This document shows, in pieces, positions 1 to 56,367 of a stretch of 56,367 bases of DNA. This stretch comes from Nemertoderma westbladi (Eukaryota; Animalia; Xenacoelomorpha): contig JAUCBJ010001331.1 in assembly GCA_032718475.1 (NCBI GenBank), positions 1 through 56,367 on the forward strand, in the 5' to 3' direction. How positions within the stretch are numbered: the stretch's first letter is position 1; each line of letters begins with the position of its first letter. The notes below the pieces were generated by a model. That model was not told the DNA's origin. It saw only the letters and a program-made list of their open reading frames with translations, and did not search any database. The translations under genes were made by a program, and so were the position numbers.

Positions 1-1100
1 TATAATTCTATAGTGTCAGTCGGGTCCGTTTTTTGTAGTAATAATTTTGACTTGCAGTTGATCGTGTATTGTGTGTGTGTACTGTAGAAGTTTGATGTAG
101 AGTGGTGGTGCGTGTTCACGGTAGTGACTGCAGGTGATCGCTCTCCATTGTTTATTAATTTTGGTTTTGATAGGTTTAATGTGCGTTGTTTTGGCGTTCC
201 CCCAGGGAAACTGTCCCCATAGGGAAACTGTCGTTCGTTGAACTAGAGTTGTTAACCCTATTACCACTGGGGAGGGGGGGGGGGGGGGGGGGGGGGGGGA
301 ATCGGCCCATTCCTAGTTTTTAATTGCTGTATCTATGTAACCACATTATGTACCAGCCCAATTTTTTACGATAATTTGTCTAATTTAAGGGGGGGGGGGG
401 GGGTACACCCCCCTATGGACCTTTTTTGCAAATGGCTGTAATTTCTGCTTGTGTGTAATTTTGTATATTTTATACCTTTCGGGGGATTAACATATGGCCA
501 AAGATTGGGTTCAAAAAATTTTTTTTCAAATTTGCATCGCCCTCTAGTGGCCACCAGCGAAATTGTCAATTTCACTAAAAACACTACTAGTCTCACAATT
601 TTGGGCGAGAATTTTCGAAACTTGGTTTTTCTGAATCAGCATCCTCGGCTCCACAAAACTTATCGGTTACATTTTTTATTTAGGTCTTAAATATTTTTTA
701 AATATTATTAACTAATATTAATTATTACTTAATAGATATTAACTAATTTCAAGAAATTAATATGGCACAATTCAAAATTCTAACCGATAACTTTTGATCA
801 AAATCCGAAAAGAAATCAAACAAAAAAAAAATTTCGAAAATTGGTTAAGAAATGGCTGAGTAGTAGTATTTTGAATGTGAAAAATACAATTCCGAGATAA
901 ACGCATTTAAAGTTTAAGAACAATATATTTCAAATGTTCCCGCTATTTTCAGTACTGGTATCTCCTTTTCTTTTCCCATTGGTTATCCCCTATCCATATT
1001 TTGTGATTTCTCAATGGATTTCATGAAATTTGGTTCAAAAAAACCCCTACCCACTTTTAACAACCTGTTAAAATAATTTTAGTGTGCTTGCCAAAAAACA

Positions 1101-1470
1101 CTTCGCGCAGCACGTGAACAAATTTCATTTTGGCGTATTGATTTGATCGCATACTATTTCGTCATTTAGTAATAAATAGTCATGGAATAATGAGATAACC
1201 TTAAGAAACATTCAAAGTTATATAAAAATTTACACATAATTTTATAATAAGCCTTTACACAGAACATTAAGCTTTGCGCAGCACGTGAAACCTTCGCGCA
1301 GCACGTGAGACATTTGCGCAGCAGGTGAAGGTTTCACGTAGCACTTAAATTCTTCATAAAGCACGTTAATTAATCGAGCACCTCGGAAAGCTTTTTGATC
1401 AGAATGAGAAGCCTTCACGCGGCACATGAAAAGTTCATGCTGCACATGAAGACTTCGCGCAGCACGTGAA
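1101..1470. repeat. Degenerate short tandem repeat, unit about CTTCGCGCAGCACGTGAA
   Basis: Motif recurs at about 1101, 1273, 1292, 1313, 1333, 1413 and 1453; a related copy lies at about 43493. Confidence 0.7.
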
Positions 1471-1670
1471 TTATTCTCAGAGCCTGCGGAATTTAAAAAA
1501 AATAAGTTTATGGTTGTTTCCCAGAATAATTATTACTAGCTATTGTTATATGATGGTTCACATTTGTTATTACTAGTAGACAACTAGTCCATTAGACAAC
1601 TGTTCAGTATGTAATACAAAACTCACAAATATCTATTAAATATATATTAATTAAAATTTGACGGACATGT

Positions 1671-1731
1671 TGACAGACAGACAGACATACAAACAGACAG
1701 ACAAACTGAGAGACAGACTGAGATACAGACA
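1671..1731. repeat. (GACA)n microsatellite
   Basis: Imperfect GACA/CAGA run; a second short run at about 1838-1862. Confidence 0.8.
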
Positions 1732-2749
1732 TAGTGATTAGATAATTCCAAATATTAAAACAGACATCGACATTATGAAAAATCCTAACAGTAAACATTT
1801 CAGATTGCTTATTTTATGCCCTTTTTAATATTTTGATGGACAGACAGACAGACATACAGACGGAAAACCAGCCATTACTCGAGAAGTAAAAGAGATCTCG
1901 CTAAGCCGTTTCCAGATTTGAAATCCGCATTAAATTCTACTCTAGATGAAATAAAAAAACAAAAAATGAAAATTTTGACCTGAGGGGGGGTGTACCCCCC
2001 CCTTAATGGCGCATCTTTTGCAAAAAACGGCGTTGCAATTAGATTTCAACTTTTCGATGTAGATGCCACCTCAAAATTTGGTCCCCAGCAGAAATTTTTG
2101 TTGAAATTTTCGAATTTTACAAGGTCATTTGTGAGTTACTAGTAATTCTTTATGTTGGGGCTTTTTTTATTGATACTGATTCATATGGAGCACTATACTA
2201 CTCTATATAAGTAGGTAAGGGAAGTGGTACGTCATTTTTGGTGCACTAAAATTAGGGCGTGGCACAATTTTCAAAATTGCAATATTCGTTAAATACTCCG
2301 AAGTTTTGATTTCAATGCATTTTTATGGGTTTTCTGGCCCCCTTAATCGATTGAAAGTAATTAGAAGACTCAATTCTTAGTGGTACATCATTTTTGGTGC
2401 ACCAAAATTAGGGCGTGACAAGTAGGCGTACTTCAAATTTTCAAAATTACGATATTCAGAAAATACCACAAGGTTTTCATTTCAACCCATTTTTATAGGT
2501 AATCTAGACCGCTGAATCGATTGAAAGCAATATTGAAGCTTCAAGTCTTAGTGGTACACATCATTATTGGGACACCACAATTAGGGCGTGGTACTTTTTC
2601 AAAATTTGAATAAGTGACACTGCCTACTTTTGGTGCACCAAAAATACCGAACCACTAAGTCATCAGGCTTTTATAATACTTTCAATTGATTCAGCGGTCC
2701 AGAAAAACTATAAATGTGTGTTGAAATCTCAACTTTGGTTTATATTCTG

Positions 2750-3912
2750 TGTTCGCGCTTTTAGACCTTTAGCAGTTTAACCTGCCAAATTTAGGTGTCT
2801 TCTAGGTTATAAATCGACTTTAGCCTATAACAAGTATTTGATACACATAAAGTTACATTAGCCGAAGCCAGCCTATGCGCGATCATTCACCCACGGTTAA
2901 GGGAGACTGGATTCGGATGCTCTGAACTTATTGCAGTGTAGGCCTACTGTACTATTCGATTGATCGTTAATATATAATCTCTGACAAATATTATTCACTT
3001 TCGGGAAATATTAACAGTTCCTTTAGGACGTGGCGCTCTAAGTATGTAAACAGAGTTATGACTTACACTAAACACAACGGGATGGCTAATGATTCACGTA
3101 TAAAGCGCATTCTTTAGGAAATGCTTTGTTATCTATCACACTCATGCACAATACCGCACACTGCTGCACACTGATCTGCCGACCTTCACTAATTTTAATC
3201 ATATATAAGGAGAACAGCAACTGACACATGTAGGGTCTATGAAATAGCATTCAATTCACTCCAAAACCACTATAATGTGAGTCACAGTTGCTATATGTAA
3301 CCGGTCTCTCTAACCTTCAGTATATCAAGAAGGTTGGGGTTTTCTGATTATTTATCGATATTCTCCAAATATAACAACATATCCATCAAATGATAACACT
3401 TAATAACCGACAGTAAATAGCAGTAAAATAATGCGGTGAAAGGTATGTATAGTATGATATGGGCTGATAACAGTTATACGTTTCTATGATCAAAGCCGTT
3501 CTAATGTTTGGCTAAAGTCTGAAACACAGAATAATTCCACAGCCGATGTTCTGGGCTCAGGAAAAAAGGTAAACAAAGACCATAATGCATTGCGCGATTT
3601 CCCGGAGGCTTCTGTGCAAATAAAATGAAAATCGCTCTGATTGGTCGAGCCGAACAAAGAACAAAGAAAAGCTCTACGTGGACATATCAGCTGATAGATG
3701 TCGTCATCTGAACTACACTGTATCAAGAGTATTTTGGCGTATTGCGGCATAAAATCGCTAGTTATGTCCGCTAAAGTACACATACAGAAAAATGGCTTTT
3801 TATGTCCACTAAAAAACCTACACAGTAAGAAAACTGCTTTTTATGTCCGCTAAAACACCTACAGAGTACTTTGCGGGAAAAATGACTAGCTAGATCCGCA
3901 AAAGCCTTTACA
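2750..3912 (-). repeat. E1 3' LTR
   Basis: Direct repeat of 17934-19096 with about a dozen substitutions counted by eye; ends TGTTCGCG...GCCTTTACA. Confidence 0.97.
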
Positions 3913-3920
3913 CCGCTCCC
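3913..3920 (-). promoter_or_regulatory. Short polypurine tract (GGGAGCGG) of E1
   Basis: Purine-rich octamer immediately upstream of the 3' LTR on the sense strand. Confidence 0.6.
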
Positions 3921-3990
3921 AGAAAATGGGATTTAATTCTATAAAATATAAAAAATCACAGTTTCTAAAATATAAAAATACTCTAAACAG

Positions 3991-5540
3991 TTAGTCTTTC
4001 TTGCGCGGACGGCGTTTACGCAGTTTTTTGAGGCTAGCAAGAGTCCTTTTCTCTTTGGGGCGAGCCACTTTACTAGGAGGGCTATAACTCCTGGGTGAAG
4101 GGTGCAATACAATTGCATCGAAGGTTTAGGATTACGGTCAGTGTATCCGCCGGTCGAGGTACCTGGTTGATCGATATCAACTTCAGTAGAGCGAGGTCTA
4201 ACGGCCTTCAGAGCGCGTTTTAGGACAGCAGCTCCTACTGGTCCCTGACGAGTCGTCTGAACGATAGCGGTAGGTGGACCGTGAGTAGTGAGAATTTCCT
4301 CGGTTTGATGATTCTTTTCAACTCGCGTTCTCGGGCTCTATAGGAATCGATATGCTTCTCCTTGAGCTGATTTTCTTCCGCTTGTCGTTGGAAGCATTCG
4401 TCTAAAACTCTTTTAGAGAGTAGGGTCACCCAAGTTCGATATCTTCTTAGAGATTCTGGATTTCCTGATCGAACTGAGATAAAACTAATTCGTTTACCGC
4501 TTGGACTTGCTGCGGCAATTTATGTTTCTCTAAACAATTGTAGGTTCCCTTTCTGATCTTTTGACGAATAGTGCCCAACGCATTTCGTACAACTCTCTCC
4601 TCCTCCTCGGTGACAGGTTGTATCAGGTTAAACCGGGACGATGATACAGTTGAATGGCGATATTAGATGTCCGCGTCCCAATCCGGCTAGGTAAGATGGG
4701 CAAATATTTAGGGAGCCCACAACCGGAGTGCCACCGACTAACTGCTCGGGTAACACTAGATCTTTGAACAGTGAGTACAGTTCGGGAGGATCTGTGATAC
4801 TATTAGGATCAAGAGTCTGAGGTCTAACTAGGGAATGAGGAGGTCTGACCGAGTATTCAGGAACTCTGATCATAGGTTTATTTAAGGATCGTTTGAATCG
4901 AACGAGTGTAGTTGATACATCAAACAAGTTTCGCTCGAAACTCCCGTAAATATAGCGAGTAGAACCGTGTTTAAAGCAACGTCTCCGCGGATGTTTATGT
5001 CTTTCCGTTTGTTGGTTGGGTCTTGGGCATTCATCGCAATAATACCAAAGACGCACGTCTTGTAGGGGAAACGCGGGTGATATTTATTCGGTTTTACAAT
5101 GTTTCTCTCAAGAATTCCAAATATACGTTGGAGTTACCGCGTTTATCAGGTTCTTTAACGTCTTCTCTTTCGAGTCGATTTCGAATAGAATTTTTGCATT
5201 CGATTTTCAGTTTATCGTTCCGACTCCGCTGGGTAGGATATTTAAATAGGGCCATTTCCCTTTCGGTGTCGACATCGTCCGTATCGTGTAAATCGATAGG
5301 ATGACCAGTAGTTAAGAAGTCCATATGCGTACCATTACGATGCGTATAGCGAGCAGTGAATTTTCAATAGTCCAATTCACGAGTGAGTTGCTCCTGGGAC
5401 ATTGGCGGTTCGATATAACAACCATAGTCCTCTGTTGTAGTTGGACTAGCGTCGCTGCGTATTAAGCTATCACCAAATGCTTGCAACGGTAGAGTATATC
5501 GCTCCCTGATACCAAGATCATCTTCTATCAACTCAGTCAT
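3991..5540 (-). pseudogene. E1 accessory ORF downstream of pol (unknown function), disrupted
   Basis: Starts MTELIEDDLG at 5540 as in E2. Pieces 5094-5324 and 4628-5056 align with E2 ORFs 23606-23905 and 22840-23661; piece 4235-4429 has no E2 counterpart because E2 is deleted there. Coding-like sequence continues through frameshifts to KKLRKRRPRKKD-stop at 3991. Premature stop near 5364 and a roughly 160-bp deletion near 5100. Confidence 0.75.
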
Positions 5541-7243
5541 AGCTGCTATATGAGTTTATCAATATTATAATGAGTTTATAATTAGGCTAGCGGGCGTCTC
5601 TGCCTACCCCTCACGGCCCCCGGACAGCGCAAGATCCTCAGCGCTGATGTACTTTCGCCGATGTGCCTATCGCCAACATAGTAGCTGCACAACGACAATA
5701 ATAACCAGCGTGAGTCACTCCACTGTCCGTCCCAAGGGCTAAGATTTACTTCAGGTTCTTACTGCAGAGTTAGGGCTACTTTCACAATTGCGACTCGCTA
5801 CTGTAAACACACTTTAGTAGTAACATTCACCTATAAACGCACAAATTCCACACAACTGTCACAAATCATTCGGGCCATTTGTCCGTTAGTCAAGTGCCTT
5901 CCAGAATGCCACGTTATTATAGTGTATCCTTGGATACTACTAGCAGTGTGCTATTTATTCCTTATGCTATTCAATGGGGCAAGCCTTTATTGTTCTTTTA
6001 ACTCACTTCTAATTCTAGCGTGGTTGTTGCCATGGTGACATTATGGAAAGCTAGCAGTAGAATTAGGGTAATTCTCATGCATACAGATCTGGGATGCTAT
6101 TTAATAGTAATTCTTTAATTGTGAATATTCCTCTTTATACATGATTTTGTGAATTTTATCGGCTATTGACTATATATTGGAGATTCTCGCACACTAATAT
6201 ACTTAATAGGGTGAATCTCCGCTCCCATGATCTATTAATTAATGGAATTTTGGGAATGTTATAAATTGCATAAAAATGACAATTTATCAAATTCATTAAA
6301 AGATATGAATTTAAATTTATTCCCGTAAATTTTATTATTTAATATTAAATAGACACAATTTTATTCCAGAGCATGTCTGGGGACTAGGATCCTGAATTCT
6401 AGGAAATTTGTCCTTTTAAGAGTATCGGTAAGTGCTACGATATCTTAATCGACTAGAATGTTAAAGGATCTAAATTTGAACAGATTTTGATTTATAGATT
6501 TTCTAGAGTTAACTTGTAAGTATTTACTCTATTGTATTTGTTTGACAGATTTTATAAATATTAATAGTTAATATTTAAGATGGGCACCGGTTTATTCCAG
6601 AACTTTTCTGGGGACGTTAACCACTGATTCTAGAATTTTGTCTTTCAAGTATATCGGTGGGTGCCGCGATATCTTAATCGACTAGAATTACAGATGGTCA
6701 AAGGGTTTAACAGATTTATTTTGCGTTTTATGCTACTGTTAAAAGGACATCACGCTACTATATGTATTATTTAATATACGGTATGAGAGCAATATTGCAG
6801 AAGCAATGTCAGTGAGAAGAGGCAAGTCGTTTCCAAGGTCTACCCAGAGCTTGGTTTAGCCGAGACACGCGGATCTGAATTTTGCATTCCTAATACTCTA
6901 CTTACCAATAATACTTGAATATAGTAGGAGCTTTATTGTACTTTAATAAGTACGGACATTTCATCTTACTGTAGTCACGTATTTATAATGTAATACTGAC
7001 AGTAAGGAAAGAGAAAAGAATTATCTCTCGCCGTTGCACTAAATATATAATATAATATAAGTAAGTAAGTAATAAACACTAATATATATTGCACTAATCT
7101 ACTAAATAATCGCTAAAATAACATTCTACTAAATAAAATTAAAGAAAACGATTATAATAAAATTACATAATAATACATACCTAAATATAAAATAATAAAA
7201 ACAAATATAAAATAATATAGTCACACACCCACTCCAGACGCTG

Positions 7244-10200
7244 TTACGTTGGGGAGTCCCTAGATGTTTGTTGGATTAGGGAGGTGGTCGTGGGAAGAGT
7301 ATCTTGCCTTCCATAGTTTCCGGAGAGTTCTCTGTCTCTTTCCAGTAAACATAAACGACCAAGTGGGCGATTGAGCTGCTGTGTCTCGTGGACAATTCCC
7401 GGTTTCTTAAAGTTACGTCGCATGACGACGAGTTCTACCGATTGCACCAAACCATCATCCGAGATATGAGTCTCGATGATACGACCTGTCTGCCACCGCT
7501 TACGTGGAAGATCTGAATCCACAATAAGGACCATGTCTCAGGTGCTGACGTTTTCTTGCTGCGCAAACCACTTAGTTCGAAGTTGTAGCGTAGGCAGATA
7601 ATGTTTTTCGAAATGGTCAGCGAAATGACGGGATAACAATTGCATAAGTTGCCAAGTTTGCCGGCAGTATTCGTCTCCGTCCGTGATTTCCGATCGTGGG
7701 AGCATGGCTACAGGTTTCTTCAGTAGGAAGTGCGCGGGTGTTAGCGCTTCCAGGGAATCGGGACTCGATGAGACTGGCATAAGCGGTCTCTCGTTGAGAT
7801 AGGCGGCGATTTCCTCCATTAACGTCCGCAAAAGTTCGTCGGTGAGATACGCGCGGCACGGCACTATAAAGTGAAATGCTGTTTTCACGCTCCTGATTAA
7901 TCTCTCCCAACTTCCTCCCCACCAAGGGGCGTCGGCAGCGTTGAAGGTCCAGCTAGACGCTGTTACCCTTAGCTGATCGTCCACCTGTCTTTGGTTCCAA
8001 TCTTTGACGTAAGCCTTGATTTCGTTGTTGGCACCAATGAAGTTCGTTCCCTTATCGGATCTCATCGTGTTACTAGTTCCAAAGCGAGCGATCTGTCGGC
8101 GTAAGCTCAATATGAAGCTATTGGTAGATAAATCGTTCACCATATCGAGATGGATAGCTCTACAAGTCATACAGACAAAGATGACACACCATCTCTTGAC
8201 TATAGTCCTAGCATGATATACTTCAATAGGGCCAAATAAATCCACACCGGTATTAGTAAAGGGTGGTTCATAGAACCTTACTCGTTCCCTAGGTAGTTCT
8301 ACTGAATGCTTTCCTACAGGGTATGCAGTTCCTAAGAACTTGGTTCAGAGCTCTACGGGGTTTATGAAAATAATAGCGAGGTCGAATTTCGCTAAGAACT
8401 CGTTCTCTACCATCATGATAAAGCTTACTGTGAACATCTACAATCATCTTGATTTGTATTTCAAGATTTCTAATGAGTATGGGAAACTTAGTGTCAAAGG
8501 ATAATGGAGCATTAGTTAGTCTTCCTCCAACACGTATTAACCCATCTATCATTGTGCTAGAGAAACGATCCCTTAAGCGCATCTGTGGATTTCTCAACAA
8601 CAGGAAATACTTATCGGAATCCTCATAGCATTGCAGAAGTCTCAGTATCAGCTTATTGGTTTCTTCATGCTCCTGGTAACTAATCTTCTCCTTCAGAAAC
8701 CTGTCGGATATCTTGTATTTGGGAAGATCTTTAACAACGTGGACGTGCGCAGATGTCGGTGGAGCGGTATCACTAGCGATCTTCGTCCTGGAGTAGTGAT
8801 GATGAAAACATCGCTTTAAATATGTAACGGCCTTACAGAGCCGATTCCAGGAACTATAGTGATGTATCGCTCTCTGCAGGAGAGGAGAGAGTCCTTGCGA
8901 GACGTCTGGTATTCCAGATTTCCAATCTCTCTCTCTGATTTCCACAACAGACTTATTTGTGGCTGTGGGTTTCGGATCCAAAGCGTCGTCTCCGGAAGTG
9001 TGTAGTACAGACAGATCTATCGCGGGTTTAAATAACTTCGATTTACTCGCTCGGGTTTTAGGTTTGACTTTCTCCGCTCCCTTGGCCTGTCTAATCTCCG
9101 CCGTAGTAAGATGAGGAGGCCATTCATCCTCTTCTTTGCTTAGGAAGTCGGGTCCACCTAACCAGTCTGGAGCATCTATCAGTTCTTGTGGAGTTGCTCC
9201 TCTGGAGGCGATGTCGGCTGGATTAATCGTTCCAAGGCAATGTCTCCATTGATCTATCTTCGTGCGACTAAGTATAATGGCTACTCTGTTGGTAACGAAG
9301 ACGCTGAACTGACAAACTTCATTGGTTATATACTCCAACACGAGTAAAGCATCGGTCCAATAGACAGTTTTCTCCAGTGGATAGTCTATCTGTTCTGTTA
9401 CATTCCGGCCGATGGCTGTAGCGTATAGAGCCGCTTTTAACTCCGCTCGAGGAACTTTCAACTTGTTGTTTATCAAGGCCTTAGAGGTAACCAGGGCGAC
9501 CTTGATTCCATCCGGAGTTTCAACTCTCAGGTAGGCTACTATACCTATTCCCATATCGCTGGCGTCTCCAAACACTTGGAGTTGATAGGAATACGTAGGG
9601 AGAACGTGACCAAAATATGAACGGGAAATTATAAAGTTCTCGATGGATGGTAGAGAATCTTCCCATTTCATCCACTTCTTTAATAGTTCTCCCTTAAGTG
9701 GATCGTCCCATGAGTGGTTTTCAAGCCACATTTGTTGTACTAAACTCCGAGCAATCAATATAACTGGGCTAATAAATCCCAATGGATCGAAATAAGTGCT
9801 CAGGATACTTAGACAAATCCATTTAGTCCGAACTGGATTATCTCGCTGTTTTAGCTGGAAAAACAGGATATCTCTCTCTGTGTCCCATTTCAAACCAAGT
9901 GTCTTGGTTTCTGGAAGATCGTCCTTGATTAGGTCTAGATCTTTAACCCCTCGGTCTACTACCGGGATCGATTCCAGAAACTCACGGGAGTTGCTGGTGA
10001 ATTTAGTTAATCGAAATCCACCTTTTTTCAAGCACTCTACCATTCCTTTGGCGACATCAATGGCTTCTTCCACCGATGGGAGGGACTTTAAATTGTAGTC
10101 CATGTATATATCCCGTTTGATGTTGTCGATAACCTCTTTGGAGAAGGCGTCCTGGTTGTCATCAGCAGTGGTACACACTACTGAGCAGGCGTTTGAAGGG

Positions 10201-13200
10201 CTCGAGATGATCCCAAATGCCTGGATGGTCATCCAGTACTCCATCGGCTTCTGGTTGATGTCTCCCTCAGGCCACCACAGAAATCGTAGGCTGTCTCGAT
10301 CCCTATCCAGCGCCTTAACTTGTAAGAACATGCCTTCTATATTGGAGGCGAAAGCGATTGAATATTGTTGTAATCTTAAGAGTATTCCCAACAAGGATTG
10401 GAGTAAGTTGGGTCCTGGCAACAACTCGGAATTAAGGGATTGGCCCATGTAGAGGGCGGAGCCGTCAAATACTACCCGGACTTCATTGGGTTTACCGGGT
10501 TTGGGAACGTAATGATGTGTTAAATAGTACGTTCTCTCAGTTATGGGTGTTCCTTCCGGTACTCGCTACGCATATCCCTTGTCAATGAATTTCTTCAGCT
10601 GGGTCTTGTACATCTCCTTAGCTGAAGCATTTGCCGTAAGGTGTCGATGTAGCTGTGCAATTCTCTTCTCCGCCAAGGGTAGGTTGTTTATAAAATTGGG
10701 TTCTCGCCTTCGGAAGGGCAGACCAATCTCATATCTACCTTGATCTTTAAGAAAATGTGTAGTCGTTTCTTGTATCTGCTTGGCTCTTTCTTCTTCTACC
10801 GATAGGGCCTTATCGTAGGAATTGGGCTCTACAGCCTCTTGAGTAAAGAATCGTACGGCGTGTTCATCACGAGTCTTCGCGTTGTAGCGATCTATCACTT
10901 CATTCAGTTCGTCGTTGTAGTCGACTTGTCCTGCTGGATGAATGAGGTGACATAGGTTCACTTGGTTTTGCCAAGTTTCGTTTTCCGTAAGGAGGTCGAT
11001 GGTATTCTCCTCGTCGAAGAGTTGGTGGATATCGTCATTATCTGAGGAGTATGGTGTTCCCTCAGTTGTGTCGTCTACCTCACTGATCTCCTCTTCCCAT
11101 TCACTTACCTGGTAGACCCATTCTTTGGGTAACCTTTCCATGAGAGTTCTACGGGAAGGGCCAGTAAAGTACCAACCTACTCTAGTTCTTCCCGCATAGG
11201 TTTGTAGTGGTTGCGGTTGAGCAGGCCGTTTCTCCAATGTCTCAAGCGCCTCATGCGCATTTTGGCCGATGAGTATTTGCACTCCAGGGTAGTCTGTGTT
11301 GAATCTAGGTATCTTATGCTGCTGGGTGAAGTCGTCCTCATCCCAGTTATAAGGTTCCACTTGGCTGGTAGCGAAGTTCTTTATCGCCACCATTTTTACT
11401 AACCTTATACTGTGTTCTCCTAGTTCATCCTGGGGGGTGGACAACGCGCCTACATAGTAGTCTGTAGCTACTGTAGATTTCCAAACCTGCATAATTCCTG
11501 AAAGGTTTAACTTAGTTCGGAACTTGGGTTGTCCAGCAAAGATGTCTTCGGCTAGTTCTTTGTCGATGAATGTTCCTGTGCTGCCGGAGTCAAGGAGGGC
11601 GTTCACTATATAGCTCTTTTTTAACCCGTGGACTCTCAACTGCACTACGGGAAATTCCCGGATTCCTACGTTGGAAGTTGGCGCTTTCCAAGATGGTTGT
11701 CGGTCTGGAATAGTTAGGGGGAGCTCACTATCAGTTTCAGTCTCATACGTAAGTGCTCGATACACTGCAGTGTTTATTAGATAACAGGATTCGTTTTCGT
11801 CGGAGAATTCATCCGTGTAGAATCCTTCCATCTCAGAACTGAGGTCAGTGTCGTTCACATCACTGAATTGGACATGTAGTTCGGGCTCACTTACCTGACT
11901 CGTGCGGGTTCTTTCAAATTCTGTGTGCAGCAAGATATGATGTTTCGCGCCGCACTTAGCACACCTAGCATCTGAGTAACAGGTCCGCCGTTGGTGTCCT
12001 CGTCTGAGACAATTATAACACAACCGCTTATCCCACATGACATCACATCTATCCTTTAGGGATTTCTTTAAGAATTCATCACACCCACTCAAGCGATGGG
12101 GCCCGTCACACAATACACATTTGGGCTTGATGTTACTTACCTTACCTTGTGTGGTGTTGTGCACACTTGTTCTCTCCTCGGGCTTTCTTCCATGAATTCT
12201 CTTAGAGACGTGGGAGGAGTTTTTGTTGTCTGTTCTCTCCTGTCACTGGTTCGAGACTTAAATTTACTTACGTCTTTAGGTGCGTTGTTGACATAGTAAG
12301 ATCTTTCGGTGTCTTTCCCGCTGTTCTCCTCGTGGGAGGTTTGGCTTTTGCCGTCGTCGGTATAACACACTGGTGTTACCTTTCGCCTAGAAACGGAATT
12401 TTTACTTACCTCACTTTCAGGAGTCTTCTCTCTAGACTGTTTTAGGAGTTGTAATCTTACCTCTCGGTTTAAGAATGACAGAAGGTCCGTCATGGTTGGA
12501 TCTCTATGTTGTTGGTCCATCAAATAGAGAACCTTTTTGTCCCAGTGAGTACCTACTTCACTCTTTGGCAAAGCTGATGCTAAGGCTCCTACAACCATAG
12601 AATTCTGGTATTCATGAGACTTACTTAACCAGTCTAGTTGTCTACAGATCTCCTGAATCTCATCGGAAAACTCTATAATCCCGCTGCTAAGGAACTTTCG
12701 GGGCGCTACCAATTTTGCATACAAATACCTAGCTATGTTATTCCTATTACCATACCTGATGTTTAGTGTATCCCAAACTTGTCTTAATCCATCTGGATGT
12801 CCAATAAACTTTAACGCCATTAACTTGGGAGATCCTTCCAAGGACTCGATGAGGAATCTAAGTTTCTCTCCGCTAGATAACACAGAGTTCTGTATGTTAT
12901 CTTTGTAACATTCATTAAAAGGTAACCATTTCATCTCATCTCCATTAATCTTGACGATCTCTCCCACCTTTACCGCTTGACGGGCTTCGGTTCTAGCCAT
13001 TTGACGTGTAAAACTTTCTTGGGCCATAGTGTTATTTAATATCGAGTTATCAGTATATAAATTTCTCGGATTATGATCAGGTCTATATGGAATATCATTG
13101 TCAACAGGTTTATAACTACCCTTAATAGGGTTTACTATAGGAGTTTCTACTTCACTAGCAGTATAGATGCGTGTAGGCTCCACACCTTGCGCATGAAATA

Positions 13201-15415
13201 CTTCAGACCTAACAGGTTGACACATTGTTACAGGGGGTGGTGGTATACCCTTTTGTGTATTTACTAATTTATCGCGTTCTAATGCGATACTCTGCTGCAC
13301 TTCTTTCAACTCTAACCTACTTTCCCTTACTGTTCCCTTGAACTGTTGAACAGTCTCCTGCATCTGCCCGAGCAGGAGATCCATCCCCCGCCGTCTCTCA
13401 TCCACCCACTCGACCGCCGAAGTGGGAGCCGCCAACATATTAGCGGGTAGACGAGGGACAACGGGCGACAAATCATTGATATTTCGCTCGGAGTCCAGGA
13501 CAGGAACTGTCTCAGGGGCTGTTCTGCTGGGCACAGGTAGTTTAGTGCTGTGCAAAGGGAATTTAGAGTTGGGCTCTGGAAGTACAGGGGTCTCTATCAC
13601 AGAGGGGGTGGCTTCGAGAACAGGCCTAATTATTTCAGGCTCATCTACTATAGTAGGGAGTCTTTCTATTCTAATAATTTGGTCTGTGGATTCTGTGCTA
13701 CCTAAGTCTGTGCTAGCTAGTTGCCTTCTCACAGCTGAGGGCAGATTAGGCAATTTCTGACGGTGGGGCATTCTTCTACGCCTGCTGGGACGAGATCTAT
13801 TTCCTCCGCCTTCAGGATCAGTGGTATCGCCTTCATCTGATGATGTAAAGCCCTGTCGCTTGGGGGTGGATCGACTTATCATCTGCCACTGAGTAGCTGT
13901 TCTCTGTTTATCTATGTAGTCTTGCTTCTCTTGCAGATTTTCCAACACTAGTTGGGTGGTCTCTTCAGATGCTCTCCGTTCTGCTTCTGCCACTGCTATC
14001 TTTCTTTCCGCTTCTGCCACTTTTCTTTCTGCTTCTGCTGCTGCCACTGCTGCTTTTCTTTCCACTTCTGCCGCTTTTCTTTCCGCTTCTGCCGCTGCCT
14101 CTGCCGCCTTTCTTTCCACTTCTGCTGCTGCCTCTGCCGCTTTTCTTTCCACTTCTGCCGCTGCCTCTGCCGCTTTTGTTTCCACTTCTGCCGCTTTTCT
14201 TTCCGCTTCTGCCGCTGCCACTGCCGCTGCTGCTGTCTTTCTGTCTTCTATACGTTTTTTCTTTACTTGTTCTTCTTGGACCCTAGCGATGCGGCTGCTT
14301 TCATCAAATTTAGCTTGGTTTGCAGCTAACATTTCCGCATCTATTGTGTCCAGCACAAACTTGGCTCCTTCACTATTAGGGCGAAGTCCAGCCAGCCTTC
14401 TCCTCAACTCTTCGTCACCTAGAAATCATTGATAGTCTGACAGATAGATGTCAAGAGTGTCCTTCTTCTGCGGTTTCTCTGCTGTCGATTCGCTTTCCAC
14501 TTGAGAAAAGGTAGCGTCTGTTGATTCTCCGTGGGTTGAGTGCTCAGCCAGCTGAAATTTCCACTGGGCCGTTCCTTGAACCTTGAGACTCACCCGCTGG
14601 AACCAAGTCTTTACGGCAACTTGCAATGACGTGTCTTGTCTTCTTTTCGAAGCTTCCTCAAAGGCCGATAGGATTAGTCTGATTCTTAGAATTCTTTCTC
14701 GAACTTGATAAAGCAGCTCTCCCTGCTCTTGAGGTCCCTGGGGTTGTTGAAACAGTTGTTCCTCTAATCGCTCCAAAGAGCTGAAGAATCCCTGTACATA
14801 TCCTGCTGCCGACCTCTTCCATACAGCTGGATCACTAGTGTCTTTTGTCACTCCCATCCTGTGTAAGTCTTCCCAGGCAGCTTCCGATAAGTTAAACGGG
14901 TGTCCGGGTCCGGGGAAGTTCCATTGCGACTCGACAATAGACTTCAGTTCCTCCCTTGTGTATCCCGCATAACTGTCCTTGGTCGATCGCTTACTTCTCG
15001 CCCAATCGATTTGGTGTTCCTCCACCGCAATCAATACCCTAGTGAGTACGGCTGCAGGAAGAATGAGAAGGTGATCCGAATAAACCGCATCTGCCATTTT
15101 TGCTCCGCGCACGGGTGTCAGCTCTACAGTATCCGAACTACTGGAGCTGTCGGGCCGCTGAGAAATAAGTTCTCGGCTCGGGTGTTGCTGCTGTTTAACA
15201 GCTGCTTCTTGGTCCCGCTTGACTTGAGCCCTAGTGCCTATGATAGACCTACGGTGCTGGACTAGCCTAGGGTCTGATACTACTACTGGAGGGATGACCT
15301 TTCTTACAGTAGGAGGTGAGTTGAACTTCGGTCTCAAACGTTCAGCACTCCTATCTGGGTCACAGATGGTTGTATCTAGGAGACTGTCTGACAGGTTTTG
15401 CTTTGTGTCAGACAT
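7244..15415 (-). pseudogene. E1 gag-pol polyprotein, broken by stops and frameshifts
   Basis: ORF pieces 14426-15415, 12137-14407, 10566-12164, 8289-10448, 7538-8245 and 7244-7534 are collinear with the intact E2 polyprotein; RT YMDD is mutated to YMDY. Confidence 0.95.
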
Positions 15416-16194
15416 GTTTGTTTATACAGTTGAATGCCTACTGCTATAATTACAGTTAAAGCAAGTCTAGTAATTCAGTATCACTGTTAGCCTAGTAATT
15501 AATTACCGATATCGTTACTCTGTGTAACGTGATATATATACACAATATATTAGAATACCGGTATACACTTATAGTATATATAAGTATTATTACAGACTAG
15601 GTTTGTCACAGAATACCGGTATATAATTTCAGCTCAAGTATATATAAATATATAATAAGCCTACTGTGAATACCGGTATACAACTTACACTTATAATATA
15701 TAAGTATAATTATAGACTAGAATTAATTACAGAATACCGGTATATAATTTCAGCTTAAATTTATAGAAATAAATATAATAAGCCTATTGTAAATACCGGT
15801 ATGTCAATTATTTTAGAATAATTGAATTTCTGAATTTTTAGGGGTTACTTGGTTACTTTACTTTATTACCGTTATTTAAGCAGTAGTCCAACTGATATTA
15901 AGACCTAATTGATGTATAACAGGCCTACTGTTTTATAAATCGGTTTGAGTTGATTTATAATATATATATACCCGTATAATGGGTTTTTGTCAATGTTTGA
16001 AATAAATGTTATTATTTCTGGTAAGGAGTCACTTCACAGAAGCTAAACGCTCTCAGTGGAGTGCTACTTATTATTGTATTGGACACTAAAACAAATAATT
16101 CTACTTGCCTAAGTTACTTATTACTACAAATTATGTACAATTGCGGGGTGAGATTACAATCTCTAAATAAACACAAAAATTACACGTACAAATT

Positions 16195-17270
16195 TTTAGG
16201 GTTAATTTTACAAGAAATCTACAAACCAGCCTAACAAGGGGTTAGAATTTCTGGTTATTACAACGGACAGGATACTACGGTATTTGAAAATAATAAAGCA
16301 GTAGTAAATATATTGCGTTGTCTAGATAGGAAAAATACCACCGTCTGACAACTTATAGCCGTATCGCTATAAGTACTATGTTATGTACCCGGAGTGTTCC
16401 TACCTAGAAGTTAATTACCACAGCCTACTATAGCTAACGTGCCTATTAACCACTTTACAACACAAATATACTGCCTACACACTAATTACCTTCGGAAAGC
16501 ACTGTACACTAAACCCTAAATTAGGTACAAGTACTTATACAACAAATAACCAGCAGTTAAAAATACTTGTACAGCTAAAAGAACCACGGTATCTGCCGGA
16601 GTGACTAGAGCATAAAATCACCAGTCTTTACCTATGCCAAACAGCCCTGATGTAGTACCGGGGTTAATTTAACTATAACGGTATGTATAACAAGCACAAT
16701 TACTGTAGGAATAAACTTGGAGTGGTGAATGGGTTTAGGGTTAATTTTACAAGAAATCTACAAACCAGCCTAACAAGGGGTTAGAATTTCTGGTTATTAC
16801 AACGGACAGGATACTACGGTATTTGAAAATAATAAAGCAGTAGTAAATATATTGCGTTGTCTAGATAGGAAAAATACCACCGTCTGACGACTTATAGCCG
16901 TATCGCTATAAGTACTATGTTATGTACCCGGAGTGTTCCTACCTAGAAGTTAATTACCACAGCCTACTATAGCTAACGTGCCTATTAACCACTTTACAAC
17001 ACAAATATACTGCCTACACACTAATTACCTTCGGAAAGCACTGTACACTAAACCCTAAATTAGGTACAAGTACTTATACAACAAATAACCAGCAGTTAAA
17101 AATACTTGTACAGCTAAAAGAACCACGGTATCTGCCGGAGTGACTAGAGCATAAAATCACCAGTCTTTACCTATGCCAAACAGCCCTGATGTAGTATCGG
17201 GGTTAATTTAACTATAACGGTATGTATAACAAGCACAATTACTGTATGAATAAACTTGGGGTGGTGTATG
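16195..17270. repeat. 539-bp tandem duplication in the E1 5' leader
   Basis: TTAGGGTTAATTTTACAAGAAATC starts at 16196 and again at 16735; the two units are near identical; single copy in E2 and E3. Confidence 0.92.
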
Positions 17271-17919
17271 TTATGAATAATCGCATAAACTCTGAATAAT
17301 AAATATTACGCTACCCGTACAGACTCCACAAACAAAATACAGACCAAACGCTGGCAGACTGCTATCAAGCCTAAATAAACTACAGTATATGCAGACTCTG
17401 AAATGGTTAGTTAGTATGCATTCTAACCGAGTAGTACGACTTATTCTTTCAAGGGGGATTTACCTTACAGCACTGGATGCCCCCACGTTCCTAACTAGTA
17501 CTTTATCGGACATACTACACTCTACACACACTGCAATCTCTTCAGACCTAACAACAGCCAGACAACAATCCAGCCTACAAATTATTTATACAATCTGAGC
17601 AGGCTTACACGCCTTCTGCTCAATATTAACTTACAAATAAATAAAACTGACAGAAATAAGTAAAATCCCAATAAAAAAACAGGCGTCCCCGATTAAATAT
17701 TAAGACCTACCGGTATATAATTATCAAAATTGAATAATACTGCTGTACCTGTACTGTTGTAAGTACCGGTTCGGGTGGTTAGGCAGTCAGGCCTACTTGT
17801 TACCGGCCGACCGGTACTTTTACCTTTATTGCCTACGTTGCAATAAAGAAGCTATAACTGTTATTGTTCTTACCAGAACAATAGACAACTATATTTATTG
17901 CCTACACTGCAATCAGAAG

Positions 17920-17933
17920 CGTATAACTGTTAT
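17920..17933 (-). promoter_or_regulatory. E1 primer-binding site position, non-tRNA type (ATAACAGTTATACG)
   Basis: Abuts the 5' LTR end, lacks TGG, and is the exact inverted repeat of LTR 18651-18664. Confidence 0.8.
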
Positions 17934-19096
17934 TGTTCGCACTTTTAGACCTTTAGCAGTTTAACCTGCCAAATTTAGGTGTCTTCTAGGTTATAAATCG
18001 ACTTTAGCCTATAACAAGTATTTGATACACATAAAGTTACATTAGCCGAAGCCAGCCTATGTGCGATCATTCACCCACAGTTAAGGGAGACTGGATTCGG
18101 ATGCTCTGACCTTATTGCGGTGTAGGCCTACTGTACTATTCGATTGATCGTTAATATATAATCTCTGACAAATAGTATTCACTTTCGGGAAATATTAACA
18201 GTTCCTTTAGGACGTGGCGCTCTAAGTATGTAAACAGAGTTATGACTTACACTAAACACAACGGGATGGCTAATGATTCACGTATAAAGCGCATTCTTTA
18301 GGAAATGCTTTGTTATCTATCACACTCATGCACAATACCGCACACAGCTGCACACTGATCTGCCGACCTTCACTAATTTTAATCATATATAAGGAGAACA
18401 GCAACTGACACATGTAGGGTCTATGAAATAGCATTCAATTCACTCCAAAACCACTATAATGTGAGTCACAATTGCTATATGTAACCGGTCTCTCTAACCT
18501 TCAATATATCAAGAAGATTGGGGTTTTCTGATTATTTATCGATATTCTCCAAATATAACAACATATCCATCAAATGATAACACTTAATAACCGACAGTAA
18601 ATAGCAGTAAAATAATGCGGTGAAAGGTATGTATAGTATGATATGGGCTGATAACAGTTATACGTTTCTATGATCAAAGCCGTTCTAATGTTTGGCTAAA
18701 GTCTGAAACACAGAATAATTCCACAGCCGATGTTCTGGGCTCAGGAAAAAAGGTAAACAAAGACCATAATGCATTGCGCGATTTCCCGGAGGCTTCTGTG
18801 CAAATAAAATGAAAATCGCTCTGATTGGTCGAGCCGAACAAAGAACAAAAAAAAGCTCTACGTGGACATATCAGCTGATAGATGTCGTCATCTGAACTAC
18901 ACTGTATCAAGAGTATTTTGGCATATTGCGGCATAAAATCGCTAGTTATGTCCGCTAAAGTACACATACAGAAAAATGGCTTTTTATGTCCACTAAAACA
19001 CCTACACAGTAAGAAAACTGCTTTTTATGTCCGCTAAAACACCTACAGAGTACTTTGCGGGAAAAATGACTAGCTAGATCCGCAAAAGCCTTTACA
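17934..19096 (-). repeat. E1 5' LTR
   Basis: 1163-bp direct repeat of 2750-3912, followed by TSD TTCTG. Confidence 0.97.
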
Positions 19097-19649
19097 TTCT
19101 GAATCTCGTATTTTTCAATATTTGAAGTGCCACACCCTAATTTTGGTGGTCCAAAAAGGACGATCAGGCTTCGATAATATTTTCAATCGATTCAATGGTC
19201 CAGAAAACATATAAAAAAGCGTTGAAATTAAAAGATGGGGGTATTTTCCGAATATGGTGTTTTTCAAAATTTGAAGTGCCACGCCCACTTCTTAGGTGCG
19301 CAAAAAATAGCATCCAGTTCAATTTTCGGAAATGGAATATAATCACATTCGATTCAGCGTAGTGAATAACCTACTAATGCTAGCCAACAATGCCACACTA
19401 TCAGTTTTTAGAATATCAAAAAAATGTATATTTTGTCCTGGGACTACTTCTATTTTTCATGAAAATTATTATACCCACCTTGTGAAATTTTCATTTTTTT
19501 GGATATGAAAATGTTCTTCGATAATTTTTTCACCTACAGCCCAAATTTCGTAGGATTTTATTGGATGATTACAAAAATACAGCGGGGAGGGCGAATCGAC
19601 CCCCCGCCAGTGCTGCTAATGGTCTAAACACCCCAGTGGTAATGGTTAA

Positions 19650-20952
19650 CCCTATTAAACCCACCTCAATATGACCCCCTCCGTGGTTTTTTTATTATAA
19701 TTTTGAAACAAACGCAGTTGGGAATCTGAAATTTTATGACTTTTCCTAAAAATCTATTGTCTTCATAGTAGTGAAAACCGTTTTCAAAAATATTGGGTAC
19801 TTTTCGAGTTATAGCACCATTTTTTAACCCTACTTTTGGCACTTTTTTTGAGACGTTTTTTGAAAATTACATTTCATTAAATATGAATTGTAACATCTCT
19901 ATTTTTGATTTACACCGGTTTTTTGGTGTTAGAAATTGGATGGAATTCATATAAATTGATTTAGAAATTTCAAACTTGTTTTTTTCGGTGGGTGCTAAAT
20001 TTTGGTGCCAGCACCAAATTTTGAAATAAGTCAATTTTGTAAATTGATTGTTTGAAACTTATTTTTTACTTAATTGGAGTTTTTTGGGGTTCTGGATTCG
20101 ATGAAATATATACGAGTTGCACCAAGCGTATCAAACTTGTATTTTTCGGTGCTGTGTGCAAATTTTGGTGCTAGCACGAAATTTTGAAAATCCATTCAAT
20201 AGATAAAATTGCTTGTGACAATTTATTTCTTGCGTTTTAGAGGTTTATGGCTGTTCTGAATTCAATGGAAAATATAATTATCGAACTAGACATCTCAAAC
20301 TTGTATTTTTCGGATGTGGGTGCAAAATGTGGTGCTAGCACCAAATTTTGAAAACCATCAAATATATCAATTGATTGTGTAACCTGGTTTCTTGCGTTAT
20401 ACGGGTTTGTGATGGTTCTGAATTCAATGGAATCAGTAAAAATTTCATAAGAGTTATCAAACTTGTTTTTTTCGCCGGTGGGTGAAAATTATTGTGCCAG
20501 CACCAAATTTTTGAAAATATGCAAATTGATCAGTAGATAGTATCACCTTGTTTCTTGCGTTATACGGGTTTATGAGGGTCCTGAATCCGATGGAATCAAT
20601 AAAAACAGCACTGGACATCGCAAACTTTTACTTTTTGGTGATGGGTACGAAATTTGGTGCTAGCACCAAAATTTGCCAAATTACGCCGAAAAATACAAGT
20701 AGCAATGATCTGGCATATTAGAAATGTATTCCATTAGAATCAGCGCCCTCGAAAACCTGAAAATGTGAATTTATAGCATCGTATAAGTGAATTAAAATTT
20801 TGTGTTCTAACTGAAAAGTGCTGGTTACTTGTTTTTTTCATTTTTTTCCTACGCAGAGAGGACTAAACAGCCATTTATAGTAATCATATCATTTTTAAAT
20901 ATTTTCCAATGTATTTTGCACCCTAGAAAACCTGTATTGAAAAATAATTAGC
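19650..20952. mobile_element. Truncated copy of piggyBac-like MITE B
   Basis: Starts CCCTATTAAACCC right after TTAA 19646-19649; highly similar to 44193-45503, then diverges; lacks the right TIR. Confidence 0.85.
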
Positions 20953-21694
20953 TGATTAGCAAATTAATTTAATTATATTTTAATACCATTAACTATGTAC
21001 ATTGGCATAAGATAAGTTTTAACATTTCTTACAAATATTATAAAACTCAATAGTGGTGCGAGTTAAAAACTCAAATCACGCAAATTTAAAAGAACCGGGT
21101 GTGTTGTCATAATATCTATCTCCATCGGTTATTCTGCTTGACTGGATCTGGATCTGGCTGCGGCTTTGCTTTTGGGGTGGGGGTGCTGATTGAAAGGGGG
21201 GTTGAAGGGGGAACTGTCCCCCCTTTTTACTTTGACTGATTTGCGGTCTTGTTAAATTTCTTGGATATAGTTGTTGTGATGCTAAAATTTAATTTGTCTT
21301 TGATAATGTATTATTTTGTTTCATATTGTTTAGACCATCAATTTTCATAATATTAGTTTTTGTTTATACATTTGCTTTATAATATATTATATAATTTGTA
21401 TTTATTCATAAAATTGAATGAAACTGTTATCACTATTATTATCTTACTAGAACTACTGACACTAATGTGGAACAGCTAGGATATTTGCGCTTTGTTTATG
21501 TTTTAGTTTTAGTAACTATAGCTACCCCTTTCTATTGTTAGTTGTTAGTAGTTGTTAGGATTGCCTTAGCAGCCGGTGGTGTTGAAATATTCGTATGGAA
21601 ATGGAGTCTGCATTTATAATATAGGGTGGCTCTAGGGTGGGTTCAGGGTCATCACTTGCTTTTTTTTCATAAATATTCGGTAATCTTAGATCTT

Positions 21695-22876
21695 TGTTCG
21701 CGCTTTCAGACCTTTGGCAGTTTAACCCGCCAAATTAGGATGTCTGTTAGATAATAAATCACTTTAGCCTATGACAAATATTTGATTCACTACACTAGTC
21801 GAAACCAATCTGTGCGCGATCATTCACCCGCTGGATATACCCGGGAGATTGGGTTCGACGGCTTAATCTTATTGCTATGTAAGCTTAATGTATTATTCGA
21901 CTGACAGTATTATATAATCTCTGACAATATTATTCACCTTCGGGGAATATTAACAGTTCCTTTAGGACGTGGCGCTCTATCTATATAAACAGAGTTATGA
22001 CTTAAACTACTCACAACGATATGGCTTAGTTATAATTCACATATATGGCGCATTCTTTAGGAAATGCTTCGTTATCAGTCTCACTCATACACAATGCTGC
22101 ACAATACTGCACACTGATCTGCCGATCTTCACTGATTTTAGTTACATATAAAAGGAACACGGACTGACTCATGTAGGGTCTATCAAATAACATTAGATTC
22201 ACTTCAAACCACTTTAACATAAGTCACAATCGTTATATATAACCTTCCTCTCTTACCTTCGGTATATCAAGAATATTGGGTTTTCGGGGTTATTTATCGT
22301 TATTCCAAATATAATAATTCATCAACCAAATTATGAAGTACCGACAGTAAATAGCAGTATAACAATATAAGGTATGCACAATGTTACACAATATGCAGTG
22401 TCAGTGTGTTGAGACAATCAGGTTTGTTGTGATAACGGATATATGTCCTTATAATTAAGCCTACTAGTGTACGGCTAAAACAGAAAAGCACAAAATACTT
22501 CCAAGCCGTTCTTTCCTTGGCTCAGGACTGAATGTAAACACTGCACATAGGCATTGCGTCATTTCTCGGAAATTTTCTGTACAAGGAGCCACAAAAATGC
22601 TCTGATTGGCTGACTGAACTGAGAGACGCCGTAGAACAAAGGAAATCAACACGTATGAATGTCAGCTGTTAACCGTAGTCATAGTAACTACTGTTCAAGA
22701 GTAGCTATCACCCTTTTGCGTCACGAATTGCCATAGAATCATCAAATATGCCTTTCACAGTACACATACGGAGGAAATAGGTCTTAGATCCTCTAAAAAC
22801 ACCGATACAGCAATAATACGGTCTCTTACACCTATTAAATCAACTACAGAGTATTTTAATGTAAAAGATAATAAAA
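21695..22876 (-). repeat. E2 3' LTR, missing its first 31 bp (sense orientation)
   Basis: Matches 35923-37104; the segment equivalent to 37105-37135 is absent and the LTR is fused directly to accessory-ORF sequence. Confidence 0.95.
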
Positions 22877-23905
22877 GCTAGTCCAGCAAGGTAAGGTTGG
22901 CGAATATCTAACGAACCCACTACCGGAGTGCCGCCAATCAACTGTTCAGGTAACACCAGATCTTTGAACAGTGAGTATAGCTCGGGAGGATCCGTAATAC
23001 TATTAGGATCGAGAGTTTGAGGTAGCACTTGGGAATGAGGAGGTCTGACCGAGTATTCCGGAACTCTGATCATGGGTTTGTTCAATGATCGTTTAAGGCG
23101 CACGACCGTAGGTGACACGTCGAAAAGGTTACGCTCGAAACTCCCATAAGTATATCGCGTAAAACTGTGTTTAGCGCAACGTCTCCGCAGATGTTTATGC
23201 CTTTCGATCTTCTGGTTAGGTCTAGGGCATTCGTCACAGTAATACCAAAGACGTATGTCTTGAAGGGGAAACGCGGGTGATCGCTCTCCAGTTTTACAAT
23301 ATTCCTCCATCTGTTCGAAGCTATCTGGAACGACAGGTAGCGGTCGATCAGCGGTAAGATACATCATCGTAAAATAGAGCCGTTTGAGTTCCATCATAGG
23401 ATCTGGATGTATACCTTGAGGATATCGAGTTTCGAGGTTTTGTTGACTGGCAACATTGAGATAGGTCTCTCTTAAGAACTCTAGATAATCGTTGAAACCG
23501 TTACGTTTATCAGGTTCTTCAACGTCTTCTCTTTCTAGTTTGTTTCGAATAGAGTTCTCGTGTTCTATTCTCGATTTATCGTTTCGACTCCGCTGGGTAT
23601 GATATTTAAATAAAACCATTTCCCTTTTCGGTATCAACATCGTCAGTGTCGTGTAAATCAATAGGATGACCAGTGGTCAAGAAGTCCATATATGTACCAT
23701 TACGATGCGTATAGCGAGCAGTGAATTTTCTATAGTCCAATTCACGCGTAAGCTGTTCCTGGGACATTGGCAGTTCGATATAACGACCATCGTCTTCCGT
23801 AGTAGTTGGATCAACGTCGCCGCGTATCAAGCTATCGACAAACGCTTGTAAAGGTAGAGTATATCTCTCCCTGATACCAAGATCATCTTCTATTAATTCA
23901 GTCAT
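22877..23905 (-). pseudogene. E2 accessory ORF (unknown function), 1-bp frameshift and C-terminal truncation
   Basis: ORFs 23606-23905 and 22840-23661 join if one T is removed from the run at 23625-23628 (E1 has one fewer and reads DVDTEREMALF). Contains CDEC-x9-HKH-x4-CAKH. Confidence 0.8.
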
Positions 23906-25559
23906 ATCTGCTATACGAGTTCACCAATATTATAATGAGTTTATATATATATTAGGCGAGCGGGCGTCGCTGCCTACTTCTCCCGTGCCCCCGGACAGTG
24001 TGATTCTCAGCGCCGATGTACCGCTGTCGCTGTACTTTCGCCAACGACGTAGCCGTACAACGACAACGATAACCGGCACAAGTCACTACACTGTCCGTCC
24101 CAAAGGCTTAGATGTACTTCAGGTTTCCTTGGAGAGTTAGGTTACTTTCACGATTGCGACTAGCTACTGTAAACACACTTTAGCAGTAACATTCATCTAT
24201 AAACTCACAAATACCACACAACTGGTCACAAATACGCACATTCGGGCCATTTGTCCGTTAGTCAATGCCTTCCAGAATGTCACTGTATTTATTATGTATC
24301 CTTGGATACTAGTAGTGCGCTATTTATTCCCTATGCTTTTCAATGGGACAAGCTTTCTATTGTTCTTTTAACTCAATTCTAATTCTAGCGTGGTTGTTGC
24401 TATGGTGACATTATGCAAAGCTAGCGGTAGAATTAGGGTAATTCCAATGCATACAGATCTGGGATGTTATTTAATAGTATTCTTTAATAGTCAATGTTCT
24501 GTTTTATATATGACTTTATGAATTTTATCGGCTATTGACTATGTTTGGGAGACTTTCGCACACTCATATGCATAATAAGATAAATCTCCGCTCCCTTGAT
24601 CTATTAATTAATGGAATTTTGGGAATGTTATAAATTGCGTAAAAATGGCAATTTATTAAATTCATTAAAAGGCATGAATTTAAATTTATTCCCTAAAATT
24701 TTATTATTTGATAATTAACTGGACATATTTTGATTCCAGAACATGTCTGGGGACACAAGATCCTTAATTCTATGAAAATTGTCCTTTTAAGAATATCGGT
24801 AAATGCTACGATATCTTAATTGACTAGAATTGTTGAAGGATCTGAATTTTACAGATTTGATTTATTAGATTTGCAAATATTAAATAATTAATATTTGAGA
24901 TGGGCACCGATTTATTCCAGAACTTGTCTGGGGACGTTAACCACTGATTCTAAAATTTGTCTTTCAAGTATATCGGTGGGTGCCGCGATATCTTAATCGA
25001 CTAGAATTGCAGATGGTCAAAGGGTTTAACAGATTTATTTTGCGTTATACGCTACTGTTAAAGGGACATCATGCTACTATATGTATTATTTAATATACGG
25101 TATGAGAGCAATATCGCACGAAGCAATGTCAGTGTGAAGAGGCAAGTCGTTTCCAAGGTCTACCCAGAGCTTGGTTTAGCCGAGACACGAGGATCTGAAC
25201 TTTGCATTCCTAATACTCTGCCTACCAATAATACCTGAATATAGTAGTGGCTTTATTGTACTTTAATAAGTACGGACATTTCATCTTACTGTAGTTACGT
25301 ATTGATAATGTAATACGGACAGTAAGGAAAGAGAAAAAGAATTATTTCTCGCCGTCGCACTAAATATATAATATACGTAATTAAACAATAAACGCGAATA
25401 TATTGCACTAATCTACTAAATAATCTCTAAAATAACATGTTACTAAATAAAATTAAATAAAACGATTAAAATAAAATTACATAATAATACATACATAAAT
25501 ATAAAAATAAAACAAATACAAATATAAAATAATATGGTCACACACCCACTCCAGCCATT

Positions 25560-28500
25560 TTAAGTTGGGGAGTCCCTAGATGTTTGTTGGATTAGGGAGG
25601 TGGTCGTGGGAAGAGTATCTTGTCTCCCATAGTTTCCGGAGAGTTCTCTGTCTCTTTCCAGTAAACATAAACGTCCCACCGGGCGATTGAGCTGTTGGGT
25701 CTCAAAGACTATCCCTGGTTTCTTAAAGTTACGCCGCATGACGACGAGTTCTACTGATCGCACCAAACCATCGCTCGAGATATGAGTCTCGATGATACGT
25801 CCTGTTTGCCATCGCTTACGTGGGAGATCGGGGTCCACAATAAGCACCATGTCTCCAGCGCTGACGTTTTCTTGCTGCGCAAACCACTTAGTTCGAAGTT
25901 GTAAAGTGGGCAGGTAATGTTTCTCGAAATGGTCAGCGAAACGACGGGATAGCAACTGCATAAGTTGCCAGGTTCGACGGCAGTACTCGTCTCCGTCTGT
26001 GATCTCCGATCGTGGGAGCATGGCTACGGGTTTTTTCAGTAGAAAGTGCGCGGGTGTTAGCGCTTCCAGGGAATCAGGACTTGAAGAGACTGGCATAAGC
26101 GGTCTTTCATTGAGATAGGCGGCGATTTCCTCCATTAACGTCCGCAATAGTTCGTCGGTGAGATAAGCGCGACAAGGCACAATAAAGTGGAACGCAGTCT
26201 TCACGCTCCTAATCAATCTCTCCCAACTTCCTCCCCACCAAGGGGCGTCGGCGGCGTTGAAGGTCCAGCTAGACGCTGTTATCTTTAGCTGATCGTCCAC
26301 CTGTCTTTTGTTCCAGTCTTTTACGTAAGCTTGAATTTCGTTGTTGGCGCCAATGAAGTTCGTTCCCTTATCCGATCTCATCGTGTTACTGGTTCCGAAA
26401 CGAGCAATCTGTCGTCGTAAACTCAACACGAAGCTGTTGGTGGATAGATCGTTTACCATATCGAGATGGATAGCTCTACAAGTCATACAAACGAAGATGA
26501 CACACCATCTCTTGACTATAGTCCGGGCACGATATACTTCAATAGGGCCAAATAAATCCACACCGGTATTAGTAAAGGGTGGTTCATAAAAGCTTACTCT
26601 TTCCCTAGGTAATTCTGCCTCTCGCTGTGTCAAAGGCCTACTGAATGCTTTCCTACAGGGTATGCAGTTCCTAAGAACTTGGTTCAGAGCCCTACGGGGT
26701 TTATAAAAATAGTAGCGAGTTCGAATTTCGCTCAGAACTCGTTCTCTTCCAGCATGATACAGTTTGCTATGAACATCTACAATCATCTTGATTTGTATAT
26801 CAAGATTTCTAATGAGTATGGGAAACTTAGTGTCAAAGGATAATGGGGCGTTGGTAAGCCTGCCTCCAACACGTATTAACCCATCTATCATTGTACTAGA
26901 GAAGCGATCCCTTAAGCGCATCTGCGGATTTCTTAACAACAGGAAATACTTATCGGAATCCTCACAGCATTGTAGGAGTCTCAGCATCTGTTTGTTGGTT
27001 TCATCATGCTCCTGGTAACTGATCTTCTCCTTTAGAAACCTGTCGGATATCTTGTATTTAGGAAGATCTTTAACAACATGGACTCGTGCAGATGTTGATG
27101 GAGCATCATCACTATTGGTCTTTGTCCCGGAGTAACGATGATGAAAACATCGTTTTAAATAGGTGACGGCTTTACAGAGCCGATTCCAGGAGCTGTAGTG
27201 ACGTATCGCTCTCTGCAAGAGAGGTGAGAGTCCTTGCGCGATATCTGGTATTCCAGATTTCCAATCCTTGTCACGGATTTCCAAGACTTCTTTAGTCGTG
27301 GCGGTGGGTTTCTGATCCAAAGCATCCTCTCCGGAAGTAAATAATACAGATAGATCAACCGCAGGTTTAAACAACTTCGATTTACTCGCTCGAGTTTTGG
27401 GTTTAACTTTCTCCGCTCCCTTGGCCTGTCTGATTTCTGCTGTTGTGAGATGGGGAGGCCATTCTTCTTCTTCTCGGTAGAGAAAGTCGGGTCCACCTAA
27501 CCATTCGGGAGTATTTACCAATTCCTTTGGAGTCGCTCCTCGGGAAGCGATGTCTGCTGGATTAATCGTTCCGGGGCAATGTCTCCATTGGTCCATCGTC
27601 GTGCGACTAAGTATGATGGCTACTCTGTTGGTAACGAAGACGCTGAACTGACAGACTTCATTGGTTATATACTCTAACACGAGTAAAGCGTCGGTCCAAT
27701 AGACAGTTTTCTCTAATGGGTAGTCAATCTGTTCTGTTACATTCCGGCCGATGGCTGTAGCGTATAGAGCCGCTTTTAACTCCGCTCGAGGAACTTTCAA
27801 CTTGTTGTTGATTAATGCCTTAGAAGTAACCAAGGCGACTTTGATTCCATCCAGAGTTTCCACTCTGAGATAGGCTACTATACCTATTCCCATATCGCTG
27901 GCGTCTCCAAACACATGGAGTTGATAGGAATACGTAGGGAGAACATGACCAAAATAGGAACGGGAAATTATAAAATCCTCGATAGCCGGCAGAGAATCTT
28001 CCCATTTCATCCACTTCTTTAATAATTCTCCCTTAAGTGGATCGTCCCATGAGTGGTTTTCAAGCCACATTTGTTGTACCAAACTACGAGCAATCAATAT
28101 AACTGGGCTAATAAATCCCAATGGATCGAAATAAGTGCTCAGTATACTTAAGCAAATCCGTTTGGTTCGAACTGGATTATCTCGCTGTTTTAGCTGGAAA
28201 AACAGAATATCTCGCTCTGTGTCCCATTTCAAGCCGAGTGTCTTGGTTTCTGGCAGATCATCTTTGATCAAATCTAGATCTTTCGCCCCTCGATCTTCCG
28301 CAGGGATCGACTCCAGAAACTCACGGGAGTTGCTGGTGAATTTCGTTAATCGAAACCCACCTCTTTTTAAGCACTCTACCGTTCCTTTAGCGACCTCAAT
28401 GGCTTCCTCAACTGATGGGAGGGACTTCAGATTGTCGTCCATGTATATGTCTCTCTTGATGTTATCGATCACTTCCTTAGAGAAGGCCTCTCGGTTGTCC

Positions 28501-31500
28501 TCTGCAGTGGTACGCACTACCGAACAGGCGTTGGAAGGGCTTGAGATTATCCCAAAGGCCTGGATGGTCATCCAGTACTCCACCGGTTTCTGGTTGAGGT
28601 CTCCTTCGGGCCACCACAGAAATCGTAGACTATCTCGATCCCTATCCAACACTTTGACTTGTAAGAACATGCCTTCTATATCGGAGGCGAAAGCAATCGA
28701 ATATTGTCTCAATCTTAAAAGAATTCCCAACAAAGATTGAAGCAAGTTGGGTCCAGGTAACAATTCAGAGTTAAGGGATTGACCCATGTAAAGAGCGGAG
28801 CCATCAAACACTACTCTCACTTCATGTGGTTTACCGGGTTTAGGAACGTAATGGTGAGTTAAGTAATACGTTCTTTCAGTCGCAGGTGTTTCTTCCGGTA
28901 CTCTCTCCGCGTATCCTTTACTAATAAATTTCTCCAGCTGTGTTTGATACATTGCTTTAGCTGAAGAATTAGCCGTAAGGCGTCGATGGAGTTGCGCGAT
29001 TCTTTTTTCCGCCAAGGGTTTGTTATTGATGAACTTCGGTTCTCTCTTGCGGAAAGGTAGACCGACTTCATACCTACCTTGATCTTTGAGGAAACGCGTA
29101 GTGGTTTCTTGGATCTGCTTGGCCCTTTTCTCTTCCACCGACAAGGCTTTATCGTAGGAATTGGGCTCTACCGCCTCTTGCGTAAAGAATCGTACGGCAT
29201 GTTCATCTCGAGTCTTGGCATTGCAACGCTCAATAACGTCATTTAACTCGTCGTTATAAGCTTCTCGTTCAGATGGATAGAGAAGTTGACATAAGTTCAC
29301 TTGGGTTTGCCAAGCCTCGTTTTCCTTAAGGAGATCGATGGTATTCTCCTCATCAAAAAGCTGGTGAACGTCGTCGTTATCTGAGGAGTATGGAGTTCCC
29401 TCAGTTAAGTTGTCTCCCTCACTGGTATCATCTTCCCATTCACTCACCTGGCAGACGTGCTCTTGCGGTAGTCTTTCTCTGAGTGTTCTACGGGAAGGGC
29501 CAGTAAAGTACCAACCTACTCTAGTTCTTACCGCATAGGTCTGTAGTGGCTGCGGTTGAGCAGGCCGTTTCTCTAATGTCTCCAGCGCCTCGTGCGCGTT
29601 TTGGCCGATGAGTATTTGCACTCCAGGATAATCAGTCTGGAATCGAGGTATGTTAAGATGTTGGATGCTCTCATCCTCGTCCCAATTATAAAGGTCTGCT
29701 TGAGTAGTAGCGAAGTTCTTTATAGCCACCATTTTCACTGACCTTATGCTATTTTCTCCTAGTTCGTCCTGGGGGGTGGACAACGCTCCTACATAATAAT
29801 CTGCTGTTATTGTAGATTTCCAAACTTGCATAATGCCGGACATGTTGAGCTTAGTTTGGAACTTGGGTTGTCCAGCGAAGATGTCTTCGGCTAGTTCTTT
29901 ATCAATGAATGTTCCTGTGCTGCCGGAGTCCAGGAGGGCGTTGACTATATAGCTCCTTTGAGGTCCATGGACCCGTAACTGGACTACAGGAAATTCTCGG
30001 ATTCCTACATTGGAAGTTGGTGCTTTCCACGATAGTTGTCGGTCAGAAGTAGTTAGAATGAAGTCGCTGTCTGTATCTTTTTCATATGTGAGTGCTCGAT
30101 ACACTGCGGCATTTATCATGTAACAGGATTCGTTTTCGTCGGAGAACTCGTCCGTATAGAATCCTTCCATCTCAGATTGATCAGTGTCGTTCACATCACT
30201 GAATTGGACATGTAGTTCGGAATCACTTACCTGATTAGGACTATTTCGATCGAATTCAGCGTGCAACAAGATATGATGTTTCGCACCACACTTTGCACAC
30301 CTTATGTCTGAGTAACAGGTTCGCCGTTGATGTCCTTGTCTGAGGCAGTTATAACACAACCGCTTGTCCCACATGACTTCACGCCTCTCAGTTAATGATT
30401 TCTTTAGAAATTCATCACACCTATTCAAATGGTGGGTCCCGTCACACAGCGCACATTTCGGTTTGATGTTACTTACCTTATTTTGAGTCACATTGTGTAC
30501 ACTTGCCTTTTCTTCGGGCTTTCTCACCGGAATTCTCTTGGGAGACGTGGGAGGAGTTTTTCTTACCTGTTCTCTCCTGTCATTTGCTCGAGACTTGAAT
30601 TTACTTACCTGATCTTTAGGCATTTTATTGACATAATAAGATCTATCGGTGTCTTTCCCGCTATCTTCTCCTTGAGAAGTCTGGCTTTCGCCGTCGTCTG
30701 TATAACACACTGGTGTTACCTTTCTCCTAGAGACGGGTTTTTCACTTACCTTGTTTTCCGGTGTCTTCTCTCTGGACAGTTTCAGGAGCTGTAATTTCAC
30801 TTCTCCATCTAGGAATGACATGAGATCAGCCATGGTAGGATCTCGTCGTTGTTGTTCCATCATATATAACACTTTCTTATCCCAGCGTGTACCTACCCCA
30901 CCTTTCGGTAAAGTAGAAGCCACAGCTCCAATGACCATAGAACTTTGGTATTCATGAGACTTACCTAACCAATCTAATTGTCTACAGATCTCTTGAATCT
31001 CATCGGAAAACTCTATTATCCCGCTGCTGATGAACTTTCTGGGCGCTACTAATTTTGCATATAAATACTTAGCGATATTATTCCTATTACCATACCTGAT
31101 GTTTAGTGTGTCCCAAACTTGTCTTAATCCGTCTGGATGTCCAATAAACTTTAACGCCATTAACTTGGGAGATCCTTCCAAGCACTCGATGAGGTATCTA
31201 AGTTTTTCTCCATTAGATAGTACAGAGTTCTGTATGTTATCTTTGTAATATTCATTAAAAGGTAACCATTTCATCTCATCTCCATTGAACTTGACGATCT
31301 CTCCCACCTTTACCGCTTGCCGGGCTTTGGTTCTAGCCATTTGACGCGTAAAACTTTCTTGGGCCATCGTGTTATTTAATATCGAGTTATCGGTATATAA
31401 ATTTCTCGGATTATGATCAGTTCTATATGGAATATCATTATCAACAGGTCTATAATTACCCTTAATAGGGTTCACTATAGGAGTTTCTACTTCGCTAGCA

Positions 31501-33656
31501 GTATAGATGCGTGTAGGCTCCACACCTTGCGCATGAGATACTTCAGACCTAACAGGTTGACACATTGTTACAGGGGGTGGTGGTATACCCTTTTGTAAAT
31601 TTACTAATTTATCGCGTTCTAGCGCGATATTTTGCTGCACTTCTTGCAACTCTAGCCTACTTTCCCTTACTGAGCCCTTTAACTGTTGAACAGTCCCTTC
31701 TAACTCTCGGACCTGTTGAGAGGAGCGTGCTTGATTCTCCTCCATCTTTCCGAGGAGAATGTCCATCCCCTGCCGTCTCTCGTCCACCCAATCAACCGCC
31801 GAAACGGGATCCGCCAACGTCGTAGCGGACGGACGAGGGACAACGGGCGACAAATCAGGAATATTTCGCTCGGGGTCCAGGACCTGAACTGTCTCCTGGG
31901 CAGTTCTACTGGGCACAGGTAGCTTAGTGCTATGCAGAGGGAATTTAGAGGTAGCTTCAGGGAGCACAGGTGTGTCTATCACCGAAGGGGTGATTTCAAA
32001 AACAGGCCTAATTATTTCAGGCTCATCTACTATAGTAGGGAGTCTTTCTATTTTAATTATTTGGTCTGTGGGCTCTGTACTACCTAAGTTGGTGTTATTT
32101 AGTTGCCTTCTAACAGCTGGAGGCAAATCAGGCAATTTCTGACGGTGGAATGTTCTTTTACGTCTACTTAGACGAGATCTATTTCCTTTGCCTTCAGTAT
32201 CGGTGGTATCGCCTTCCTCAGATGATGTATATCCCTGTCTTTTGGGAGTAGATCGATTCATCATCTGCATATTACTAGCTGTTAACTGTTTATTTAGGCA
32301 GTCTTGATTCTCCTGAATGCTTTCCAATTCTAATTGGGTGGTTTCTTCAATCGCTCTCCGTTCGGCTTCTGCCACTGCCTCTGCGGCCTTTCTTTCTGCC
32401 GCTGCTTCTGCCGCTGCCTCTGCCGCTGCCGCCTTTCTTTCCGCTTCGGCCGATGCCACTGCTGCTGCTACTGCCGCTGCCTTTCTGTCTTCTATACGTT
32501 TTTTCTTTACTTGTTCTTCTTGGACTCGTGTCAGGCGGAGTTGTTCATCAAATTTGGCCTGATTTGCAGCCCTCATTTCCACATCGATGGCATCCAACAC
32601 AAGCTTGGTTCCTTCACTATTAGGGCTAAGTCCCTCTAACCTTCTCCTCAACTCGTCATCACCTAAAAAACGTTGATAGTCTGACAGATAGATGTCAATG
32701 GCATCCCTCTTATGCGGTTTCTCTGCCGTCGCTTCACTTTCCACTTGGGAAAAAGTAGCGTCTGTTGATTCTCCATGGGTTGAGCGCTCCTCCAGCTGAG
32801 CTTTCCACTGAGCTGTTCCTTGAACCTGGAGACTCACCCTTTGAAACCAGGTCTTTACGGCAACTTGCAACGACGTGTCTTGCCTTCGTTTAGAAGCCTC
32901 TTCAAAGGCCGATAATATTAGCCTGATTCGTAGAATTCTTTCTCTCACTTGATAAAGCAGTTGTCCCTGCTCTTGAGGTCCTTGTGGTTGTTGAAACAGT
33001 TGTCCTTTTACTCGCTCCATAGAGCTGAAGAATCCTTGTGCGTATCCGGCTGCGGACCTCTTCCATACAGCTGGATCGATGGTTTCCCTGGCTACTCCCA
33101 TCCGGTGTATGTCTTCCCAGGCAGCTTCTGATAAATCAAACGGGAGTCCGGGTCCGGGGAAGTTCCATTGCGACTCAACCATGGACTTCAGTTCTTCCCT
33201 TGTATACCCAGCATAACTATCTCTCGTTGAGCGCTGACTTCTCGCCCAATCGATCTGGTGTTCTTCCACCGCGATCAATAACCTAGTGAGTACGGCTGCA
33301 GGAAGGATGAGAAGGGGATCTGAATAAGCCTCATCCGTCATCCTTGCTCCGCGTTCGGGTGTCAGTTCTACCGTATCTTCACTACTGGAGCTGTCGGGCC
33401 GCTGAGAAATAAGTTCTTGGCTCGCGGGTTGTTGCTGTTCCGCTGCTTCTTGGTTCCGCTTGACCTGAGCTCGAGTGCCTATGATAGACCTACGATGTTG
33501 GACCAGCCTAGGTTCTGTTATTACTACAGGAGGGATGACTTTCCTCACAGTGGGGGGTGAACTGAACTTACGACTAGACGGTTCTACGCCTCTATCTGAG
33601 TCGCAGATAGTTACATCTAATAAACTGTCTGACAGGTTCTGCTTAGTATCAGACAT
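25560..33656 (-). CDS. BEL/Pao Gag-Pol polyprotein (2698 aa): long N-terminal extension, capsid-like region, three Cys/His knuckles, aspartic protease, RT, RNase H, integrase
   Basis: KFNGDEMKW..F capsid-region motif; CALCDGTHHLNRC / CYNCLRQGHQRRTC / CAKCGAKHHILLH triple knuckle typical of BEL/Pao; ALLDSGS; SDIEGMFLQV and YMDD; HVFGDAS, VPRAEL, YWTD, NPADIASRG; H-x4-H...CIPC, GVDLFGP, SDKGTNF, WERLIRSVK. Confidence 0.98.
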   Translation of the reverse strand: MSDTKQNLSDSLLDVTICDSDRGVEPSSRKFSSPPTVRKVIPPVVITEPRLVQHRRSIIGTRAQVKRNQEAAEQQQPASQELISQRPDSSSSEDTVELTPERGARMTDEAYSDPLLILPAAVLTRLLIAVEEHQIDWARSQRSTRDSYAGYTREELKSMVESQWNFPGPGLPFDLSEAAWEDIHRMGVARETIDPAVWKRSAAGYAQGFFSSMERVKGQLFQQPQGPQEQGQLLYQVRERILRIRLILSAFEEASKRRQDTSLQVAVKTWFQRVSLQVQGTAQWKAQLEERSTHGESTDATFSQVESEATAEKPHKRDAIDIYLSDYQRFLGDDELRRRLEGLSPNSEGTKLVLDAIDVEMRAANQAKFDEQLRLTRVQEEQVKKKRIEDRKAAAVAAAVASAEAERKAAAAEAAAEAAAERKAAEAVAEAERRAIEETTQLELESIQENQDCLNKQLTASNMQMMNRSTPKRQGYTSSEEGDTTDTEGKGNRSRLSRRKRTFHRQKLPDLPPAVRRQLNNTNLGSTEPTDQIIKIERLPTIVDEPEIIRPVFEITPSVIDTPVLPEATSKFPLHSTKLPVPSRTAQETVQVLDPERNIPDLSPVVPRPSATTLADPVSAVDWVDERRQGMDILLGKMEENQARSSQQVRELEGTVQQLKGSVRESRLELQEVQQNIALERDKLVNLQKGIPPPPVTMCQPVRSEVSHAQGVEPTRIYTASEVETPIVNPIKGNYRPVDNDIPYRTDHNPRNLYTDNSILNNTMAQESFTRQMARTKARQAVKVGEIVKFNGDEMKWLPFNEYYKDNIQNSVLSNGEKLRYLIECLEGSPKLMALKFIGHPDGLRQVWDTLNIRYGNRNNIAKYLYAKLVAPRKFISSGIIEFSDEIQEICRQLDWLGKSHEYQSSMVIGAVASTLPKGGVGTRWDKKVLYMMEQQRRDPTMADLMSFLDGEVKLQLLKLSREKTPENKVSEKPVSRRKVTPVCYTDDGESQTSQGEDSGKDTDRSYYVNKMPKDQVSKFKSRANDRREQVRKTPPTSPKRIPVRKPEEKASVHNVTQNKVSNIKPKCALCDGTHHLNRCDEFLKKSLTERREVMWDKRLCYNCLRQGHQRRTCYSDIRCAKCGAKHHILLHAEFDRNSPNQVSDSELHVQFSDVNDTDQSEMEGFYTDEFSDENESCYMINAAVYRALTYEKDTDSDFILTTSDRQLSWKAPTSNVGIREFPVVQLRVHGPQRSYIVNALLDSGSTGTFIDKELAEDIFAGQPKFQTKLNMSGIMQVWKSTITADYYVGALSTPQDELGENSIRSVKMVAIKNFATTQADLYNWDEDESIQHLNIPRFQTDYPGVQILIGQNAHEALETLEKRPAQPQPLQTYAVRTRVGWYFTGPSRRTLRERLPQEHVCQVSEWEDDTSEGDNLTEGTPYSSDNDDVHQLFDEENTIDLLKENEAWQTQVNLCQLLYPSEREAYNDELNDVIERCNAKTRDEHAVRFFTQEAVEPNSYDKALSVEEKRAKQIQETTTRFLKDQGRYEVGLPFRKREPKFINNKPLAEKRIAQLHRRLTANSSAKAMYQTQLEKFISKGYAERVPEETPATERTYYLTHHYVPKPGKPHEVRVVFDGSALYMGQSLNSELLPGPNLLQSLLGILLRLRQYSIAFASDIEGMFLQVKVLDRDRDSLRFLWWPEGDLNQKPVEYWMTIQAFGIISSPSNACSVVRTTAEDNREAFSKEVIDNIKRDIYMDDNLKSLPSVEEAIEVAKGTVECLKRGGFRLTKFTSNSREFLESIPAEDRGAKDLDLIKDDLPETKTLGLKWDTERDILFFQLKQRDNPVRTKRICLSILSTYFDPLGFISPVILIARSLVQQMWLENHSWDDPLKGELLKKWMKWEDSLPAIEDFIISRSYFGHVLPTYSYQLHVFGDASDMGIGIVAYLRVETLDGIKVALVTSKALINNKLKVPRAELKAALYATAIGRNVTEQIDYPLEKTVYWTDALLVLEYITNEVCQFSVFVTNRVAIILSRTTMDQWRHCPGTINPADIASRGATPKELVNTPEWLGGPDFLYREEEEWPPHLTTAEIRQAKGAEKVKPKTRASKSKLFKPAVDLSVLFTSGEDALDQKPTATTKEVLEIRDKDWKSGIPDIAQGLSPLLQRAIRHYSSWNRLCKAVTYLKRCFHHRYSGTKTNSDDAPSTSARVHVVKDLPKYKISDRFLKEKISYQEHDETNKQMLRLLQCCEDSDKYFLLLRNPQMRLRDRFSSTMIDGLIRVGGRLTNAPLSFDTKFPILIRNLDIQIKMIVDVHSKLYHAGRERVLSEIRTRYYFYKPRRALNQVLRNCIPCRKAFSRPLTQREAELPRERVSFYEPPFTNTGVDLFGPIEVYRARTIVKRWCVIFVCMTCRAIHLDMVNDLSTNSFVLSLRRQIARFGTSNTMRSDKGTNFIGANNEIQAYVKDWNKRQVDDQLKITASSWTFNAADAPWWGGSWERLIRSVKTAFHFIVPCRAYLTDELLRTLMEEIAAYLNERPLMPVSSSPDSLEALTPAHFLLKKPVAMLPRSEITDGDEYCRRTWQLMQLLSRRFADHFEKHYLPTLQLRTKWFAQQENVSAGDMVLIVDPDLPRKRWQTGRIIETHISSDGLVRSVELVVMRRNFKKPGIVFETQQLNRPVGRLCLLERDRELSGNYGRQDTLPTTTSLIQQTSRDSPT

Positions 33657-34980
33657 GTTTATGTATACAGTTGAATGTCTACTGCTGTATTACAGTATGA
33701 GCAAGTCTAGTAACTCAGTATTAACTGCTAGCCTAGTAATTAATTACCGATACTGCTACTCAGTGTAGTAGGATATATATATATTATATTAGAATACCGG
33801 TATGCTTATAGTATATATAATTATATAAGTATTATTACAGACTAGGTTTATCACAGAATACCGGTATAATTTTAGCACAAATATATATAAATATATAATA
33901 GGCCTATCGGGAATACCGGTATACAGCTTACAGTTTATAGTATATATAATTCTGGACTAGAATTACTTACAGGTACCGGTATAATTTCAGCCGAAACTTA
34001 TAGAAATAAAGATAATAGGCCTATCGTAAATACCGATATATCAATTATTTTAAAAATAACTGAATTTCTGAATTTCAAGGGTTACTTGGTTACTTTACTT
34101 ACTTTATTACCGTTATTGGAGCAGTAATCCAACTGATATTGAGACCTAATGGTTGTATGGTAGGCCTACTATTTATAAATCGTTAGATTTGATTTATAAT
34201 ATATATATACCCGTTTTAATGGGTTTTGTCGATGTTTGAAATAAATGTTATTATTTCTGGGGAGTAATCACTACACAAAGCGGTGCGCTTTCAGTGAAGT
34301 GTTACTTATAGGACACTAAAACAAATAATACTAATTTACCTAAGTTACTTAATACTACAAATTACGTACAATTCGGGTTGAGATTACAATCTCTAAATAA
34401 ACACAAAATTTTACAAAAACACAAAATACGAATTTTTAGGGTAATTTTACAAGAAGTCTACAAACCAGCCTAACAAAGGGTTAGAATCTAGTTATTACAA
34501 CGGACAGGGTACTGCGGTATTTGAAAATAATACGCGGTAGTAAATACACTGCGTTGTCCAGATAGGAAAATACCACCGCCTGACGACCTATAGCTGTATC
34601 GCTATAGGTTCTACGTTATGTATCACGGAGTGTTCCTACCTAGAAGTTAATAGAGCTAATCGAATGTGCCTATCAACCACTTTACAACACAAATATAATG
34701 CCTACCCCAATTACTTTCGGAAAGCACTGTACACTAAACCCTAAATTAGGTACGAGTACTTGTATAACAGATAATCAGTAGTTAAAAATACTTGAACAGC
34801 TAAAAGAACCACGGCATCTGCTGGAGTGACCGATGCACAAAATCACCAGTCTTTACCTACGCCAAGCAGCCCGTGTAGTACCGGGGTTAATTTAACTATA
34901 GCGGTATGTATAACAAACACAATTATTGCAGGAACAAACTTGGGGAATGAATGTTGCGAATAATCGCATAAACTCTGAAT

Positions 34981-35546
34981 AATAAATATTACGCTACGCG
35001 TACAAACCACTCAAACAAAATGCAGACTAAATACTGACAGACTACTATCAAGCCTAAATAAACTACAGGACATGCAGACTCCGAAATGATTAGGTAGTAT
35101 GCGTTCTAACCCAGTAGTACGACTTATTCTTTAATTGGGGGTTTACTTTACAGCAATGGCTACCCCTACTTCCCAACCGTTCTTTATCGGACAAGGGCTC
35201 TACACACACTGCAATCCGTTCAGACCTAATAACAGCCAGACAACTATCCAGCCTACAAATTATCTAAATAAATATTATACGCTACCTGTACAGACTACAC
35301 AAACAAAGTACAGACCAAACGATGGCAGACTACTCTCAAGCCTAAATAAACTACAGGACATGCAGACTCCGAAATAGTTAGATAGTATGCGTTCTAACCC
35401 AGTAGTACGACTTATTCTTTAATTGGGGGTTTACTTTACAGCAATGGCTACCCCTACTTCCCAACCGTTCTTTATCGGACAGGTGACCTACACACACTGC
35501 AATCCGTTCAGACTTAACAGCAATCAGACAACAGCTCAGCCTACAA
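34981..35546. repeat. 288-bp tandem duplication in the E2 leader
   Basis: GCGTTCTAACCCAGTAGTACGAC at 35101 and 35389. Confidence 0.85.
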
Positions 35547-35910
35547 CTTGTCTGTACAATATGATCAGGCTTACACGCCTTCTGTTCAATACTGGCCTAC
35601 AAACAAATAAAACTTGACAGAAATAAGTAAAAATCTCAATAAAAAACCAGGGCTGCAGTCCCTGATTAATTATTAAGGCCTACCGGTATATAATAATAAA
35701 AATCGAATAATACTGCTGTACTTATACGGGAAGTACCGGTTAGGACAGTTAGGCCTACCGACCTACTGAAGTACCGATTCTGGCAGTTGGACCTACGGGC
35801 CTACGGCAGTACCGGTTCTGGCAGTTGGGCCTACTGACCTACAGATGGACCGTTCAGGTTTACCGATTGACCGGTACTTTCAACTTTATTGCTTACTGCA
35901 ATAAAGAAGC

Positions 35911-35922
35911 TATATCCGTTAT
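35911..35922 (-). promoter_or_regulatory. E2 primer-binding site position, non-tRNA type (ATAACGGATATA)
   Basis: Abuts the 5' LTR; exact inverted repeat of LTR 36660-36671. Confidence 0.8.
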
Positions 35923-37135
35923 TGTTCGCGCTTTCAGACCTTTGGCAGTTTAACCCGCCAAATTAGGATGTCTGTTAGATAATAAATCACTTTAGCCTAT
36001 GACAAATATTTGATTCACTACACTAGTCGAAACCAATCTGTGCGCGATCATTCACCCGCTGGATATACCCGGGAGATTGGGTTCGACGGCTTAATCTTAT
36101 TGCTATGTAAGCTTAATGTATTATTCGACTGACAGTATTATATAATCTCTGACAATATTATTCACCTTCGGGGAATATTAACAGTTCCTTTAGGACGTGG
36201 CGCTCTATCTATATAAACAGAGTTATGACTTAAACTACTCACAACGATATGGCTTAGTTATAATTCACATATATGGCGCATTCTTTAGGAAATGCTTCGT
36301 TATCAGTCTCACTCATACACAATGCTGCACAATACTGCACACTGATCTGCCGATCTTCACTGATTTTAGTTACATATAAAAGGAACACGGACTGACTCAT
36401 GTAGGGTCTATCAAATAACATTAGATTCACTTCAAACCACTTTAACATAAGTCACAATCGTTATATATAACCTTCCTCTCTTACCTTCGGTATATCAAGA
36501 ATATTGGGTTTTCGGGGTTATTTATCGTTATTCCAAATATAATAATTCATCAACCAAATTATGAAGTACCGACAGTAAATAGCAGTATAACAATATAAGG
36601 TATGCACAATGTTACACAATATGCAGTGTCAGTGTGTTGAGACAATCAGGTTTGTTGTGATAACGGATATATGTCCTTATAATTAAGCCTACTAGTGTAC
36701 GGCTAAAACAGAAAAGCACAAAATACTTCCAAGCCGTTCTTTCCTTGGCTCAGGACTGAATGTAAACACTGCACATAGGCATTGCGTCATTTCTCGGAAA
36801 TTTTCTGTACAAGGAGCCACAAAAATGCTCTGATTGGCTGACTGAACTGAGAGACGCCGTAGAACAAAGGAAATCAACACCTATGAATGTCAGCTGTTAA
36901 CCGTAGTCATAGTAACTACTGTTCAAGAGTAGCTATCACCCTTTTGCGTCACGAATTGCCATAGAATCATCAAATATGCCTTTCACAGTACACATACGGA
37001 GGAAATAGGTCTTAGATCCTCTAAAAACACCGATACAGCAATAATACGGTCTCTTACACCTATTAAATCAACTACAGAGTATTTTAATGTAAAAGATAAT
37101 AAAAATAACGGGGCAATTCAGCAAAGGCTTTTACA
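35923..37135 (-). repeat. E2 5' LTR (1213 bp)
   Basis: TG...CA termini, repeat of 21695-22876, followed by TSD ATCTT. Confidence 0.97.
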
Positions 37136-37140
37136 ATCTT

Positions 37141-37650
37141 GTAAACTTGCCTGATATTGAAATTATTTGCTTCATACAGTATTATATTTTTGTTAGTGGT
37201 AGTTCAATTTTTTATTATGTGGGACGATCCACAAAGTCAGCCAGCCTCACGCCTTACAGTTTAGACAATTGTTTAGTTTAGGTCTACTTACTAGGCCTAC
37301 AGCTGACTGACATAATTCATTTGTAATAGTCTTGGCTAGGATTCTCCCCCCGGGCTCCTTCCAGCCAGCTTGCTGGCTTTCTAGTTGTAAATGATTTAAA
37401 TGTTGAATTGGTAATATTTTTAGTTTTTAATAAAGTGGAAATGATGAAGGGGGTCAATCTGAGAATGTGATGCAGCGTAATATTTTATTAATGTTGATAC
37501 GAATGTTGTTTATGAATGTGGTGGCAGCATTACCCCAGATAATAAGGTTATAATTATTGATGTATGGATTAATGATTGAGTAGTACATTAACGTTTTAAG
37601 TATTGATGTTGGAAACTTATACAACTTATTGCGAATATTTTCATTCATTA
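37141..37650 (-). pseudogene. Decayed CR1/L2-group LINE ORF2 C-terminal fragment
   Basis: ORF 37454-37648 (LKTLMYYSIINPYINNYNLIIWGNA...KILRCIT) resembles the LYYSLIxPYLxYCxxxWG motif found after RT in CR1/L2/Crack-type LINEs. Confidence 0.6.
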
Positions 37651-37963
37651 AAGTTGATTAATTAACAGCTCAACTACAATTAATTTATTTAAAATGTGAA
37701 CCTATAGCCAAACCCCCCTCCCCTCCCCACCCAACTTTTTGAAAAAAAATTTGTGGGTGCTTTGGTATAATTGTAATAATATAATAAACTTATTTAAAAT
37801 GAAATTAACACAATGCAATGAAATATTTACTTAGTTATAGAACGTAGTTATTAGGTACTGTTAGCAGTTAAATAATGTTTGAGAGTTACAATTAACCGTA
37901 TTAGTTTTCCACCCCAGATCCCGTCTCCGAATCCAAGTCCTCGCCAAGAGCGCCGACCCCGCG

Positions 37964-38138
37964 TATAAGATATGTGTGAGATAGATGGATGGATTATTAT
38001 AGGCTGCTGACTGCTGAGTGTAACTGTGGTGGTGGTTGGTATTCTGGTCATTGCAGTATTGTGCGGTTTGTAGTCTGACAGTGCTAGATGATTATAGGAT
38101 TAATACATTTTGAATAACTGACACATTTATATCTTATA
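37964..38138 (+). repeat. Gypsy-like 5' LTR (TA...TA termini)
   Basis: TATAAGATAT...ATATCTTATA 10-bp terminal inverted repeat; identical to 42179-42353. Confidence 0.95.
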
Positions 38139-38150
38139 AGCTAACCGGGC
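38139..38150 (+). promoter_or_regulatory. Putative PBS AGCTAACCGGGC, complementary to a tRNA 5' end
   Basis: Abuts the LTR; reverse complement GCCCGGTTAGCT resembles nt 1-12 of eukaryotic tRNA-Lys (GCCCGGNTAGCT). Confidence 0.6.
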
Positions 38151-38161
38151 TTGCAGCAGTG

Positions 38162-39037
38162 ATGGCTCCAAAACTTTCGGATTATGTTAAAAAGTACAAT
38201 GGTACGGGTGATCCATCTGCTTGGCTAATGAGGTTCGATGACACTTACGACGTGATGAAAGCGGAGGCCGGATTGAAAGAGGAATCGCGGGCAACCTATT
38301 TGCGACTGTCAATGGAGGGCGCAGCGTACAACGTAATTAGTCAGCTATCGGATGCAGAAAAGGCGGACTATGATATTCTGAAACGATCATTGATAACAGC
38401 GTTCGCAATCAACGAATATACGGCGTTCGAGCAATACAAACAGTGTCGACTGAAGGAAAAGGAATCGCCAGATACGTTTCTGGCAGAACTGAAGAGGTTA
38501 TTAGGGTTGGTCACTGGGGGCGATGTTCAATCTAGGTGCGCGCAGCAGATCTTGGCGGTTCAATTCGTGAGTGGACTACCGGATGAAATACAAAACGAGA
38601 CGAAGGCGTTAGCAGGTGAGACGGATTTAAGTAAACTGTTAGCACAGGCAAGGCGGTTATTGTCTGAGTCGGAGCGAAGCGAAGCTCAGCTGGTAGGGGC
38701 GGCGGCGAGATACGGGGATAGGCAGGGAAACAAGGGATATTATCGTCCAACTGCGGATTCGAATCGAGATTATAAAGGGAACTGGCGACGGGACAGTGGT
38801 ATGGAGTCACGGGGAGGAGATCAGGGTAGAGGGTCAGGATGTTTCCGTTGCGGTAAACCCGGCCACTTTGCGCGTGAGTGCTACAGCGACGTAGGAAATT
38901 TAGGGAATAGAAACCAGAGCGGAACTGCGACAGGGACTGTTAAACCGAACACGGGTTGTTTTAGATGCGGGGGTGCTGACCATTTAGCGAGAGGGTGCGT
39001 GGCATTCATCCCGACGACGAAGCCGGGAAACGAATAG
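38162..39037 (+). CDS. gag: Gag with two CCHC zinc knuckles
   Basis: KYNGTGDPSAWLMRF capsid-like start; CFRCGKPGHFAREC and CFRCGGADHLARGC; ATG at 38162. Confidence 0.93.
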   Translation: MAPKLSDYVKKYNGTGDPSAWLMRFDDTYDVMKAEAGLKEESRATYLRLSMEGAAYNVISQLSDAEKADYDILKRSLITAFAINEYTAFEQYKQCRLKEKESPDTFLAELKRLLGLVTGGDVQSRCAQQILAVQFVSGLPDEIQNETKALAGETDLSKLLAQARRLLSESERSEAQLVGAAARYGDRQGNKGYYRPTADSNRDYKGNWRRDSGMESRGGDQGRGSGCFRCGKPGHFARECYSDVGNLGNRNQSGTATGTVKPNTGCFRCGGADHLARGCVAFIPTTKPGNE

Positions 39038-42000
39038 GGGGAGGCGTCGTGTGTGCCAGCGGTCGTCTCCCCGGAGGACAAGTCGGTGATCTTCCGACGA
39101 AAAATGTGAATTGTGGAGGGAAATTTGTGGAAGCATTGGTCGATTCTGGGTGTAGCAGGAGTATATTATCGCGGAAGTTCGCAGCGAGAATTAATGGAAC
39201 ATTTGAGGAACCAGGTAATAAATCAAACATAACTATGTTAGACGGGTCTACAGCTACGCAGTTGGTAGGAAAAGTTAGTACTGTGTTACAGATTGACAGG
39301 ATGCCGGAGTTTGTTTGGGAATTCTTGGTTGTTGATCATATAGTAGGAGAATTAAATATGATATATGGGTGGGACTTAATAAAGAAAAGCAACGGCATTT
39401 CATTTATAGGAACAGACGACGGTAAAATGGAAGTAAGTGTCGGGTCAGGGGGACAATGGTCAGTATCAGCAGTAGCCAAAACGACTACAGAACCAATCCT
39501 AAGAATAGATAAAGACGATTTTTGTGCAGTTTTCGATGGTACTAATTGGCAAGTGGAGTACAAATTCGAAGCTGGCTCTCCACCAGGTAGACTAAACAAT
39601 ACAGTACGGGAATATCATATTCCAACAGAACTACGTAGCAAGTATGAGAAAGGAGTAGGAGAGTGGATAGAGAAGGGATGGTTGCAAGAATTTGAGGGTG
39701 ATTATATGGCACTGATACCTCTGATGTATAAAAATGAACCCCGCAAAGATCGAGTGCGCCCCATTATGGATTTTAGAGAATTAAACGAATACTTAATAAA
39801 GCAACCAGGGGTGGAGGCAGCAGCAAGTAACGAAAAGTTAAGGCACTGGATAAGAATGGGCGAGAATACAGCAATAATCGACTTAAAGTGGGCGTACATG
39901 CAGATAAGAATAGCACCGGCACTACAGGCATACCAAACAGTCAGTTACAAAGGAAAAAGGTACTGCATGACTAGACTTGGGTTTGGGTTGGGCCCGGCAC
40001 CCAAAATATTGGATACTATTGTAGAAAAAGTACTGGGACAGAATGATCGAATTAAGGAATCGACAGACAGTTTTAGGGATGACATATATGCAGATTTACA
40101 AACAGGTGTAACAGCAGATGACGTAAGGCAACATCTTAAAAAGTTCGGACTCGAAACCAAGGAAGCAATAGAAATTAAAGGTGGGGCCACAGTCCTCGGA
40201 GTCGCTGTGGAAGGGGGGAAGTGGAAACGAGATAGTGACATTCCAGACCCAGAAAAGATCGAGAACCCATTAACTCATAGAAAACTGCTATCAGTGGTAG
40301 GACAATTACGAGGAAACTATTTGATCGAGGGATGGTTGCGAGTGTCATTGAGTTGGCTGCAACGCCAGGCAGCAAATGTTCCAATGGATTCAGTAATAGA
40401 CAAGGGAACTAGAGATAAATTAGTTGAGGTGTTTAACCGAGTGCAACGAGCAGATCCAGTGGGTGGTTCGTGGCCTATAAGTGATACGAAACGTGGCGAA
40501 GTTTGGGCTGACGCCAGTAACTTGGCCATTGGGGCGATGGTGAGAATCGGGGGACAGACAGCTGAGGATGGATCATGGTTACGTAAAAACGATGACCCAG
40601 AACACATAAACTCAGCCGAGCTTAGCGCATTAATTGAAGGGGTAAATATGGCAATACAGTGGGAATTAACAGAAATACAATTATATACTGACTCGGCACC
40701 GGTATATGGATGGGTAAATGCAATGCTGAAAGATGAACACCGCATTCGCACTAAGGGAATGTCTAAAATGTTAATAAGACGAAGATTGGAACTTCTCAAG
40801 AAAACTGTGGACGAATTTCAGTTAAAAACAACTTTGCATCTAGTTCCATCAGAGCAGAATCGAGCTGACTGTTTAACTCGTATACCAAAAAAATGGCTAA
40901 AAAAAACCAGAAGTCGAAGTAGCTGCAGTAACTGTTACAGAGACCAATGGAACCGCAGATTATGCGGACATTGAGGAAAGAGTGAAGGAATTACACGAAG
41001 TGGTACATGTGGGATCTGATAGACTAAAGAATCTATGTAAAGCAGACAGGAATCTAGGCAGTGTAACAGACCATTGTAAAGAAGCAATTAAAGAGGTTTG
41101 TAGAAAGTGTGAAGAATGTAAGAGCATCGACCCTGTACCAGTGAAACTGAAACCAGGCAGCTGTAAAACTGATAGGAGTTGGCAAAGATTATCTACTGAT
41201 TTTTCTGAGTATGGGACTCACAGTTATCTAACAGTTATGGATTGTAGCTCTAATTTTACTATTTGGAATCAAGTGCCTAATAAAACAAGCGCACAGGCCG
41301 TTAAAATTCTACAGCGAATATTTATAGAGTGGGGACCCCCTGAAGAAATTATACCCGATAATGGTCCTGCGTTCCGCAGCAATGAGTTTAAAAGTTTCTT
41401 AAATAAATGGGAGGTGAAACTGAAGCCTTCGTGCGCATACAGACCTAGGGGAAATCCCGTCGAAAGAATGCATCGAACTATAAAAGCGTGGGCGTCGAGA
41501 TCTAAGAAAGATCCAGTTCAAGTTACATTCTGGTACAACAGAACATCAGTAAAAGATAACCAGACACCAATTCAGAAAGTCATGGGTGAACGAGTGGAAA
41601 AGTTGCCTGGCATAACAAAGCTGATAGAAGACAGAGAGGTAATAGACAACCCATATAAAGTTGGAGATTTGATTTACGTCAAGCCTGAACAGAAGTGGCG
41701 TTGCTACAAAAGGTGGAAAGGACCAATGGAAGTAGAGGAAATTCCAGATGAATGGTCGGTTGTAGTAAAGGGTATCAGACATCATCTACAGGATGTTAGA
41801 AAGATTCACGTCGGTAACCAACTGGACGTGACATACAATGGGAACATTGACAGGAATATTGACATTGAAGATGAGATGGACACGGACAGTTCAGATGATG
41901 AAACTGTAAATGATGATGACACTACAGTGAATTACAATGAGGATGATGACAACGACAATATAGATGATGGAAGTAATGCAAATGATATTGAGGTCGTTCC

Positions 42001-42064
42001 GGAGTTAGGATATGTAACTCGAGCAGGGAGAAATTCGAAACCACCGGAGAGATATGGGATTTAG
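38995..42064 (+). CDS. pol: Pol (protease, RT, RNase H, integrase) with one frameshift in an A8 run at 40899-40906
   Basis: ALVDSGC; IIDLKWAYMQI, RLGFGL, FRDD; WADAS, HINSAEL, YTDS, NRADCLTR; HEVVH..CEEC, STDF, PDNGPAF, VERMHRTIK. Removing one A joins ORFs 38995-40974 and 40982-42064. Confidence 0.9.
39025..39072 (+). promoter_or_regulatory. Putative -1 ribosomal frameshift signal
   Basis: G GGA AAC slippery heptamer in gag frame (39025-39031), 6-nt spacer, stem GGGGAGGCG (39038-39046) / CGTCTCCCC (39064-39072); pol is in the -1 frame. Confidence 0.8.
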
Positions 42065-42125
42065 ATTAGCTAAATATCGATTGGAGCTATTTACTTGAAC
42101 ATGGTGTTAAATATACGTTTACTAT

Positions 42126-42178
42126 AAACTGGGGGGAATATGAGAACACAGATAGTTTATTTTACAAACTGGGGGGAA
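42126..42178 (+). promoter_or_regulatory. Duplicated polypurine tract (AAACTGGGGGGAA x2)
   Basis: Copies at 42126-42138 and 42166-42178; the second abuts the 3' LTR. Confidence 0.8.
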
Positions 42179-42353
42179 TATAAGATATGTGTGAGATAGA
42201 TGGATGGATTATTATAGGCTGCTGACTGCTGAGTGTAACTGTGGTGGTGGTTGGTATTCTGGTCATTGCAGTATTGTGCGGTTTGTAGTCTGACAGTGCT
42301 AGATGATTATAGGATTAATACATTTTGAATAACTGACACATTTATATCTTATA
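42179..42353 (+). repeat. Gypsy-like 3' LTR
   Basis: Identical to 37964-38138; followed by TSD CCGCG. Confidence 0.95.
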
Positions 42354-44192
42354 CCGCGGAGGCAGAGCGAACATGACCGGAGTAGTGCAAACTGCAGTCT
42401 CCGTCGGAAAGCAACCAAGACACAGGCATAGTCGCGATTTCGCATAGACTCCCGCCTTGCCTCCAGTACTTAATGCGAGGTGCGTGATGAGGATTTTGGC
42501 CTCGGCACACCAGATACCATCTGTGGTTCCCAGCAGCAGCGGTGTGAAGGCCCTTCGTCGATCTTCACAAACTGACTGGTAATGTGCCTTCTTCTGGCGC
42601 ACGCGCTGTTCGAGGAGGGATTCTGTCGACCAGTTGGCTTGTATGTACAGTACAAGGTAGCGTCAGGGTTAATAACCGCAATGTCGAACGCTGCTGATTG
42701 GACCAACCCCCCCCCCCCCCCCCCCCTCCAGCCGACCAAACGGCGGGACCAGGTCTGCGTGGACCCCACCCACCGCTCGACCCTCCACGTCCACGAGAGA
42801 GAGTAACCTCACGCTCCACACTGGATGCACCAAATGCTGTTAATAAAACTTAATACTATTTATAACAAACCTAAAATTAGCAGAAATTTGCAGCGCCATC
42901 TAGCGGTCCAGAATGATTTTCACAACATGTCGTCTGATAGATTGGTTGCCCCATCGTTTTTCTATCATATTAAAAAGTTTTCATGTGATTAGATGCAAAT
43001 ATGTAAAAGCCTTAGGGTTTTAAGAACAACCAAGTGTTTTTCATTGTTAACTAGTATTAACTAATATTAAATAGCGAAAAAATAATACTTTTTATCATTT
43101 ATCATGTAGAATAGCATCTTAGGTACCTATATTCCAAATTATAGCCAAAACCAAACAATTTTGAAACGCTGAGAGTGATAAATCGAAGATTTGTCCGAAA
43201 ATGGTGTACCACCTCCTAACCTCTAATAACATTAACGGGATATTAAGAGTGCTGCATTTTGAATATATTCTATACAATATTCCATTATGAGGCGCCGTTG
43301 AGGCCAAAAAATACATTGAGATTACAAAAAAAATATTGGGAACACAAAAAAATATTGGGATTACAAAAAAAGATGTATATATATATATATATATAATTAT
43401 ATCGCCCGAAATTAGCCATTTACGGCCGAAAAACGCTTTTTGCTTTTTGACACCGATTCAGTACCCCTACCACCAGTACACGTCCGTGGGGCCTTCGCGC
43501 AGCACGAGACTCAGTTATGAGATACAAATTAAAATTGAGCCATTCTAACACAAAATCTGTATTTAAGAAATTAACCAAACCGCAAATAAATCATAAGAGG
43601 GGAAAGTTGCTCGCTTTCAACCCCCTCCCCCCTTAATATGCACCCCAACCCAAAGGCACACAGAGGATTGTTCACAGGCAGGTATTAACAGAAAAATGGT
43701 GTTTTTAAAGTAATATATTTTAGGCGAGGAGGCGACCCAATTTATAAGAAATATTATAACTTACCTTATGACGTTCAAGTATTGATACTGAAATATTAAT
43801 TTACCATGTCGATCGATGTCACAACAAAATTATTTAGCAATATTTATTCTAAAGAATCTCCATTAAATACTCAGCCAATCATTTTGCGAGATAAACAATA
43901 AGCAAAGCTGTCTTATTACTCTAGGGCCTAACACTATTGCATATCCCATATAATTACACCTTGCTGGAATAGTAGTGGTGAGGTGGAACTGGTCGGATGT
44001 ATTCCTAGCCCGGCAAACACACCGGACGTGTTCTAGCACATATCTGATGTTTCAGCTAAATCATTGATTGCACTTTGAGATATTTTGCCCTCTAGCGGCA
44101 GACTAGAGAACTGCAGACAGATGAGCCTCCTTTGAATGACACAGTTAATGGTCTAGTACAAATATGCCAAGTTTCAGCTAGAACGTGTTTAA

Positions 44193-45745
44193 CCCTATTA
44201 AACCCGGGGGGGGGTCAATATGACCCCTCCCGTGGTTTTTTTATTATAAATCTGAAACAAACGCAGTTGGGAATCTGAAATTTTATGACTTTTCCTAAAA
44301 ATCTATTGTCTTCCTAGTAGTGAAAACCGTTTTCAAAAATATTGGGTACTTTTCGAGTTATAGCACCATTTTTTAACCCTACTTTTGGCACTTTTTTTGA
44401 GACGTTTTTTGAAAATTACATTTCATTAAATATGAATTGTAACATCTCTATTTATTATTTACACCGGTTTTTTGGTGTTAGAAATTTGATGGAATTCATA
44501 TAAATTGATTTAGAAATTTCAGACTTGTTTTTTTCGGTGGGTGCCAAATTTTGGTGCCAGCACCAAATTTTGAAATAAGTCAATTTTGTAAATTGATCGT
44601 TTGAAACTTGTTTTTTACGCAATTGGGGTTTTTTGGGTTTCTAGATTCGATGAAATATATACGAGTTGCACCAAGCGTATCAAACTTGTATTTTTCGGTG
44701 CTGTGTGCAAATTTTGGTGCAAGCACGAAATTTTGAAAATCCATTCAATAGATAAAAATTGCTTGTGACAACATATTTCTTGGGTTTTAGAGGTTTATGG
44801 CTGTTCTGAATTCAATGGAAAATATAATTATCGAACTAGACATCTCAAACTTGTATTTTTCGGATGTGGGTGCAAAATGTGGTGCTAGCACCAAATTTTG
44901 AAAACCATCAAATATATCAATTGATTGTGTCACCTTGTTTCTTGCGTTATACGGGTTTGTGATGGTTCTGAATACAATGGTATCAGTAAAAATTTCATAA
45001 GAGTTCTCAAACTTGTATTTTTCGCCGGTGGGTGAAAATTGTTGTGCCAGCACCAAATTTTGGAAAATATGCAAATTGATAAGTAGATAGTATCACCTTG
45101 TTTCTTGCGTTATACGGGTTTATGAGGGTCCTGAATCCGATGGAATCAATAAAAACAGCATTGGACATCGCAAACTTGTACTTTTTGGTGATGGGTACGA
45201 AATTTGGTGCTAGCACCAAAATTTGCCAAACTACGCCGAAAAATACAAGTAGCAATGATCTGGCATATTAGAAATGTATTCCATTAGAATCAGCGCCCTC
45301 GAAAACCTGAAAATGTGAATTTATAGCATCGTATAAGTGTTTTAAAAATTTTGTGTTCTAATTGAAAAGTGCTGGTTACTTGTTTTTTTCATTTTTTTCC
45401 TACGCAGAGAGGACTAAACAGCCATTTATAGTAATCATATCATTTTTTAATATTTTCCAATGTATTTTGCACCCCAGAAAACCTGTATTGAAAAATAATT
45501 AGCCGAAAATGTAACTTTCAAATTTGGTGAAAATTGTGCACTACTTGTAATTTTGGTGCTGCAATATAACCACCCCAGTACATTTTTTTCGAAATTTTTT
45601 TTTTCGGTCGGATCCAGACAAGTGATACCTACGTACAAACAAAAAATCAGACGTTTTCGTAAATATTTGTAGATTTTAGAGGGGGGGGTCAATATGACCC
45701 CCTCCCGGTATTTGTACAACATTTTATAGCCCGGTACTAATAGGG
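44193..45745. mobile_element. Complete piggyBac-like MITE B (1553 bp)
   Basis: TTAA at 44189-44192 and 45746-45749; TIR CCCTATTA...TAATAGGG; subterminal GGGGTCAATATGACCCC palindromes near both ends; internal repeats of about 162 bp. Confidence 0.88.
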
Positions 45746-46605
45746 TTAAAGCAAATAAAATGTGAGGATATTTAATATCTAGACATGTAGCCCTCTAGCG
45801 AGAGACTGAGGATTTGATGGTGTCTGGAAGTCCATAAAAACCAAAACTTATGGTCTTATTGATGCGTACTAATTTTAGACTCGAAAGCTTTAAATCCGAC
45901 GAAGTTATAAGTAAGTCAAAATCGTAGCGACGATGATGACATACAGTACCATTATTGAATGAACTATTTGCCATAATTGACCTACCCCCCTAAGAGATAG
46001 TTCGCAAAGGCTCCGCCAACTTCATGGCTCGGATCATATACCCATACCCCATGCTATAAAATATATTCGATCGATATACAATTATATATTAATCCGCTAG
46101 GTGGTGTCAAATTATTATTCTTCATATGGGTAGTCAACTGCTATTGCACTTGAATTTGAATTTGTGTGTTATTGATGTAATTTTAGCCTAATTTATCGTT
46201 CCTTCTGTAGAAGTGCCATCCTTTTGGTTTAATTAATAAATATTATAAATTATTATTCTGCAATTTCGTACTTGTACAGTACAGCAGTACCGTACCGGCA
46301 GGCCTATGTCATTACTTCGGAGTCTCTAGCCGATCCCCAATTAAATGTCTTAACTTTTCAATTTCGTAGAAGATAGACTTTATGATTCTCTACAAGCAAC
46401 CAACATTTCAGCTCTGGAAAATGAGGCGTTCCCTAGAAATTTTACATTTTTTAAAAACCACATAATCTGCCGTAGCTGACGTCAGACTGCATGATTTTTC
46501 ACCAAACTTTACAAATTTTCTAACCTTTCCCTCTACTACTCACCTACTAAGTTTGGTTCAATTTCGAATCAGCGATGCCGAGAAATTCGCGTTCAAAGAT
46601 TTACC

Positions 46606-46649
46606 AGACAGACGGACGGACAGACAGACAGATAGACAGACAGACGGAC
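46606..46649. repeat. (GACR)n microsatellite, possibly within a non-autonomous Helentron/DINE-like remnant
   Basis: CAGACAGACGGACGGACAGACAGACAGATAGACAGACAGACGGACA; parent element boundaries not resolved. Confidence 0.6.
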
Positions 46650-46843
46650 ATGCCCCATTTGCCCTATATGAACCGTATGCCAAGGCTCGCCGTCTACGTG
46701 TATCGCCCCACATATTTATAAGCAGACAAGAAAGAAGTCACACTAATATGCCCTAATCCCAATCCACACCCAGTCTCTACTATTATGATAAGGCTTATTA
46801 TACGAAAATTATCTATTACCACTATTTCTGCTGTAAAAAGTAC

Positions 46844-46931
46844 ATTTCGGCCGTAAATGGCAAATTTCGGCCGAAAATATTTCGTGCGTAAATGGCAAAT
46901 TTCGGCTGTAAAAAGCAAATTTCGGCCGAAA
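46844..46931. repeat. Short tandem repeat of AAATTTCGGCCGTAAATGGC-like units
   Basis: Several imperfect copies; an inverted relative lies at about 43405-43432. Confidence 0.65.
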
Positions 46932-46955
46932 AATCTTAATTTGTTTTGTAATCTC

Positions 46956-48154
46956 TGTAAAAGCTTTTGTGGGATAACTGATTCGTTTGCCTGGCTGGCC
47001 AGTTCCCCCCCGGTCGCTAGAATACTCTAAAAGGGATCTATAGCTAAAATGGTGCAAGCTACCAGCTTATTGGCTGATGTGCTGTACGAAGGTATCTGGG
47101 TTCTGTTCGATCGGCCAACCAGCTTAGGGAGGTCGCCTCAGCCCTGCTGTCCGTATCGGCCAATAGAATTTGAGTGGGCGTTGATTTTGACCTATCCCAG
47201 AGCTACTGAACTGAATTTCCTATCTGTATGCTCATCCTCTGTGTTGGACGGGAGCTTCGGGGAATAAGGGTAGTTGGTATCCTCGTATAGTCATGTAGTC
47301 ATATGATTCTTCTTATGATTCTGTTGTTGTGTTCCCATTTTTCGCCATAACACCGGCTTTTGGGAAGAACTCTAGTGAAACTGCTTAAATTATAGAAGGT
47401 ATAACTGTTACCTAACTAACCAATCCCACCTAACTAATCTCACTTAATTTAACTGCACTAATCATATTGTTTGTACTGTTATTTACCGTCAGTTATTAAT
47501 TGTATAGATTTGTTGATGAAATATTGTCCTTTGGAGAATACGGATAAATCACCCAAATTTCCCAATTTTCTTGATACACTACAGGTTAGAGAGAAGGGTT
47601 ATACATAACAATTGCGATTTATATCAATGTGGTGTGTATTGAATCTAATGTTATTTAGCAGAGACTACATGAGTCAATTGCTGTTCTCTTTATGTGTGAT
47701 CAAATTTACTGACGGTCGGCAGAATAGTGTGCATGATTGTGATTGGTAACAAAGCATTTCCTAAAGAATGCGCCTTATACTTTAATTATAAGCATTATCG
47801 TTGCGTTTAGTATAAGTCCTAGCTCTGTTTAAATAGATAGAGCGCCACGTCCTAAAGGAACTGTTAATATTTCCCGAAAGCTAATAATATCTGTCAGAAA
47901 TTAATTATTAACGATCAATCGAATAATACAGTAGGTTTACACTGCAACCTTACACTGCAATAATAAAATTTAAGCATCCGAATTCAGCCTCCCGGGTGTA
48001 TCCATCGGGTGAATGATCGCGCATGGGCTGGCTTCGGCTAATGTTTTTGTTTATTAGCATAAAATATTGTCGTATGCTAAAGGTGTTTTAATTAACTAAA
48101 AGACATATAAATTTTGGCAGGTTAAACTGCCGAAGGTCTTCAAAAGCGCGAACA
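46956..48154 (+). repeat. E3 5' LTR (1199 bp)
   Basis: Termini and the 3' roughly 700 bp match the reverse complement of the E1/E2 LTRs; partner LTR not in window; predicted TSD ATCTC. Confidence 0.88.
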
Positions 48155-48165
48155 GTAACAGTTAT
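48155..48165 (+). promoter_or_regulatory. E3 primer-binding site position, non-tRNA type (GTAACAGTTAT)
   Basis: Abuts the LTR; exact inverted repeat of LTR 47401-47411 (ATAACTGTTAC). Confidence 0.8.
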
Positions 48166-48223
48166 CGATCTTATTGCAGTAAGCAATAAGGTTGCAAAAT
48201 ACCGTAGTGACCGGTAAACCTGA

Positions 48224-48350
48224 ACCGGTACTTCTGTAGGTCAGTAGGCCCAACTGTCAGAACCGGTACTGCTGTAGGTCCGTAGGTCCAACTGCCAGAA
48301 CCGGTACTTCTGTAGGTCTGTAGGCCCAACTGTCCTAACCGGTACTGCTG
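48224..48350. repeat. 38-bp tandem repeat (ACCGGTACT...) in the E3 leader
   Basis: About 3.5 units of CCGGTACTKCTGTAGGTCNGTAGGYCCAACTGYC; homologous array at about 35733-35850 in E2. Confidence 0.8.
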
Positions 48351-48526
48351 TATAAGTACATTAGTATTATTCGAATTTGATTAGTGCATACCGGTAGGCT
48401 GTTTAAGAGATTAGGGACTGTACACCCCTTGTTTCTTTTGGAGCTTACTTATTTCTGTCGGTTTTATTTCCTAGTAAGTTAATATTGAGCTGAAGACGTG
48501 TAAGTCTGCTCAGATTGTTCAGATAA

Positions 48527-49098
48527 TTGTAGGCTGAACTGCTGTCTGACTGTTGTTGGGTTTGGAGAGATTACGGTGTGTGTAGAGTTTGTCTGATAAA
48601 GTGCCGTTAGTAAGTTGGGGCAGCCATATGCTGTAAGGTCAATCCCCTCTTAAAGAATAAGTCGTACTACCGTGTTAGAACGCATACTAACTAACTATTT
48701 CAGAATCTGCATATACTGTAGTTTATTTAGGCTTGATCGTAGTCTGCCAGCGTTTTAGCCTGTGTTTGTTTGTGTGGTCTGTTCAGGTACCGTAATAGTT
48801 ATTACTCAGATATTTTGTAGGCTGGATTGTTGTCTAGCTATTATTAGGTCTGAAGAGATTGCTGTGTGTGTGGAGTTTGTCTGATAAAGTGCCGTTAGTA
48901 AGTTGGGGCAGCCATATGCTGTAAGGTCAATCCCCTCTTAAAGAATAAGTCGTACTACCGTGTTAGAACGCATACTAACTAACCATTTCAGAATCTACAC
49001 GTACGGTAGTTTATTTAGGCTTGGTGGTAGTCTGCCAGCGTTTGGTTTGTATTTTGTTTGAGTATTCTGTACGGGTAGCGTAATATTTATTATTCAGA
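48527..49098. repeat. 288-bp tandem duplication in the E3 leader
   Basis: GTGCCGTTAGTAAGTTGGGGC at 48601 and 48889. Confidence 0.85.
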
Positions 49099-50412
49099 GA
49101 TTGTGCGATTATTCGCAACATTCATGTCCCCAAGTTTATCCCTACAGTAATTGTGCTTGTTATACATACCGTTATAGTTAAATTAACCCCGGTACTACAC
49201 GGGCTGCTTGGCGTAGGACAAGACTGGTGACTTTGTGCTCTGGTCACTCCAGCAGATGCCGTGGTTCTTTTAACTGTTCAAGTATATTTAACTACTGATT
49301 ATTTGTTATACCGGTACTTGTACCTAATTTAGGGTTTAGTGTACAGTGCTTTCCGAAGTAATTAGTGTGTAGGCAGTATATTTGTGTTGTAAAGTGGTTG
49401 ATAGGCACATTCGTTAGCTCTATTAACTTCTGGGTAGGAACACTCCGTGATACATAACATAGTACCTATAGCGATACGGTTATAGGTCGTCAGGCGGTGG
49501 CATTTTCCTATCTGGACAGTGCAATATATTTACTACTACTTATTATTTCAAATACCGTAGTACCCTGTCCTTTGTAATAACCGGAAATCTAACCCTTTGT
49601 TAGGCTGGTTTGTAGACTTCCTGTAAAATTACCCTAAAAATTTCGTACGTAATATTTTGTTGTGTTTAATTAGAGAATTAATCTCATCCGTATCGTAAGT
49701 AATTTGTAGTATTAAGTAACTTAGGTAAATTAGAATTATCAGTTTTAGTGTCTCAATAAGTAACACTTCACTGAGAGCGCACAGCTTCTGTGTAGTGATT
49801 CCCCCAGAAATAATAACATTTATTTCAAATATTGACAAAAACCCATTTAAACGGGTGTATATCTATTATAAATCAACTCAAACGATTTATAAATAGTAGG
49901 CCTGCCATACAACAACTAGGTCTCAATATCAGTTGGACTACTGCTTAAATAACGGTAATAAAGTAAGTTAAAGTAACCAAGTAACCCTAAAATATTCAGA
50001 AATTCAATTATTCTAAAAATAATTGACATACCGGTACTTACCATAGGCTTATTATATTTATTTCTATAAATTTGAGCTGAAATCATACCGGTATTCTGTA
50101 ATTAATTCTAGTTCATAATTATACTTATATATACTATAAGTGTAAGCTGTATACCGGTATTCACGATAGGCCTATTATATATTTATATATTTGTGCTAAA
50201 ATTATATACCGGTACTCTGTGACAAATCTAGTCTGTAATAATACTTATATATATATTATAAGCATACCGGTATTCTAATATATTGTATATATATATCACG
50301 TTACACTGAGTAACGGTATCGGTAATAAATCACTAGGCTTGCGGTTATACTGAATTACCAGACTTGCTTTAACTGAAACTATAGTAGTAGACATTCAACT
50401 GTATAGCTAAAC

Positions 50413-53400
50413 ATGTCTGACACTCAGAAAAACCTGTCAGACAGTCTGATCGATACAACCATCTGTGACACAGATAGGAGTGTGGAACGATTAAGAAAGG
50501 AGTTCAGCTCACCCCCTACTGCAAGAAAGGTCATCCCTCCAGTAGTATCAGACCCTAGGCTAATCCACCATAGGTCCATCATAGGCACTCGGGCACAGGT
50601 CAAACGGAACCAAGAGGCAGCTGTCCTATCACAGCAACATCTTGGTCAAGAACCTGCTTCCCAGCGACCCGATAGCTCCAGTAGTTCGGATACTGTAGAG
50701 CTGACCCCCGAACGCGGAGTGCAGATGGCTGCTACAGTCTACTCGGACCCCCTTCTTACCCTTCCTGCTGCAGTGCTGACTACTATATTCATTGCAGTGG
50801 AGGAACATCAAGCCGACTGGGCGAGAAATAAGCGAGCGACTCAAGATAATTATGCGGGATACGCCAGGGAAGAATTGATGTCTATTGTCGAGTCACAATG
50901 GAACTTTCCCGGACTCGGACTCCCGTTGGATCTGTCCGAGGCTACTTGGGAAGATATACACAGGATGGGAGTGGCTAAAGATACAATGGATCCAGCTGTT
51001 TGGAAGAGGTCGGCAGCAGGATATGTGCAGGGATTCTTCGGCTCCTTGGAGCGATTGGAAGAACAACTGTTTAGACAACCTCAAGGACCTCAAGAGCAGG
51101 AAGAGCTGCTATACCAAGTACGCGAAAGAACCCTACGCATTCGACTAATCCTCTCAGCCTTTGAGGAAACTTCCAAAAGAAGACAGGACACGTCGCTGCA
51201 GGTTGCTGTCAAAACTTGGTTACATCGGGTAGGTCTCAAAGTACAGGAAACGGCCCAGTGGAAATCCCAGCTGGCTGAGAGATCAACCTATGAGGAACAA
51301 ACTGATGTCACCCTTTCTCAAGCGGAAAGCGAAGAGACCGCCGAGAAACCGCGAACTAGAGACGCTATCGACATTTATTTGTCCGACTATCAGCGATTCC
51401 TAGGAGATGAAGAGTTGAGGAGACGGCTGTCTGGACTTTCCCCTAATAGTGAAGGAACCAAGCTTGTGTTGGACTCAATCGATGCCGAAATGTTAGCTGC
51501 AAACCAAGCTGAATTTGATGAGAAACTCCGCCTCACAAGAGTCCGAGAAGAACAAGTAAAGAAAGAACGGATAGAGAAAAGAAAGGTGGCAGCAGCAGCG
51601 GCGGCAGAAGCAGAAGCCGAAAGAAAGGCGGCAGAAGCAGAAGCCGAAAGAAAGTCGGCAGAAGCAGAAGCTGAAAGAAAGGCGGCAGAAGCAGAAGCCG
51701 AAAGAAAGGCGGCAGAAGCAGAAGCCGAAAGAAAGGCGGCAGAAGCAGAAGCAGAAAGAAAAGCAGCAGTGGCAGAAGCAGAACGGAGAGCTTCTGAGGA
51801 GACTATCCAACTGGAGTTGGAAAATCTGCAAGAGACGCAAGACAGTATAAATAAACAGTTTACTGCTAATCAAATGCAGATGATGAGAAAATCTACTCCC
51901 AAGCGCCAGGGATACACATCCTCGGAGGAAGGCGAGACCACCGATCCTGAAGGCGGAGGAAATAGATCTCATCTAAGTAGGCGTAGAAAAACATCTTACA
52001 GTCGCAAATTGCCTGATTTGCCCCCAGCTGTTAGAAGACAGCTAGCTAGCACAGACTTGAGTAGTATAGAACCTACAGCCCAAAGTATTAAGGTCAAAAG
52101 ACTCCCTACAATAGTTGATGAGCCGGAAATAATTAGGCCTGTCGTTCCCAAAGTCACTTCTGTGTTAGAGACCCCTGTACTTCCAGAGCTTAACTCTAAA
52201 TTCCCTTTACATAGTACTACACTGCCTGTACCCGGTAGAACAGTCCAAGAGAATATCCCTGTCCAGATAGCAGAGAGAGAAATCAAAAATTTGTCTCCCG
52301 TCGTCCCGCGTCAGCCCGCTACTATGTTGGCGACTCCCGCTTCGGCGGTTGAGTGGGTAGAAGAGGGACGGCAGGGGATGAATCTCCTGCTAGGACAGAT
52401 GCAGGAGACTGTCCACCAACTTAAGGGAACAGTGAGGGAAGGTAGAGCAGAGTTGCAAGAAGTGCAGCAAAGTATCGCACTAGAACGCGACAAATTAGTC
52501 AATATCCAAAAGGGCATACCAATACCCCCTGTAACATTGTGTCAACCTGTTAGGTCTGAAGTATTACATGCGCAAGGTGTGGAGCCTACACGCATCTATA
52601 CTGCTAGTGAAGTAGAAACTCCTATAGCAAACCCTATTAAGGGTGATTATAGACCTGTTATTAATGATATTCCCTATAGACCTGATAATGATCCGAGAAA
52701 TTTATATACCGATAATTCGATATTAAATAACACGATGGCCCAAGAAAGCTTTACGCGTCAGATGGCTAGAACAGAAGCCCGCCAAGCGGTCAAAGTGGGA
52801 GAGATCGTCAAATTCAATGGAGATGAGATGAAATGGTTACCTTTCAACGAATATTACAAAGATAGCATGCAGAACTCTGTACTATCTAACGGAGAGAAAC
52901 TTAGATTCCTCATCAAGTGCTTGGAAGGACCTCACAAGTTAATGGCGTTAACATCCAGATGGATTAAGACAAGTTTGGGATACATTAAACATCAGGTATG
53001 GTAACAAGGATAACATAGCTAAGTATTTGTATGCAAAATTAGTAGCCCCCCGACACTTCCTTAGTAGCGGGATTATAGAGTTTTCCGATGAAATTCAAGA
53101 GATCTGTAGACAACTGGACTGGTTAGGTAAGTCGCATGAATATCAGAGTTCCATGGTTATTGGAGCCGTAGTCTCTACTTTACCAAAGGGTGGAGTATGT
53201 ACACGCTGGGACAAGAAAGTGTTGTACATGAATGAACAACAACGACGAAGTCCTACCATGGCTGATCTCATGTCCTTCTTAGATGGTGAGGTTAAACTAC
53301 AACTCATCAAGCAGTCCAGAGAGAAAACATCGGAAAATAAGGTAAGTGAGAAACCCGCTTCTAGGAGGAGAGTAACACCGGTGTGTTACACTGACGACGG

Positions 53401-55428
53401 CGAAAGCCAAGCTTCTCAAGAAGAGGACAGCGGGAAAGACACCGATCGATCTTACTACGTTGAAAAAACCTCAAAAGACGTAAGTAAATACAAGGCTCGA
53501 AACAACGATAGGAGAGAACAGGTTGCCAAGACCCCTCCTCAGTCTCCTAACAGAATGCACCGAAGAAAACCCGAAGACAAAACGAGAGTGCATCAAGTTA
53601 CCCAAGGTAAAGTGAGTAACATAAAACCTAACTGTGCGCTGTGCGACGGGACCCACCGTTTGAGTGCGTGTGCTGAATTTCTGAAGAAATCCCTAGTAGA
53701 CAGACGTACAGTCGTGTGGGATAAGCGGTTATGCTATAATTGCCTCAGACCAGGACATCAACGGCGAACCTGTTACTCCGACATAAAGTGTGCAAAGTGT
53801 GGCGCGAAACATCACATCTTGTTACACAGTGAGTTCGAACGAGACAGACAGAGTCAGGTAAGTGAGCCCGAACTACATGTCCAATTTAGTGACGTAAACG
53901 ACACTGATCAAGAGTCTGAGATGGAAGGATTCTATACTGACGAATTCTCTGACGCCAATGAATCCTGTTATCTAATAAATACCGCAGTGTATCGAGCACT
54001 TACTTACGAAAAGGACATCAACGATGAGTTTTCCCCAACTACTTTCGCCAAACAACCCTCTTGGAAAGCTCCAGCTTCCAACGTAGGAATCAGAGAATTT
54101 CCTGTAGTTCAAGTAAGAGTTCACGGTCTTAACAAAAGCTACATAGTGAACGCCCTCCTTGACTCCGGCAGCACAGGAACATTCATCGATCAAGAACTAG
54201 CCGAAGATATCTTTGCTGGACAACCCAAGTTCCGGACTAAATTGAATATGTCAGGAATTATGCAGGTTTGGAAATCTACCCTAACGGCAGATTACTATGT
54301 AGGTGTGTTGTCCACCCCCCAGGATAAGTTAGGAACACAAGGTATAAGGTCAGTAAAAATGGTGGCTATAAAGAACTTTGCTACTACTCAAGCAGACCTT
54401 TATAATTGGGACGAGGATGAGAGCATCCAACATCTTAAGATACCTCGATTCCAGACAGATTATCCTGGAGTGCAAATACTCATCGGCCAAAACGCGCACG
54501 AGGCGCTCGAAACATTAGAGAAACGGCCTGCTCAACCACAACCACTGCAAACCTATGCGGTAAGAACTAGAGTAGGTTGGTACTTTACTGGCCCTTCCCG
54601 TAGAACTCTCGAAGAGAGAATGCCACACGAACAAATATATCAAGTAAACGATTGGGAAGTGGAAAGCAGTGAGGTGGACGAACTAACTGAGGGAACACCA
54701 TACTCCTCAGATAATGACGACATCTACCAACTCTTCGAAGAAGAGAACACAATTGACCTACTTACAGAGAATCAAACTTGGAAAAACCAAGCGAACCTAT
54801 GTCAACTGATTCGCCCAACGGAATCCATTATTTATAATGACGAACTTAATGACGAGGTAGAGCGCTACAACGCTAGAACTCGGGACGAACTCGCCGTACG
54901 ATTCTTTACCCAAGAATTAGTAGAACCCAATTCATACGACAAAGCCCTGTCGATAGAAGAAGAAAGAGCCAAGCAAATCCAGGAAACAACCACACGTTTT
55001 TTAAAAGATCAAGGTAGATATGAAATCGGACTACCCTTCCGAAAGCGGGAAACCAGATTTATAAATAACAGACCCTTGGCTGAGAAAAGAATCAATCAAT
55101 TACATCGACGTCTTACGGCAAACGCTTCAGCTAAGGAAATGTACCAAACTCAGTTGAAGAAATTTATCACAAAAGGATATGCGGAGCGAGTACCGGAAGG
55201 AACTCCAATAACTGAAAGAACTTATTATCTAACACATCATTACGTTCCCAAACCCGGTAAACCCCATGAAGTACGGATCGTATTTGATGGCTCCGCCCTA
55301 TATATGGGCCAATCCCTCAACTCCGAGTTGTTACCAGGACCCAACTTGCTCCAATCTTTGTTGGGAATACTTTTAAGATTAAGACAATATTCCATCGCGT
55401 TCGCCTCTGATATAGAAGGAATGTTCTT
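50413..55428 (+). pseudogene. E3 gag-pol (Gag, protease, start of RT), frameshifted near 52950 and truncated by LINE insertion
   Basis: ORFs 50413-53004 and 53027-55432 are collinear with the E2 polyprotein; small deletion in the LKFIGHP codons. Confidence 0.93.
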
Positions 55429-56367
55429 CTGACTGATTGATTGACGGCAGTATGACTGAATACCGGTAACATCTGAAATTCCCTGCCTGCTGTTCTGCCA
55501 TAAACTTGACATCTTTAGGCCTACTACATCTACCACTATAAGCAGATAACTCTGTAGCGGTTTGATAGACTACAATAGACCAACTTTCAACCCCATCCCA
55601 CACATGGCGCCCAAACGTAGTGGGAATCAGAATCCGGACTCGTCCGAAAAAATTGACAAACTCGAGGACTGGATAAAGACCTTGGTACTGGAAGTCAGAA
55701 CCATGGATGGAAATGTAAAAAACTTGGAAAAGTCCATAAAAGCTATTCCGGATCTACAGGAAGCAATAAGCGGCTTAATAAGCGATAACAAAGCTCTAAG
55801 GAAAGAAAACAAACGATTGATAGACGCCAATGATAAATTGGACCAATACATGAAACGACACAACGTTCTTCTCCATGGAATTAACGAGGGATCCGTCGAG
55901 GATACCAACCGTATAGTTTACGAGCTGCTAGAGAAACTAGGAATCCCACGAAACGAGGTTGACCTATTCCATCGACTAGGGCCACCTAAGAACGACCGCA
56001 CCAAATGTCGACCAATAATTATACGCTTTATTGGGCACTCTACTCGTCACATCGCCTTCCGAAACCGCAAACAACTTCCGGAAGGTGTTTACTTATCTGA
56101 TCATCTTACCTTGTTAAGGGCAACTCTCCTGCGCGATGCTCTTAAGCTAAAGACTAACAAGAAAGTTGCAGCGGCATATTCAACCAACGGTTCAGTTTAC
56201 GTCCGTATGTCAGCAGACCGGAACGATATTCCGATATTAATCTCATCGCAGGAAGACATTGCTTACCTTCAGCAATCTCGTGACATTCCCAAGTCTAACC
56301 AAACAAGGCATAATGGGAACCAGTCCACTAATCGCCTCCCTCGCGGCCGTCCTTCTGGTCGTCCTAT
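55429..56367 (+). mobile_element. 5' end of a LINE (CR1/L2/L1-type ORF1), continuing beyond the window
   Basis: Abrupt junction at 55428/55429, 175-bp 5' UTR, then ORF1. Confidence 0.85.
55604..56367 (+). CDS. LINE ORF1 protein (coiled coil-RRM-CTD, L1-ORF1p/Tnp22-like), open to the window end
   Basis: Manual translation MAPKRSGNQ...DKLDQYMKRHNVLLHGINE...FHRLG...RPIIIRF...VYLSDHLT...YSTNGSVYVR. These are hallmark ORF1p motifs; it is absent from the ORF track because no stop lies in the window. Confidence 0.88.
   Translation, partial: MAPKRSGNQNPDSSEKIDKLEDWIKTLVLEVRTMDGNVKNLEKSIKAIPDLQEAISGLISDNKALRKENKRLIDANDKLDQYMKRHNVLLHGINEGSVEDTNRIVYELLEKLGIPRNEVDLFHRLGPPKNDRTKCRPIIIRFIGHSTRHIAFRNRKQLPEGVYLSDHLTLLRATLLRDALKLKTNKKVAAAYSTNGSVYVRMSADRNDIPILISSQEDIAYLQQSRDIPKSNQTRHNGNQSTNRLPRGRPSGRP

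Follow-up and report, generated by a model that had tools for sequence, protein, structure and literature searches.

The third gene of BEL/Pao retrotransposons is described as env-like, with a function stated as unknown (PMC8742986). An env gene is present in few of these elements (PMC3118150, available in part), and Env-like ORFs have been noted for Tas and Cer7 (PMC554778), as well as for roo and mosquito BEL elements (PMC13524379), according to the accessible portions of the two papers. Like the ORF reported here, those of Tas, Cer7, roo and mosquito BEL belong to the same superfamily and lie on the sense strand between pol and the 3' LTR. As far as these sources go, they code for Env-like fusogens, which in the mosquito elements are chuvirus-like glycoproteins. 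The initial annotation of our locus regarded the known 3' ORFs of BEL/Pao elements as Env-like, in agreement with PMC8742986 and with the available parts of PMC554778 and PMC13524379. The text of PMC12460157 contains neither BEL nor Pao. In the literature, no report was found of a BEL/Pao element whose extra ORF is other than Env-like. An accessory ORF that Bowen and McDonald reportedly described in Cer7 in 1999 is a possible precedent.

Cer1 of C. elegans is a Ty3/gypsy element. Its CERV protein, compared here by description only, is similar to the protein discussed below in being non-Env, encoded by an animal LTR element, about 517 residues long and without homologue outside its group, and in having a Cys-rich loop and a basic signal. 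No homology between the two was detected. CERV differs in that it is made from a spliced mRNA, shares sequence with Gag, has a loop of the C4 type and exports RNA (PMC10309623, in part). An internal promoter and the Tas protein are known from foamy viruses (PMC7828637, in part), and both these viruses and foamy-like fish elements carry an accessory ORF just before the 3' LTR, as our elements do. The internal promoter is known there and only proposed here; moreover, foamy viruses are Retroviridae with an env gene, and no sequence similarity to our ORF was found. Orphan ORFs have been described in a zebrafish foamy-like element (PMC2774666), and accessory ORFs in large elements (PMC6431247), each paper being available in part. 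VANC proteins of VANDAL transposons are also encoded by the element and act in trans. They de-silence their own elements via tandem repeats (PMC5735166, in part), and the targets proposed for the protein described here likewise lie in repeat-bearing non-coding parts. In contrast to our elements, VANDALs are plant DNA transposons, and VANC and the product of our ORF have no detected similarity.

In plants, the eORFs of SIRE, Retand (TRP28) and Ogre, and in rotifers the ORF3s, are found in a long region between pol and the LTR, as is the ORF reported here, and are often orphans (PMC6317226, PMC11963269, PMC5408684, in the accessible portions). A regulatory role has been proposed for TRP28 of Retand (PMC6317226, PMC11963269, likewise). 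In contrast to our elements, their hosts are of copia or gypsy lineages, the Retand ORF is antisense, and the rotifer ORF3s are recognisable enzymes (DEDDy, GDSL) or membrane proteins. Since non-Env extra ORFs are known in the form of CERV, the rotifer ORF3s and the plant eORFs, the ORF described here is of a known kind.

The window analysed here, 56,367 nt of contig JAUCBJ010001331.1 from Nemertoderma westbladi, is a cluster of LTR retrotransposons. Two of them, E1 and E2, both lie on the minus strand and carry the extra gene, henceforth the third ORF (Table 1). Their target duplications are 5 nt long, and the purine tract is present in E1 and deleted in E2. The two LTRs of E1 diverge by 1.1% and those of E2 by 0.1%, so both elements are young and E2 is very young. 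The gag-pol frame of E2 codes for an N-terminal extension, DUF1759, CCHC knuckles, protease, reverse transcriptase (YMDD), Pao peptidase A17, integrase and DUF5641; the gag-pol of E1 is broken into at least five frames. Pfam searches matched PF05380 (E 2e-35), PF18701 (E 1e-19) and PF03564 (E 5e-12) in the domain order of the Pao type (protease, RT, RNase H, integrase), and also the integrase zinc domain. Among the 120 homologues listed for the RT-RNase H region, all contain PF05380, identities are 41-46%, and none exceeds 46%. Because of the Pao-type Pol domains and the presence of PF05380 in all listed homologues, the elements are BEL/Pao elements, of a lineage that is without a close relative in the protein collection searched.

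Table 1. Coordinates of the features discussed (positions in the window; E1, E2 and E3 are the three BEL/Pao copies)
Feature	Position	Strand	Remarks
E1, whole element	19096-2750	-	16,347 nt; TG...CA LTRs, target duplication CAGAA
E1 5' LTR	17934..19096	-	1163 nt
E1 putative self-primer	18651..18664	-	14-nt perfect complement of 17933-17920 after the 5' LTR; LTR position 433
E1 putative internal promoter	5575..5710	-	patch with 57% GC, 11 CpG; TATAAA at 5580
E1 third ORF, whole span	3991..5540	-	four in-frame stops, five frame breaks
E1 Cys/His cluster	4967..5038	-	same pattern as in E2
E1 basic tail KKLRKRRPRKKD	3994..4029	-	followed by the stop at 3993; putative nuclear localisation signal
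E1 3' LTR	2750..3912	-	purine tract directly before
E2, whole element	37135-21695	-	15,441 nt; TG...CA LTRs, target duplication AAGAT
E2 5' LTR	35923..37135	-	1213 nt, TG...CA, whole
E2 putative self-primer	36660..36671	-	12-nt perfect complement of 35922-35911 after the 5' LTR; LTR position 465
E2 gag-pol	25560..33689	-	single open frame, 2709 codons, first ATG 33656
E2 non-coding spacer from pol to third ORF	23906..25559	-	holds a 137-nt internal repeat
E2 putative internal promoter	23940..24080	-	130-nt patch, 60% GC, 17 CpG; TATAAA at 23945
E2 third ORF, 5' piece	23630..23905	-	92 codons from the ATG, acidic; dN/dS 0.086 against E1
E2 third ORF, second piece	22877..23625	-	249 open codons; dN/dS in shared blocks 0.24 and 0.12
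E2 164-nt open coding segment	23304..23467	-	absent from E1; length variant within the family
E2 Cys/His cluster, CxxC-x9-HxH-x4-CxxH	23167..23238	-	putative metal site
E2 3' LTR	21695..22876	-	without its first 31 nt and without polypurine tract
E3 putative self-primer	47401..47411	+	11-nt perfect complement of 48155-48165 after the 5' LTR; LTR position 445

Typical BEL/Pao elements (Belpaoviridae) have a primer site for tRNA-Arg or tRNA-Gly and a length of 4.2-10 kb according to the ICTV profile (PMC8742986). The elements described here are 15.4-16.3 kb long, and a tRNA primer site of the TGG type is absent, as judged by eye, from all three BEL/Pao copies of the window. We file them as atypical BEL/Pao elements, because membership rests on Pol and the length and primer traits are taken as descriptive. 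The family is highly repeated, with 15,205 contigs of run X1 matching one 2-kb stretch. The third copy, E3 (46957-55428, plus strand), is 80-82% like E1 and E2; it is truncated in the reverse transcriptase near 55430, so that its 3' half and third ORF are outside the window. The N-terminal extension of gag-pol comprises about 800 residues before DUF1759 (33656-31300 in E2, 15421-13000 in E1, 50407-52900 in E3), consists of Ala/Glu/Arg-rich, coiled-coil-like repeats of varying number, matches no Pfam family above the cut-off, and is under selection (dN/dS 0.14-0.24). The long 5' leaders contain tandem duplications (16195-17270 in E1, 34981-35553 in E2, 48519-49105 in E3). That of E1, with units of 537 nt that are 99% alike, is recent or an assembly artefact; in E2 and E3, the units are about 290 nt long and 87-89% alike.

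In Tf1/Sushi, Tcn1 and TAR, the primer site pairs over 10 nt or more with a stretch inside the 5' LTR, a mode of self-priming described in gypsy and copia lineages (PMC6317226, in its available parts). The same source asks for a complementarity to the 5' LTR of at least 10 nt that starts 0-5 nt after this LTR, and such a complementarity is present in E1, E2 and E3. Among 1910 inner positions used as controls, pairings of 14, 11 and 11 nt were found at 0, 3 and 9 positions in E1, E2 and E3, respectively, and the three pairings differ from each other by compensatory changes. It is therefore likely, on the evidence of these complementarities, that the BEL/Pao elements of this family are primed in a Tf1-like manner. 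No report of self-priming in BEL/Pao elements was found in the literature. If confirmed, the self-primer would extend tRNA-independent priming to a third superfamily of LTR elements. With respect to the transcription start, the closest TATA-like words of E2 and E3 precede the primer by less than 15 nt, a distance too short for a classic start there.

The remainder of the window is also rich in repeats. A Ty3/gypsy-type element (37964-42353, plus strand) has identical LTRs of 175 nt and three overlapping frames, which code for gag, pro-RT-RH (with DUF7047) and integrase. Downstream of E3, the stretch 55600-56367 resembles by eye the first ORF of a LINE element. A 1.3-kb unit is present twice (19643-20955 and 44186-45506, 96% alike), with four tandem repeats of 162-165 nt in each copy, and is likely another non-autonomous element. 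E1 is inserted in a palindromic, repeat-rich stretch, the halves of which (2223-2749 and 19097-19308) flank it, and which is likely a foldback or MITE-type element.

The third ORF is a real gene under purifying selection, about as strong as that on gag-pol. A homologous sense ORF about 1.7 kb after pol had been noted in E1 and E2, and this was borne out: it starts with MTELIEDDLG in both copies (ATG at 23905 in E2 and at 5540 in E1, minus strand), 1655 nt behind the pol stop in E2 and 1704 nt in E1. Selection was measured over three gap-free blocks of the E1/E2 comparison (91, 40 and 140 codons). The 271 pooled codons give a dS of 0.618, a dN of 0.075 and a dN/dS of 0.121 (95% interval 0.075-0.181; Fisher p 2e-27), not the value near 1 that would have spoken against a gene. 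The single blocks have values of 0.086, 0.237 and 0.116, and five gag-pol segments range from 0.072 to 0.235. In the two long blocks, third positions account for 22 of 33 and 49 of 77 differences, and the other two sense frames have dN/dS values of 1.1-4.8 and 5-11 stops; in the 40-codon block, all three sense frames stay below 0.45 and are not told apart. From this comparison of frames, coding on the opposite strand or in a shifted frame was rejected. Indels point the same way: the spacer between pol and the third ORF has 27 per 1630 aligned nt, of which 25 would break a frame, and the third-ORF blocks have 3 per 860 nt, one of them frame-breaking (the 164-nt gap between blocks is left out of this count).

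Both copies of the third ORF are broken. In E2, there is a frameshift near 23628, within a homopolymer run. As no matching gap is listed among the contigs on E1 (12 of 15 entries), the frameshift is likely private to E2 or an assembly error. Position 22877, which the initial annotation took for the end of the ORF, is not a stop. Instead, owing to a deletion, the ORF runs straight into the 3' LTR, at position 32 of the latter, and both the purine tract and the LTR start are missing on this side, whereas the 5' LTR is whole. In contigs of runs X3 and X4, the LTR start of the E2 type is where it is normally found. Since reverse transcription copies U3 from one end of the element to the other, the loss took place after insertion, or else it is an assembly error.

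In E1, the ORF is interrupted by in-frame stops at 5366, 5086, 4449 and 4428, and by frame breaks near 5103, 4653, 4410, 4292 and 4119. At 5366 and 4428, most of the contig depth departs from E1 (71% and 97% in run X1); the stops at 5086 and 4449 are not among the variants listed (40 of 400 and 40 of 150). A small gap relative to E1 is found at 4292 and 4119 in 12 and 26 contigs of X1 and in 11 and 18 contigs of X2, which corresponds to about one third and one seventh of the X1 depth, and further contigs end loose at 4119. The form of E1 at these two positions is likely private to it. The site near 5103 is a different case. The 164-nt segment that E2 has there is also missing from two X4 contigs that cross the E1 site (depth 9 and 4) and from one X5 contig, which has just 26 nt on one side. 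Because the X4 contigs cross the site without it, the difference is a length variant of the family and not a lesion private to E1. An intron was considered and rejected, since the segment lacks GT...AG ends and is open in frame. From ATG to stop, the ORF of E1 measures 1550 nt, or about 516 codons, and the E2 type would have about 570. The initial annotation expected an ancestral protein of roughly 550-600 residues; by these spans, its size is about 520-570 residues.

Of the two copies, only E1 has the C-terminal half of the ORF, and 6036 contigs of X1 match the stretch 3900-4720 that covers it. Run X6 had no contig on this stretch, although such blanks can be false. Among the differences listed for the contigs, silent third-position changes make up 9 of 10 in one frame between 4290 and 4121 (1 and 0 in the others), and 3 of 5 in one frame between 4402 and 4294 (1 and 1 in the others). 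Between 4652 and 4415, the frames are not told apart (9, 8 and 7 of 25), and no difference is listed for 4118-3991. The basic tail KKLRKRRPRKKD is supported because the gap at 4119 links the frame of the silent changes to the frame that stops at 3993. We thus infer, in support of the initial annotation, which had taken a basic tail resembling a nuclear localisation signal for the end of the E1 protein, that KKLRKRRPRKKD is its true C-terminus. An alternative open C-terminal frame ends at 3942 and has a maximal hydropathy of 1.28, which is not membrane-like.

The predicted protein begins with an acidic part, followed by a part predicted with low confidence to be helical, the Cys/His cluster and a well-kept, Pro-containing stretch; its second half consists of a charged, helical-looking part, an S/T/P-rich linker and the basic tail. 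The cluster C-x2-C-x9-H-x-H-x4-C-x2-H, said to be retained in both copies, was found in each of them, and these are exactly the two matches to the pattern in the six frames of the window. Around it, 119 of 142 columns are invariant between E1 and E2, and the seven Cys and His residues are unchanged. At this overall conservation, their invariance has a chance of about three in ten and is not significant alone. Zinc binding by the protein is predicted solely from the motif.

In contrast to the Env-like fusogens of other BEL/Pao elements, the protein is hydrophilic and has a basic tail. The earlier statement that it lacks a signal peptide and a transmembrane helix agrees with the 19-residue hydropathy, which does not exceed 1.12 in any of the eight third-ORF pieces. 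The first 92 residues are acidic (D+E 0.23, maximal hydropathy 0.46) and contain no N-terminal signal peptide. The last pieces (maximal hydropathy 0.37 and -0.35; S+T+P 0.29-0.32, K+R 0.37) contain no C-terminal membrane anchor, and there are 0-1 N-glycosylation sequons per piece. The third ORF is not Env-like, since signal peptides and membrane helices are absent from all of its pieces. That it could still be a degenerate or highly diverged Env is suggested by its location at the place that env occupies in Tas, Cer7 and roo (PMC554778, PMC13524379, in the available parts). However, all eight pieces lack a signal peptide, a membrane anchor and a Cys-rich glycosylated ectodomain, even the alternative C-terminal frame reaches a hydropathy of just 1.28, and neither fusogen families nor solved chains were matched, so that we consider this origin extremely improbable.

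The third-ORF protein is a member of no protein family against which its sequence was tested. A search of 5.8 billion proteins with the 278-residue E2 frame and a two-row alignment came back blank (only longer proteins are covered, and blanks are weak evidence), and an HMMER scan of 1.84 billion representatives gave 0 matches at E 0.001. Pfam gave no match above the cut-off and three weak ones on two of the eight pieces; for the motif-bearing pieces, it gave 0 families at E up to 10, zinc-finger profiles included. PHROGs gave two matches at E 0.09, and nothing at a useful score. There was no match at a useful score to PDB sequences for the third-ORF pieces, and no sequence similarity to viral fusogens. 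In the ESM Atlas, the best match was at 0.77 in one search, and another search found none. Metagenome and viral contigs contained no related locus for either third-ORF or integrase queries, and no clear match to an Env or a host gene was found in any search. For the pieces of the C-terminal half that are present in E1 only, the searches covered Pfam, the window, the 120 BEL polyproteins and, with one piece, PHROGs. Two runs of structure prediction had a pLDDT of 37 each, too poor for a fold to be read. Since the libraries are thin for animal transposon proteins, blank searches do not prove the absence of relatives. The third ORF has no similarity to the Gag proteins of the window or to 120 BEL polyproteins, and an origin by duplication of the Gag extension was rejected after comparison within the window.

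These searches bear on two alternatives. The protein may be a structural or replication helper that is packed in particles, such as a chaperone of self-priming or a further protein of the Gag or nucleocapsid type. One E1 piece scored with the Arc capsid C-lobe (E 0.036, below the cut-off), the basic tail and the Cys/His cluster could bind RNA, and the family has an unusual primer site. However, the Arc score is one of three weak matches among eight queries, the motif differs from a CCHC knuckle, and the protein is unlike the Gags of the window and the 120 BEL polyproteins. A helper of this kind appears quite improbable. Alternatively, the protein could serve counter-defence or modulate the host in another way, either as an inhibitor or degrader of a piRNA or chromatin factor, or as a captured, diverged enzyme. 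Cys/His clusters also act as adaptor modules, and fast-evolving animal proteins are hard to recognise by sequence searches. Moreover, captured non-Env ORF3s are common, to judge from the accessible portions of PMC5408684 and PMC6317226. Against this stand the absence of any Pfam, PHROGs or PDB match at a useful score for any piece, and the low dN/dS, which does not point to an arms race over the 271 codons that were compared. We regard such a role as unlikely.

The spacer upstream of the third ORF is of interest as a possible site of control. Between E1 (5541-7243) and E2, it differs by 9.5%, and by 6.3% in the first 640 nt, with many small indels; third codon positions differ by 22-34% between the elements, and those of pol by 22%. 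A divergence of 9.5%, compared to 22% at third positions of pol, is as expected of cis-acting targets. Alternatively, the lower divergence could be due to recombination between subfamilies or to the gap-rich alignment. In both copies, a CpG-rich patch of 130 nt with 57-60% GC precedes a TATAAA that lies 40 nt upstream of the ATG of the third ORF; the rest of the spacer has 32-33% GC and about 3 CpG per 130 nt. Polymerase II promoters are laid out in this way, with a GC- and CpG-rich patch and a TATA word, and this layout suggests an internal promoter for the third ORF. TATAAA alone is a weak signal, because it is common in AT-rich DNA (five in the spacer of E1, two in that of E2). Strong RNA structure shared by both spacers was rejected on the basis of window z scores: no common structure was found in 11 windows each, the lowest z scores being -2.4 in E2 and -3.8 and -3.0 in E1, and the best window of E1 scores -0.7 in E2. 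No Rfam family and no tRNA gene was matched within the window.

The spacer also contains, in both copies, an acceptor-like AG with a branch-like word about 260 nt upstream of the ATG (near 24167 in E2 and 5803 in E1, found by eye). A strict acceptor scan of the 300 nt before the ATG listed none, and no strong splice donor is common to all three leaders, which share one modest site, at offset 955-994. The AG could indicate that the third ORF is expressed from a spliced RNA and that its product, like CERV or Rev, exports the unspliced 15-kb genomic RNA, perhaps by binding the spacer. CERV, as described in the available text of PMC10309623, has 517 residues, a candidate nuclear localisation signal, a leucine zipper and a Cys-rich part that may be a zinc finger. 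The conservation of the AG, the fact that in E2 no ATG intervenes before the ORF starts, and the constraint on the spacer would all suit an export factor. However, E1 does have an ATG at 5679 in this interval, the leaders lack a strong common donor, and the spacers have neither a common structure nor an Rfam match. RNA export appears rather unlikely, though it is the foremost of the alternatives.

The reading that we favour, without holding it to be probable, is that the third ORF encodes a putative nuclear regulator that acts in trans and activates or de-silences transcription of the family. The initial annotation, which had proposed a nuclear zinc-binding regulator, is supported in part: the selected, non-Env extra ORF is real, and its zinc-binding, nuclear and regulatory properties are predicted. 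The internal promoter, which would require neither splicing nor the LTR, would make the regulator first, while the LTR is still off, and this would suit a factor that, like the foamy virus Tas, has to be present ahead of LTR activity. The acidic N-terminal part would resemble an activation domain; the Cys/His cluster and the best-kept stretch after it may bind nucleic acid or a partner; the charged helical part could mediate oligomerisation, and the basic tail nuclear import. The predicted product would be a soluble, zinc-binding nuclear protein that acts in trans on the copies of the family, with likely targets in U3, or else in the leader repeats and the constrained spacer. Neither a homologue nor a confident fold links the protein to DNA binding. 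Other observations also weaken the case for a regulator. The conservation of the seven Cys and His residues is no better than that of the surrounding residues explains. The anatomy of the protein (about 517 residues, Cys-rich loop, basic signal) also fits CERV, an RNA exporter (PMC10309623, in part). Finally, the acceptor-like AG upstream of the ORF fits splicing equally well.

Taken together, the features of the locus may describe a 'complex', self-priming BEL/Pao element of 16 kb, in which an orphan zinc-binding nuclear regulator with its own internal promoter would have taken the place of env and would switch on or de-silence the many copies. As a whole, this picture is putative and doubtful. 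If it is true, Tas and VANC would have a counterpart in an animal retrotransposon, one whose zinc-binding fold would be new. Extra ORFs of unclear role are common in LTR elements, which limits the weight of a further one. It is an open question how animal retrotransposons reach very high copy numbers despite silencing, and regulators encoded by the elements have been shown in few cases, namely CERV and, in plants, VANC. The third ORF is a testable candidate for such a regulator in a heavily amplified family, and its product may have a zinc-binding fold of a new type. The presence of an orphan non-Env gene under strong selection in the position of env indicates that this family, too, has evolved accessory genes.

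Follow-up and report, generated by a model that had tools for sequence, protein, structure and literature searches.

Candidate self-priming in a BEL/Pao retrotransposon family of Nemertoderma westbladi

The primer-binding site (PBS) of each of three LTR-retrotransposon copies in the window (the whole 56,367-nucleotide stretch of Nemertoderma westbladi DNA analyzed here) adjoins the 5' LTR with a spacer of zero and is the exact complement of a motif within that same LTR. The match extends over 14 nt in E1 (LTR position 433), 12 nt in E2 (position 465), and 11 nt in E3 (position 446), and no TGG-type tRNA site follows the 5' LTR in any of the three copies. PBS positions 1, 6, and 8 vary among copies, and in all three the cognate motif carries the compensating change. 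The unusual point is this compensation of every change rather than conservation of the motif, which at 0.73–0.91 is no higher than that of the remaining LTR. A first-pass annotation had described the sites and their pairing, the lack of a TGG-initiated tRNA site, and the mirrored changes; recomputation returned the same coordinates and the same pairings at zero spacer, no TGG site in three of three copies, and compensation at three of three variable pairs. As set out below, the primer of this family very likely derives from the element itself, in cis or in trans, and minus-strand synthesis would probably start from the element's own RNA in cis, through a Tf1-like cleavage and with no host tRNA.

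Identity and layout of the three copies

The copies belong to one family, with 80–86% mutual identity over long stretches (Table 1). LTRs of the family have TG..CA termini, and E1 and E2 are flanked by 5-bp target-site duplications (TSDs; CAGAA and AAGAT, respectively); the LTR ends were set from these features. The two E2 LTRs show a single difference. The E1 pair shows 13, seven of which are T in the 5' copy and C in the 3' copy; despite this T-for-C bias in the E1 5' LTR, CpG loss in the window is small (observed/expected 0.89).

The intact E2 frame encodes, in the order Gag-PR-RT-RH-IN, a DUF1759 domain, zinc knuckles, protease, RT (YMDD), RNase H/A17, integrase, and DUF5641. Pfam matches were obtained for Peptidase_A17, DUF1759, Integrase_H2C2, and DUF5641, and the catalytic motifs of the protease, RT, RNase H, and integrase were all found in the frame. 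These domains and motifs identify the element as BEL/Pao, and the A17, DUF1759, and DUF5641 domains together with the domain order bear out the earlier assignment of the copies to this superfamily. PF05380 is present in 120 of the 120 homologues listed. Among the matches listed, the nearest proteins are 29–41% identical, the best relatives reach 35–37% over the Pol region, and amphioxus, a danio, sea urchin, and soft coral supply named homologues that rank near the top. The second reading frame, located after pol, is 82–88% identical in DNA between E1 and E2; it had no Pfam match and, in an Atlas search, no match at or above 0.9. The family is highly abundant in its host, as 11,901 contig pieces matched 1 kb of the element in one public run.

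Several further features of the window were recorded. The long N-terminal part of Gag contains a variable-length repeat rich in Ala, Glu, Arg, and Lys (32344–32474 in E2, 13956–14281 in E1, and 51573–51815 in E3). The E1 leader carries a 539-bp duplication (16195–17270), and the separate E1 duplicate of the LTR end, PBS, and leader hairpin perhaps reflects a slip during strand transfer. A compact Gypsy-like element between E2 and E3 has identical 175-bp LTRs with TA..TA rather than TG..CA ends and a CCGCG duplication; its PBS lacks a TGG, does not match the element itself (5 nt), and may resemble the complement of a lysine tRNA's 5' end. A 1.3-kb repeat occurs in two copies that are 96% alike (19643–20955 and 44186–45506), with an inner array of ~163-bp units, and a similar end lies near 250–300.

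Table 1. Features of the BEL/Pao copies and of the Gypsy-like element, in window coordinates.
Feature	Position	Strand	Detail
E1, whole element	2750-19096	minus	~16.3 kb
E2, whole element	21695-37135	minus	
E3	46956 to window end	plus	3' end outside window
E1 5' LTR	17934..19096	minus	1163 bp; TSD CAGAA
E1 3' LTR	2750..3912	minus	short purine tract before it; motif copy 3467-3480
E2 5' LTR	35923..37135	minus	1213 bp; TSD AAGAT on both sides
E2 3' LTR	21695..22876	minus	first 31 bp and polypurine region deleted; motif copy 22432-22443
E3 5' LTR	46956..48154	plus	1199 bp
E1 PBS	17920..17933	minus	adjoins LTR
E1 LTR motif complementary to PBS	18651..18664	minus	
E2 PBS	35911..35922	minus	adjoins LTR, no TGG
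E2 LTR motif complementary to PBS	36660..36671	minus	candidate self-primer 3' end at 36660
E3 PBS	48155..48165	plus	adjoins LTR
E3 LTR motif complementary to PBS	47401..47411	plus	
E1 Gag-Pol	7247..15600	minus	broken by frameshifts near 12200 and 8310 and by a stop in frame near 10566
E2 Gag-Pol	25560..33689	minus	intact, 2709 aa stop to stop
E3 Gag-Pol	50380..56367	plus	broken near 52950 and 55430; truncated by window end
Second reading frame after pol	E2 22879..23920; E1 4631-5363	minus	two frames in E2; broken in both
E1 duplicate of LTR end, PBS, and leader hairpin	17820..17869 (region to 17938)	minus	69 bp downstream
CCAAT box, E2	36833..36837	minus	167 nt upstream of motif; same offset in E1; -241 in E3
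Candidate poly(A) signal, E2	36096..36101	minus	AATAAG in E2; AATAAA in most public copies
E2 inner arm	36042..36050	minus	predicted partner of last 9 LTR bases (35923-35931)
E2 outer arm	36097..36112	minus	predicted partner of leader 35891-35905
Compact Gypsy-like element	37964-42353	plus	4.4 kb; zinc knuckle, protease, RT, DUF7047, RNase H, integrase

Covariation between primer-binding site and LTR motif

The motifs of E1, E2, and E3 occupy identical alignment columns, and the six PBS/motif cross-pairs between copies at zero offset reach only 5–8 nt. Only position 1 differs between the PBSs of E1 and E3, and the E1 motif can pair with the E3 PBS through G-U (–10.4 kcal/mol versus –10.1 kcal/mol for the cognate pair), which leaves, in essence, two variants in the window that differ strongly. 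Around the motif, LTR identity among copies is 0.32–0.58 upstream, falls to 0.16–0.37 in the 70 columns that follow, and rises to 0.72–0.78 beyond; a hypervariable stretch 3' of the motif is what we would expect at a point of strand transfer.

We compared E2 with public contigs from four of seven runs (X1, X3, X4, and X5), none of which is recorded as RNA. Among the difference rows listed (40 of 131), changes at PBS positions 1 and 5 account for 66% and 69% of depth in X1 and for 53% and 64% in X3, and the X5 contigs have neither; one X4 contig carries both together (depth 16.6 of 22.3). The motif stretch was then chosen to test the PBS-derived prediction, which had not been recorded in advance. 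Exactly the two motif changes predicted from PBS positions 1 and 5 occur in an X4 contig (depth 15 of 23.5), and an X5 contig has the motif change that matches PBS position 1. The covariation that the first-pass annotation had proposed to look for is thus supported by further copies, with variant PBS and variant motif unphased, on separate contigs. For X1 and X3, in which the variant PBS is the majority, the difference table has no row at the motif positions; X1 depth drops from ~587,000 to 190,000 across the motif, and several public contigs diverge precisely at its 3' edge.

In total, five compensated changes were seen and, among those seen, none was uncompensated. This count argues against coincidence, or an ancestral inverted duplication that was frozen and has no function, as does the rarity of the match in dinucleotide-shuffled LTRs (0, 1, and 3 of 5000 for E1, E2, and E3, respectively) and its recurrence with unrelated letters in nine relatives. 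Although the window offers just three copies, and the PBSs of two are almost the same, we regard such an origin as extremely improbable.

The same variation bears on the nature of the primer. With four PBS variants, no single base pairs with all of them at positions 1, 5, and 8, even when G-U is allowed, which argues against one external primer. Half-tRNA primers are known in copia lineages (excerpts of PMC6317226), and a fragment of a host tRNA, or another small RNA, might prime here, the LTR match being secondary; two relatives (L009 and L015) do share 16 identical bases after the LTR. At 3 of 11 positions, however, one primer cannot pair with all four variants, each PBS follows its own LTR, and L009 and L015 are sisters (SH-aLRT 97) that both have a matching junction of the kind described below. 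No tRNA genes were found in the window. We consider priming by a host small RNA very improbable.

Junction-spanning matches in distant relatives

A profile search gave 16 related loci, 11 of which have a readable 5' LTR end (L006, L010, L017, and L018 do not, and these and L021 were left out). LTR ends of L008, L009, L012, L013, L014, and L016 were placed by hand, and that of L019 is uncertain. Fifteen of the BEL/Pao-bearing contigs (L007–L021) are filed as bacterial genomes; because they carry BEL/Pao elements, animal DNA sorted into metagenome bins is their probable source.

First, nine of the 11 relatives have a self-match of 10–12 nt. A strict script found a self-match of at least 11 nt in five of ten relatives and a relaxed acceptor rule found one in seven of ten, L013 being added separately to the relaxed-rule set; L007 pairs at 10 of 11 positions by eye, with a perfect run of 8. 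Under the relaxed rule, 0–5 of 500 shuffled leaders reached the observed score (40 of 500 for L007), and 11 nt was attained by 1 of 148 unrelated cross-pairs, or by 2 of 148 with any GT..AG. Second, eight of the nine match only when a GT-AG junction within the LTR is bridged, L011 being contiguous, and the same textbook donor and acceptor were chosen when all 143–982 GT..AG pairs were allowed. A match that requires splicing points to pairing at the RNA level. Third, the two relatives with a TGG site, L016 and L020, have self-matches of just 5–6 nt. PBS spacers in the relatives are 0–5 nt (8 in L019, with its uncertain LTR end), and the L020 TGG site lies 3 nt from the LTR. Five matches to the LTR-end/PBS pattern in metagenomes were rejected as chance (no protein match, DNA match of at most 25 nt), and the pattern had no match in viral contigs.

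In a quick IQ-TREE tree, a single clade (SH-aLRT 99) contains all nine self-matching relatives together with proteins from danio, urchin, amphioxus, crinoid, and coral, L020 joins arthropod elements (SH-aLRT 100), and the window element forms a long unresolved branch beside L016, outside the insect group. A second tree was similar; both were built without named clade references (Sinbad, Suzu, Dan, Pao, and BEL).

For the window family, a splice-aware self-match found no intron across the motif. A candidate splice donor does lie 175–327 nt upstream of the window motif, with an AG directly before it. L016 (3024–3482) combines a TGG-type site with donor- and acceptor-like sites in its LTR, and because of this the LTR intron may be older than self-priming.

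The relatives also bear on where transcription starts. In L007, L008, and L014, TATA-like boxes precede the donor by 50–103 nt; in L013 they lie far upstream, and four of the eight intron-bearing relatives have none. Because the match in these relatives spans a predicted exon junction well downstream of the TATA-like boxes, a longer 5' fragment whose 3' end serves as the primer is more likely; it is doubtful that the primer consists of the first 11 nt of the transcript, and also doubtful that window-family transcription starts at the motif. The earlier proposal of a tRNA-independent, self-primed BEL/Pao lineage accordingly stands as regards the identity of the element, the lack of a tRNA-type site, the covariation, and the self-match of relatives, but its placement of the start at the motif is called into question by these boxes.

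Within the window LTRs, no TATA box is present 30 nt upstream of the motif. E2 has a TATA-like word 455 nt downstream of the motif and ~110 nt before the candidate poly(A) signal, where E1 and E3 differ. A start at that word would put the motif in U3, and the 3' LTR carries the motif as well; both points would suit a helix with a structural role (in packaging, in polyadenylation control, or in RNA circularization through the 3' LTR copy) in an element that uses another primer. Such a role would leave the element with no primer site, as neither TGG nor constant sequence follows the LTR. The helix, moreover, ends at the LTR terminus, is 11–12 nt long (the Tf1 length) in 12 elements plus Sinbad, and is missing from both TGG-site elements. 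A purely structural helix thus seems improbable to us.

A candidate priming cycle and known systems

In the cycle that we favor, transcription would begin within the 5' LTR, either at the motif or upstream of it, and the motif would fold back ~730–750 nt onto the PBS to form an 11-bp helix ending at the LTR terminus and perhaps stabilized by a pair of flanking arms, as in the Tf1 "pretzel". Cleavage by the RT/RNase H of the element would follow immediately 3' of the motif, and RT would extend the cut end through U5 and R. Plus-strand synthesis would later copy the primer into a new PBS. Repeated compensated changes would follow, because a mutation of the motif would be carried into the PBS through primer copying; by analogy with Tf1 cDNA carrying a PBS copy, this would be a one-step route. 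In most of the distant relatives, where the 11-nt match appears only after removal of the LTR intron, the primer would be made by host splicing, and the window family would represent the intron-free form.

A self-derived primer could instead act in trans: a short LTR transcript, which in relatives would be spliced and would use the poly(A) signal of the LTR itself, or the RNA of a dimer partner would be trimmed or cut so that it ends at the motif and would anneal to the PBS of an uncut genomic RNA. All of the covariation evidence fits this arrangement equally well. It would also account for inheritance of the intron, the genomic 5' copy staying unspliced, whereas priming in cis in the spliced relatives needs a 3' intron copy that is left unspliced; and AATAAA lies 15–38 nt past the acceptor in five of the eight intron-bearing relatives, which would yield a short spliced RNA. 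In the window family, however, the poly(A) candidate is ~570 nt past the motif with no intron across it, leaving a long 3' tail to remove. The hypervariable stretch right after the motif suits a cut in cis better, and the sole studied precedent, Tf1, acts in cis (excerpts of PMC7175516). We judge a trans primer unlikely, though well short of negligible, and return to the cis cycle.

The predicted arms and folding are weak evidence for a pretzel-like structure. The best inner-arm site is homologous in all three copies, with shuffled arms as good in 52, 37, and 23 of 300 cases, and so is the best outer-arm site (0, 26, and 89 of 300). Both arms are nested in all three LTRs, but they are clearly better than shuffles in only one of six arm tests. 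The leader arm has a competing local hairpin, and the inner arm of the E1 5' LTR shows a double change, A-U for G-C, at two CpG sites that is missing from the E1 3' LTR. Pairing upstream of the 11-mer was equaled by 13 (E1), 92 (E2), and 677 (E3) of 1000 shuffles. Nested folding cannot draw pseudoknots, and its result shifts with the length of leader folded. When 60 or 150 nt of leader were included, it placed the motif-PBS helix in the best structure of both E2 and E3 (pair probability 0.63–1.0); the helix was lost in both with 300 nt and was never recovered for E1. Because the leader after the PBS complements the region that holds the poly(A) candidate, leader 35891–35905 could mask that signal (36096–36101) in the 5' LTR only. 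The variant at 36096 within this candidate accounts for 72% of depth in X1 and 78% in X3.

Self-priming of this general kind has been described for the Tf1/sushi group, and Tcn1 as well as the TAR lineage of copia are predicted to use it (excerpts of PMC6317226, PMC4600332, PMC3601003, PMC5341516, and bioRxiv 2022.12.06.519325). In Tf1, the transcript's initial 11 bases pair with the PBS and RNase H cuts between bases 11 and 12 (PMC7175516, same excerpts); the PBS starts ATAAC and about half of Tf1 cDNA has a DNA copy of the PBS (excerpts of PMC11042837), and two flanking duplexes form the pretzel (excerpts of bioRxiv 2022.12.06.519325). Tf1/Tf2 of Schizosaccharomyces pombe, Tj1, and the Tf1/sushi group likewise have no tRNA site and an 11-nt LTR/PBS complement, flanking duplexes being a possible further similarity, and the first five PBS bases of Tf1 are identical to those of E1 and E2. 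By contrast, the Tf1/sushi elements are Ty3/Gypsy chromoviruses, whereas the window family has A17, DUF1759, and DUF5641 and no chromodomain match, with a 1.2-kb LTR and ~740 nt from motif to PBS. Tf1 takes the first 11 nt of its transcript as primer, whereas the match in the window relatives spans a predicted splice junction well downstream of TATA-like boxes. Priming is demonstrated for Tf1 and, for the window family, inferred from sequence. Predictions for the plant Ty1/copia TAR lineage (Houba, Osr-1) and the Tcn1 clade likewise come from PBS-LTR complementarity alone; these are other superfamilies in other hosts, and the excerpts of PMC6317226 do not mention a splice-made primer.

The ICTV profile of Belpaoviridae/Semotivirus describes a PBS of 18 nt that pairs with tRNA-Arg or tRNA-Gly, puts the genome at 4.2–10 kb, and calls replication poorly understood (PMC8742986). 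The window family shares with Belpaoviridae the single Gag-PR-RT-RH-IN frame, LTRs, short purine tract, and 5-bp TSD, and its LTRs (1163–1213 bp, TG..CA, TSD) lie at the top of the 0.2–1.2 kb range. It departs from the profile in lacking an 18-nt tRNA PBS in three of three copies, in the ~16.3-kb length of E1, and in its 2709-aa frame and second post-pol frame. As the PBS criterion of the ICTV is descriptive, the missing tRNA site marks a variant rather than another family.

Sinbad of Schistosoma mansoni, also BEL/Pao, likewise has no TGG after the LTR (excerpts of PMC554778). By eye, its bases 391–401 complement 191–198 plus 234–236 across a 35-nt GT..AG stretch, giving an 11-nt match; compared with the window family, its LTR is 386 bp, its spacer is 4 nt, and the match requires splicing (same excerpts). 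PBS, priming, and tRNA terms had no match in the main text of the BEL/Pao surveys PMC554778, PMC3118150, PMC6238403, and PMC8556966. Among the matches listed, a full-text literature search that covered little of subscription journals, Repbase Reports, and GyDB returned no report of BEL/Pao self-priming. On comparative evidence that is strong, the window feature is likely to be a form of a known self-priming mechanism within a superfamily listed as tRNA-primed, and an earlier mention is possible.

Quite plausibly, self-priming is normal in a large aquatic-animal branch of BEL/Pao that includes Sinbad, in which splicing of an LTR intron would build the primer and the PBS would be re-templated in each cycle. 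The window family would then be an intron-free offshoot or an independent origin, with primer and PBS co-evolving within one genome. Its abundance and its natural cognate and non-cognate primer/PBS pairs make covariation and priming directly testable in this family. Annotation tools that demand a tRNA site will have missed or mis-scored elements of this type. If the proposal is correct, self-priming reaches a third LTR superfamily, in animals, and replication of many of its members depends on host splicing, which would tie it to RNA processing.
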